A DNA stretch of 64,000 bases from the NCBI GenBank assembly GCA_002633005.1, contig NMRA01000021.1, forward strand, positions 1,552,896-1,616,895, given 5' to 3'. The notes under the pieces are model-generated. The model did no database searches. It was not told the origin of the DNA and was given only the letters and a program-made list of their open reading frames with translations. Made by a program: the position numbers and the translations under genes. Shown here piece after piece: positions 1 through 64,000 of the stretch (position 1 is its first letter; each line of letters starts with the position of its first letter). The stretch is from Phoronis australis (taxonomy: Eukaryota > Animalia > Phoronida).

Positions 1-910
1 GTTCTAATAACGAAAACACCCACTCAGCCAATATAAAAAGTTACACGGCTCCACTTTCTTTCCTCTGACAAGCTAATACACACTGCGATGACTTCCGTTA
101 TGAGGCGATGTTGCCCAGTTCTTACTGGGCAAATCACTTTGCAAGTCGCCTAGGCCATAGATGTCGCTGTTCTTGAACAAACTGACCAACACAGACTGCA
201 GTGTAGCAAACCAGGTAAAACCTAGCCAATCTTAATAGAGACGTGAGTTGCTGTATAATGAAACACAAAAGTCGTGCCGTAGACAGATACTATGGGCCTA
301 ATAGGTTATATGGACTTCATTACTGAGACCAACATTTCTCTCAATTGGTCCAAATAACCTGGCATAGCCCAGAGGATCGGTTCGTACTTGTATAGTCTTG
401 TTTTTTTCCAAACATCCGGGATGTGTACAAAACATAAAATTTGCCTAGCTCATCTTCACTCAGAATTAATAGCCCCTGATTTGTGAGTTTAGATGGAATG
501 CCTAATTACAGAGATGTTGAAAATGTTTAGATTAAATGCATATAACATTTTTGATCAGAAACAATTCTGTGCTATCTTCCAATCAAATCTATGAAAACAA
601 GAGCATTTATATTTTGGCATCTTTGAAACGTATTTCCCAAAGATTAGCTGGGGGTGCTTGATGCTTTTATTTTATTAAATCACATCTTCCCACCAGGTGG
701 TACAGTGTGCAGGGCATCGACCTGTTTTGTGTATCAATTCACAACACCATCAATCTTACACATTGGATAATTAGACAAGAATACATTCATAAAGTTATGC
801 AATTTCTGAATTTAATGGAGAAATAATGTAAAGATGCATAATTACCAGCTTAAATCAAGATTTTAGACAAGTTTCTGGTGTCTTTTATGACACCACTGGT
901 TCTTTTCAAT

Positions 911-1154
911 CAAAGCAACTACACATGGCTATCACAAAGCAACTACACATGGCTATCACAAAGCAACTACACATGGCTATCACAAAGGAACTACACATGG
1001 CTATCACAAAGCAACTACACATGGCTATCACAAAGCAACTACACATGGCTATCACAAAGCAACTACACATGGCTATCACAAAGCAACTACACATGGCTAT
1101 CACAAAGCAACTACACATGGCTATCACAAAGCAACTACACATGGCTATCACAAA
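911..1154. repeat. 24-bp minisatellite, ~10 near-perfect copies (ATCACAAAGCAACTACACATGGCT)
   Basis: Tandem unit read directly; one copy carries a C>G variant. It produces the spurious 8-aa-repeat ORFs in several frames. Confidence 0.95.
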
Positions 1155-3582
1155 ACGTGAATAATATAAACCTCAAAATGACAACAACACGAACAATTAC
1201 ATTATAAGAATACCATCACTAATGATAAAATAATCAGAATTACTTCACAAAACAAATAAAGTTCAGAATAATTACAAAATATATTATTATGTATATTTCT
1301 CAACAAAGTGATCATTAACAACATGCCAAAGACTAAAAACGAGTAAATGATATCTAATGCATTCTCAAATAAAATAAGATTTCCTAAAAATCATTTCAAT
1401 TAAAAGTAGATGCAATTGATACATGTTGTAATGATTATTTGAATTTGTAATTAACATTCAAAAACTCACATGCCATGGGGTGGCATTCATCCCATGGGAC
1501 ATTTGATCCTCACCTAGGACTTTCCACTGTCCCATGTGAGTTTTTTCAAATGAGCCATGCCACAATCAAAATGGCACATGTCATAATTGAAATGTGTTAA
1601 ACTGTGACAAGGGTGTTTTATTCCTGTGACTTTCTATTCAACAACTGATTTTAATTAAAAGTTTGGGATTTTAATGAGCAATTGGACTGCTTTTAAGCAC
1701 ACGGTCAAATTGTTACAATATTTGTCATTCCATTATTTGTCTTTGTCAAGTCATGATGATGGAGTTATGCTAGGGCTGATGTGTTCAATTTGTTCACTTT
1801 AGACAGTAAACGAACAATTCACACACTGTCACAATGTCAAAACTGTCCCCTCACAAATTTCTAAAAATATTCTAGGAGACATGAAATCATAGTGAATCCT
1901 TCCTTCTCACCAAGACTGCCCATTTGTCTACATATGCCAGTCATGCTCATCAACAGTGTATCTCTTTTTACACCATCAATAGTTTGTTAACACTTCACTA
2001 GCTACATAACGTAGAGCACTGTACCTCAGCAAACAAAATGCTATACTCATCCATTCTGATCCAAGGATACCAAGTTATAATAAAGCAATTGGTTCTACAC
2101 CACGTCACTGTAGGCGATGAGTGAATAATAAATCACAACCTTTCGATGACACACCGCACCAGTCACACTCATCTCATATTTTTTTCTGTTCTTTTTCAAA
2201 ACAGCCATGTCACACAGTTGCAAAGTTTCGAAAATTATTCCACATGTCGAATCATAACCACAATCTTTCATTTTCACCAAGACTGCCCATTTGTCTACAT
2301 TTGCCACAGTTTTACATGCACTACATCGTCCATTCTTTTAACTGAATTGACTGGCAACATACTAAGTGATGTCTTGGTTGGCAAAAGTCTTATTCCCTAT
2401 CACTTAACACTATATTGTAGGGCTATATCCCAAATGTATATTTGGATGTACAAACAGAAATTGGTGCCCAATGCAAACCACATTTGTTATGTCCATTTCC
2501 CATTGGTGATAACCCGACTCAAACAAGAGATAGAAATATTTTGGTTCTCAGGAAGCCATATATCCACCTAAACCATCTAGCCAGCTGTATTATAGAGACC
2601 TCAAAAACTGGCACCATCCATTACTGCCATTCATCCGCACCCATGTGCAGGGGTTAGGTGTATACTCTTCAAAATATCTAATACGCAACGTTGAATGAAA
2701 TGACCATACAAAAACTCTGAACATATTGTAAATACAATGAATACTATATATTAATTAATATAAAAGCAGAAATAAATACACCAGTGCTAAACAAAGTAGA
2801 CTGAAACAAACTCAGTGCAAGGTTGTTGGAAGTGAGGGGGAGTGGGGCTAATGCTGCGCAGTGGCAGATTCATAGTGACCTTTTTCACGTGCGTTCATTC
2901 CTCAGACCTTGCCAATAATTGACCTATCGCCAGGATTTTGAGTGACGGCTTAACTCACCAATCAGAATGCAGCATTTTTGACACACTTTCGTTTCCAAGC
3001 CGCCATTTTACCCGACACACAACACATTGACAGCTAAAACATATTGTTTGTTTGTCGACATTTCTCAAGGGGACAGAGCTTGCGATAGGTCAGTATGGTG
3101 CTTACCTTCCAACACACTTTTGTAGTCTCTATTTCTTCTTGGTTATACAATGCTATACGACTCTCCTGGGGAACATTCTATCAAAGATCGTTAACTCAGT
3201 CACAGGAAACTCTTTACATTGAACTAACACGTTCTGCACATTTAGACAGCACACCGTGGCATTTGCGACTGTCTTAGATACGACTGGGATTACGACCACA
3301 GATAAAACAGGTAGGGAATTCTTCACCAATTTCAGCACACAAATGAAATTTGGACAAATGAAATTTTGTTTTGTCAAAACTTTCTAGGGAGCATAATCAA
3401 AATTTAGTCCATTGTTAGCTAGGTTAGCACTGTGTAGATCATGTCGCTAAACAATATTTGGCAATTGAAGCTCCCATAATTTACAGCCAGTTAATCACCC
3501 TTAATGACAGTTATGGCAATTGCTTATGTGCGAAACAAGGAGAGAATTCCTGCACCCTGGTGCTGGTATATTAAAATCATTT

Positions 3583-6500
3583 TCAATAAGACATTTTAAA
3601 TTTTAGAAGATATCTCATTCTACACTGGCTCTCTTTGTAGACAAGGTATTCACTTTGTCCAAAGCTACTCCCAGAAAACTCTGTCTGCTGTATGGCCTTA
3701 CCCTGGGGCACAACAATGGGTTTACCATCCAGCTTGATAGATGTGTCCAGAGAGGGATCTGTTGAAATAGAAAGAATATTGTGTCATCACCTGTCATTTT
3801 AGGCTTGGACGGTGTAACTGGTGGCGAAGCCTCTTAAAATTTTGCGAACAATTGTAAATCATCCGTGTCCTTCACACAAAAATTGGCCTTTTGAAATTGA
3901 CAAGCAAGGCCAGTATAAGTATGTCTTTGTGAACCCTTTGTCCCAGTTGGCCTGTGTAAGTCAATACAAGAACAGAATTAAAGTCCTGGCTCAGTTTCAA
4001 TACACCCACTGGATGACATGCTGCAAACGATGGTACTTCTCCTTCACCCAGGAAAAATAACTTGTAAATAAGAGGTAGAGATGTCACTGTTAAGTCTTAT
4101 GTACATAATTCAAATTTCACATCAGGTAATTTAAAGTTACGTAGGAACTTATCAAAAAGTTTGTGCATTTAGCCAAATATCCAATATAAATCTGCAGAAT
4201 TTAAGTCAGAGAATATGTATTTTCTGAAAGCAGTTTGATTTTTTTATGTACACCAAACTACAACCACTTGGATCTCATGACCATGTCTTTTTAGCGGAAC
4301 TGAGCAAAAACATTCACAGCCAAATAATGACATCAGTGACACGACCAACTTTCATTTTCTAGAAATGTCCAAGATAAAATTTAACAAACGCTGCAGAGGT
4401 TTCTAAATTAACACCTTGTCTTTGTTTCATACAATGTTTGATTTTTCACACAAATTAGAAAAATCCTAATCTGATGGCTTCTCATGAAAAAGTGGAACAT
4501 TTAAAAAAAAAATTCTTACACTTTGAAGAACAGTGCATAAAGCACGTCTCATATGAATCCAACCAGTTATTTCTAAGTCAGATATGATGTTCCAAATGCA
4601 GCCAGATTTAGTCCTTTTTCTAGGGTCTTACATAAAGTTTAAAACAAAATACTATCTTCAATGCAACAAAGCAGCTGATTGGTTCGTCAAACTCGGAGGT
4701 AAAATTTGAACAACTTCCAGCCACTACTACATAACGCTTACTCAAGACTCATCAATCTACATCCAAATTAATGTGCTTCTTCAAAAAATCTTTTGCTCCA
4801 GTATTTGAGATACATGAACATGCAACACAAGCAGTATATATCATCATACACCTATCATTAAGTCAATCTTATCTATGTCTTAGGAACATTCTTTATACGT
4901 TTTTGTTTATTTAATAAGAATAGTTAATATTACAGAGAATGTATGGACACATGATGTGGCCAACAGGTGGCGTGCAGACCAGACATAAACATTTTTGCGA
5001 TAAACTTCAAGTGACTAACAGCACATACCGGGTTCCGTCCTTCCCCTGGCGATGATGCTATCAAAGCCTTGTGGTGCCCTCTTCAGGCTGGAGTCGTCGC
5101 GTGTGATGTGGTGTTCCTTGCCCAGGGCTACCTCGTTCAGGAACATGATTCCTGTCTTCTGTTTACCATGACCGGCTGGCCGGACTGTACACAAGAAAAC
5201 GTAACAATTAAAAAGAGTGAGCCGCAACACGTTTTTTCAAAATTTCCTTAAAAAGTCAATAACAAGTACTGAATAAATCAAGAGAACAATAACTGCCTGT
5301 TATCAAAAAATAGTTCCTTACACAATATATAAATGATATGTAAACTTGAGAAGAATATTTATTTGAACTTTGGAAAAGCAGTCCTAAAACATTTGACTGT
5401 GAAACAGGTCAGAAATGATCCTTACTTAGTACATAGAAATCCAAATGCATTTTCTGCTGGCTTGCTTCGTTTTAGTTTAAAAGCACAACTTGACATACTG
5501 CTGTTCGGCTAAACTGAACCACCAAAAGAAATTCTAATAATGTCCCAGAACAGACAGTTTGTTGTCCCTTGGAAAAAGGGTCGTTAGGCTGCTTGTCATG
5601 TCAGGTTTATTACAGCCACTGAGGCAGTATGGAAATTCCAGTCGTTTTATTAGAACCAGTTCCGGAAGCAAAAAAAATATATGGCAAGTCTTCAAGTGTC
5701 CACCCTAATAAATGTGTCAGAAGAGAAAGTGACTTTGAAATTACAAATAAGGTCCAACAGGGCTGCTGAGACGGTCTGACCTGTCAAAACATGGTGAATT
5801 ATCTTAAATGTCAAGAACATGAAAATACTCCTGTTTATATGATGTTCTGGGCAAAAGGGTCACAGTCAGGAGACTAAGGTGACTCCCGAAGCCAACACAC
5901 GGTGTTACGTAATATGTATACAGATTAGACTGATGTGAACAACAAGCATAACACAATCTTCAAGAACCAAACAAAATCTCAACGTTCATGGACCAAAGCC
6001 AGTCAAATGTTCACGTACCATACATAGCAGACTTCATGTTCTCCGAGGCAAAGTAGATACCCTGTCCCACGCGTCCACCACTATGCGGCATGATTCGCAG
6101 ACCACTTTTCAAAATGGCCGCCACGACAGCAACATTAGTTCCATGCCACAGCAGTTTCCTGTTTGCCAGCTTGTCATGCACCCGGAATCGTTCATTCTAA
6201 AAATGAAAACACAATAAGTATGCAGTAGAACGCAGTCATCTCAGTTAATTGCAAGACAAATGTAATCAGGCAAACTATCGCGATGGCCACTTCTGTTAGC
6301 AACAAAAATTACAGGTTGCAACAATCAGGGCAGCAAAAATCTAGTTACAGAATGGTTTGGCTACCATAGTAACATTCCTGCTAATTCCCCCTCTTCCTCA
6401 ATCCCAAGACAAGACTACTCTGACCATGAATTCAGCTTCTGCCCAGCCATCATGACAGAGAATTCTGGGTAATTTTGTCTGAATACTTTTGGCCTGTACT

Positions 6501-9500
6501 GGTCACAGACCAGGGAGAGGGAAGATCTGTGCAGTTATCATCAGGCATTCATAAAATGGCTGCCACTAAATGGTCTTCATAAACCGCTTCAAAATTTTGG
6601 AAAGTTAAAATTTAAGTCTTCAACAACATTATCTACACGTTTCTTAGAAATTCATACTTTAAGCTGCTAATTTAGATTTGTAATAAACTAACAGGAAATG
6701 TGGAAACAAACCCAGAAATTTGGAGTAGCAAAACAACAGACTTAAGGCTATCTAGGACCTTAATATGTGACCTCAACTTTAAGACAAATTATCGAAAAAG
6801 CTAAATATGCTTTGTCAACCATTGAAAGTATATTTTCTGAAAGAAGATTAGATTCTAAAAAATAAATATGCATCTTACTACTGTGTCTTTCTCATTGTCA
6901 CGTGTCCAGTAAGTCAAATTTTCATGTGCAACAATGGTAAATTCATAGCAAAATAACCCCCCACTGATTTTACTAAAACTTTTTGAGTGAAAACTTTACG
7001 TTATGTCTCAAAACGCTGTGAGGAATTTTTGATAATTCACTTAGTTTGGTTTTGCGTCAAATTAATTTGCAAAACACAAGGCATTTTTGTAAAAAAACAG
7101 CAGTCTTATTCGTATATCCACGAGGTCATTTATTAAGTCCTAAACAAACTTAGAAACTTAGCGCAGGAGAGTCTCTTGCATCTGTAGTACATGACAACCA
7201 CAATTCACCTCTCCTTTCCTGTCAATAGTCCAGACATCGTCCAGCTCCATTTTGAAGTATCCCCCAGCTTTTGTGGATTCAAAGTACTTCTCTATCACCT
7301 GAAAATGAATATCAAATTTTTCAAAGGCCATGAAATGAATTGTACAAACCTCCTCCGTATTATTTTATTCTAATAACAAAATCATCCACTCCAAGTATGA
7401 CATTTCGAAAACATTTAAAAAATTTAAGTCAGAATGACTCAAAAATAGCAGGGTCTTTTCAAAAGTCGGTGGACGGTGTTAAAACAAGCACCCAGGGGGC
7501 ACTTAATGAACTCAAAAGCAGGGGCGTTGGGCGTTAAAATAAGCAGCGAGCATTCACATGACAAAATATGGCAATACATTATGTTAATAAATCTATATTT
7601 AGAGAGGACAGAACCTGAAACTCCTTTTCCTTTTTGGCCATCAGTCGAAGGTCACAGTTCAAAAGTTCATAGTTCACATCCAGAGGATGAGGGACCTCTG
7701 CTTTTTCCTCTGCCACCTTTTCAGCACTCTTCTCCATACTCTGAGCTAATTCAATATCAGCAAGAACCTGCCATTGAAACATGCCAACTCATTAGGTCAC
7801 CACTTGTGACGACACGATAGCAAAGACATTACACTTTGTGAGAAGCTTTTCACTCACTTGCGAGGAAGGAAATGTATTCACTACAAGTCGACGAGAATTT
7901 TTATTATGCTGTTGCCAAGGCAGTGGCAGATCTACATTTTCAGTAAGGGGGGTTTAGGATTCGAGCAAATCCGAAGCGCGTAGCGCCAAGCGCAAGGAAG
8001 GTTGGGAGAGGTTTTACTCCTCCCGTGTAAGATTTTTTTGTGGTTTTTAGTAGCTAATTTCATTTTTCTGGCAAAATTTTTTTCAATTTTTATTTTTGGT
8101 CCTTTCAAGAGGGGGGGTTTGAACCCTCTGAACCCCCCCTGTAGATCCGTCTCTGAAAGCCAAAACAATATTTTTTTTTATAATTCAGGGCAATCAGACT
8201 TTTTCTTCACAGCTGGCTCGTCTTAATGATTTGTATCTTACAAACAACGCAATTCTTATATTACAAAAGATTTATCTCCATAGCCAAGCCCATTTGTAGG
8301 ATAGAGTCTGGCTTCTCAATGCAAGTCGTAATGTTTAAAGTAGTGCCCCGTGTCTGAGTGTTATAGACCTCATCACCGGCTTCTCTATGCAAAACATAAT
8401 GTTTAAACTAGCGCCCCCTGTTTGAGTGTAAGAGGCCTCGTCATTAGAACAGAAGCAAAGGAGTTACTGTGTATGAACATAATTACTCAAAATGAGAAAT
8501 TGCATTCACGACAAAACTATACCATGAATAGAACAATCATTTCTTACATACCATATCTGGGACACATCAAGTGACCTACAGGTAATTATAGATCATGTAA
8601 TGTGACAAATATATGGTGAGTAGTTACGTACACTGTATCAATGCGGTAATTGCACAATTATAAAATCATTAATATGTTAGTTACATTGAGCAGGCCAATA
8701 TAGCTGCTATATTCAAAAGGGAAATAACGTTTCACACAAGGCCAGTACCGGAAGTTTAAATTCCAATTTCATTTTGCGATCCTAACAAATGAGATAGCAT
8801 TTCTTGTTTTCTACAGTAACAGGGTTGTGTGAAGATGTCACAGTTGTTTTTGGCTAAAAATTTGAAGTTGGCCTTTTTCGAGAAGTTAATTTCAATATCC
8901 TGGAAGTTAATGAGAAAGAAATATTGCACGCCCTCAACATATAATAATCTGTTATTTGACACTAGACATACCAATAACATATCCATCTTCTGACGGACAG
9001 TCTCGGCTGTCTGGATTGTTGGGGGTCTCTGTCGTCCAAAGTCATGCGGAATAAGTGTGTAAAAATTTGATGACAACTGTTGAAGCTTTGCTGCGTTGAC
9101 TTTTTTGGAATTCAGACTTTTCTCGATTTCTTCCAAAACCTCGAAGCCCTTAGCAATCTGAGTCTTGCTCAATTTACCCAGTGGCATCTTCTTTACATCT
9201 GGAATGATAATAATAATAATAATAATAATAACAATAATAATAATAATAAATATCTTTATTTTGAACAGAATGTCCTCCATGACTTGAGAGAATGAGGTGC
9301 AAATGGAATTAAAAACTAATTGCTCTGCATCAATATAAAATTTGTCATTTTAAAATAGTGCTATTAAGTAATACATTAGAAAAGTAAACAAAAATTTATT
9401 CAGTAACATAAAAGGGCCCTTGAGGAGGCAGTGTGGCCTAGTGTGATAGGCGCCCGTTTTCTTCACTCGAGGTCGTGGGTTCAAGTCCCACTAGTCTACA

Positions 9501-12500
9501 CTGTTAGACCCTTGAGTCAGGTTTCTAGCTTCTTAGCTCGGTTTAACTACATATTACTAACTAAAGCATAAAAATGGTTCCAGGTGATGCATGCAATGGG
9601 CCCACATGAGGGGCCAGCGCACGTCTGGTTCATGTACCAGACCGTCTGCAACTATTTTTTATAAAAGGGACGTTCACTCAGAATGAGAATATTAACTAAT
9701 TGGAGGTTCTTTTATCAGAAACAAATTTATGAACACCGGCGCCACCTAAAGGCAGAAAGCTGTTTGTTTGAACTCCCAAAATTATCACATCATGCAGCGC
9801 GTAACGAGACATAGCAACGTCACTTCACAACAACACAAAAGTCGGCTATGACAGTGAAAACTGGGCCAAAATGCTCTCTTGGAAAATTCACCAAAACACT
9901 TAAAAAAACAGGCATAATCAGAGCAACGCATGGTAACAGTTTGGAAATTCGCATTGGCTAAAAACAGGCAGGTGTCAACCATATCCACCTACACAGTTTT
10001 GCCTATGCGGACTTTGCCTCACAAAATCACATGTTGTCCCTGTTAAATACAAAAAGCTTTCTCACGCTTTCTTGGCTTAACTCCAACTATTGTACATTAT
10101 AATTTTTGTGATAAACATTAAAAAATACAAAAGCCAAAAAGACAAAAATTATCAATAAGTTGTACAGCGATGAAAAACGACAGAAACTAAAGTAGACAGT
10201 TAAGAAATATAAAACAGCACCATTTTTGAGAGTTCTGAGCCTGGAACAGCTCAATAAGCCAGTGGCCACATCAATTGCTTTCAATGACATAACTTTAGGA
10301 CTGTCTTTTATCAGAGCTGTCTAGATAACCTGGGCCACTGTGAAAGTGGGTCAGGTTATCAACTAGATGATTGTGGATTGTTATATTGACCTTTGACCTC
10401 AGTCCTGTATTTGCACTGTTTTCCCCAATGCAGTCTTTGTTTTGCTGTTACTCAGATATTGGTTGAGTTTGCTGTTCACCTCTCGTTATAATTTCCACAA
10501 TAATCTAATGGATCTTTCCCATACACGAAACTCCGCCACTATCAAAAGCTTCGATGTTATTTTGGTTAATCACAAAGTTAAGCGTAACCATTCCAGCTTT
10601 GGAATACGTATTCAGCTAGTAGGCTCTCGAGAAAATCAAGAGGGTGATAGGTAATGATCATTAATTTAGTAATTCAGTAAAGTTATTGTAATGTGGCACT
10701 AATATGACCTTCACCTTTTCCATGTATGGATGGCAAATTTTTTAAAATAAACAACCCAGCAAGTACACAGTCAGTCAGATAAATTGAAACGGAATACTCG
10801 GCGGTTAATTTACACAGTCAGTCAACTTTGATTATTTTATAATTAGTATCGTTTACAACATAACCAAGCAGTATCAAATGCTAGTTTATGAAATAAAGCA
10901 TGCATTAATTAAAAATGAAAATATAAAGACGAGTGATCAACTCAAAACTCACCTATCTCAAAATTCTGCATAGCCTCCTTAAACATATCCTGATCAAATA
11001 TCAGTTTAATTAAGGCTTGTGTGGTCTTATCCAGTTTGCAGGGCAGGACCTTTTTGTCACTGGTCACCTTGGCTCCAGAATCAACGACATCTGTGGCCTG
11101 CAATTGAAATCGTTAACAATAAAACCGTTGAAAACAAATTTCAAACATGTGTCCAAATTTAAGTGACGTGGTTTGAATCCACACCTAACTGCTCCATGTT
11201 CCTGTTGGCGACATTTTAGATAGATTCCAGCATGCACAATAAAAAATCAGAAAAAATAACTAATGTAATTTCTTGTCCTAACAACAGGGTGAAGCACCAT
11301 CCATCAAGACTTGAGAACAAAAAGTAAATTACTAACAATTTAGCAATAAGTCTTGCTCAAAGCAGACTTAGCCCTCATTATGAGCAAACACTATTTTGTC
11401 GCATTACTTTAACAGGACAGTCTGGGATGACACAACGACTCCCGAATCTTGAGCTATTTACCCACAATGTCGCAACATCCATCAAACAGTTATATGGCCT
11501 CTCTTCCGTGATACTGGAGTTTATTTGTTGGTGCCCTGATTCTTTCAAAAATTTCTCAACATAATTATAGTTATATTCGACCTTCCAGCAGTTTTACTGC
11601 TGGGTTGCATGCTGCAACTCCAATGACATAAAGTTGGATAAACTGGGACTCTTCCATGAGCATGCGTTACGAAACTCAATCTCTCTCTGAAAGGGCTTGG
11701 GACGACAGACGTCAAAAAAGAAGAAAATTTTCCAGGTGATGTATTGTTCCGCAAAGAAGTAGGATTGTGTGATAGAAATACTTGTTGTGTTGCACTAAAC
11801 TGAAATAAACCTTTTGCATGAATTACATCAAAACAATGATAGAAAAAAGAGGAAAAAGAGAAAATTTTTAAGAAATCAAAAGAGGAAATCGAAACCAATT
11901 AAAGAGGAAATCCTCTTGAAAGAGGAAAATTTGTTTAAACATCTCACCTTCTTATGAACAAGAATCTTCATCACAGTATGAAATGAATTGAGTATTTTGA
12001 TCAGCTAAGAAATCTTATGATTGACAGCGGTTAGTGGGAAATAAAACGTTCAAGCAAAATAATTCTCTCACAATTTAAAGTTTCTGCAGATTTCATGCAC
12101 ACTTTTCGTCACAGACGGCATGGCATAATTGGGACCGCATTGTCTCACTGAAAATGATACGGAATCTCATCTGTTGCATGGCAAACAGCAAAGGTGTGAA
12201 AATGCAGAAAACGTTGGAAGTGAAAAAAAGAAAGAAAGAAAATCGTCTGACCAACCTCATCATCCTCGCCTCCGTCCATCTCTAGAAGGACGTACTTCCC
12301 AGCCACAGGTTTGAAGTCATCTCGTTTGTCCCAATCATTCTTCGTCTTGTCCTTAAATTTTTTCTTGAAGTCCGATATTGCCAAGTCCTCACTGACAGGG
12401 CCATTCAATGAGTTAGCACCCTTTTCACCCTGTTGTTAGAAGATAAATAGATGTAACTATAATAATTACACGCGCACACTGAATAAAGCATGTCTTTCAA

Positions 12501-14695
12501 CTTGGTACTACAGGATGTTATTTTGAGTAGAATTTCCACTGTCAATAGGGACAATACACTACGTTCATCACTAAAAAGTCAAACATTTCGAATGTCAACT
12601 TTTTTAAACAAAACACGTCTTTTGACGACTCTTATTTCTAAAAGTGAGAGCCAAAATTGTTCTTCACAATAATCCAGCCAACACAGGAAAACAGTCTGCA
12701 CAGGTACATATCAAAATGTATTGTGAGGAAAGAGACAAGAAATCAAAACAGTTGGAGCTCACATTATTATATTGTGTTTCTATTCAAGTAGCACTCAGCC
12801 TGATTCAACCGTATATGCCGAAACGTTGACTTACACAATGTCTTTGTTTATGTATGCGCTGATTTTAAAGTTCGCACTCATATTTTGATCAAAAACAAAT
12901 GAATTCAATAATAAACTAAAATCCAACAAGCCTCACCACTCTACCCCACCGGTTCCAAGCGTAGAATCCACCACTCGCCTGCAACACCTGTATGATGTAG
13001 TACTTGTTGTTGTTGTTTCCAATGTTAGTCTGGTTCAACATGCAGTCAAAGTCTTTGTACACCTGTGTATAATTAGAAACAGGTCTATGAATCGTACAGG
13101 TATTGATCATATCCACATCAATATGTACGAAATACGCAAACTGTTTTGCTGTTACTTCCTGAAAGCCAGAAACACATTATGTAGATAACTTCGCTAAATA
13201 CTCAATCTTCTTACCATTTGGACATCACCTGACACAACTTTCATGCATTTTTCTCTACGGTTTCCAAGAAGCACACAGTTAAGCAGAAAAGGGCATTCTT
13301 AACCCATTACACCAGTCAATCAGAGTTCCCAATGCCTGACATATTCTTTTTCTATTACACCTTAGTAAACTTAGCTTAGTAAACTAGTGTACAGTAATAC
13401 GCTTAAATGGCCATGGTGAATTTCATAAATTCAGTGTTCTCCACAACCTACTTTGACTCATCGCAGTACCAAGTTTGAATTCCATCCAGACGAGTTTGGC
13501 TTACAGCACTTGCATTGAGTTTGAAAACCTAAGCTTTGGGAGATTAGCCAAATCTTCAGCAAACTGGGACATTTTGGACTCTAGGCACCCCAATGCGTAT
13601 ATACTTAGAATTAACTGCGCAGATTATATTTAGCAGAGACACAAACTGCCAAACAGATTCATGGCTTTTGCAATTATTCCCGTTGAGTTTGAATTTATTT
13701 TCCGTCATTAAATCACTTTTTTGTAGTATTCCATTTTCACAAATGAAGGAAATTTGCTCAGTAGACCCAACGGATTTTCGAGAAAAAAATTTCAGTAACT
13801 ATGAAAGCGAAGCAATACTTTAATGTTGTTTAGAAAACGAAAAATTAACAATCCTATTCTTTACTTAATAACTAATTGTTTTTGAATTAAAACTTTCACT
13901 CAGTTCTGTTATAAAAAACGAACAAAATATTTTGGTAAAGCATTGAAGGACATTTTGTCTCATCTCAAAAGTTACATGCATCCCAGCATTACAAATATCC
14001 CCAAACAAAAGTAGGTTTCAAGATCAGAAAAGAACTGTCAGAGTCAATTGTGAAACATTCTCATGATTTTTGTTTCACCTTGCAGGTCTTAAATCAATTA
14101 TGAACCCAACAACAAAACAGAAGTGTACAAATTGATGAAGACAAATGGCAGTGGTACAGGATATAGGCTGCACTTGATTGTCTCCATCAATGACAGCAGG
14201 TTAACTGACTAAGATATTGAATTGGTTATCGATGACGACTTCCGCCTTATAAACCAATCCGGTGGAACTTGTAAAGTGAATCAATAGTAGCCACCATTAA
14301 CAGCATAAAAAGACTCTACAGAGGTTATTACAACTTGCGATATTTTATTGAAAAAAAATCTCATGAATGATCCCATGTGGATACAAAAACCATCTACCCA
14401 CAAAATCAAGAATACTTTTCCATGTATTGAGTGAATGGATCGGATAATACACTGAGGAAACTGCAATGCGGTATTACTTTGTTACATATGAGCTGAAAGA
14501 GTGTAACAGCATATAATCTCTTACCGAAGCGCCTGCCACAGGGAAATATGAATCTACTTTAAAGGTCTTCTTCTTTCCTTTGTCTGCCTCTTTCAACTTT
14601 GTCACCGTGTCAACAGGTGTCACTACCTCTTGTTTTGCTTTTTTGCCACCAGCACCCTTTGAGCCTGCTGTGGTAGACTTGCGCTTAGGAGGCAT
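3583..14695 (-). CDS. PARP3: PARP3-like ADP-ribosyltransferase (WGR, regulatory/helical and catalytic ART domains), 531 aa, 10 coding exons
   Basis: Exons assembled with GT-AG boundaries and consistent phases: 14525-14695, 12937-13062, 12256-12429, 10953-11097, 8972-9198, 7615-7767, 7209-7298, 6019-6196, 5029-5184, 3583-3758 (1596 nt). Motifs: LNQTNIGNNNNKYYIIQ...WGRVG (WGR); KKMPLGKLSKTQIAKGF and FYTLIPHDFGRQRPP (regulatory); LLWHGTN, LRIMPHSGGRVGQGIYFASEN, QSEYLVYKESQCRMRYLL (H-Y-E triad; PHSGGRVG is PARP3-typical). Short basic N-terminus with no zinc fingers or BRCT. Confidence 0.93.
4131..4641. mobile_element. Degenerate non-autonomous DNA transposon (imperfect TIRs, TTAA-flanked) in a PARP3 intron
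   Basis: Left end ttaaagttacgtaggaactta resembles the reverse complement of right end tagggtcttacataaagtttaa. Related sequence starts at ~39354 and ~54083. Confidence 0.4.
6753..7142. mobile_element. MITE with ~21-bp imperfect TIRs
   Basis: taggaccttaatatgtgacctc (6753-6774) is the approximate reverse complement of gaggtcatttattaagtccta (7122-7142). Confidence 0.55.
7921..8155. mobile_element. hAT-like MITE
   Basis: Termini cagtggcagatctaca ... tgtagatccgtctctg with G/C-run subterminal tracts typical of CAG-terminated hAT MITEs. No clean TSD found. Confidence 0.6.
9208..9250. repeat. (AAT)n microsatellite next to a PARP3 splice acceptor
   Basis: About 14 AAT units with one AAC interruption, just intron-ward of the acceptor at 9199-9201. 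Confidence 0.9.
9425..9530 (+). mobile_element. tRNA-derived SINE head
   Basis: Pol III A-box-like TGGCCTAGTGTG and B-box GGTTCAAGTCC at tRNA-like spacing, followed by a SINE-body-like gacccttgagtcagg. No closable cloverleaf. Confidence 0.6.
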
Positions 14696-14923
14696 TGTAT
14701 TGCTAAAACTGATGAAATATTACAATAAGGTACGTGTTGATCCCCAGCTGAGCTAACAATTCATTGTCAAATTCTAGCCAAGGTTCTTGATCCACAAATA
14801 CAACACACAACACAATGCTGTGGAGAGATGGTGCTCTCACATCACTTAGGATTAAAACATCGTGCTATCAATCCAGTGTGCATCACAAAAAAACTGATTT
14901 TGACTTATACAATGTGTCGTTAC

Positions 14924-15145
14924 AAAATTTGTCTCAAATTTTTCCTCAGACAAACTGGAGGTGATTTCAGAGCATTGAAGGAACTTACAGTTTGTTATTG
15001 CTTGAGACCAGGCTCCACAAAATGGCATGTCGCAGCACGCCATTTTATACACTGAGCCTGGTCTCAACAAATAACAAACTGTCCGATCTTTGCAAAACAA
15101 GAAATCATTTGCCATATGATTCAGGAAAAAGTTGAGACAAATTTT
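14924..15145. mobile_element. Foldback/palindromic MITE
   Basis: aaaatttgtctcaa...acagtttgttattgcttgagaccaggctc...aaaatggc pairs with gccatttt...gagcctggtctcaacaaataacaaactgt...ttgagacaaatttt around a ~12-nt loop. Confidence 0.7.
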
Positions 15146-16189
15146 AAAGCAGTGAGTGGTTCAAGTTGCGAGTTCTTTTCTTGGAGAGACTGGGAGATTA
15201 TAGCTGCCTTGTGTTATTGAAATGAATGATGAGGTTAAAACCAAACACTTATCGTAATAAGGTAACCAATGATAGAGAGACCATGCTTTTCTGGAAATGA
15301 ACAGAATAGATCGTTCGCAAGATAAGAGGATTCATTTTCGTTCCCCTTTAATTGATGTCCTGAGGTTTGTAAGAACTCGAGCTGGCTTTCCATGTGCAGA
15401 GCTGAAGACTATTATTTGTCACACTTTTCTATGGAACTAAGTTTTATTTTTACTTATGTTGGGGTTTTAATTAGGAAAAAAAATTTACGGTAAATATAAT
15501 CTAAAAAAATGACCGAGACTGATTCTGACCACCAATCAAATGATGATTATTAAGCAGGCAGATATTCAAGTCATTCTTCACTTTTTCTGAAGGTGGCACT
15601 GAATTCTTTTTCCAGTCTTGACAAACAATGAACGTGATGTGCAAACAGTGTTTAAGAACACCAAATTACCGGTATTTATTTCTCAGCCAGTAAGCAAAAC
15701 CCGATGGAATTTCACCCAGCACATCGTACTTTTCACCCCCTATCTCCCTACACTGGCCTTCATCGTACAAGATCACAGATGCAGTATAGTACAGTGAGTC
15801 TATCCGTAGCCTTCACTCGCGTGAGGGGAATGGTGGCTGTGCCTTCTGAGGGTTGAGGTGAAGATTAGAGAGCTCTATTAATTCTAACCAAGGAGGTCAC
15901 TGCACCTCATGTGCAGTGCCTCAAGCAGTCAAAACTAATGTTTTAATAGAATCATATAGTGATTTTAAGCTTCAGGGGAATGTTTTAATCATTGGAGAGA
16001 AATTTTGGGACCTGGTGAACAGAATTTCACGATTTTTTACATTTTTCAGAGTGGCTGTGGTCAATATCTGTTGCTGCTCGGGTAAATTCCAGGACACAAT
16101 GCTGATTGATAAGCTTCCAAGCACCCATGGCGTGACAGTGCACCCACAATCGACAGCGCACCCATGATCGACATCGCACCACAATTACC

Positions 16190-16920
16190 TAGAAATTTCA
16201 AATCGCCCTACAGCTGTCTGGGATGGTTTACTAGTACCTCGTCACTTTGTCGTGAAACTTGTATTCAGATGCAAAGCTAACAACCGCAGGGTTGCATGAA
16301 AAATCTGGGAGTTAACGCACACTCACTTTGCCGTTACAGCCATTTAAGCATAAAATAATTCAATAAACATCTGATTCATTTTCTTGGATCAATCTCCAAC
16401 TTTTGTAACTGAATAAAGTCTGTAGTCGACTTGAAATCAGTAAGCTCTTTACACGTGTACGCGTCATTTACCTAACTTTTTGCAGCATCTCTCGGGAGAT
16501 GATGACAGATTCACTGAAGCTCATTTTGCTCAGAAATCAGGTTCACTGACCAGTGTTAAAATACTAAAAAAAATATAAGGAAGGGGAACCAATTCTGATA
16601 ACTTGTTGTACGTGACATGTACGCAACCTTGTCGAAGAAGAATAGCTGATTGAAAAATCATCAAAAGGTGAAATTGGTAATACAAGATAGTGATGAAGCT
16701 CTATTTCATGGCGTTGAAAGTTGGCATATAAGATTTGCTCCATAACTTCAGCAGCAGAATGCATAACAACAATCTTTTAGCACCATGCAGTAACTAAATT
16801 GTTTACTCAACAAGGAAGAGTTACTTTAAACAAGGTTAATTTTTGTGTCTGATGTTATTTGGACATTTTTTATCCACATCGGTACAGCTTTGCACCTAGC
16901 AAGGCAACTTATTTTGATCT
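16190..16920. repeat. Dispersed repeat (old DNA-transposon family), second copy at ~55540-56200
   Basis: Colinear diverged blocks, e.g. ctcgtcactttgtcgtgaaacttg / ctcgtcacctcgtcgtgaagcttg and ccaattctgataacttgttg / ccaattctgatcatttgttg. Confidence 0.55.
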
Positions 16921-17345
16921 GTTAGAATAGAACATGCCTCCCCATCAGGAAGGTAATTACAAGCATGCACCATTTCACAGCGGCACAGATCTATACGACA
17001 CAGATTCGCTATCTCGCCACAAAGTGATGTGCGTAATTACCTGCTAACGCTTGACCTTTGAGTTCCACGGAGGTCAAACAATGAATGACCCAATACCCAA
17101 TAGCAACCAACTACGCCTACTGCAATTGCCACAAGGCACAATTGGGATGAAATTGCGAACCTCGCCAGATTTCTGGTGCACCTGTGTCACTGTGTAATGG
17201 AGTACCCGGTCTTTAGGCCTACTTATATGGTGAATACTATTACAACAAGTATGCTCCAACACTCCAACAGATCAAAATAAGCTACCATGAAAACAAGCCT
17301 CCAAGGGCAAGGTTACAAATTTACGAAGTACAATCGACTAGTACA

Positions 17346-18548
17346 ACAAGCAGTCATCATCGAATCATCGAATCAAGGCAGTTCAGTTGTGAAGTGTCAG
17401 TATAATTCAGAAACTTAAAGAAGTTGAGTATTTACCGCACTCTTATCAACTAGTAGATGATAAAACAAGGCATTCAACCAGCGCTCAACATCCAATACAA
17501 TGATCGATTTCCTAACCTTGCTCTCAACTAAGTCTTTGCCGAGCCTAAACTTGATTGACCGGTATGTTTTGCTAGAAACAGGAAGTTGTAAGAGAACAAT
17601 TAAATTCGACGATGTCGTTTCCTAAACTTATTATCTATATTCTGAAGTAAAATACTTACCATAAAGCAAAATAAAAGTAAAATTTCACTTGTGACTATGA
17701 AAACGAAAGTTTTTAAAGATCTGGTCGTCGAAAAATATCTTTTTACCTATTATACTCTTTAGCGTTTGGAGAACACAAAAAGCAGTAAACAATGAAAAAT
17801 GATTGGAAGTGTTCGCTGTAGTTTTCATCAAAATTTTGTTAAAAGGCTCACTTTTGTTCGTTTTTTGTGTGATGTTACGAAACTACGTAGAGGCCGTCAA
17901 ATGCCTGCTGGAAAAATTGCTCTTTACGAAAACCCGTTACCTGAAGAAGGTCAGTGACAGTGAAATCTAGCCAGCCAGGCACCTCCGCTTTTAAACTTGG
18001 AAATAATCATCAGATAATGACCATCGTCTGTGCTGGCGCAAGTGGCACAGACAATGGAGATCTTATAGGAGCTTCATACACCGGAAGCTTTTCGGCGAAT
18101 TATGCCTCGCACTGACTAAAACATCAAAGTCACATTGTTATAAATTTGTTTTGTGCATAGATGGACACCTTAGCTAGGAGGTCGTCGATGTAGTCGGATA
18201 TAATGGACCCTAACTTACTTATTCCAAATAAATCCACTAAATGTGGGTCTGAATGAATGATTTTGATATCGTTGCATTCCTCAGACATCTGGCTATCCAT
18301 TCATTTCCACCTCACGACCCTCAATTACTCCGTTCCATAACTACGCTATTCCAAACTCTGTCCACTTTAGCCATGCGCATTGTGAAATTGACAGCCATTT
18401 CAGGGAACTTACTATATCTAGTGCCATCTATCGGCGATCTGCTACTACACATGCTGTTCCTTTTCATCAGTCAATGTCATTGGTCGATTTTGTCAATTAT
18501 TAATGTCATCGTTCGGGTCTCATGGACGACGATAACATGACGATGACA
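17346..18548. repeat. Copy 1 of a ~1.2-kb near-identical duplication (copy 2 at ~19038-20242) covering the divergent-promoter region and exon 1 of the dsRBD-RNase H gene
   Basis: Direct sequence identity with few SNPs and indels. The exon-1 copy at 17799-17949 encodes MIGSVRCSFHQ...PEE. Confidence 0.9.
17500..17800. promoter_or_regulatory. Probable bidirectional promoter / 5' non-coding exon region of PARP3 and the dsRBD-RNase H gene (duplicated at ~19180-19475)
   Basis: The PARP3 ATG exon is preceded by an acceptor (~14703-14711), so an upstream non-coding exon is needed. Minus-strand donors G|GTAAGT (17654-17660) and AG|GTTAGG (~17511-17518) and an ETS-like CAGGAAGT (~17579) lie 140-300 bp from the plus-strand ATG at 17799. 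TSS positions are not determinable. Confidence 0.45.
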
Positions 18549-18875
18549 TTATCATACTTTAACTTTGGCCCAAGGTTCATTGACACGGTCAAAACACTCT
18601 ACAACAAATCTTGTCTCTGTGTTCTCCAACATGGATTTTTCTCTGAATTTTTTGAAATGGGGAGAGGCTGTCGTCAAGGAGACCCCATTTCTCCTTACCT
18701 TTTTTATTATGTGTAGAATTATTGGGTAATTTAATTCGTCGGGATGGTGGCATCACTGGTGTCAGGATAGGTGTTTCTGAGTTTAAATTGATCCAGTACG
18801 CTGACGACACTTGTTTGATTTTGGACGGTTCTGAGTTATCTCTAAGATCATCTTTGAATTTAATTGACCAATTTG
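18549..18875 (+). mobile_element. L1/Tx1-type LINE reverse transcriptase fragment
   Basis: Translations FNFGPRFIDTVKTLY...GRGCRQGDPISPYLF and IQYADDTCLILDG. Contains an in-frame stop and ends at the N at 18876. Confidence 0.88.
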
Positions 18876-19037
18876 NGTTTGAATCAACGAATACTATATA
18901 TTTGTGAGAGTTAAATCAAGTCCTATTCAGATCATAACTTTGAAGTGGAATAATTGGGTGAGTAAGACAACAAGCCGGTTTTATGCTTAGGCGGACGACT
19001 ATAGGGTTTCGGAGTGTACAATCCACTACACTACAAT

Positions 19038-20242
19038 ACAAGCAGTCATCGACAGTTCAGTTGTGAAGTGTCAGTATAATTCAAAAACTTAAAGAAGTTG
19101 AGCATTTACCGTACTCTTATCAACTAGTAGATGTTAAAACAAGGCATTCAACCAGCGCTCAACATCCAATACAATGATCGATTTCCTAACCTTGCTCTCA
19201 ACCTCAGTCTTTGCCGAGCCTAAACTTGATTGACCGGTATGTTTTGCTAGAAACAGGAAGTTGTAATAGAACAATTATATTCGACGATGTCGTTTCCTAA
19301 ACTTATTATCTATATTCTGAAGTAAAATACTTACCATAAAGCAAAATAAAAGTAAAATTTCACTTGTGACAATGAAAACGAAAGTTTTTAAAGATCTGGT
19401 CGTCGAAAAATATCTTTTTACCTATTATACTCTTTAACGTTTGGAGAACACAAAAAGCAGTAAACAATGAAAAATGATTGGAACTGTTCGCTGTAGTTTT
19501 CATCAAAATTTTGTTAAAAGGCTCACTTTTGTTCGTTTTTTGTGTGATGTTACGAAACTACGTAGAGGCCGTCAAATGCCTGCTGGAAAAATTGCTCTTT
19601 ACGAAAACCCGTTACCTGAAGAAGGTCAGTGACAGTGAAATCTAGCCAGTCAGGCACCTTCGGCTTCGGCTTCGCTTTTAAAAATTAAATTTGGAACTAG
19701 ATAATGACCATCGTCTGTGCTGGCGCAAGTAGCACAGACAATGGAGATCTTATAGGAGCTTCATACGCCGGAAGCTTTTGGGCGAATTATGCCTCGCACT
19801 GACTAAAACATCAAAGTCACATTGTTATAAAATAAATTTGTTTTGTGCATAGATGGACACCTTGGCTTAGCTAGGAGGTCGTCGATGTAGTCAGATATGG
19901 ACCCTAACTTACTTATTCCAAATAAATCCACTAAATGTGGGTCTGAATGAATGATTTTGATATCGTTGCATTCCTCAGACATCTGGCTATCCATTCATTT
20001 CCACCTCACGACCCTCAATTACTCTGTTCTATAACTACGCTATTCCAAACTCTGTCCACTTTAGCCACGCGCATTGTGAAATCGGCAGCCATTTCAGGGA
20101 ACTTACTACATCTAGCGCCATCTATCGGTGATCTACTCCTACACGCGCTGTTCCTTTTCATCAGTCAATGTCATTGGTCGATTTTGTCAATTATTAATGT
20201 CATCGTACGCGTCTCATGGACGACGATAACATGACGATGACA
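19038..20242. repeat. Copy 2 of the ~1.2-kb duplication
   Basis: Near-identical to 17346-18548. Confidence 0.9.
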
Positions 20243-23200
20243 GATAAGATGGCGAGAGTGAGGATGACGAGAGCAGACATAACAATGATTAATAACGATG
20301 ACGTTAATAATTGACAAAATCGACCAATGACATTGTTGGAAAAAATGTTGGCTTTCAGCGCCATGAAATATTGTGTCACATATTGGCCAGATTCTTTTTT
20401 CGACGATTCTTCAATTAATCAAGGAAGAGAGAACTTTTTAGTTTTTAATGATATTAACTTTGTAACTTTGTTGCAAAGCTGTACAAATATATCTTCGTAA
20501 TTGTCTGGTTAAAATCTTGCACTAAATTGTGTCATTACATTTGTTCACTCTCGAAAATTATTTTAACTGTGAGCAGTAGTTTTTAGTGTGATTGAAGCAA
20601 TTTCAATGTAAAAGTAAAAAATGTGCAAATTGTATAAGTCAGCTGACCAGAATAAGTAATGCCATTATTATAACAACAACAATATGGCTATGGAGGTTTT
20701 TAGCAATATATTTTATTTAACTTTGTAAATTAAAGGGTCAAAGAAGAAAATTAATTATTGACATGAAAGTCTAATTTTGTTCCATTTTGTTCCTTTTTGT
20801 AGGTATATTTTCAGCTAAATGTTATTGTTGGAGATTAGTTTGTTTGCAAGGCAATTTCAATTCAAAGGAGGGAATGCTATGACATTGCCTTGGATCTTGA
20901 TTGGCTTATGTTTTTAACTCCAGAATGTGGTTAAAAAGTGAAATGAAATGCAGACTGCTGGACCAACCAAATTCATGTATGACATGTACTCACGTTTTTT
21001 CAGATGTATTCTACCATAATCGTAATTTTATTATGATTTCAACACCTGCTCTGGCACCGATCGTAGATTTGGGTCAACGTTTATCCTCAACTTCTCTCAA
21101 AAAATTCAATTTAGTTTTCTTCGTATTTCAATTTTCTACTCAGTCAATCATTTGCCAAGCTTTGTTGTCATATGTTTACATGTTTACCGCGTTAGCGTAA
21201 CAAATTTTTACATGAACGATGTGCTCTTTATGCGTATAACATTACTCTTAGTATGCGTATAACTTTACACTGTTTTCACGTATTCACTCAAAAGTATACA
21301 TTTCTCACACAGGATGCTTGCGTTAATGCAACCCCTGATTTTTTGCTCTTTAATTTGAGCAGACGTTAACCTGGATGAGTATGGTTTGCTTTAGTCTGAG
21401 GTTCTGCTCCATGTGCAGGGATATTCCTGGACTGCACCTTTGTGCCATTAAGGCATAAAATATATAGAGACGGAAGTACATTGCAGCAGTGTGCCTTCCA
21501 GACCCATCTTTTAAAACACAACACTCTTCAAAAAATGCAAGATTCTCGTCAACTTTTTGCCAGTCGAGTAATATGTGATTCTTGTCTTAATCGCCCTTGG
21601 TGTTTCTGTTTCATATGTTACCACTTCAATTGCACTAAGTCTGCTGGGCATAACTTTTTGAAAAAAGGCACACGATTATGATCAGGTGTGACCAAAGGGC
21701 ACAGGTTCAAACCTGGCCATGAATATCCCTGCAACTGACACTGCCTGCTGATTATAAGTGGTCCATGTACTTCATAGAAGTTTTAAGTTATCAGCATAAA
21801 ATATGTGTAATCATAGGTGCCAGAACTGTGTTATTTTAATTTTCAAACTTTGCTTACTTTCGTTCAAGGACTTTAGCACATCTATTCTTGATTTCCAGTT
21901 GAATACCTAAGAAAGAAATTTCCTCAACCCCAGCAGCTAGTTGATGAGGTCCTATCCTCAGTGGTGGCTGTGGACCCCACTGTCGTCCCACAGAAGACCA
22001 CTGTACCACTGATGCCATTTACACCTTGGGAAACATGGAAGGTAAGGAACTGCTGCATTCCTCTGGAATAATGCCTGATGTTGTCGGTTGTAACCCAAGT
22101 TGGTGATTTGGGTTTAGAACCAGAAAGTTGAATTTTGGGAGACAAAATGAGCATTCATGAAAATATGGGGCTCTACGCCCAATATAGTGTAGACTGTAAA
22201 ATTTCACTAGGGGAGGTGGAGGGGAGAGGTTGGAACCATCCAAACATGACTATTTAGAGGTATTAATTTTGAAAAGTAGAGCTTTCTGTTAAGAGTTTGC
22301 CAAAAGCTATAAATGCTTTTATACAGGTCAGCTTACACTCCAAGTGGCCCGTAAAGTTCAAGGTCGCTGGAAAGAGCAGTCGGGTTGAGCTGGCAGAAGA
22401 GAATGCGTACCTGTTGGCCTGTGCTATGCTGTCTGTGAGTCGTGATAAATATTTAGTGCATATATACTTACACGTAATTAGGAAGATTCGTTTGTGGCAC
22501 AGATGCATTGTGAACCCCTATCTCTAGCTATGACTGACATGTGCAGTGCTATGATTGAAATGGAATTTTCTCTAACAATTATTTCTTCAGTGCAATAAAT
22601 TGTGGAAAGATTTAGACACTTAATGCGCATTTAAGTCCACACAGGGCTGATTAGGTAAAGCAAACTTCAAATAAGAATAAATTGATATGGTAGCAGCCCT
22701 TCTTTAACATAGACTTCATTGAAAACACGACTATAAACTTTTTGTTTGAAAGCTTGATACAGGGTTGAAAAAAACACCTTTTCAGGTGGGCAGCTATGTA
22801 GCAAAACAACGAGAGACATAAACAGTCAAATTAAAACACTTACTAACTGCTATGTTTCAAGACTGCACGTCTCATCATCAGGCAATAAGTAGAATGAACA
22901 CATTATGAAGCAAAGTAAACTGTGAAATACATGTGACAGCGGGAAGAGGGGCATACAAGCAGAATTTGAATGCAACACACGATAGGAAGCCCGCAACCCT
23001 ATTGGAACAGAGCCTGTGTGCAGTACACACCTGCAAGCTGCTCATTCAACAGGTTTTTCGTGACTGATTAATAGCTATGTTATGTCTCTCGGTGTTTTGC
23101 TACATAGCTGCACACCTAAAGAAAGGAGATTGCTTTGACACTGCGAATGACTCTGTATAAAGCTTTCAAACGAGATTAGTCGTGTTTTCGTTGAAGAATT

Positions 23201-26200
23201 CTGTGAAATAAATGTACTGCATTCAGTCCAGGGTTATATCATGAGTTGTGTAATTATGAAAGTTAACTCGCCATATTAAAACACCACGTGAAGACTTCCA
23301 CCCCAAAACCTGAACCGAAACAAGAATTCTCAAAGATAGCGCTGCCCACTTTGATTCGGAAGTTTTAAGCAGGTATTCCCATAAAATGTTCATGCAAAAT
23401 TGAGACCCACTATGAACGAAAGTTGAACCTGGAGATTTTTGCATTTTGCAATTTTTGCGACTGCTTTCAACTGTAGGCTTAGGTTGAGGCGCTGGTGTCG
23501 TGAACATACAGTGTATTAGGCATCAACATTCATTTGTAAATTATGCGAAATTCAGCCAACAGACAACCACTTTGAATCAAACAATTAAAAATCAATGCAA
23601 TTCATTTTTGGATCCTCACCAAGAAGCACCTGTTCTTGCCAAGCCCAAAATTCGCTGCTGTGAAGTTATCATATTATTTAGGACCTTGGACTTGTTGACA
23701 GCAATGGCCAACCACTGGATTACAAGGAAACATTTTACGAGCTGCTAGAGAATGTGTCCCACAAGGCATTTACAATGCAGAAGATCAACGTGACGAGTAC
23801 TCGCTATACAGGTTTGTATAACATAGTGTTGTTGAACTGAAAGGTGGATTCAAGGGGTCCGGGCCTCACGGTGGACATGCCGCTAAAAGCTGCCGACAGG
23901 CTGCTTTCAAGAACTACTCAAACATTTTCCTGCAAGTTCATGGTTGCCCCCTAATGACATTGTAGACTTGTCAATGCATTAAACTTTTTAGTGCAATGTA
24001 CACATATAATTGAAAAATATTACCTCCCCCATACATATAAAGCAATGGTCCTATTTGGACAGATTAAGCATATTTGCTTGCGGTAATATCCAGAGCATTC
24101 AAATTGTACCTTAGGTGAAGCCGTTAAACCAATCATGAACATTTAAAAGGAACATTTTTGAAAAGTTGGGTGAGTTTACCTGACAATCCATTTGGTTAAC
24201 GACCTGGGAATTGTATTGATGGATGTAACATTGGTAGTATTAATTAAAAAGTCAAACAGGGTGTGGATAAAGTGCTGGTTGTGACGCAAGAAAATTGCAA
24301 GCTTTTTGGGTCATGGAGCTCTGATATTCACAAAGATATGGTGCTTCAAAGAGGGATTCTATAACCAAACTTGGGTATAATATTTTTAAAAATTAAGGAT
24401 GTGCGTTTAGCCGAATGTGGGCATTAACCGGCAGAAGATTACAATGAAACAAGGCTTGGAATTTTCCGCGGAAACACGGATTTCTGCTTTTTTCAAATGT
24501 TCCGTCCGCGTATTTTGTTATATTTCCGCGTAAAAAAATTGGATTTGATATAAAATTTCTGCGGCAAATTCCTTTCTTACCGTGGCGTTGCCGACGACTT
24601 TCACCTCAAAAAGCGGAAGTTGCACTTTATGTTTCGGAGGAATGTAAATTGTTAACATTGCTGGGGCATCTGAGATAGCGTGGTGGATTTTTCAATGGCG
24701 TCTCGTGTGATTGTAAACCGCGGTGACAAATACTACGACTCTGCAGCCAAAATTGTGTGGAGATGGGAGTTGACGGACGAGCTAAAAAGACGCAGACGCA
24801 CGCTTCTGGAGGTGGTACCGTTTTTTTTTAGTCCCCCCGATTTTTGTTGGCAAAAGGTCCACATCGACTATGTCGAGGCTGGGAAGTGCGCATGTTTTGG
24901 GCCGTAAAAATTTCCGCGTTTTTCGTCATTGGTCATTCCAAGCCCTGATGAAATTAGGCCTACATTGTAAATTTGTGCCTATCACATTTTTTGACTTGAA
25001 TGTTTCAACTGCTACTACCAGCTTCTTCACATAATATAAGGTCTGAAAAATCTCAAAAGTTTTTATCTTTCAGCTATTCAGAATCCATAGGCAATAAAAC
25101 AACATTCTCAGCCAGGACCATCAAAATTTTTTTGTTAAGCTGTGTTCACTTACACTGGACAACTGGGATAATTGTATTAACGATGAGCAGGGTGGACAAA
25201 GAACTGCTTTCACTGACCTTGCGTATTGATTTCAAAAGGCTTATTGTCTGGGTTGTATAATAATGGTTCGTAAAATTCTAAGCCAGAGTAATCATCACTA
25301 TGCAGACTAGTTAACCCCTCCTAACCCAACGTGGTAAATAGTTACCAAGAAATTGGGTTCATTCGTCCGATAATTTTTAATTTTTTAGTTTTTGTGTAAA
25401 TCCTTTGTTGAATTTAATGTCGATGTATTACGGTCTGTGTGTCATTTTGCAGGCATCAATGGTTGTCTATGGAAGACGGTGATTGACTGTACTTGGCCAT
25501 GTGACATTCAAGAAGTGGCTTATGGGAAAACTCAGGAGGAAAGTGAACGCAACGCCACCATGCACATCTGTGTCAAATTAAAGGTTACTGTTACTGTTCA
25601 TTTTCTCCATGCTTGTATTTTCTCTAAGAGTTAATTTTTTCAGTCAGTGCGAACTATGTAGGACCCTACAAAAATGCAGTCAAGTCACCCTTATATTGTG
25701 CAAGTTGCAGCTTGCAGCAGCAGAGCTTTCAACTGTTACTTGCAAGAAAAACATTAAACATTTTCAATTCTTGTGATCTGTTGTTGTTGGTTATGTAGGT
25801 AACTGAGTCTCTTCTCTCTGTTACAGTCTCTCAAGATCCTTGATAAAAGAAATCGGATCTGTAACCCAGTGGTGATGAGGCTATCCAACTTAACCCTAGA
25901 GTCAGATATTGATAATATCCAATGTGACTATGAGTTTTACGTTGACGCCTCTGTGAAAGGCTTTGGAGGATACCTTCTGACAATGAAAACTGAACTGCAT
26001 GAAAATCCTATTTTGTGGATAAAAGAACCATGGCCTGATAATGTTCTCCATTCCTACACCAGGCCGTTCATTCCGACGACTTTCCTCGAGTTTTACAGCA
26101 TTGTGGCTACTGTGTACACATGGAAACGAAAATTTATGAATAAGAACGTCTTATGCTGGTGTGACAATCAAACTGCCGTCGACATTGTGAACAAGGGTCT

Positions 26201-26471
26201 ATTCATGTCAGCGCCAGCGAAGCGGAACAAGTATTTCAAACTCTTCCAGTTACTCAGAGATACGTGCGTCAAGTCTAACATCACGCTTGTTGCAAGGCAC
26301 GTGAGCAGAATTGAAAATGTTGCAGCAGACTCTTTAAGCAGATTCGACGTGGAGGCGTTCCGTGCAATGTACCCTAATTCTATGAATAAGGCAACAAAGA
26401 CTAAGAAGCTGCTGTTCTTGTCACGGTTAATTCCAAAATCACCAAATGATGACACTGGTAAAGATTTATAA
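19474..26471 (+). CDS. Novel chimeric protein: putative mitochondrial presequence + 2 DHX30-N-type dsRNA-binding domains + DIRS/Ngaro-type RNase H (about 435 aa, 6 exons)
   Basis: GT-AG exons with matching phases: 19474-19624, 21899-22041, 22327-22434, 23682-23811, 25453-25583, 25827-26471 (1308 nt, open frame). Product: MIGTVRCSFHQNFVKRLTFVRFLCDVTKLRRGRQMPAG...EYLRKKFPQPQQLVDEVL...WKVSLHSKWPVKFKVAGKSSRVELAEENAYLLACAMLSDLGLVDSNGQPL...WKTVIDCTWPCDIQEVAYGKTQEESERNATMHICVKLKSLKILDKRNRI...YVDASVKGFGG...FLEFYSI...WCDNQTAV...NVAADSLSRF. AATAAA at 26473-26478. Exon 1 is the least certain; exons 2-6 are well supported. Confidence 0.8.
20166..20335. mobile_element. Small MITE / hairpin with 41-bp inverted arms
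   Basis: 20166-20206 is the reverse complement of 20295-20335 with one mismatch. The left arm is also present at ~18472-18512, where the element is cut by the LINE fragment. Confidence 0.7.
22714..23196. mobile_element. Inverted-repeat element, possibly a Penelope-like remnant with inverted pseudo-LTRs, in intron 3 of the chimeric gene
   Basis: ~130-bp imperfect inverted arms (ggtgggcagctatgtagcaaaacaacgagagacataa vs ttatgtctctcggtgttttgctacatagctgcacacc). Hammerhead-like motif on the minus strand at ~22845-22887. Confidence 0.55.
24450..24947. mobile_element. hAT-like MITE with 13-bp TIRs and 6-bp TSD (ATGAAA)
   Basis: atgaaa[caaggcttggaat...attccaagccctg]atgaaa. The empty site is seen in the paralogous unit at ~47678-47695. 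Confidence 0.85.
25827..26471 (+). CDS. Terminal exon of the chimeric gene encoding a DIRS1/Ngaro-like RNase HI domain
   Basis: Strong acceptor ctcttctctctgttacag. Motifs DAS-GFGG, W..., LE..., CDN..AV and H...N.AAD.LSR with D-E-D-D intact. The C-terminal LSRF...FR...P is typical of Ngaro-type RNase H. Confidence 0.85.
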   Translation, partial: SLKILDKRNRICNPVVMRLSNLTLESDIDNIQCDYEFYVDASVKGFGGYLLTMKTELHENPILWIKEPWPDNVLHSYTRPFIPTTFLEFYSIVATVYTWKRKFMNKNVLCWCDNQTAVDIVNKGLFMSAPAKRNKYFKLFQLLRDTCVKSNITLVARHVSRIENVAADSLSRFDVEAFRAMYPNSMNKATKTKKLLFLSRLIPKSPNDDTGKDL

Positions 26472-28460
26472 CAATAAAGTACTAAACTAAGATTTTGTTG
26501 TAGAATGTCGTTCCTGTTACATTTTGAGTAGCACCAATTCAGTTGAATGACTTACCAAGCACTTTGTAGACAATCATGTTTTTCCGAGATGATTTTAGAG
26601 TTATAAACCGTGCAATGACTCACAATGCTCATAAAATAAAAATCGAAACATTTCTTTTTAAAAATACACTTGTCTGTATTGTCTCACTTCTTTTTCAGTG
26701 TTCTCAAATCTCACTGGTCGTATTACAATTGAATCCGACTTTCAGTGGTTATTTGCTTAAATATTTCATTTCCGTTTTTCCTCATCTCATGTTTGTCTCG
26801 TCATTCAAACTGTGCACCTAAGTTTGAATGAGGCCATTTGGTATTCAGAAACACCCTCACCCAATGCACAGGTTTCCCACGAGTCATTGACATTGTTAAA
26901 CTGAGTTGTGATTCGTTGATTGGTAGCCAATCCTATTCTGGTATTTTTCATATTTTGGAATTTTCTCTGTATTGTACCTGTAACTATCCTGTCATCCATT
27001 CCTTGAATAAAGCTGGACAATGGTGGATGCTTTGCTGTCAAAACATGTCGCTATATTTTACACCCAGTAGATGTCTTTATTTAAACTTTACTTGTGTTTG
27101 TCAGCCTGAGTGCGAGATCATTCACCTACACTGTATTAAATGGTTTGAAATGCTGCACAGGTTCCAGTATGGCACATCTGCCTAACTTCGATATCGTGTT
27201 TCCTTTAAACTTCCCCGAAATATGATCACATCTCACACACAAAGCTTCAAACTACAAATGATAATTCAGACTGGTATCCTTTCAATTGGAGGTTGTATTA
27301 TACTTTCTAGTCTTTCAGGGAGTTGTTATTCGTCAATAAATTGCTACCTAGACCAACTACAGTGACAGTTCACGTCCTCACTGCCTTGAAACGCAATTAA
27401 AATCCTACAAAGCTGAAATGTACATGGCCAATTAGGGAGGATGTTACTTTGCATCGACAACTTCAGTTCGATGTACTACATTGCTTCCATAGCTCCAAAA
27501 TGACCTGCAGATTAAATCTACGATAAATGCATGGTCTCGAGTAATAACGAACTGTCATTTTTTTGTTAGGGCGAAACTTCAGACTTCGACTCCAACTTCG
27601 GATTAAGTTGAAAAAAGATAAAATTTAGTGGATAACATCAAATGTTATTTTGTAATTTGACAGTGTATTTATTGTGCTAAGCCAGCATCTAGAATTGTGA
27701 ACGGACAAATTTCAAAGATTTACTCAAATGTTGCTCATACAATTGAGGTCGTGTATATAAAAACACAGCTTCTTGAGTTGCAATTCCGCAGTAGTTTTCA
27801 AGGTAAAATGGGCCACTTTGGAAATCGCACTTCGCACTTTCTCGAAGCTGCGACAACTTGCCTCCAGTGTCGATTAGTTTCATATAGGGGCAAGGCAAAG
27901 AGGTAACGTAACATTGGATCCTAATCTTCGACTAAAATGCTTTTTAATCACAACAAAGTTTTAATTAAACTTACTCTGACAAGACGTTAGTCCAAGTACT
28001 GTGGCAGGGTCTAATGGAGTTCTGTCGAAGTCCAGTTTAGTTTGAAAACTACTGTACGTACGAATAGGTACAAAAGCGCGAATGTGGTTACCAAATATTG
28101 GTGTAGATTGTGGCTATCAAATGTTACCTCTGTGTTAATTATAAACATAAATAACGACACAATAATGTTTATGTTATGTTGCATTTCAATATTTCTATAT
28201 TATACAAGGAAGCAGTCCTGCGCATGTAAGACTTGCCATCATGTTTATTACTTTGTAAAAGCGTAGATCATGCATAGCACAGGCACAGGAGTTTCAAGAT
28301 GACTCGTAACCATAAGAAACACATTATTTTATTATAGTGAATTTTGTGATTGATGATCGAGGAGCAGATAAACTCAAGGTTCTGAAACAGCATGAAACAG
28401 AAAGACAATAGGATAGAGTAAAATACATATTAGTTTGTGTGTAAAGATAACATTAGTTAA

Positions 28461-31400
28461 AACTAGAAAGAGTACTGTCAATGCGTGACAACTATGGACT
28501 CTGCGCGTGTGTATTAAACGAATTGTTATTGGAAGCTACTGAAAGCAACCCGTTAACACATTTGAAAAGGAATTCTTTAAAGTTGTAGGAAAAATAACAT
28601 GCAAATATTTTGATGACCTTTCCACTAATTGACCTCTTTCGGTGCATTATGAGCCTGGATGAGGGAATAATTGTAAATTCCATTAAAAGTGAGGTTAATG
28701 CTAAGAATCACAGATGTTTTACTTTAAGCACTTTATAATACAACATGAATGAATTGGTCAAACTTTCAGAAGAAAAATGCACCTAATGACCCCATGGGGG
28801 CACCAAATGACCTGATACAAAAACTCAATCACATTTACTAACCAGATATGTAATTCTGAGTCTCTAGCTCAAAATTTTAGTTTGCACTCAATGACCTTTG
28901 ACCTATTTTCTCTGATTGAATGACTCTATTGCTTAGTAAAGTAGGGTATTTCATTGGCATGTAGGTTTACACCAATGTGAAGGAATTGAAAAGAATTCCT
29001 TGAAAAATGTAGAAGAAATAAAATTTTCAAAAGTAGATGACCTTTGCACTAATTCACCCTATCCAGTGCATTACAAGCCCTTTTAGTAGAACTATTGCAA
29101 AGTCCGTGAAAAGTATATTTAATGTTGAAAATCACAGTTGTCTAACGGTTGGCACATCAGACTACTTGGTGAATGAAAAGGACAAATTTTCAGAAGCAAA
29201 ATGTACCTAATGACCCCATGGTTGTACTAAATAACCTAAAACATCGTATTTCAAATTGAATTAGATGTAACAATCAGACTTGTGAATTTGAAGTGTCTCG
29301 CTCAAAATTTTAGTTTGCACTCAATGACCTTTGACCTATTTTTCAGATTGGTTAGGCCTATTGCGTGGTAAAGTAGGGTGTTCATTGGCATGTTGAATTA
29401 CTTAAGTATCCTGAAATTGAAAATAATTCCTTGAAAAACGTGAGATATAACACTTTGAATGTTAGATGACCTTTGCACTGATTGACCCTATCAGAATACT
29501 TGGTGAATGAAACGGTCAAATTTTAAGAAGAAAGATGCACCTAATGACCCCATGTTTGCACTAAATGACTTGAAACTTTGGATTCCAAATTGAATAACCT
29601 GTGCCAATCAGACCTGTGAATTTGAAGTGTCTAGCTCAAAATTTTAGTTTGCACCTATTGACCTTTGACCTGTTTAACCTGATTGGATGACCCAAATACA
29701 AAGTAATTTTTTAAATTGCCTTATTGACTTATACCTGTGTACCGAATTTGAAAAGAGTAGCTTTTAAAATAAAGAAGGAGTAGCATTTTGAAAATTACAT
29801 GACCTTTGCACAAAATTACCTCTTCCGGTGCATTATGGAATATGATTATATAACGAATCGAAATTCGTGTACTGTCAAAACTCATATGCTGTATTTCAAG
29901 ACTGTACCTACACCCAATTTGGAGTTATTGGGCCTCAAAGTTGGTCGGAAGAAGAATAAGAAGAATAAGAACTAGAAAGATTATTGTCACGGCGTGACAA
30001 TAACGGACTCTGCGCGTGCGTATTACTGGAATTATTATGGGAAGTTACTGACAGCAACCCGTTTACAAATACGAAAAGGAGTTCTTTAAAATTGTAGGAG
30101 AAATTACATTTTAATTTTTTGATGACCTTTCAACTAATTGACCTCTTCCGGTGCATTATGAGACCCGACGAGGGAGTAATTGTTAACTCGATTAAAAATG
30201 TGGTTAATGCTAAAAATCACTGACGTTTTACTTTAAGCACTTCAGAATACAAGACGAATGAATTGGTCAAACTTTCAGAAGAAAAATGCACCTAATGACC
30301 TCATGGGTGCACAAAATGAACTGAAAATTTAGAATTCAAACTCAACCGCATTTACTAAACAGATTCGTAATTTTGAAGTCTCTAGCTCAAAATTTTAGTT
30401 TGCACTCAATGACCTTTTACCTATTTCTTCTGATTGGTTAGGCCTATTTTGAAGAAAAGTAGGGTATTCAATTGGCATGTTGACTTACACCAGTGTGCTG
30501 AAATTGAAAAGAATTCCTTGAAAAACGTAAGAGATATAACATTTTGAACGTTACATGACCTTTGCACTAATTGACCCTATCCGGTGCATTGTAAGCGTCC
30601 TTAAGAGAATTATTGCAAAGCCAATAAAAGTGTGTTTAATGCTGAGAATCAAAGTTGTCTAACGGTTGACACATCAGAATACTTGCTGATTGAAAAGGTC
30701 AAATTTTCAGAAGAAAAATGCACCTAATGACCCCATGTTTGCACTAAATGACCTGAAACTTTGGATTCCGAATTGAATTAGCTGTGCCAATCAGACCTGT
30801 GAATTTGAAGTGTTTAGCTCAAAATTTTAGTTTGCATCTCATGACCTTTGACTTATTTAACCTGATTGGTTGACCCGATTACTTAGAAAAGTAATTTTTT
30901 AAATTGCCTTCTTGACTTATACATGTGCACCGAATTTCAAAATGATATCTTTTTAACTGAAGAAGTATCAATTTGAAAATTATATGACCTTTGCACCAAA
31001 CGACCTCTTCCGGTGCAATATGGAACATGATCATATAACGAATCAAAATTTATGTACTGTCAAATAATCACATGCAGAATTTAAAGAATATACCTGCACC
31101 CATTTTGGAGTTATTAAGCCCCGAAGTTGGTCAGAAGAAGAATAAGAATAAGAACTAGAAAGATTATTGTCATGGCGTGACAATAATGGACTGTGCGCGT
31201 GCATATTTCTGGAATTGTTTTGGGAAGTTACTGACAGCAACCCGTTTACCAATATGAAAAGGAATTCTTTAATATTGTAGAAGAAATTACATGATAATAT
31301 TTTGATGACCTTTCCACTAATTGACCTCTTCCGGTGCATTACGAACCCCGATGAGGAAATAATTGTAAACTCGACTTAAAGTGTGGTTAATGCTAAGAAT

Positions 31401-33912
31401 CACAGATGTTTTACTTTAAGCGCTTCAGACTAGAAAATGAATGAAATGGTCTTTCAGAAGAAAAATGCACCTAATGACCCCATGGGTGCACCAAATGACT
31501 TGAAAATTTAGAATTCCAACTCAATCGCATTTAGTAAACAGATATGTAATTTTGAAGTCTCTTGATCAAAATTTTAGTTTGCACTCAATGACCTTTGACT
31601 TATTTTTTCTGATTGGGTAGGCCTATTGCGTATTAAAGTAGGGTGTTCAATTGCCTTGTTGACTTACCCCAGTGTGCTGAAATTGAAAAGAATTTTTTGA
31701 AAAACGCGAGATATAACATTTTGAACGTTAGATGACCTTTGCACTAATTGACCCTATCCGGTGCATTATAAGCGTCTTTAGGAGAATTATTGCAAAGCCC
31801 ATGAAAAATGTGTTTAATGCTGAGAGTCAGAGTTGTCGAACAGTTGACACATCAGAATACTTGGTGAATAAAAAGGTCAAATTTTCAGAAGAAAAATGCA
31901 CCTAATGACCCCATGTTTGCACTAAATGACCTGAAACGTTCCATTCCCAATTGAATTACCTGTGCCAATCAGACCTATCAATTTGAAGTGTCTAGCTCAA
32001 AGTCTTAGTTTGCACCTAATGACCTTTGACCTGTTTAACCGGATTGGATGACCTGATTACTTAGAAAAGTAATTTTTTAAATTGCCTTATTGACTTATAC
32101 CTGTGTACCGAATTTGAAAAGAATAGCTTTTAAAATAAATAAGGATTAGCCTTTTGAAAATTGTATGACCTTTGCACCAAATGACCGGTGCAATATGGAA
32201 TATGATTATATAACGAATCAAAATTTATGTACTGTCAAAAATGATATGCTGATTTTAAAAAACGTAGCTGCACCCAATTTGGAGTTATTAAGCCTCAAAG
32301 TTGGTCGGAAGAAGAATAAGAAGAATAAGAACTAGAACGCAATTGCGTATGCGAACTTACAACTCTGCGTGGGGTGTATGCATGTGCATAGTGATGTATA
32401 GGTGCATTTTATTGCATAGAAGTTGCATCCTTTGTGTGAAAGAGAGAGATGTCCCTGGTAACTACGAAAGAGCAAGAGTGAAGAGTAAGAATATCAACGG
32501 AAAACTGCACCTAATGACCACACAGTTGCACCTAATGACCTCAAAGTTTGTGACTGAATTTTCTTGATCAAATGAAAACTATGTACGTGATTATGTGAGG
32601 TTTAGCTCAAAAATCACTTTTGTACTTAATGACCTTTGACCCGGAAACTCGTTCCCTTGATCCAATTTCAATGCACGTAAATTTCGGATGGAGATCTGGG
32701 CCTGGTCTCCAATCTTTTTACTCGAAATCGAACTCGAAATTAGGTTTGGCATTTGCTACTATACTTTTGGGCGAACTCAAGATAAGTGTCTATTATTCTA
32801 TGCTCGAGTACACATTAACTTACGTAGGTAATTTATTGCCCTTAGTTCACAGTTTGTAAACCCAATATTAAAGCAATAAGTTCGAGTTTGAACTCAAAAT
32901 TTCGAGTTTTTACTCGAGTTTGTACATGTAGCACGAATATAAGGGTCTTCAAGGGCAAACTTGAACTAGAAACTCCTATGCATAAACTATAATGTATTCG
33001 AGCACAGTCTGATAACCAATTATCTTAAGTTCGCACAAAAGGAGCAGAGAAATTGCCAAAAATAGTTTCGAGTTCGTTTCGAGTACAAAGATTAGAGACC
33101 GGGCCCTGTAGTGCCTGCTTGTTAACAAAATTCGGAGAGTCTATCTAAAAACCTGTAGGAGAAGCAATTTGATGGAATGCACCCCTTGGCTCATTTTGGG
33201 TCAATCCGGTGCATTTTGAGTCACATCCATGTGATCAATAAAATTTGATCGGCAATTGTTTTAACCACCACGAATATAAATGCCCCCCTAATGCATCATT
33301 TAAGTAGAAGCTGATTGAATATGTGTTAAATTTAACAGAAAACTGCACTTAATGACCCCAAATTTGCACCTAGTGAACCCAAAGTTTGTAACTGAACTTC
33401 CTTTATGAATGTTAACCATATGCATGATTATGAAAGGTCTAGCTCAAAAATCACTTTAATTTGCACTTAATGACCTTTGACCCGGAAACTGGTTCCCTTG
33501 ATCCGATCGGAAATCCAAGTAAATTTCGGATGCAGATCTCTAGTGCCTACTTGTTAACAAAATTCGAAGAGTCTATCTAAAAAACTGTAGAGAAGCATTT
33601 TGACAAAATGCACTTCTTGACCCGTTTCAGGTCATTCTAGTGCATTTTAGGTCAAAAAATATAATCAATATAAATCCCTTAACTATCGTATCAATCACAG
33701 TGAATATTATTGTTCAAAATGAATGAATGTTGGTGTAATAACAATATGAAAAGGAAGGAAGAAGAAGAATAAGAATAAGAAGATAAAATACGTAGAACAG
33801 TAAAACTCTGCGCTTCAACGCGCAGAGTATTAAGAAAAAAATTGAAGAAAACCTAGGAACAACAGTACTCTGCGCTTGGACACGCAGAGTAATAAGAATA
33901 AAATTGAAGAGT
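28461..33912. mobile_element. Stack of four Helentron-associated non-autonomous elements (HINE/DINE-like) with internal repeats
   Basis: Units start with aactagaa at 28461, 29970, 31153 and 32330. Each has a subterminal actctgcgc-like motif, internal tgacctttgacc repeats and a terminal GAAGAATAA microsatellite. Hairpins actctgcgc-ttcaac-gcgcagagt (33805-33828) and tactctgcg...cgcagagta (33866-33891). The empty site ttaaaactaagagtgcagcg is at ~51208. Confidence 0.75.
32699..33105. mobile_element. PIF/Harbinger-type MITE nested in the fourth HINE unit
   Basis: ctg[ggcctggtctccaatc...gattagagaccgggcc]ctg: long (~120 bp) imperfect TIRs and a 3-bp CWG TSD. Confidence 0.8.
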
Positions 33913-34544
33913 AACTAACAGTGCAGCGTGAAATCGAATTAAGTGGGCCTGAAACAAATACTGCGCATGTCATTTTTTAGGCAATATAGATATCAGTCCC
34001 CAAATCAAAAGCCAGTTTATTCTGTGTATAGTTGTGTACAGTTGTGTCCCTCGGAAGCACAAGGTTAATTTACTGTCCGTTATCACCTCCTAAAACATTT
34101 AGCTGTCAATGTTGAATTCCTAACCAATGCGTTCCGAGGTTTGAAGGCATTACAAGGTAAATTCTTATACCATCAGTGGAGTCACAGGCAATGCAGACAT
34201 GCGCTATATTTGAATTCACAATTTTAGAGTAAGCCAAGGAAAATAAAATTTGATAACTTTTTTGGGGTCGCTAATTGTTTCCATGTTCCTTTTGATAATG
34301 GAAATAAAGTCATTGTTAGGGTAAGGAAATTATGAAAAATTTCAGGAGAGTGATCTGCGTAAATCCCAGGTACATCATTTGCATAGATAAACTATTCTTA
34401 CAGCCAGTCATGAAATCCTGCGATTCATAGTTTTTGCCGAATGTGGACATATTTAAGGTAGCACATTTCTACGACTTGAGGCTACTTTAGACACGTGTAA
34501 TTTTTGTTGATCAAAGTTAAACTTGAATTCTCAATGTACACGGT

Positions 34545-35362
34545 TCACTTTACTAATGTTACAGTCAAAGCCAGAAATAAGCAATAGTCCACCATCACGT
34601 TCTACCACAATAATCTGGCTATCATGACATGTGATACCACCCCAACCACCTTCATCATCTGACCCTTGCTGTTGTACCTCACCACACCACAAATATCATA
34701 AGTAACAAATATATCACCCTTTTCAGTACAAGTTACACCAAAAGGGTACTTCAGGTTATGTTGACCATGATCCACCTCAAACAACCACTAGATCTGTCAA
34801 ACACTTTAATTTGATGACTATTGTAACTTGTAGTAATCAACCAGACATCATTCACTGCCAGGCCATAAAACGGAGTGCTTCCCACATTGTAGTTGTGCAC
34901 CAGTGTCACTTCCTGTCTTATATCAGGCTGACGACATCTCTCTGACACCAATGATGCTACAAGCTTTTTCTCATGCTCTGTCAACGTCTTACTTCTCAAA
35001 TCAGGAATTTCCAAAGTGGACGGATCCTGTCTGAACACTGGTTTGATGATATCTTTTTCCAGCTTCTGAATGTCCAGGATCTCAAGTCGCGCTTTAATGT
35101 CCTGAAATTGTTGCAGTTTTTCAACATCCTGGGCTGAGTCGAGGGTTTTGACAATATTTCAAAATACTACTTACGTTCACTTTTCTCAAATCAGCTTTAT
35201 TGTACGCCATCTCAACTTGTTTGCGGGCTTTTGCAATCTCCACTTTCAGTTCCTTAATCGACTGATTCATCTTTGTTTTAATTTCAACCAAAATGTATTC
35301 TTTAAATGTGTTGTACACTTGGTGTATTTCGTTCATCAGCCGTTCTTCTTCTTCAACAAGTC
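34545..35362 (-). pseudogene. TRIM-NHL pseudogene fragment (coiled coil and first NHL blades)
   Basis: Frameshifted ORFs LVEEEERLMNEIHQVY..., FRQDPSTLEIPDLR...IKVFDRSSG and FEVDHGQHNLKYPFGVTCT. RING/B-box and C-terminal NHL are deleted. Closest to the 51970-53898 copy. Confidence 0.9.
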
Positions 35363-35575
35363 GTGTAAGATACTGACTACAGGGGTCATCCTTTTTTTGT
35401 TCTGTACAATCGAACAAGTTGGGCTCAACCGGAAAATGCCGAAATGGGGTGCCTGAAAACCCACTGCTAGCTTTTTATCGAGTTCCCTTCCCCAATAGTT
35501 TTCATCAAAGTAAACTGTACAACATTGGAACTAGGTAAAGCTTCGACGCCCAAAACCGTGAGTAAGTATCCATTC

Positions 35576-35670
35576 CAGGGGCGGATTTAGGTGCGAATGT
35601 CTGACTGGCAAAATCCTGCCTAATATGCTGCCCTGGCACCCCCTAACTCAAAATCCTGGATCAACCCCTG
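35576..35670. mobile_element. Short hAT-like MITE; related end at ~45579-45630
   Basis: caggggcggatttagg ... cctggatcaacccctg inverted termini. Confidence 0.55.
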
Positions 35671-37213
35671 CGTTCTTTTCCATAAAAATATATATCTATC
35701 GTCAACAAAATCTAGGCAGGCCATGGTGTTGCACCTCGCGCCGTCTCAAAATTGCGACAACTTGCCTGCAGTGTCAGTTAGTCTCTAAAATATACATATA
35801 GCGGCAAATCAAAGTAATTTCACATTGCACTGTAAAGTTCGATTAAAAGACAATTTAATAGCTACAAATTTTTATTTAACTAATACTCCGGCACTGAGAA
35901 GCTCGTCCAAGTGAGACCGGGTCTAATGGAGTTCTGTCAAAGTCTCGTTTGTTTTGAAAACTGTTGTACATACGAATGGGTACCAATGAGCGTATGTGAT
36001 CCAAACATTGGTGTAAAGTGAGGCACCGATAAAAATGTTACCTTTAGGTCAATTATAAACGTAAAGAACGACTTAATATTATTTGTGTTGTATTTCTAAC
36101 ATATACAAGAAATCAGTCCTGCACATAATGAATGCCCATCATGTTTATTACTAAGTAAAAGCATTGATCGTGCATATAGAACAGGCAGACAAATTTGCTA
36201 ATGACTCATAACCTTATAACAAACACATGCTTTATTACAGTTAGTTGTGTCAGTGGTGATCAAGGAGCAAATAATCTGAAGGTCCTGTGGTGAATAGCGC
36301 GGAACAGAAAGATAGTTAATAGGATACAGTAAAATACATATTAGTTACAAATGTGCAAAGACAACATTAGTTGAAACTAACAATGCAGCGTAAAATCGAA
36401 TTAACTGGACCAGAAACAAATACTGTACATGCCATTGCCGTTATCGATCGGTATATCAAAAGTCAGTACTGAGCAGAGTGTCTATTCTGTCACACTATAT
36501 ATAGTTCTGGGCAGCTGAGAACGTCGGAAGCGCAACATTAATGACACTCTACTCTTCGTCGTTACCTCCAAGTGAGGCATTTTAACGATGCTAATCTGTC
36601 ATGGTTGAACTCTCAACCAAAGCATTTTGGGGTCTGAAAGCATTTGAAGATGAATTGTTGAACCATCGACTAGTCACAGGCAATGCAGGCATGGGCCATA
36701 TTGCAATTCGCAATTTTAGAGTAAGTCAAGGACAATAAAATTTGATAACTTTTCTTGGGTGACTAATTGTTTCCATGTTTCTTTTGATATTGGAAATAAA
36801 GTCATTGTCAGGGTAAAGAAATTATGAGAAAATTTTTAGGTGAGTGAAAGGTCTAATTTGAATATTAATTTTAGCTAGCTTTAGTAGGCCCCTGTTAGTA
36901 AATCACAGGAACGCTTTTTGCATACATAAACAACGCTTATAGCCATTCATGAAATCACGGGTTTCTTAGTTTTTGCCGACGCTGGGAATTTTTTTAAGGT
37001 TGCAGTCTCCCAAGACGTGAAGCTACTTTAGACGAAGTATATGTTACAGGCACCGCCGGAATGTTCCGTGCAGTTCAAACGACAATAGCACTATTCTATA
37101 GTACAATATATGTCTTCAGAACAATAACCGTTATATAGCTTCGAGTCATAATATAGTTCTGACACAACACAGACCCACAAAGCAAAGTTCAAATGCGTCA
37201 ATCAATGGTCAGT

Positions 37214-39142
37214 TTAAATGTCAGCATACTTGAACACTTTTACATTACCAGTATAGCGCTCCAACACGGCCACTTCCCCAGGACCAGCAACAACAAGGTC
37301 AGTAGGACTGCTGACGTCTTCTTTTTTGAGGAGCACACGGGGGTGCTCTGACTGACCTGACATTAACACTACCTGGCCATTACTGCAGTCAGCAACAAGA
37401 ATGTGTCCTGACTCATCAACACATACACCACGTGGAGATGGCCCCAGTTGTTTACTGAATGTTTTAGCTATGACTGGCTGTTTGTAGTCAATAACATGGA
37501 CACAGCCTTGACAATAATCACTCACCACCAGATGTCCTTCATTGTCTTCACACAAGTACCACGGTTGGAATTTGATAAGTCCCAGTGACTCTTTATCGAT
37601 CACTACATCAATGTTACAGTCAAAGTCAGCAATAATTACTCGGCCACCACCACTATCTGTTATAACAATCTGGTCATCATGACATGTGATGCTACCCCAA
37701 CTACTGAACATATTGGGTGTGACCTTCAGCACCTGACCCTTACTGTCGTACCTCACCACACCATGAATACTTCCATAAGTAACAAATATATCACCCTGGC
37801 CAGTACATGTTACACCATAAGGGTACTGCAGTTTACGTTGACCGTGATTCACCTCAAACATCAAACTACCACTAGATCTGTCAAAGACTTTGACTTTATG
37901 ATTACTGTAACTTGTAACAATCAACCTGTCGTCACTTTGTGTCAAAGCATAACAGTGAGTGTTAGGTACATTGTAGTTTCGCACCAGAGTCAGTTTCTCC
38001 CGTATAACAGGCTGACGACATTTCTCTGACACCCATGATGCAACACGCTTTTTCTTATGCTTTGTAAATGTCTTCCTTCCCAAATTAGGCATTTTCAAAG
38101 TGCCCGGTAGCTGTCTGAACACTGGTTTGATCACATCTTTTTCCAGTTTCTGAATGTCCAGGTTCTCGAGTCGCGCTTTAATGTCCTGAAATTGTTGCAG
38201 TTTTTCAACATCGTGTGCTGAATCAAGGATTTTTTGGCAATATTTCAAAGTGCTGCTTATGTTCACTCTGCTGAACTCCGCTTCATTGAATGCCATCTGA
38301 GCTTGTTTGCGGGCTTTTGCGATCTCCACTTTCAGTTCCTCAATGGAGCGATTCATCTTTGATTCAATTTCAACCAGAATGTCCTCTTTAAATGTGTTGT
38401 ACATTTGCTGTATTTCGTTAATCAAACGTTCTTCTTCTTCAACAAGATTGTCTAAAACTTTCTTCCGTTCTGCAGACAACCTGATGGAATGATCTGAAGC
38501 CATTGTCCAGGGCTTCAGTAAACCTTTCATGACTTCAACAGCTTCCACTGCAGCTTCTTCTAGATTTTTCATCTCGTGTTGTTTATGTTCAAGCATTGCG
38601 CACAAGAGACACAGAGGTTTTACACAGTTCTCGCAGTAAATCTTCAACATCTCGCCAGCGTGTTTTGAGCAGTGGATTTGCTGAAACTGGTGAATTTCCT
38701 CCAAGTGTTCACCGCTCCTGACTTCCTCCAAACTGACCACTTTGTGATTGACAGTCAATTTGGTGAGACAGTGGCTATCTGCACATCCTTTACACAAATG
38801 GTCTCCGCATTGAATGCACATAAAAGTCGCTGACTCTTTAGCACCTTGAATCTTGCAAAAGTCGCACTTGACCACTGACACTTCTGGAAATAACTCACTT
38901 ATCTGTATCAGATAGAGATTACGTTTGAACCCCATCATGCCATCTGGAGGGACCTCAAATAACAATGTACAAACTGGACACGGGAAGGAACCATCTGTTT
39001 GTTTCTCGTCCATGTGTTGTCCAATGCATTTGCCACAAAACGAGTGGAGGCATGGTAAACAGCGTGGATCTGTGATACGTTCTAAACAAATTGGACACTC
39101 AAGTATTCGCTGAAAGTTTTCTTTGTCCGTGCATTCAGCCAT
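37214..39142 (-). CDS. TRIM-NHL E3 ubiquitin ligase (RING, 2 B-boxes, coiled coil, NHL beta-propeller), TRIM2/3/71-like, 642 aa, single coding exon
   Basis: RING CPICLE...PCLHSFC..C...CPVC; B-box1 CDFC...C..C...C..C...H; B-box2 CSKH...CENC...C..C...H..H; NHL repeats P.GV. Start set at MAECT, 3 nt after the acceptor tttcattacag. Confidence 0.92.
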   Translation of the reverse strand: MAECTDKENFQRILECPICLERITDPRCLPCLHSFCGKCIGQHMDEKQTDGSFPCPVCTLLFEVPPDGMMGFKRNLYLIQISELFPEVSVVKCDFCKIQGAKESATFMCIQCGDHLCKGCADSHCLTKLTVNHKVVSLEEVRSGEHLEEIHQFQQIHCSKHAGEMLKIYCENCVKPLCLLCAMLEHKQHEMKNLEEAAVEAVEVMKGLLKPWTMASDHSIRLSAERKKVLDNLVEEEERLINEIQQMYNTFKEDILVEIESKMNRSIEELKVEIAKARKQAQMAFNEAEFSRVNISSTLKYCQKILDSAHDVEKLQQFQDIKARLENLDIQKLEKDVIKPVFRQLPGTLKMPNLGRKTFTKHKKKRVASWVSEKCRQPVIREKLTLVRNYNVPNTHCYALTQSDDRLIVTSYSNHKVKVFDRSSGSLMFEVNHGQRKLQYPYGVTCTGQGDIFVTYGSIHGVVRYDSKGQVLKVTPNMFSSWGSITCHDDQIVITDSGGGRVIIADFDCNIDVVIDKESLGLIKFQPWYLCEDNEGHLVVSDYCQGCVHVIDYKQPVIAKTFSKQLGPSPRGVCVDESGHILVADCSNGQVVLMSGQSEHPRVLLKKEDVSSPTDLVVAGPGEVAVLERYTGNVKVFKYADI

Positions 39143-39789
39143 TGTCTGTAATGAAATTTGGAAAAATAAAATATAACCAAGATGTTGATTTGCATGCTTT
39201 TTCAATACATTTCATTCATATTGCGCAGCATTGTAAATGATGGACTTCAAGCACCAGTGTAATGACTGACCAATCCATGTGACATTATATCAGATTTCAT
39301 TACACTACCAATAAGTAATGTTCTGAATGGCTAAAACACCATCAGACTGTTTTTAAAAGTTATGTAAGAGCCTAGAGAAGCGCCCAAATTCAGCACAATA
39401 TCAGATTCATAACTTTCAGATACTACACTTTAGGACATTTTCAAACACAACACTGTTAGCAGTTGAGAAGTTATCAAAAATAGCCCTTTTATGATTTTCA
39501 GTAACAAATTTATGAAAAACAACATTATTTGCGGTGACTTTAGTTTAGTTCAAACCATAAGTACCAGAACAACCCTAAATCAAAAGAAAGAATACAAGAA
39601 CAGATGAACCTTTTTGATTTAAAAAATCTGTTTTGAGAAGAATATACACTGCTTAAAATAATTACATGGAGGGGTAAAAGCTGAAACCACAATAAAGCAA
39701 ACAAGAATATGGCTTTTCTTGATTCTGGTAACCTTAGCCACTCTGTCAGTGACCTAATTACTCAAAACCGTTATTTCTCCAACTGCTAA

Positions 39790-40290
39790 AGATGTGTTCT
39801 ACTGTGTGTCAAATTTAGAGAACCTACTTCGGGAAAGTATCTGTGGAATTTCAACAACAGTTTGTTAGATGACAAGGAATGCGTTAAACAAATTAGAAGC
39901 AAACTAAATTGGAAAAAATGTTGAATATTCGCTACCAATTTATAATGACTATACAGTTGAAGATGTGCAAATAATGAAATTCAATTTAGAATTGAAGATA
40001 ACATTATATTCAGATGTATTATTTATGGAGATAAGAGAACAGACAATTGCTTAATTGGTGAATAAAAAGAATCTACAAGTCTCAGACAGAACAGAAACAA
40101 AACTTGAAGAAATATTGTATCAGTATTTGGAAAACTTTCTTTTTTTGATAAATCAGATTAAGAAACTTTGTGAAGCAAATCAAACAAATTGTTAAATATT
40201 ATCAGAAAAAAATGCCGAATTTTTCGCTAAAAAGCAAGCTGGATTGAAAACAAAGAGCACCCAACAAAATACTTCAGTAAACTAGAATCT
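39790..40290 (+). mobile_element. Degenerate L1/Tx1 LINE ORF2 fragment (post-endonuclease linker); partial paralog at ~54440-54605
   Basis: Remnant peptides GKYLWNFNNSLLDDKE, MEIREQTIA and SWIENKEHPTKYFSKLE match L1/Tx1 ORF2 motifs. Confidence 0.7.
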
Positions 40291-43200
40291 AGACCTTAAT
40301 TGTTTGCAGAAAACTTGTGTACAACATTGAACTTTATGATGCAGTCTTACAAACTAACTTGAAGATATCATCAAAAATGTGTGTGTTGTTCTTCACAAAG
40401 AAATCACTATCATCATACGAAACAAACTTTTCTACAATTCACAGAAAATTATTGTCTTAGAACTTTTTCAAACTGAAAATTGAACTCCTCTGCATACGCC
40501 TGCCGATTTCCTCATCAAACAAAAAGAAAGAAATTGACAAGTCAAGCAGTGAAAAACCCCAATGCGACCTTACACTTGATGGGTTTATTACTATTTTAGG
40601 CAGAAACAATATAAATCACAATTAAACAAAATGTTGGTCTCAAATGGAATTGTCCTTGGCATTCGATGAATACATGTATGAGCCCTTAGAAATCATGTCT
40701 GTGTAGCTTATATTTATGAGTGGAAAATGTGTTTTCAATCCTCCTAGTGTGAAGTTTAGGCAGACAATGGAGTTTTACATCCATGCTGTACCAGTCTAAG
40801 GTTGTCATAGTTAAGAGTGTTTCAGGGAGATTTACTAGCAGCTTTCAGCTCTCATAGGAACATTGACGTGTGTATAGTGATCTAATAGTTCAGGTGAGCA
40901 CGGGAGTTAAGCGTACAGTCCCGTAATTCAAAAAGACAATTTCAGTATGACAAAGAAAATCACTTCTCAAGAATTTGATGTACTGTATGGACTCATGTAT
41001 GGACAATCTACCTTTGGAAGTTAAAGATAAGAATAAATACTATAGAAATAAGCCCTTGCATCTGAAAGGAATCGAAAGCAGATAATATATGTACCTAATG
41101 GAGACAGTCTCAAGGTGCAGTGAAAGACTTCTGCGGCCCCACATGACAAGAGTTTCAAGAGCGTTGTAAGACATGCGCTTTCATTCTTATGTGCGCACCA
41201 GTAAATACATGTACTCTCATGGAAATCACCAACATAACAACAAACGATGAAGTCGATCTCTCAATTAACTCAGATGTGTGTGGCAAATATCCAGTCAACG
41301 CTGTTACTGTGTTGTGGATGCACATCCCTCTATTCCGCTAGGATTCAACTTGTTTTCCTAAAGCAGTGTTCAGTTGAGCATAGTTCAAGTTGTTCTGTGA
41401 CGGTGTGCAGCCTGAGCGGAGATTGTTACAAAAATCACTGGTAAACTGTTAGTTAGACACTGCTGCCGAAAGGCTGTTTATATGTTGTCAAACTAACGAG
41501 CAAGTGTTTTGTTGATGTGGCGAGCGTATTCATCTCTATACAAATCTACGTCTGCCGTTGTGCGCGGAACTCATCTGTAACATTTCGTGGAAGGTGTGGA
41601 CCACGCGGGAACACTAGGTGATGACGACTAAGAGATACCACAAGCTCAAGTGATGGTGTTGGCGTTCGACCCAGTCTTTGTCCCTTTGCTATGTTTTGTA
41701 TAACTTGTCAAGTGTTTGTAAATGTTAATTGATGTAATTATTGTATAAAATAACTAGAGGCTACAGGAGTTGTCATACTCGTTTACATTACTTTACACTA
41801 CTTTACGCATGCAGGATTAAGAAGGCGAATGTGTAAACCCTCTAACCCTTTATAGAAAACATGCTGTATGGACACAGGAGAACATGCATTCATGAGATTG
41901 AAAAGTTTGAACACTAGCTAGTTTAATTACCATGTGTTTAAGACCTTTATCTTACCGAGGCTCTTAATGTAAGCAGCAACAGAAAATCAAACAGGTATCT
42001 TCAAGTGCAGAACGTCTTGGCGGGAAACTCCCAACAATGAATATGCTAGGTAGTGGAGCCAGGAGTAGTGGCACGCTTATTGCAAGTTAAGCACAGCCAG
42101 AGGTCAGTATCTGAAAAAAGAGGGGCATTGTTGTAATGGTAATCAAATTAAATGAGAATTGATTAATTTGAGTGTTAATGCTGTTTTTTTTTCCAACTAA
42201 TTCACACTTTTGCGAGTCGGACACATTTAGTTCACTGGTTTGCCCTGCATTTCCAGATGTATCATTTGCACAAAGCATGGCTTCAGGTCACTTCTAAGTT
42301 CCACGCAAACACAGGCTGGAGGACAAGGCAAAATACCACAAGAAAAAAAACTTTCACAGAGTTAATGTGCAAAGAGCAAAATTCTAATGAGCAATTTAAT
42401 TAATCTGAAGCTCAAACAATGGAAGATTAATAATTCTTCATGTGTTTGATATGATGATATGTGTGCGCACTACACCTGTACCAATGTCGGTCTAAAAAAG
42501 CAAAGTCTACTTGGCCTGCTGACCTAAATATTTTTCGAAGAAATCCTGCTAGGCACCTGACAATTGTCGTAACATGACATTCAAAAACTCAATTCAATAA
42601 ACGTTTCTTGACCTAAAATGCATCGTATTATACGAACTTCAGAACACGACAACAGAAGGAAATCGTCGAATTTAAGAAAGTTGTTTATGCACCAAGTCCC
42701 GCAATCAATTCGACTACATCCGACTAGTGCCCACCGTTCAAGATCGAAATTTATTATTCAAGGAGTCAAGGATTACTACTTTAACTATTATAAGTCGTAA
42801 ACGAAACACTTTTAGCAGGTTGAAGGTAAACGTCATTACTGTTACACTCGATTCAGTCAAATCTCCATCGGCAATGTCTAAATCACGGCTTAAGAAAGTA
42901 GGCTACGTTTATAAGTTTTTTCGAAGAAATCTTGAGAGGCATCCGCCAATCAAAATATGAATGGTCACGTAGTTATAGTATACATAATGAAAAAAAAATT
43001 AACAGGTATCACTCTACGTTGAATGAAAGTCCACCTTACCCCATCTCCGGAATACAAAAAACATAGAGTAATTATCAAATTTAACAGTTATTTCTCAATA
43101 AACTCCAGCATTATTCCCTAACGGTCGACGTCTTCTCGACTTCTCTTCCCAGAAAAATGGAAAATGGGTCATATGCTGATAACTGCGCCATCAGGCGGTA

Positions 43201-44294
43201 ACTTTGCGGAAGTTAGTCAAATATGATCGCGATCTTTTGAAACCTGACTTTAGTAAACTCCGTGACTAAAGACTTGTATGGTGCATACTTGAGCAGAATC
43301 GTAGATTGAGTGGAGTCGGGCACTTGCGCCCTCCAATAATTTCGAGCTAGGGGTCGGGGTCAGTATCCGTACTTGCAGCGGTCGACGTACTAAAAGAAGT
43401 ACACTGCCATACGGCGAAACATGGAGAAGAAAGAAAATTCAAAAGAACATTTGTCAACTTTGGCTACCAGTGTTTGACACTGGCCTGGAAATATTTATTA
43501 GGGACCGATGTTTGCAGCATGCTGAGATAGTCTATATGCACTTTATCATACAGGTGTAAGTATAAGTTGCCGGCGAGAAAATAGAGCACATCTTGGCTGA
43601 ATTAATTCTCTGGATTTATCTCCATTTTATAGTATGGAATGACTAAATAAGTACACGACCCCTCTCACAAGGCATAAAGGAATCGTTCCCCGCTCTCTTT
43701 TTCGTTCTATAACAAAATTGTTTCAAGTGGTGAAAATTGAGAACCTGACAGATAACCATCGCTGCTCATCCTCTTTTTGAAAGTTTAATTCCTATTATTT
43801 TTATTCATGGTTTGGCATCTTAACGCTGATAAATTCGGAACAAAGCACACTAGAGTCGTTCTTCAAAAAATGTACTCATAATTGAACACAATTACTAGAT
43901 TAAATTCAAAACAAGAGATCAAAGTACAATTAGGCATTTGAGTCAAATTCAACGCGTTGCTTATTAACTTTGGACGATCAATTATCTTCGTATGTCCTTG
44001 GTGTTTTTCAATTTTCCAGTAGTATTGGGCAATACATTATCGATATCCAAAAGTGAATCATTCGTTTGCCATTCCAGTGCATACAAAGCATGTGACAGCT
44101 CACGAGCCAACTCTCAAAACAACTTTATTAAAGGAAGACACATCGATGAGAACACGAGAAACATTTTCAGTGTATGACTTGATGCAGTACACAACGGCCT
44201 TCTTTTACCAGTCGACTTTGAGAAGCCATTTCTCTTCGTTTCGCAGAATTTCTGATACAAAACACACATTTTGTTATCTGTGTCGAAAATGTTG

Positions 44295-45500
44295 TTGACT
44301 TGGTTCGCCTCCTAAACAGAGGCTCTCGGCTCTCCGTTATCCAGCATAAGTTCAATTCAGAATACTTTGAAATTGCTCGGGGGTGCCGACAGGATGTATC
44401 AATCGCGCCTTATCGTTTTATATCATGTGCAGAGATCATGACAATGATGGCGCGTCAGAATAGGGAAATCGTTAGTATTGCTGTTGCGAACAGATATCGT
44501 ACAGTTATACAATATGCAGATGACACAGACTTAGCTGTTGATGGTTCTAATGGTTCTTTGGGAGAAACTGTTAGTCTATTAGACCAATTTTCTAAGTTTT
44601 CTGGTTTAGAAAACAAATATGAAATCACGGATTGTATTTGGATACTGGGACTATGAAATATTACATGAGCGATACTAAGCTATGTCTGAAAATTTTGGAC
44701 ATGGAGGAAAAACATTTTACTGCACTCGGTATTAAATTTACTATTAAGCTGCCTAAAATACTCACCATAAGTTTTGAAGACAACATTAAATAAATTCAAG
44801 ACCTTTTCATTTCATGGTCTAAAGTGCTGTTGCTCCACAGTAATTAAGTCATTTTGTTCTCACTAAATTTGTTCACCGTTTATTGCGTTACCTTCCAGAG
44901 GACATGCTCAAGCAGTTGGAAAAACTATTTTATAGTTTTGTGTAGGATGGTAAGATGAATATTCGAAACACTTTTATTCAAAACTTTGCTCTCGGAAGTT
45001 GCAACATGATACACATCTACTCATTGACTAAATCACTAAAAGTTTCTTGGTTTGGCAAGATAACCCTAACTAGTGATGAGATTTAATCTATGAAAGGGGT
45101 TATCTTGTTTTGCAAAGGACTATTTTGTAATATTTGCTTCTTTTTATAAATTACCTGTCCTGAAAGAGAATATTCTTTGTAAGCCACTATGGTACAACTC
45201 TAACCTTCAATCTTTTCTCTGGCAAAAACATTTATACTACACAAGGTGATGTGAGAACAACGTTGTTAGTATATCTACATTTTGAACACAAGTGGTAAAT
45301 TAGTGACATATGAGTGTTTTTGGGCTACACATGGGTATTCTCTAATTCTCTACCATTCACCAACTTTTTGGACTTACCAAAAATCTTGCAAACATTATTT
45401 AAAAAAAAACATTTTTTATTCATTTAAAGTTGTCTTACAGAATTTTTCACAACCATTTCCTAGTATCATTTTCTCCCAGAAGACAAAATAAATTTGTTCA
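44295..45500 (+). mobile_element. Degenerate L1/Tx1 LINE RT fragment
   Basis: SEYFEIARGCRQD...IQYADDTDL...FSKFSGL followed by a decayed ORF2 C-terminal region. Confidence 0.8.
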
Positions 45501-46902
45501 TGATTTTGATATGCCAGATGTATAAAAAAATCAAAATTTGAAGCAACGTGGTGGATGGTGCTTAATTTCTAACTAACTCAGGTGCGGATCCAGGATTTTG
45601 AGTTGGGGGTGGAGGCAGGGCAGAGGATCTGGCGTGGGTGACACCAGGGACAAAGATTTTTGATGTAACCCGTCACAAAACTAAACCAGCTACTCATTCA
45701 CCCAGTCAGCCCACCATGGTTTAAGAATTTCAGTGGAAACGCACATAGTTTGAAACACAAAATGCAGAATTTATTGTGGTTTAGAATAGATGTACTGCAT
45801 CTACATGTACAAGGCTATGAATGCCTATGACAATAGACCACTGAAACAGAATTGTGCACGCAAGTTACAAAGTTAGTCGGTGAACTATTATACCAATGCC
45901 ACTCCAATGGTCCTTTAAGTAGAGTAACGGTGCAGGTTCACCTAATTTCCAATGTACACAATGCACAAAGCGGCATGGTGTCAACTATCTAATTATTTTA
46001 ATTTATAATGGTGTATTGCCCGAGTAGTTAATAAAATTTTTGATGCCACTGTAACAGCCGTGAAAGTTAATTTACTAATACTTTTCGATCACTCAGATTC
46101 GTGTTTTTTCGATAGCTTTTAGCGGACTAAGTTTAAAACCAATGTAAGATGTACGCCTGCGCGTCATATGCAGTCATCACAAAATTATAATCAACAACAA
46201 AACCGGCCTAAGATCAATGTTTGTCCAACGACAGGAAGACGGTTCTGATGAAGTTTTTGAATTGGCCGTGCATTTTACAAGCATGACCACATTAAATGAT
46301 CAATTCATGCTACCTTAAACCGCTAGTGGGCATCGCCGTAATGTTTGATGGCACATTTCTAGTAGGGATATAGGCGCCATCTCACCATAACAAAACATTG
46401 AATATTCTTCATATGCTGCAAATTGTCTACTAAAAATAATTTAATGGGATGATGAGAGAAAGACACCAAATGACAAATAACTTCTGAATCAATAAAACTT
46501 ACCAAACGAACCTCGGCTTAATTTAGCAGTCACCAAAAATTCAACCGTTGTTCATTGTATTTTTTGTCATCTGGCTTTTGGTACAGTACTGATATAATAA
46601 TACATGCTCAAGTATTAAACAGTGTAATCCCACAACATGTTAATTTAAAGTTGAAACCCACTATGAACGGAATTTGAACATGGAGATTTTTGCTATTGCA
46701 ATTTTCATGACTGCTAACAATCGTAGGCGTAGGTCGTGAACATAGGCATCAATTATAAATGATGCGAAATTCCGCCAATAGACAGCCACTTTTAATTAAA
46801 CAAATGAAAATCAATGCAACTCATTTTTGCCGTCCTCACCAAGAAGCACCTGTTCTTGCGAAGCCCAAAATTCAATGCAGTAAAGTTATATCATTTTATT
46901 TT

Positions 46903-49241
46903 GGATTTTGTACGAGTTGACAGCAATGACCAACCACTGGATTACAAGGAGACATTTTACCATATCTGTTAGAAAATGTGTCACAAAAGGCTTTTACAAT
47001 GCAGAAGATAAACGTGACGAGTACTCGCTATGCAGGTGTGTATAAACTAATGTTGTTAAACTGAATTAAGGTGGATTTAGGTGGTCCGGGCCTCAATGTG
47101 GACGTGACGAAAAGCCCCGTCGTGCTGCTTTCAGGACCTACTCAAACATTTCCCTGCAAGTTCATGGATGCCCCCTTGTGACATTGTTGGCCTATCAATG
47201 CCTTGAACTTTTCAGTGCAAAATACACCGACGACATAATATAATGAAACAATATTACCCCTCATAAGTACAAAGCAATGGCCCTATTTGGACAGACTAAA
47301 CATATTTGCTTGCGGTAATGTCCAGAGCGTTCAAACTATACCTTAAAATTAGGTGAAGCTGTTAAACCAATCATGAACATTTGAAAGCAAAATTCTTGTA
47401 ACGTTGGTGAGTTTACCTGACAATTCATGTGGGTTAACGACCTGGGAATTGCGCTGATGGATGTAACATTGCAAGTATTAAATAAAAGTCAAACAGGGTG
47501 TGGATAAAGTGGTGTTTGTGACACAAGTAAATTGCAAGCTTTTTGGGTCATGGAGCTCTGATATTCACAAAGATATGGTGCTTCTAAATGGGGTTCTATA
47601 ACCAAACTTGGGCATAACATTTTAAAAAGTTATAGATTAGCGTTTACCTGAATGTGGCCATTAACCGGCAGAAAAGTACAATGTAATTAGGCCTACATTG
47701 TATATTAGTGCCTATCATAATAGTTGAGTCCTTTAACTGTTATATCGGCTTCTTTACATATTTTGAAGTCTGTAAATCCCAAAAGAATTGATCATCCCGG
47801 TCTCAGATTTTCAGAGTCCATAAGGGGTAATAAAAGTTATTCTCGGACAGGACAACGAAAGCTTTATGTCAAGCTGTGTTTACTTACACTGGCCGATCGA
47901 CTGGGATATGTGTATTCACGACGAGCAGGGTTGACAAAGTACTGCTGTCACTGACCTTGCATATCAATTCCAAAAGGCTTATTGTATGTGAATGACACCC
48001 ACGATTTATAATGGTTCGCAAGATTCGAAGCCACTATGAGAAATATTCTGATCCACTATTCAGACTAGGTAACCCCTCCTAGTGAAAAATGGTAAATAAT
48101 TACCAATGAATCGGATTCATTCGTGCCATTGTTACCTCCAGTTTTTGTGTAAATCTTTTGTTGAAGTTAATGTCGATGTATTACGGTCTGTACGTAATTT
48201 TGCAGGCATCAACGGTTGTCTATGGAAGACGGTGATTGACTGTACTTGGCCATGTGACATTCAAGAAGTGGCTTATGGGAAGACTCGGGAAGAAAGTGAA
48301 CGTAGCGCCACTATGCACATCTGTGTCAACTTAAAGGTTACGGTTACTGGTTATTTTCTCCATACTTGTATTTTCTATCAAGAGTTAGTTTTTTTTGTCA
48401 ATGCGAACTATGTAGGTCCCTAAAAAATGTAGTCAAGTCGTTTGATCCAACACCACCTTTATGTTGTGCAACAGTTGCAGCTTGCAGCAGCAAAACTTTC
48501 AACTGTTACTTGCAAGAAAAACATTAAAAATTTTCAATTCTTGTGGACACCCTTGTTGTTAGTATTGAAAGTAACTGAGTCTCTTCTCTCTGTTACAGTC
48601 TCTCAAGATCCTCGATAAAGAAATCGGATCTGTAACCCAGTGGTGATGAGACTATCCAACTTAACCCTAGAATCAGATATTGATAATATCCAATGTGACT
48701 ATGAGTTTTACGTTGACGCCTCTGTGAAAGGCTTTGGAGGATACCTTCTGACAATGAAAACTGAACTGCATGAAAATCCTATTTTGTGGATAAAAGAACC
48801 ATGGCCTGATAATGTTCTTTATTCCTACACCAGGCCGTTCATTCCGACGACTTTCCTCGAGTTCTACAGCATTTTGGCTACTGTGTACACGTGAAAAGGA
48901 AAAATTATGAATAAGAACATCTTATGCTGGTGTGACAATCAAACTGCCGTCGACATTGTGAACAAGGGTCTATTCATGTCAGCGCCAGCGAAGCTTAACA
49001 AGTATTTCAAACTCTTCCAGTTACTCAGAGGTACGTGCGTCAAGTCTAACATCACGCTTGTTGCAAGGCACGTGATCAGAATTGAAAACGTTGCAGCAGA
49101 CTCATTGAGCAGATTCGACGTGGAGGCATTCCGTGCAATGTACCCCAATGCTATGTATAAGGCAACAAAGACTAAGAAGCTGCTGTTCTTGTCACGGTTG
49201 ATTCCGAAATCACCAAGTGATGACATTGGTTAAGATTTATA
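46903..49241 (+). pseudogene. 5'-truncated pseudogene of the dsRBD-RNase H gene (exons 4-6 only)
   Basis: The exon-4 copy has lost its acceptor AG and is frameshifted. The exon-5 copy is at ~48206-48336. The exon-6 copy has a 1-nt deletion near 48615 and TGG>TGA at 48892-48894. Exons 1-3 were not found upstream. Confidence 0.88.
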
Positions 49242-51969
49242 ACAAAAAACTACTAAACTAAGTTTTTTATTGTAGAATGTCGTTTCTGTTACATTCTGAG
49301 TAGCACCAGTTCAGTTGAATGACTTACCAAGCGTTTTGTAGACAATCATGTTTTTCCGAGATGATTCTAGAGTTATAGAACGTGCAATAACTTACAAGGC
49401 TCATAAAATAAAAATCAAAACATTTTTTTTTTAAAAATACACTTGTCTGTATTGTCTCATTTCTTTTTCAGTGTTCTCAAATCTCACTGGTCGTATTACA
49501 ATTGAATCCGACTTCCAGTGGTTATTTGCTTAAATATTTCATTTCCGTTTTTCCTCATCTCATATTTGTCTCATCATTCAAAGTGTGCACCTAAGTTTGA
49601 ATGAAGCCATTTGGTATTCAGAAACTCCCTAACCCAATGCACAGGTTTCCCACGAGTCATTGACACTGTTACACACACTGAGTTGTGATTCGTTGATTGC
49701 TAGCCAATCCTGTTCCGGTATTTTGCATGTTTTGGAATTTTCTCTGTATTGTACCTGTAGCTATCCTGTCATTCCCTGAATAAAGCTGGACAATGGTGGA
49801 TGCTTTGCTGTCAAAACATGTCACTATATTTTACACTAGTTGATGTCTTTATTTAAACTTTACTTGTGTTTGTCAGTGCGAGATCATTCACCTACACTGT
49901 ATTAAATAGTTTGAAATCGTGCACAGGTTCCAGTATGTCACATCTGCCTAACTTCGATATCGTGTTTCTTTTAAAATGCACCGAAACATGATAACATCTC
50001 ACACACAAAGCTTCAAACTACAAATGACAATTCAGACTGACATCCTTTCAACTGGAGGTTGTATTATAGTTTCTTAATCTTCCTGGGAGTTGTTATTCAT
50101 CATTAAATTGCTACATAGGCCAACTACTGTGACAGTTCACGCCTTGCCGCCTTGAAACGCAATTAAAATCCTTCAAAGCTGAAATGTACAAGGCTAATTA
50201 GGGCAGATGTTACAGATGACAACTTTAGTTAGATGTACTACATTGCTTCCATAGCTCAAAATGAATCTTCAATAAATGCATGGTCTCGAGTAGGCCTAAT
50301 AACGAACTGTTATTTGTTGCCGAAACTTCAGACTTCGACTCCGAGTTGGGATTAAGTTAAAACAAATTGATCAAGATTAGTGGATAAAATCAAATGTCAC
50401 GTTGTGATTTGACAATAAGTTTATTGTACTTACCCAGAATCTACAATTATGAACAGACAAAATTCCACGTCCTACTTAAGTGTTGCTCATACAATTGAGG
50501 CCAGGTGTGTAAAAACACGTCAACTTCTTGAGTTACAATTCCCGAGTAGTTTTCCAGGTAAACTGGAAAATTTTGGAATTTGACAAAGCTTTGACACACA
50601 AAACCGTGACTAAACATTTCTTTTCCACAAGAATAGTTATCGGTAAATGTCAATAAAATTTCAGCTTGCCCCGGTGTTGTACTTCGTACTTTCTCGAAGT
50701 TGCGCCAACTTTCCACCAGTGTCGATTAATTTCACAAACATATAGGGGGAAGGCAAAGTAACTTCACATTGGATTCTAATCTTCCACTAAAATGCTTTTT
50801 AATCACAACAAAGTTTTAATTAAACTTACTCTGACAAGAACTTCTTCCAAATGTGGCAGGTTCTAATGGAGTTCTTTCGAAGTCCAGTTTATTTTGGAAA
50901 CTACTGTACATACGAATGGGTACACATGCGCGGATGTGGTTACCAAATATTGGTGTAAATTGTGGCAATAAAATCTTACCTTTAGGTCAATTATGAACGT
51001 AAAGAACGAAACAATATTGTTTATGTTACATTTCTATATTTCTAAATTATACAAGCAAGCAGTCTTTCGCATAATGTGACATTTAAGACTCACCATCGTC
51101 TTTATTACTTAGTAAAAGCATTGATTGTGCATAGTACATGCACACCAATTTCAAAATGACCCAACCACATTAAAATACATGATAGAGATGTGTAAAGATA
51201 ACATTAGTTAAAACTAAGAGTGCAGCGTGAATAAATCGAATTAACTGGACCTGAAACAAATACTGCGCATGGCACGTTTAAGCAATATAGCTATCAATCT
51301 CTCATTCAAAAGCCAGCAGCAGACTGTCTATTCTGTGTATAGTTCTGTACAGCTGTAACCCTCGGAAGCACAAGATTAATGACACTTTACTGGCCGTTAT
51401 CACTTAAAAAGCATTAAGTTCTTACTAAGCTGCCAATATTGAATTCTTAACAAAAAAACGTTTCGGGGTTTGAAAGCATTACAAGCTGAATTGTTGAACC
51501 ATCGACAGAGTCAAAGGCAATGCAGACATGCGCTATATTGGAATTTTAGAGTAAGCCAAGGCGAATAAAGTTTGATAACTTTTCTAGGGTCGCTAATTGT
51601 TTCCATGTTCCTTTTGGTATTGGAAATAAAGTTATTGTTACTGTAAGGAAAGTATGAGAAACATTTCATGAGAGTGAACTGCCTAGATCCCAGGTACACC
51701 ATTTACATATTAGATAAATTATTTTTACAGCCATTCATGAAACCGTGCGTTTCATAGTTTTTGCCGAATATGGACATAATTAAGGTTGCACATTTCCACG
51801 ACTTCAGGCTACTTAGACACGTGTTTTAGTTGATTAAAATTAAACTTGAATGCTCAATGTACATGACCTCAGATCTAACAGCCTCAAGCTGAGTCAAAAT
51901 ATAGTTGCAACATAACACAGACCCATAAAGCAATGTTCAATTTGTTCAATGTGCTTATCAGAGAACAGT

Positions 51970-53898
51970 TCAAATATCAATGTACTTGAACACTTTCAAG
52001 TTACCACTGCTGTACTCCAAGACGGCCACTTCACCAGGACCAGTAACATCAAGGTCAATAGGCCTGCTGACGTCATCACATGTGATGAGCACACGTGGGT
52101 GCTCTGACTGATCTGACATTAACACAACCTGGTTACTACCATGGTCAGCAACAAGAATGCGACCCCACTCATCAACACATACACCACGTGGAGATGCACT
52201 CAGTTGTCTACTGAATGTTTTAACTATGACTGGCTGCTTAAAGTCAATAACGTGTACACGACCTTGACCATAATCACTCACCACCAGATGTCCCTCGTTG
52301 TCTACACACACGTACCGTGGTGTGAATGTGGTCAGTCCAAGTGACTCCTTAGTGATCACTTTATTAACGTTACATTCAAAGTCAGCAATAAGAAGTCGTC
52401 CACCACCACCATCTGCCACAATAATCTGGTCATCATAACATGTAATACCACTCAGACCACTAAACACATTGGGTGTGACCTTCATCACCTGACCTTTACT
52501 ATTGTACCTCACCACACCTCGAATACCATGATAAGTAACAAAAATATCACCCTTGTCAGTACATGTTACACCAAAAGGGTACTTCAGGTTATGTTGACCT
52601 TGATCCACCTCAAACAGCAAACTACCACTAGATCTGTCAAACACTTTAACTTGATGACTGTTCCAATGAGCAGTAATCAACCAGTCGTCATTCACTGTCA
52701 GACCATAAGAATGATTGCCTCCCATATCGTAGTTGTGCACCAGTGTCACTTCCTCCCTTATATCAGGCTGACGACATCTCTCTGACACCCATGATTCCAC
52801 ACGCTTTTTCTCATGCTCTGTCACTGTCTTCCTTCTCAAATCAGGGATTTTCAAAGTGGGCGGATCCTGTCTGAACCCTGGTTTAACCACATCTTTTCCC
52901 AGCTTCTGAATGTCCAGGTTCTCCAGCCGCGCTTTAATGTCCTGAAATTGCTGAAGTTTTTCAACATCCTGTGCCGAGTCGATGATTTTTTGGCAGAATT
53001 TCAAAGTGCTACTTATGTTCACTCTGCTGAACTCAGCTTCATTGTACGCCATCTCAGCTTGTTTGCGGGCTTTTGCAATCTCCACTTTCAGTTCCGCAAT
53101 CGACTGATTCATCTTTGATTCAATTTCAACCAGAATGTCCTCTTTAAATGTGTTGTACACTTGTTGTATTTCGTTAATCAGCCGTTCTTCTTCTTCAACA
53201 AGATTGTCTAACACTTTCTTCCATTCTGCAGACAACATGATGGAATGATCTGAAGCCATTGTCCAGGGCTTCAGTAAACCTTTCATGACTTCAACAGCTT
53301 CCGCTGCAGCTTCTTCTACATTTTTCATTTCATGTTGTTTATGTTCAAGCATTGCGCACAAGAGACACAGAGGTTTTACGCAGTTCTCGCAGTAAATCTT
53401 CAACAACTCGCCAGCGTGTTTTGAGCAGTGGACTTGCTGGAACGTGCTAATTTCCTCCAAGTGCTGACCGCTCGTGACTTCCTCCAAACTGACCACATGG
53501 TGACCAACAGTCAGTTTAGTTAAACAATGAATGTCCGCACAACGTTGACAAAGATGGTCTCTACACTGAATGCACATCGATGTCGCTGAGTTGTCCCTAC
53601 CTTGAAGCTTACAAACATCACATTTGACTTCTCGCACTACTGGAAATAACTCACTTATCTGGATCAGATGGAGGTTACGTTTGAACCCTGTCACACCATC
53701 TGGAGGGACCTTGAATAACAACGTGCACACTGGACACGGGAAGGAACCATCTGCTTGTTTGTCATTCATGTGCTGCTCAATGCATTTTTCACAGAACGAG
53801 TGGAGGCATGGCAAACAGCGTGGATCTGTGATACGTTCTAAACAAATTGGACACTCAAGTATTCGCTGAAAGTTTTCTTCGTCCGTGCATTCAGCCAT
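51970..53898 (-). CDS. TRIM-NHL E3 ubiquitin ligase paralog, 642 aa, single coding exon
   Basis: Same RING-B-box-B-box-coiled coil-NHL architecture. Start MAECT after the acceptor tttctattacag. Open frame. Confidence 0.92.
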   Translation of the reverse strand: MAECTDEENFQRILECPICLERITDPRCLPCLHSFCEKCIEQHMNDKQADGSFPCPVCTLLFKVPPDGVTGFKRNLHLIQISELFPVVREVKCDVCKLQGRDNSATSMCIQCRDHLCQRCADIHCLTKLTVGHHVVSLEEVTSGQHLEEISTFQQVHCSKHAGELLKIYCENCVKPLCLLCAMLEHKQHEMKNVEEAAAEAVEVMKGLLKPWTMASDHSIMLSAEWKKVLDNLVEEEERLINEIQQVYNTFKEDILVEIESKMNQSIAELKVEIAKARKQAEMAYNEAEFSRVNISSTLKFCQKIIDSAQDVEKLQQFQDIKARLENLDIQKLGKDVVKPGFRQDPPTLKIPDLRRKTVTEHEKKRVESWVSERCRQPDIREEVTLVHNYDMGGNHSYGLTVNDDWLITAHWNSHQVKVFDRSSGSLLFEVDQGQHNLKYPFGVTCTDKGDIFVTYHGIRGVVRYNSKGQVMKVTPNVFSGLSGITCYDDQIIVADGGGGRLLIADFECNVNKVITKESLGLTTFTPRYVCVDNEGHLVVSDYGQGRVHVIDFKQPVIVKTFSRQLSASPRGVCVDEWGRILVADHGSNQVVLMSDQSEHPRVLITCDDVSRPIDLDVTGPGEVAVLEYSSGNLKVFKYIDI

Positions 53899-56800
53899 TG
53901 TCTGTAATAGAAATTTGGAAAAATAAAATATAACCAATATGTTAGTTTGCATACATTATACGTAAATGATGGACTTCAAGCATTAGTGTAACATGGACCA
54001 ATACAGATAACATTATACCAGATTTCGTTACACTACCAATTAATAATTTGTTCTGAATGGCTAAAACACCATCAGATCGTTTTTAAAAGTTATGTAAGAG
54101 CCTAGAGAAGTGCTCAAATTCAGCAAAATATCAGATTCATAACTTTCAGATACTACACTTTAGGCACTTTTAACCAAAACACTGTTAGGAATTTAGACAT
54201 TATCAAAAATAGCACTTTGATGATTTTTACTAACAAATGTATAAAAAGAAATTATTTGTGGTGACTTCAATTTAGTTCAAACTATAAGCACCAGAACAAT
54301 TCCATAAAGCAAAAGAATGAATACAAGAACAAATGAATCTTTTTGATGTAAAAAAATCTGATTAAAATAATTACAAGGAGGATTAAAAGCTGAAACCACA
54401 ATAACGCAAACAAGAACAGTTTTTCTAATGCTTCTAATACTCGCTACCAATTTATAATGACGATACAGCGGAAGATGTGCAAATAATGAAATTCAATTTA
54501 GAATTGATGATAACATTATATTCAGATGTATTATTTATGGAGAGAAGAGAACAGACAATTGCTTAATCGGTGAATAAAAAGAATCTACGAGTCTCAGACA
54601 GAAAGGAAAAAAAACGGAAATTGGTCGAATACCGGCCGTCGACCAGTCGTCTAGCCTACCAGCAGCTGACCAGCAACGGTCGGCTAGGAGCCGTCTGCTG
54701 AGTCGGCTCTGTGGTCGACACTTGGGTCGGCTAAGTGGTCGCCTAGCGTAGACGACCAATTCGGATTAAGCGTGTCCTTGGTCGGCAATTACCATTTTAT
54801 GACTTAGCGGGTGAACTTTGGCCAAACAAACATTTAACTGTTCGCTGTTCGTTCACCAGTGGCAACTCTGGTCTTGACATCGGTTTATCAACTTTTGTTC
54901 AACTTTTGAAAGGAGGTAAAATCAAATCAACCTACAAATACGAAGTGCGTGACATTACACCAGCCTAAAACTTTATGTTGAATTAATGACGGCATGGTAA
55001 AATCAAACGTTACGTGATATCGCAGAAACATAATTTCTAACTTTAGATATGAGATTTTTAATACAGTACATTATGCATAAAAAACAAGCACGAAATTTGA
55101 AATTTTACAATAAATTGTATAAAAATTAGAATACAACGCTTGATGTTTTCATGACGCGGAATGCTCAACAAGCAGCACGTATTTTCGCTCATCCGTTATT
55201 GCTCTTGATCATCACTTCATCACGCTGTATATTGCGCTTTACCACAGATAATTATTGTTTATTTCTGTATAATTTCTTAATGTGTTGGTACAGCAATAGA
55301 ACCCAAATTTATTTTAGGAACAACATAAACAATGGTTTGAACATAGCGCCGATATTAAGATCATAGGCGTATAAAAACGGAAGAATGTGATAGGTTTATA
55401 GAGTCGTCCATCATCCATCATCATTCAGAATTTGTTGCCATTTTCGTAGTAAAAAATCGTTTCGAAGCTAGAGCCATCTTATCTAGCCAGCTAGCTGTAT
55501 GAAGACTATTTTCAAAATACAGCAAGGTGCCACTGTGTATTGAGCTCAAACAGATCTCGAAATTTCACACAGCCCGGATAGTTACATGTACGCTCGTCAC
55601 CTCGTCGTGAAGCTTGAATCAACAGGAGCTTAAGACCGGCGGGTGTGCATGCAAAATCTGGAAGTCAATTGACATTCAACTTGCCCGTTACGGCCGTTTA
55701 AGCGAAAAACATCCGACGTCATCTTCTTGCGTAATTCTCCCGGTTGCCTCTTGTAACGAAAAAACGTATGTCGTCGTTTTGAAAAGAGTTCATTCGTGAC
55801 ACGCGCCACTTCCAAAATGTTTTCGACATCTCCCATTAGATGATGACAACATCTAGGAAAATTTGTTCTAAAATTCGGTTTACTGATATCAAAATTCCAA
55901 AAACATATAATGAAGTGAAACCAATTCTGATCATTTGTTGTGACGTTTACGCAACCTCGAGGGAGAACGTTTGATTGCCCAGTGAAGAATCTGGGAAAAA
56001 TAAAATGGCTAATAGGTGACGCAATATTTCATTGTGTCGAAAGTCGATGCAAAAGATCAAACCATAACTTTAGCAACAAAATAATTGTAGGAAAACAATT
56101 TTTTAACGCTGGTAAATAATTTATATTACTCTAGAAAGAGTTTATTGGGTCAGTTTTTACCCACAACGGCGCAAAATTGTATATTCAATTTAGTAAATAG
56201 CTTCGCACCAAGGCTAGAGCCTTCCGAGCCTTTTGGCGTAAGAACACAATACTTGGCGTTTCACGTATACTCCAAGAGGTAAAACTTTGAAAATAATACT
56301 TTCGGGGTAACTTGGTACATATAATCCTAAAGAAAGTAGTCTGTGTTTTCATGTAGAGCGTAAAAATGATTAACCCAGTGATTCAAAAAGAACACTCTCG
56401 CAAACGAAAATGCACACAATTTTCAGTTCTATTACACAGGTTAAAAAACAACTTCTATAAGTTTCTTGCATCGATTCTAGTGATCACCAGGGCAAGTCAA
56501 AACTCTTAAGGGGGCGCAATTTCAAACCTTTGGCATGAATCAGTGTTATAAAAATGGATTTAGACCGACGTTTATTCATCAACAATGTAGACACAACAGT
56601 TACAGACACTGACTGTAGAATCCAGACCTTAATTGTTACAGTAAACTTGTTTATAACATTGAATTAGATTCCAGACATGTACATCTGTCACACTCACTAA
56701 ACTTACATGACGTAGTCTAAAATACTGACTTGAAGATATCATCAAAAATGTTTGTGTTGTACTTCACAAAAATTCCACTATCATCATATGAAACAAAACT

Positions 56801-57760
56801 TGTCTACAATTCACAGAAAATTATTTGTCTAACTTTTTCAAACTGAAAATTAAAATTCTCTGCATACAACTGTACGTCTGCTAATTTCCTCATCAAACAA
56901 AAAGAAAGAAATTGACTAGTCAAGCAGTGAAAGACCCCATTGCGACCTCACACTTGATGGATTTATTACTATTCTAGTCAGAAACAATATAAATCACAAT
57001 TATACAAAATGTTGGTCTCAAATGGATTTGCCCTTGGCATTCTATGGATACATGTATGAGCCCTTAGAAATCATGTATGTGTAGCTTTTATTTAAGAGTG
57101 GAAAATGTGTTTTCAATCCTCCTAGTGTGAAGTTTAGGTGGACAATGGAGTTTTACATCCATGCTGTACCAGTTTAAGGCTGTCATACTTAAGAGTGTTT
57201 CGGGGAGATTTACTAGCAGCTTTCAGCTCTCATAGGAACATTGACTTGTGTATAGTGATCTAATAATTTAGGTGAGCAAGTGGAGTTAAACGTACAGTCC
57301 CGTAATTCAAAAAGACAATTTCAGTATGACAAAGAAAATTACTTATCTCAAGAATTTGATGTACTGTATAGACTCACGTATACACAATCTAGCTTTGAGA
57401 GTTAAAGATAAGAATAAATACTATATAAATAAGCCCTTGCAGCAAATATGTGTACCTAATGGAGACGGTCTCAAGGTGCAGTGAAAGACTTCTTCGGTCC
57501 GATTTGACCATAGTTTCAAGAGCATTGTAAGACATGCGCTTTCATTAGGATGTGTGCACCAGTAAATATTCTTATGGAAATCTCCAACATAACAACAAGC
57601 GATGAAGTCAATCTCTCAATTAGCTCAGATGTGTGTGGCGAATATCCAGTTAACGCGGTTACTATGTTGTGGATGCACATCTCTCTATTCCCGCTAGGAT
57701 TCAGCTTGTGGTTTTCCTATGGCAGTGTTCATTATGACTGTGTGCGGCCTGAGCGGAGAT

Positions 57761-60700
57761 TGTTACGCCATTGCATTGTTATTCGTACGACTGGTGGGAG
57801 CCCTTCCGGTTCCGCCTCGTTGTAGTGTCGGCTGCAAATTAAACTGGTTAAACTTACAACTCTTTGTCTAGTTTATCTGACGTGGTGGCAGCGACATGGC
57901 TACAACCCGAGCTCCAAAACAGTGGCCGCTCTCTAAAAATGAGACTATTACTTTATTTTATAGCTAGAGGCAGAATTTATTATACATCCTTTCATTGGAC
58001 CCTCACTTTGCGCCATTTCTTGTCGACGGCGTTAGTTGGCTAAAAAACAGCCGCTGCTCCATTGCGTGGTCTGACCGACAACCCCGACGACACCCCTGAA
58101 CCACAGCGGCGTTCTGCTCACATGAAACTGGCTCATATAGAACTCATGCTGGGACAAATTGCTAATTTTTGTCTCGTCATATCCCGTAATTCTGTCGTGA
58201 AGTCATCCACCTCTGTCCAGGAGATTTGGCAGGAAATCCGCCAACATTTCGGATTCGCTTCCACAGGAGCACATTTCTTAGACGTTGGACTCTTATCATT
58301 AGATCCAAATGAACGTCCCGAAGACCTATTCCAGCGCCTCACTGCTTTTTGAGGATAACTTACTCACCGTTGGGTGTGGCATAACGCATCATGGCGAAGC
58401 TGTCGACATCGACGAATACATGACTCCCTCCCTCGAAAATACTATTGTGTTCTTATGGTTACAGATGGTCAACCCAGGATTACCCCCAACTTGTTAAAAA
58501 AACGTACTATACGGCGCGGAGATGAGAAACAAGTCCCTTGCCTCCATCAAGACTGAAATTTCTCAAGCTATGAACTCACTACTTGATGAGATTAGGTGCA
58601 TCGAGAACACTCGCTCCATGCGCATAACCAGCTCGAAGACAAACCCCCCTCGCCGCCGTAGAACCCCGTCGTGCGTCTTATGCACCACCGCCCGCCGCAC
58701 TCCCTCAGACCACTTCCTGTCTCGGTGCTCGTTCCTCCCGCCTGACGACAAGCGCGCCTTTCTCAAGACCCGTTCCACCGACGTTGACGAGGCTACCGAG
58801 GAGGACTTCGCTGAAGACACAATATCTTGCGAGCAGTTTTGTCCTGACTCCGTTGTCGCGTTTCGCGTCCACATAGTCCAGTCTCCTTATCTCGACACAT
58901 TTGTTGGTCAAACCCCCGTGCGTTTGACATTTGACTGTAGTGCAACAGGAAACATGATTAGCGGATCGTGTGCACGTTCGCTGGGCGCGAATGTTCGTAA
59001 AAAATCCCAAACCGCCTTCCAGGCCGATGGTACATCTACTCAACAGGTTGTGGGGGAAACTCGACTTGTCTTCACACGAGACAAGCATTTCTTCGTTTTT
59101 CACGGTCTTGTTATCGAGTCTTTTGACGTAGACGTCTTGGCAGCAACCCCATTTATGACTTACAACGAAATTTCAGTACGACCTGCTCGCAAGTTTATCA
59201 CATTGGCCGACGGATCTACATACACTTATGGCCAATACGTAAACCAATACCCACGAGACACGGCACGACTGTCCCACTTATTACGTGCTCCACCTCACGC
59301 GACAGCCATCTGGCCTGGTGATTGTCCGATTTCACCAATCCTGATGAACATCTTGCAATCCAAACTCGCTGCGACAGCATTAGCCTCCGCTCCACGGGTG
59401 TTTCCCAGCTATGGCCACAACCTGCCATTCTTGCTCCGACTAATGGCAAGATTCGCCTGTTCAACGTCACCGATGAACCACTATATTTGCGACGAGATGA
59501 GCAGTTTTACCAGATACACGCCGTGTTCACTCCTTCGGAGGTTCCATCTGGATCCCCGACAGCCACCCAATGTACCTCATCCCCCAAAACTACCTTGGAT
59601 CATCATCGCTTTATTCCCGTTGATCCCGACAATATTCTGCAAGATGCAGATCAGGACAGGTTCCACGCCCTGCATCGCAAATTTGCTCATGTATTTGATC
59701 CGCAATACCCCGTGTACAACGGCGATGCAGGTCCGTTTGAGGCCGTTGTCAATATGGGTCCTACGCAGCCTCCACAGACGAAAGGTCGCCTCCCCCAATA
59801 CTCCAAGGACAAGCTCCTGGAATTGCAACAAAAATTCGACGAGCTGGAGCTCCTGGGAGTATTCGCCCGCCCAGAGGATGTTGGTATTACAGTAGAATGT
59901 CTTAATCCCTCGTTTCTAGCCAAGAAACCCCACGGAGGTTTTCGTTTAGTTACAGCATTTTCAGACGTCGGCCGGTACGCCAAGCCCCAACCATTTCTCA
60001 TGCCTGACGTAGATACCGTGCTTCGGAAGATTGCTCAATGGAAGTTCATCATCAAGACTGATCTTACAAGTGCCTCCTATCAAATTCCTTTGTCACGATA
60101 GTCCATGAAATATTGTGGTGTATTCACACCTTTCCGAGGTATCCGTGTCTACGCACGTTGCGCCATGGGTATTCCCGGTTTGGAAACCGCGTTGGAAGAG
60201 TTGACGTGTCGTGTATTGGGAGAGCTTTTGGAAGAAGGAGCCGTCACCAAGCTCGCTGACGATCTATACTGTGGTGGTCAGACTATCACAGAGTTGATTA
60301 CCAACTGGAAAAGGATGCTATATGCATTGTCCACGGCGGATCTCCGTCTATCTTCTACAAAGACAGTCATAGCCCCACGACGCACAGAAGTCCTCGGCTG
60401 GATTTGGGAGATGGGTACTTTACAAGCTAGCTCACATCGGATAGCTGCTTTCTCGTCTTGTCCCAAACCTGGTACTGTTCGGCAAATGAGATCTTTCATT
60501 TGGAGCCGTGAAAGCTATGTCAAGAGCCCTGCCTTACTGTGCTTCTTTCATCGCCCAACTGGACTCCGCTATATCGGGATGCGATTCCAAAGACCGCATT
60601 ACCTGGACCGATGAGTTACATGTTGCCTTCACCTCAGCCCAAAAGGCATTGTCCACGCATCAAACTATCACTCTACCCAGACCGGACGATCAGCTGTGGA

Positions 60701-62302
60701 TAGTCACGGATGCCTCCGCCAAACACCCGGGCATCGCTGGTACACTGTGTCTCTCTCGTGAGGACACGCCACGTGTCTGCGGCTTCTTCAGTGCGAAACT
60801 GAAAACACGTCAAGTTACTTGCCTCCCATGCGAAATTGAAGCCCTCGCCATTGCTGCTTCCGTGAAACATTTTAGCCCTTATCTGATTCAGTCAGCGCAT
60901 CCTGCTATCATACTTACTGGCAGCAAGCCTTGTGTACAAGCTTTCAAGAAACTCTGCAGGGGCGAATTCTCAGTCAGTCCTCGCGTGTCGACGTTTCTCT
61001 CCACCGTTTCTCGCATCAGGCTATCGTTCGTCACGTATCTGGTGCCACTAACATCGTCTCCGACTTTGCGAGTCGCCATAGCCCAGAGTGCACCGACGCT
61101 TCTTGCCAAGTGTGCCTTTTCGTGAACACTCTGGAAGATTGTGTGGTGTTCCATGCGACTGCTGCCGAGGTCCTTCAGGGANGGACAAACTCCTCGAACA
61201 TCATCGCATTTCAATTGAGATCGGACGCATCAAGAATCCCAACCATAGTCCTGTCGCAGAGAAGGCCATACAGGAATTGTCACACGAGTTACTGCGTGAT
61301 CAGCAAAGAACCGGCAGTGTCAGTTCCTTACAGCTGGCCGTAGCTGTTGCTCGATTGAACAGCCGCCTTCGCTCCACCGGATTGTCTGCCAGAGAGATGT
61401 AGTTTCACCAGTTCACCAATTGCCAGTTTATGACAACTTGTTGATCTCTTCCCAACGAGAACGGCGCTCCATCAACCATGGACCAAGTGCACGATCCAAG
61501 GCTCCTATGGCCAACCAGGCAGTAGAATGCGACGCATCCATCGGCGATATCGTTTACCTCTACTCTGATAGGGACAAGACCAGAGCCCGTCCACGATACC
61601 TCGTGGTTGCTTCCGATGGCGTGTGGTTGAGTGTTCGTAAATTTTCTGGAAATCAGTTACGTAATGCTTCTTACCGTGTCAAACGCAGCGAGTGTTACCG
61701 TGTTCCGTCAGAGATTTCTGACATTCCAGCTGCATCACATGTCACTGCCCCTTGTGGCCACGATGACGACGACGAGTTCCCACCGTCTTCCGCTGTTCCA
61801 GTATCGGTTTCATCATTGCCCTCGTCCTGCGATCCAGCTCCATGGTGCAACAACGGTGTACTACCTTCACGTGGCTCACTTGCCGCCCCAGCTGTGCCAT
61901 CCACCATCGTTCCTCCCCCTTATGCATCTCGCCAGCTTGGTTCAACGACAACGCCTGCTGTTGTACCCCCCGTCTTTCCTGCTCATCCAGCGGCCCAGAG
62001 AATATCGCAACGGCTGCGCCACAAACCTCATTGGCAAACGAACGATTGGCTTTATGACTGATTTTAGCTACTTTGGTAACGCCATAGTAACTTATTAGCA
62101 CTGCGTTTACTATTTTTGTTTTCTACTACCCGTTCTTAGTGTAAGTTTACCTCATTTTCTGTGACAGAAGAGGCAATCACGCCATTGCATTGTTATTCGT
62201 ACGACTGTGTTTGGGGAGAGCTCTTCCGGTTCGACCTCGTTGTGTTGTCGGCTGCGAATTAAACTCGTTAAACTTACAACTCATTGTCTAGTTTATCTAT
62301 CG
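57761..62302 (+). mobile_element. Degenerate Ty3/Gypsy LTR retrotransposon (gag-PR-RT-RH-INT), short ~120-bp LTRs
   Basis: LTRs at ~57761-57882 and ~62177-62302. PBS TGGTGGCAGCG (57883-57893, tRNA-Leu-like). Purine tract agaagagg before the 3' LTR. gag starts MATTRAPKQW at 57896. RT motifs GGFRLV, KTDL and KLADDLY; RNase H VTDAS; integrase end NPNHSPVAE and GDIVYL. Many stops and frameshifts; N at 61182. Confidence 0.9.
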
Positions 62303-62677
62303 CTATTATTTCTATTCAGGGCCTGGCATTGATATCATCTTAATGGGCCGCTCACCGGGAAAGGGACCAATGATGGAAATGATTACCTTCATATTCCTGT
62401 TTTTGTGAAATCATACCGGAAGCCTTTTATGTTAAGGTAATAAACTTCTTGAAGGGTCAGACTATGGTGGTAATTAACTTTCTCTCTTTTCAATTTTTAA
62501 TAAATTTAGCCTTTCGTATTTAAAGGCGTCCTCTTTCGCAGGCACTGAATTGGCCCTTTGCCCAATGAGGCAAAAAAATGCTCACGAGAGAAAAATTTGA
62601 GATTCCAAACTAATCTAAGAACAGGAACTACAAAAATTCGTGCAAAGGAAAAAGAGATTCAAGGCATTTGGCCAAAN

Positions 62678-64000
62678 AAAAATTCCCAAACCGCCTTCCA
62701 AGCCGATGGTACATCTACTCTACACGTTGTGGGGGAAACTCGACTTGTCTTCATACGTGACAAGCATTCCTTCGTTTTTCACGGTCTTGTTATCGAGTCT
62801 CTTGACGTAGACGTCTTGGCAGCAACCCCATTTATGACTTACAACGACATTTCAGTACGACCTGCTCGTAAGGTTGGCCGACGGATCTACTTACACTTAT
62901 GGCCAACCCGTAAACCAATACCCACGACCCACAGCACGACTGTTCCACGTATTACGTGCTCCACCTCACGCGACAGCCATCTGGCCTGGTGATTGTCTTG
63001 AGTTGGAGGCCACGTCCGATTTCACCGATCCTGAAGAACATCTTGCAATCGAACCTCGCTGCGACAGCATTAGCCTCCGCTCCACGGGTGTTTCCCAGCT
63101 ATGGCCACAACCCGCCATTCTTGCTCCGACTAATGGCCAAATTCGCCTGTTTAACAACACCGATGAACCACGATTTTTGCGACGAGATGAGCAGTTTTGC
63201 CAGGTACACGCCGTGTTCATTCCTTCAGAGGTTCCATCTGGATCCCCGACAGCTTCCCAATGTATCTCATCCCCCAAAACTACCTTGGATCATCATCGCT
63301 TTGTTGCCGTTGATCTCGACAATATTCAGCATGCTGCAGATCGGGACAGGTTCCACGCCCTGCATCGAGAATTTGCTCATGCATTTCATCCGCAATACCC
63401 TGGGTACATCGGCGCCGCAGGCCCGTTTGAGGCCGTTGTCAACATGGGTCCTACGCAACCTCCACATAGGAAAAGTCGCCTCCCCCAATACTCCAAGGAC
63501 AAGCTCCTGGAATTGCAACAAAAATTCAACTGGAGTATTCGCCCGTCCAGAGGATGTTGGTATTACAGTAGAATATCTTAATCCCTCGTTTCAAGTCAAG
63601 AAGCCCCACGGAGGTTTTCGTTTAGTTACAGTATTTTCAGATGTCGGCCGGTACGCCAGGCCCAAACCATCTCTCCTGCCTGACGTAGATTTCGTGCTTC
63701 GGAAGATTGCTCAATGGAAGTTCATTATCAAGACTGATCTTAAGAATGCCTTCAATCAAATTCCTTTGTCACGAGAGTCCACATTGTGGCGTATCCACAC
63801 CTTTCCGAGGTATCCGTGTCTACGCACGTTGCGCCATGGGTATGCCCGGTTCGGAAACCGATTTGAAAGAGTTAACGTGTCGTGTATTGGGAGAGCTTTT
63901 GGAAGAAGGAGCAGTCACCAAGCTCGCTGACGACCTATACTGTGGTGGTCAGACTATCACAGAGTTGATTACCAACTGGAAAAGGGTGCTATATGCATTG
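62678..64000 (+). mobile_element. Second partial copy of the same Gypsy family (protease to RT), running off the window
   Basis: Highly similar to ~59000-60330. Starts right after the N at 62677 and is frameshifted. Confidence 0.9.

Follow-up and report, generated by a model that had tools for sequence, protein, structure and literature searches.

A spliced Phoronis australis gene joining a DHX30-like region to an RNase H of probable retrotransposon origin, with relatives in annelids and molluscs

A 64,000-nt window of Phoronis australis DNA (contig NMRA01000021.1, positions 1,552,896 to 1,616,895, + strand) contains what is almost certainly a real spliced, expressed and conserved host gene. 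Overall the gene is best explained, by a modest lean, as the 5' part of DHX30 joined to an Ngaro-like RNase H and encoding a mitochondrial nuclease. Six exons form a single frame of 435 codons plus a stop, and all introns are GT..AG (Table 1). This in-phase structure had been proposed in a preliminary description and is borne out by the coordinates and by junction reads. Exon 1 features a short out-of-frame upstream ATG at 19467 and another in-frame ATG at 19576. The intron at the 3' end of exon 5 is located at a position homologous to that of the exon 3 intron. The polyadenylation signal said to follow the stop is present, and more AATAAA motifs are located downstream at 26635 and 27006.

Table 1. 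Features of the gene and of its duplicates in window coordinates
Feature	Position	Strand	Remarks
Duplicate exon 1	17787..17949	+	ATG 17799; one base differs; 5' read pile at 17787
Exon 1	19462..19624	+	5' end ~19462, ATG 19474; Arg-rich, acid-poor presequence-like N-terminus
Exon 2	21899..22041	+	Repeat 1 dsRBD fold: helix 1, strand 1
Exon 3	22327..22434	+	Repeat 1: strands 2-3, helix 2; 3' intron position conserved family-wide
Exon 4	23682..23811	+	Repeat 1 end, repeat 2 start
Exon 5	25453..25583	+	Repeat 2: strands 2-3, helix 2; 3' intron conserved
Exon 6 coding part	25827..26471	+	Repeat 2 tail, linker, Ngaro-like RNase H, basic tail, stop
AATAAA polyadenylation signal	26473..26478	+	RNA read depth drops past signal
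Broken partial duplicate, exons 4-6 with introns	46904..49242	+	Exon 4 frameshifted; exon 6 frameshifted and with stops

Stranded RNA reads span the five junctions, in order, 91/92/92/90/77 times in run X6, 69/83/118/79/72 times in run X7 and 5/9/10/10/2 times in run X8, which has a depth about tenfold below that of X6 and X7. The strand is that expected of a + gene in every case in 3/3 raw-read RNA runs, and the check on splicing proposed earlier returned five of five junctions, including exon 5 to exon 6. A 1,555-nt contig carrying the last four joints was found in run X1 from a separate study. This run had been labelled DNA by guess, however, it contains cDNA because its PARP contig is likewise spliced, which also rules out a processed DNA retrocopy behind the X1 joints. 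Run X5 gave a single short spliced contig only. The exon variants in the RNA reads, among 40 listed of 334 rows, include at least 11 synonymous and at least 5 non-synonymous changes vs 285:1020 sites, and the synonymous excess on the 15 fixed variants of the listed rows has a p of 3e-5. Several of the variants match bases of the broken downstream copy. Nothing in the window or in these reads marks the RNase H exon as one of many near-identical dispersed transposable-element copies with a dN/dS near 1, which the preliminary description had named as the contrary case.

Two duplicates that were absent from that description are located in the window. The duplicate of exon 1 is part of a 1.2-kb tandem duplicate (94%, with N between the copies), and unambiguous RNA reads favour the upstream exon 1 with depths of 29 vs 7 and 22 vs 5. 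This upstream copy is likely a second haplotype or a short tandem duplicate. The broken copy, ~23 kb downstream, lies in a duplicated segment that also contains a TRIM-NHL gene, and the deletion in its exon 6 is carried by no RNA read.

Homologous proteins, annotated as "uncharacterized" in databases, form a family of annelids and molluscs, which is therefore older than had been supposed and no local novelty. A search of 1.84 billion proteins found 32 at E<=1e-30, and the named members come from 14 species of annelids and molluscs, most of which have a single gene of the family. A further word-indexed search yielded no protein beyond those found before. The exon 6 residues D261, E309, D334, N385 and D389 are invariant in 19/19 full-length aligned members at an overall identity of 23-39%. 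The gene tree largely parallels the species tree, with support for siboglinids (100/100), Hygrophila (97/97), heterobranchs (100/100) and unionids plus heterodonts (98/98). Two intron positions are common to the family members. The intron signature, a Val from GT at +5 past an invariant Cys, is found in 18/20 matches that cover repeat 1 only, the remaining 2 being spliced, and at the end of repeat 2 it is found in 9/9 unspliced records, from annelid-like to Biomphalaria-like. Some members feature an additional intron inside the RNase H domain. Literature searches turned up no description of this architecture, in agreement with the preliminary description.

The N-terminal region had been described as two DHX30-type repeats. 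The claim stands for repeat 1, for which a DHX30 domain (PDB 2DB2, KIAA0890) is the sole significant PDB match with E values of 3e-9, 5e-9 and 7e-8; for repeat 2 the DHX30 match is weak (E 0.14). Repeat 1 aligns with 2DB2 over ~90 residues, which include a WP motif and a helix-2 Cys followed by a GLL motif. AF2 models feature two dsRBD folds, with a mean pLDDT of 56 for the full-length model. Pfam searches found no dsRBD match on single exons and nothing relevant on 19 repeat-1 fragments, and an ESM Atlas query with the Lamellibrachia N-terminus gave no usable match. Unlike DHX30, the family lacks a helicase core: no helicase Pfam family was found in 15 members and no DExH helicase motifs are located near the gene, which agrees with the proposal of a DHX30-derived N-terminus without the helicase. 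The region-3 lysine pair, KKxAK, that defines type A RNA-binding dsRBDs in the accounts of PMC11120146 and PMC5716075 is retained by 2DB2 and is present in 0/19 members in either repeat. The earlier term "nucleic-acid-binding module" is therefore not upheld, and the absence of the pair makes the dsRBD folds look like protein-docking domains. Other basic positions are conserved in these folds: K98 is basic in 17/19 members, K219 in 17/19 and K221 in 19/19. The earlier suggestion that exon shuffling made the join where exon 5 meets exon 6 has to be revised as well. The first codons of exon 6 still encode the tail of the second dsRBD helix, which puts the fusion point within that exon, away from the splice site.

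The C-terminal domain is modelled by AF2 as an RNase H fold with a pLDDT of 86, and the D-E-D-D site reported as intact is indeed present (D261, E309, D334 and D389). His379 was considered as a counterpart to the catalytic His of the E. coli enzyme and was rejected; by inspection it is located in strand 5 and varies H/Y/W/A. A phmmer search of the PDB with exon 6 by itself gave 0 matches and Pfam RT_RNaseH matches the window domain with an E of 0.04 only. The nearest RNase H domains outside the family are found in RT-RH/tyrosine-recombinase retrotransposon proteins without methyltransferase (MT), which are Ngaro-like. RVT_1 was found in 11 and a phage integrase in 1 of 44 matches scanned, and 15/19 inspected element matches end no more than ~45 aa past the RNase H domain, with the MT family in none. 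Ngaro is described as being without MT in PMC3266345. The assignment of the relatives to Ngaro rather than to DIRS1/PAT would follow from this absence of MT, with Ngaro known by description. A profile of 63 non-family matches, an element set picked by similarity to the family, gives 121 bits for the window domain vs 5.5 for E. coli RNase HI and 1.9 for the Gypsy RNase H of the window, and this supports the suspected kinship to tyrosine-recombinase retrotransposons. On average, the window domain is 31% identical to those 63 domains of elements, compared with 18% to E. coli RNase HI, and it features the element-type helix after the last Asp that closes the frame in Ngaro-type Pol. A retrotransposon origin of the RNase H is thus held with high confidence.

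There are some discrepancies regarding the RNase H tree. When two long-branch outgroups (E. coli RNase HI and the window Gypsy RNase H) were included, E. coli RNase HI was placed inside the family; without outgroups the family and the elements merely split in an unrooted tree (SH-aLRT 97), so that the phylogeny proposed earlier separates the two groups and leaves the rooting unsupported. The placement could be read as a sign that the gene is a diverged paralogue of cellular RNase H1 whose retrotransposon likeness is due to convergence or reverse capture, as could the mean identity to E. coli of 22% for the family vs 19% for the elements. This reading is very improbable, since the E. coli placement is on a 2.4-change branch, the window domain is closer to the elements in identity and in its C-terminal helix, and the hybrid-binding domain Pfam family has no match at E<=0.1 in 15/15 members. 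The protein does resemble eukaryotic RNase H1 in having an N-terminal accessory module and a C-terminal type-1-fold RNase H with D-E-D-D, and the putative mitochondrial targeting would be a further likeness. However, its accessory module consists of two dsRBD folds instead of a hybrid-binding domain, and it has a short, retroelement-type catalytic domain in which the loop holding the E. coli catalytic His is shortened. We infer an origin independent from RNase H1.

The remainder of a retrotransposon is missing from the window. In a tblastn search with 13 retrotransposon proteins, neither their RT nor their recombinase portions matched the window at E<=1e-3; the sole matches, to exon 6 and its duplicate, came from the RNase H portion. 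Terminal repeats of more than 23 nt are absent from 24900-28500, and self-BLAST of the window found none around exon 6, consistent with what had been claimed from inspection. The second copy of exons 4-6 might suggest a spliced mobile element that has captured DHX30 exons, which would not be a host gene. This is scarcely credible, as this copy has introns and was duplicated as a segment along with the neighbouring TRIM-NHL gene, RT, recombinase and terminal repeats are lacking, and the introns and the species-like tree are conserved across two phyla. Additionally, in the genomic-looking run X4 the exon 6 bins have a word depth of 8-13, as do their unique neighbours, vs 400-6,500 for repeats, although these depths give no true copy number. 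The family thus differs from Ngaro-type Pol (RT-RNase H, order DIRS) in lacking RT, gag, recombinase and terminal repeats, in being spliced, vertically inherited and fused to a DHX30-type region, and in having gained a basic tail.

This tail is family-specific, with 4.8 K/R in 17 aa (n=19) vs 1.1 in the element rows that have a tail (53/63). At the other end, the first 30 aa are presequence-like in 10/16 members with an extension vs 3 expected, by a crude charge rule applied to related sequences; the rule is unmet in 6/16, and 3 further members have no extension. The extensions of heterobranchs are 170-250 aa long. The composition points to a probable mitochondrial localisation. If the extension were instead no presequence and the basic tail a nuclear signal, the protein could serve defence in the cytosol or nucleus by destroying retrotransposon RNA:cDNA intermediates or R-loops in the nucleus. 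The transposon ancestry, the lysine-rich tail, the in-frame ATG after the extension, the lower depth of X8 and a nuclear R-loop role of human DHX30, as outlined in bioRxiv 10.64898/2026.10.25.761626, are in its favour. Such a role is nonetheless quite unlikely given the presequence-like composition, and one gene in most species, a species-like tree and a synonymous excess are unlike fast-evolving defence genes.

Judged from its sequence, the protein is very probably an active nuclease. RNA:DNA hybrids are cut by retroelement RNases H and are the main substrate that we think probable here. It is unlikely, though the gene and its origin would be the same, that the enzyme acts on double-stranded or structured RNA, such as mitochondrial transcripts or rRNA precursors, bound by a non-canonical surface of the dsRBD folds and cut by the RNase H fold. 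The presence of two such folds and their conserved basic positions are consistent with this, but the lysine pair is missing throughout and the known specificity of retroelement RNases H argues against it. In the fold comparison the first rank goes to Sulfolobus tokodaii RNase HI, reported in PMC9719913 as the sole RNase H that cuts dsRNA; the match is at the level of the fold only, with 17% identity and a very narrow lead over other short RNases H. The dsRBDs of DHX30 are required for ribosome binding according to PMC10723405, which also fits an RNA substrate.

For the preferred hybrid-cutting nuclease, a DHX30 5' part would have been duplicated and its last exon joined in frame to the 3' end of an Ngaro-like pol before the annelid-mollusc split, with the RT, recombinase and helicase lost. 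Targeting to mitochondria would be due to the presequence. The two dsRBD folds, without the RNA-binding lysines, would dock on a partner protein or RNP rather than grip a duplex, in parallel to the DHX30 domains on ribosomes. The lysine-rich tail may substitute for the substrate grip that was once given by the RT domain in the element, and the D-E-D-D site would do the cutting.

Most described domesticated retroelement genes are from vertebrates; they stem from gag, protease or integrase and have often lost catalysis. NYNRIN, GIN1, PEG10 and ARC in vertebrates and Imagin in crustaceans likewise keep a mobile-element domain as an intron-bearing host gene; these are traced in PMC3670739 and PMC12863088 to gag, protease or integrase of Metaviridae, retroviruses or Ginger, whereas the present family keeps a DIRS-order RNase H with its active site across two phyla.

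Annelids and molluscs split more than 530 million years ago. The chances are evenly balanced that the family is an undescribed third cellular RNase H of annelids and molluscs, more than half a billion years old, with a DIRS-order nuclease and a DHX30 front, acting in mitochondria on hybrids or dsRNA in parallel to RNase H1. If active, it would be a cellular RNase H additional to H1 and H2 in a large clade of animals, among them Aplysia, Biomphalaria and farmed bivalves. If the proposed origin is true, Ngaro-like elements predate the annelid-mollusc split, the family would reveal how a retroelement RNase H without its RT turned self-sufficient, and a core genome-maintenance enzyme would have been convergently re-invented from a part of a parasite.

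The six exons of the gene at 19474..26471 (+), which fuses two DHX30-like dsRBD folds to an RNase H, join into 1,308 nt with a single open frame of 435 residues and GT..AG at 5/5 introns, as the preliminary description had it. This splicing is borne out by stranded raw reads, which cross all five joints in three RNA runs of one study (about one fifth of each run), with counts for joints 1 to 5 of 91, 92, 92, 90 and 77 in X6, 69, 83, 118, 79 and 72 in X7, and 5, 9, 10, 10 and 2 in X8. The last four joints are also found in a 1,555-nt contig of X1, a run of a separate study whose DNA label is a guess and which contains cDNA, since a spliced PARP contig is present in it too. The read depth of the exon 6 bin is 168, 142 and 16 in X6, X7 and X8, versus less than 4 in the bins of the neighbouring PARP gene, which lies head to head with the fusion gene. 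Seven molecules terminate at the 5′ end at 19462, and the polyA signal noted after the stop is AATAAA at 26473. A short, out-of-frame ATG at 19467 lies five bases past the 5′ end, upstream of the main ATG at 19474, and a second in-frame ATG at 19576 follows the presequence-like part. With the upstream ATG and this second in-frame one, the gene could yield two isoforms, as RNase H1 does.

Two duplicated parts of the gene were missed in the preliminary description. Exon 1 is present in two copies, with an N at 18876 between them, and their coding parts differ by one base. The upstream base occurs in all reads (103/103, 66/66 and 6/6), and with both copies offered, unambiguous reads shift to the upstream copy; our guess is that this duplication is a haplotype join. 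A LINE-type fragment ends at the N. Exons 4-6 are found again with their introns, and this copy is broken: both exon 4 and exon 6 are frameshifted, and exon 6 also contains stops. A deletion that marks the copy is absent from RNA reads (0/130 and 0/106) and present in one contig of the genomic-looking run X4. The TRIM-NHL genes sit in tandem segmental duplications with this partial copy; a dispersed transposon copy was considered and rejected, because the introns are kept and a TRIM-NHL gene was copied along. The element in intron 4 is SINE- or MITE-like and is abundant in RNA reads (mostly one strand) and DNA contigs.

Features accompanying the fusion gene in the window
Feature	Position	Strand	Details
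Tandem array	880-1154		24-bp unit
Spliced PARP gene	7296-15704	-	WGR and PARP_reg domains; transcript reaches 15704
Exon 1 duplication	17379-18548, repeated at 19053-20242		94%
LINE-type reverse transcriptase fragment	18589-18875		between exon 1 copies
High-copy interspersed element	24453-24949		sharp ends; in intron 4
Complex nested tandem repeat	28461-32337		units ~430 bp and 1.2-1.7 kb, 70-88% alike
Third TRIM-NHL gene	34545-35474	-	broken, fragments
Two intronless TRIM-NHL genes	37214-39211, 51970-53955	-	RING, B-box, NHL
LINE-type reverse transcriptase fragment	44222-44656		
Copy of exons 4-6	46904-49242		in segmental duplication
Two adjoining Gypsy-type retrotransposon copies	57765-64000	+	frameshifted, ~90% alike; protease, RT, RNase H

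Homologous proteins are found in annelids and molluscs. The exon 6 query found a Lamellibrachia satsuma protein (43% identity), which as a query led to Ridgeia piscesae and a 432-aa protein. When 1.84 billion representatives were searched with a profile, 32 matches reached E<=1e-30; the cutoff of E<=1e-3 was passed by 1,767, of which 150 were listed. The named ones of 24 proteins looked up belong to 14 species, namely two siboglinid annelids and, among molluscs, two Patella, Potamilus, Sinanodonta, Mercenaria, Dreissena, Pinctada, two Biomphalaria, Bulinus, Lymnaea and Aplysia; their database names are hypothetical, uncharacterized or that of a single domain. The intact D-E-D-D described for the RNase H extends to the family, as D261, E309, D334, N385 and D389 are invariant in 19 full-length rows, a count that omits near-duplicates, a truncated Biomphalaria model and the Ridgeia model, which has no first half of the RNase H. 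In a tree of 23 rows the groups with starred support are siboglinids, Patella, unionids plus heterodonts, Hygrophila and heterobranchs; Pinctada is misplaced, and the window protein joins the annelid side weakly (82/43). The heterobranch snail members P0026, P0031, P0032, P0035, P0036, P0039 and P0040 have N-terminal extensions of 170-250 aa, a long insert inside the second repeat and mostly Trp for the strand 5 RNase H His, with D-E-D-D kept. Introns 3 and 5, at homologous points of the two repeats, are shared among family members, as indicated by a Val (GT) signature in genomic open frames: 18 of 20 matches to repeat 1 only have it five residues past the invariant Cys, at the intron 3 position (the other two are spliced), and 9/9 unspliced records have it after repeat 2 too, at intron 5. 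Some members gained an extra intron within the RNase H. Among the exon variants in RNA reads that were listed (40 rows out of 334), 11 are synonymous and 5 non-synonymous; relative to 285:1020 sites this is an excess of synonymous variants, which is indicative only.

The exon 6 model has an RNase H fold (pLDDT 86) whose closest counterparts are Ty3 and the short RNases HI of archaea, and the best matches outside the family are retrotransposon proteins. Among 44 matches scanned, 11 have RVT_1 and one has a recombinase after the RNase H; 15 of 19 inspected matches stop soon after the RNase H with no methyltransferase, the layout described for Ngaro in PMC3266345. The proposed origin from a tyrosine-recombinase retrotransposon is supported by similarity: the window domain shares on average 31% of its residues with 63 element domains, compared with 18% for E. 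coli RNase HI and 16% for a Gypsy RNase H, and an element-only profile scores 121, 5.5 and 1.9 bits for the window domain, E. coli RNase HI and Gypsy RNase H. However, the outgroup tree argues against it, for there the long branch of E. coli RNase HI arises within the family. Without outgroups the family forms one side of a branch (SH-aLRT 97, unrooted), so the element-to-host direction is proposed from similarity and the elements' much wider spread. As had been stated, no RT, recombinase or terminal repeats accompany the RNase H: the RT and recombinase parts of 13 retrotransposon proteins have no match in the 64-kb window at E<=1e-3, and 24900-28500 holds no terminal repeats above 23 nt.

The DHX30-type assignment stands for repeat 1 and is weak for repeat 2. 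The only significant PDB sequence match is 2DB2, the dsRBD of KIAA0890, which we take to be DHX30 (E 4e-5 for one protein; 3e-9, 5e-9 and 7e-8 for three profiles); for repeat 2 it is the top match at E 0.14. The AF2 model of the orthologue P0004 (mean pLDDT 56; 60-83 over most of the repeats) contains two domains of alpha-beta-beta-beta-alpha topology, which match MLE, Loqs, TRBP and 2DB2. According to PMC11120146 and PMC5716075, type A dsRBDs require a region 3 lysine pair, and type B dsRBDs without it bind proteins. The pair is present in 2DB2, whereas it occurs in 0/19 family rows in either repeat, which speaks against the N-terminus as a nucleic-acid-binding module; other basic positions of the repeats are conserved. 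A dsRNA nuclease is a serious rival reading, though an unlikely one. Two reports describe the DHX30 dsRBDs as needed for ribosome association (PMC10723405) and for DHX9 binding (bioRxiv 10.64898/2026.10.25.761626).

Because repeat 2 ends only within exon 6, the fusion lies inside an exon and not at the exon 5/6 border, as exon shuffling would have it. In the simplest origin, the RNase H would have been inserted into a duplicate of the DHX30 5′ part. The basic tail holds 4.8 K/R per 17 residues in the family versus 1.1 in elements (53 of 63 rows with a scorable tail) and is an addition of the family. N-terminal extensions of at least 30 aa occur in 16/19 members, and 10 of the 16 pass a crude presequence rule, with 3.0 expected; acidic residues per 30 are 1.3 versus 3.2, and Arg 2.6 versus 1.3. 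A nuclear or cytosolic defence factor is a second serious rival, slightly less probable than the dsRNA nuclease. Mitochondrial pools of DHX30 and RNase H1 are described in bioRxiv 10.64898/2026.10.25.761626, PMC9719913 and PMC7657459.

The open literature, searched also by six gene identifiers and with subscription journals and Repbase reports outside its scope, holds no description of the family. The gene is real and ancient, and it is a case of transposon domestication, undescribed as far as the open literature goes; its protein is, on balance, predicted to be a mitochondrial hybrid-cutting nuclease docked by its dsRBD folds.
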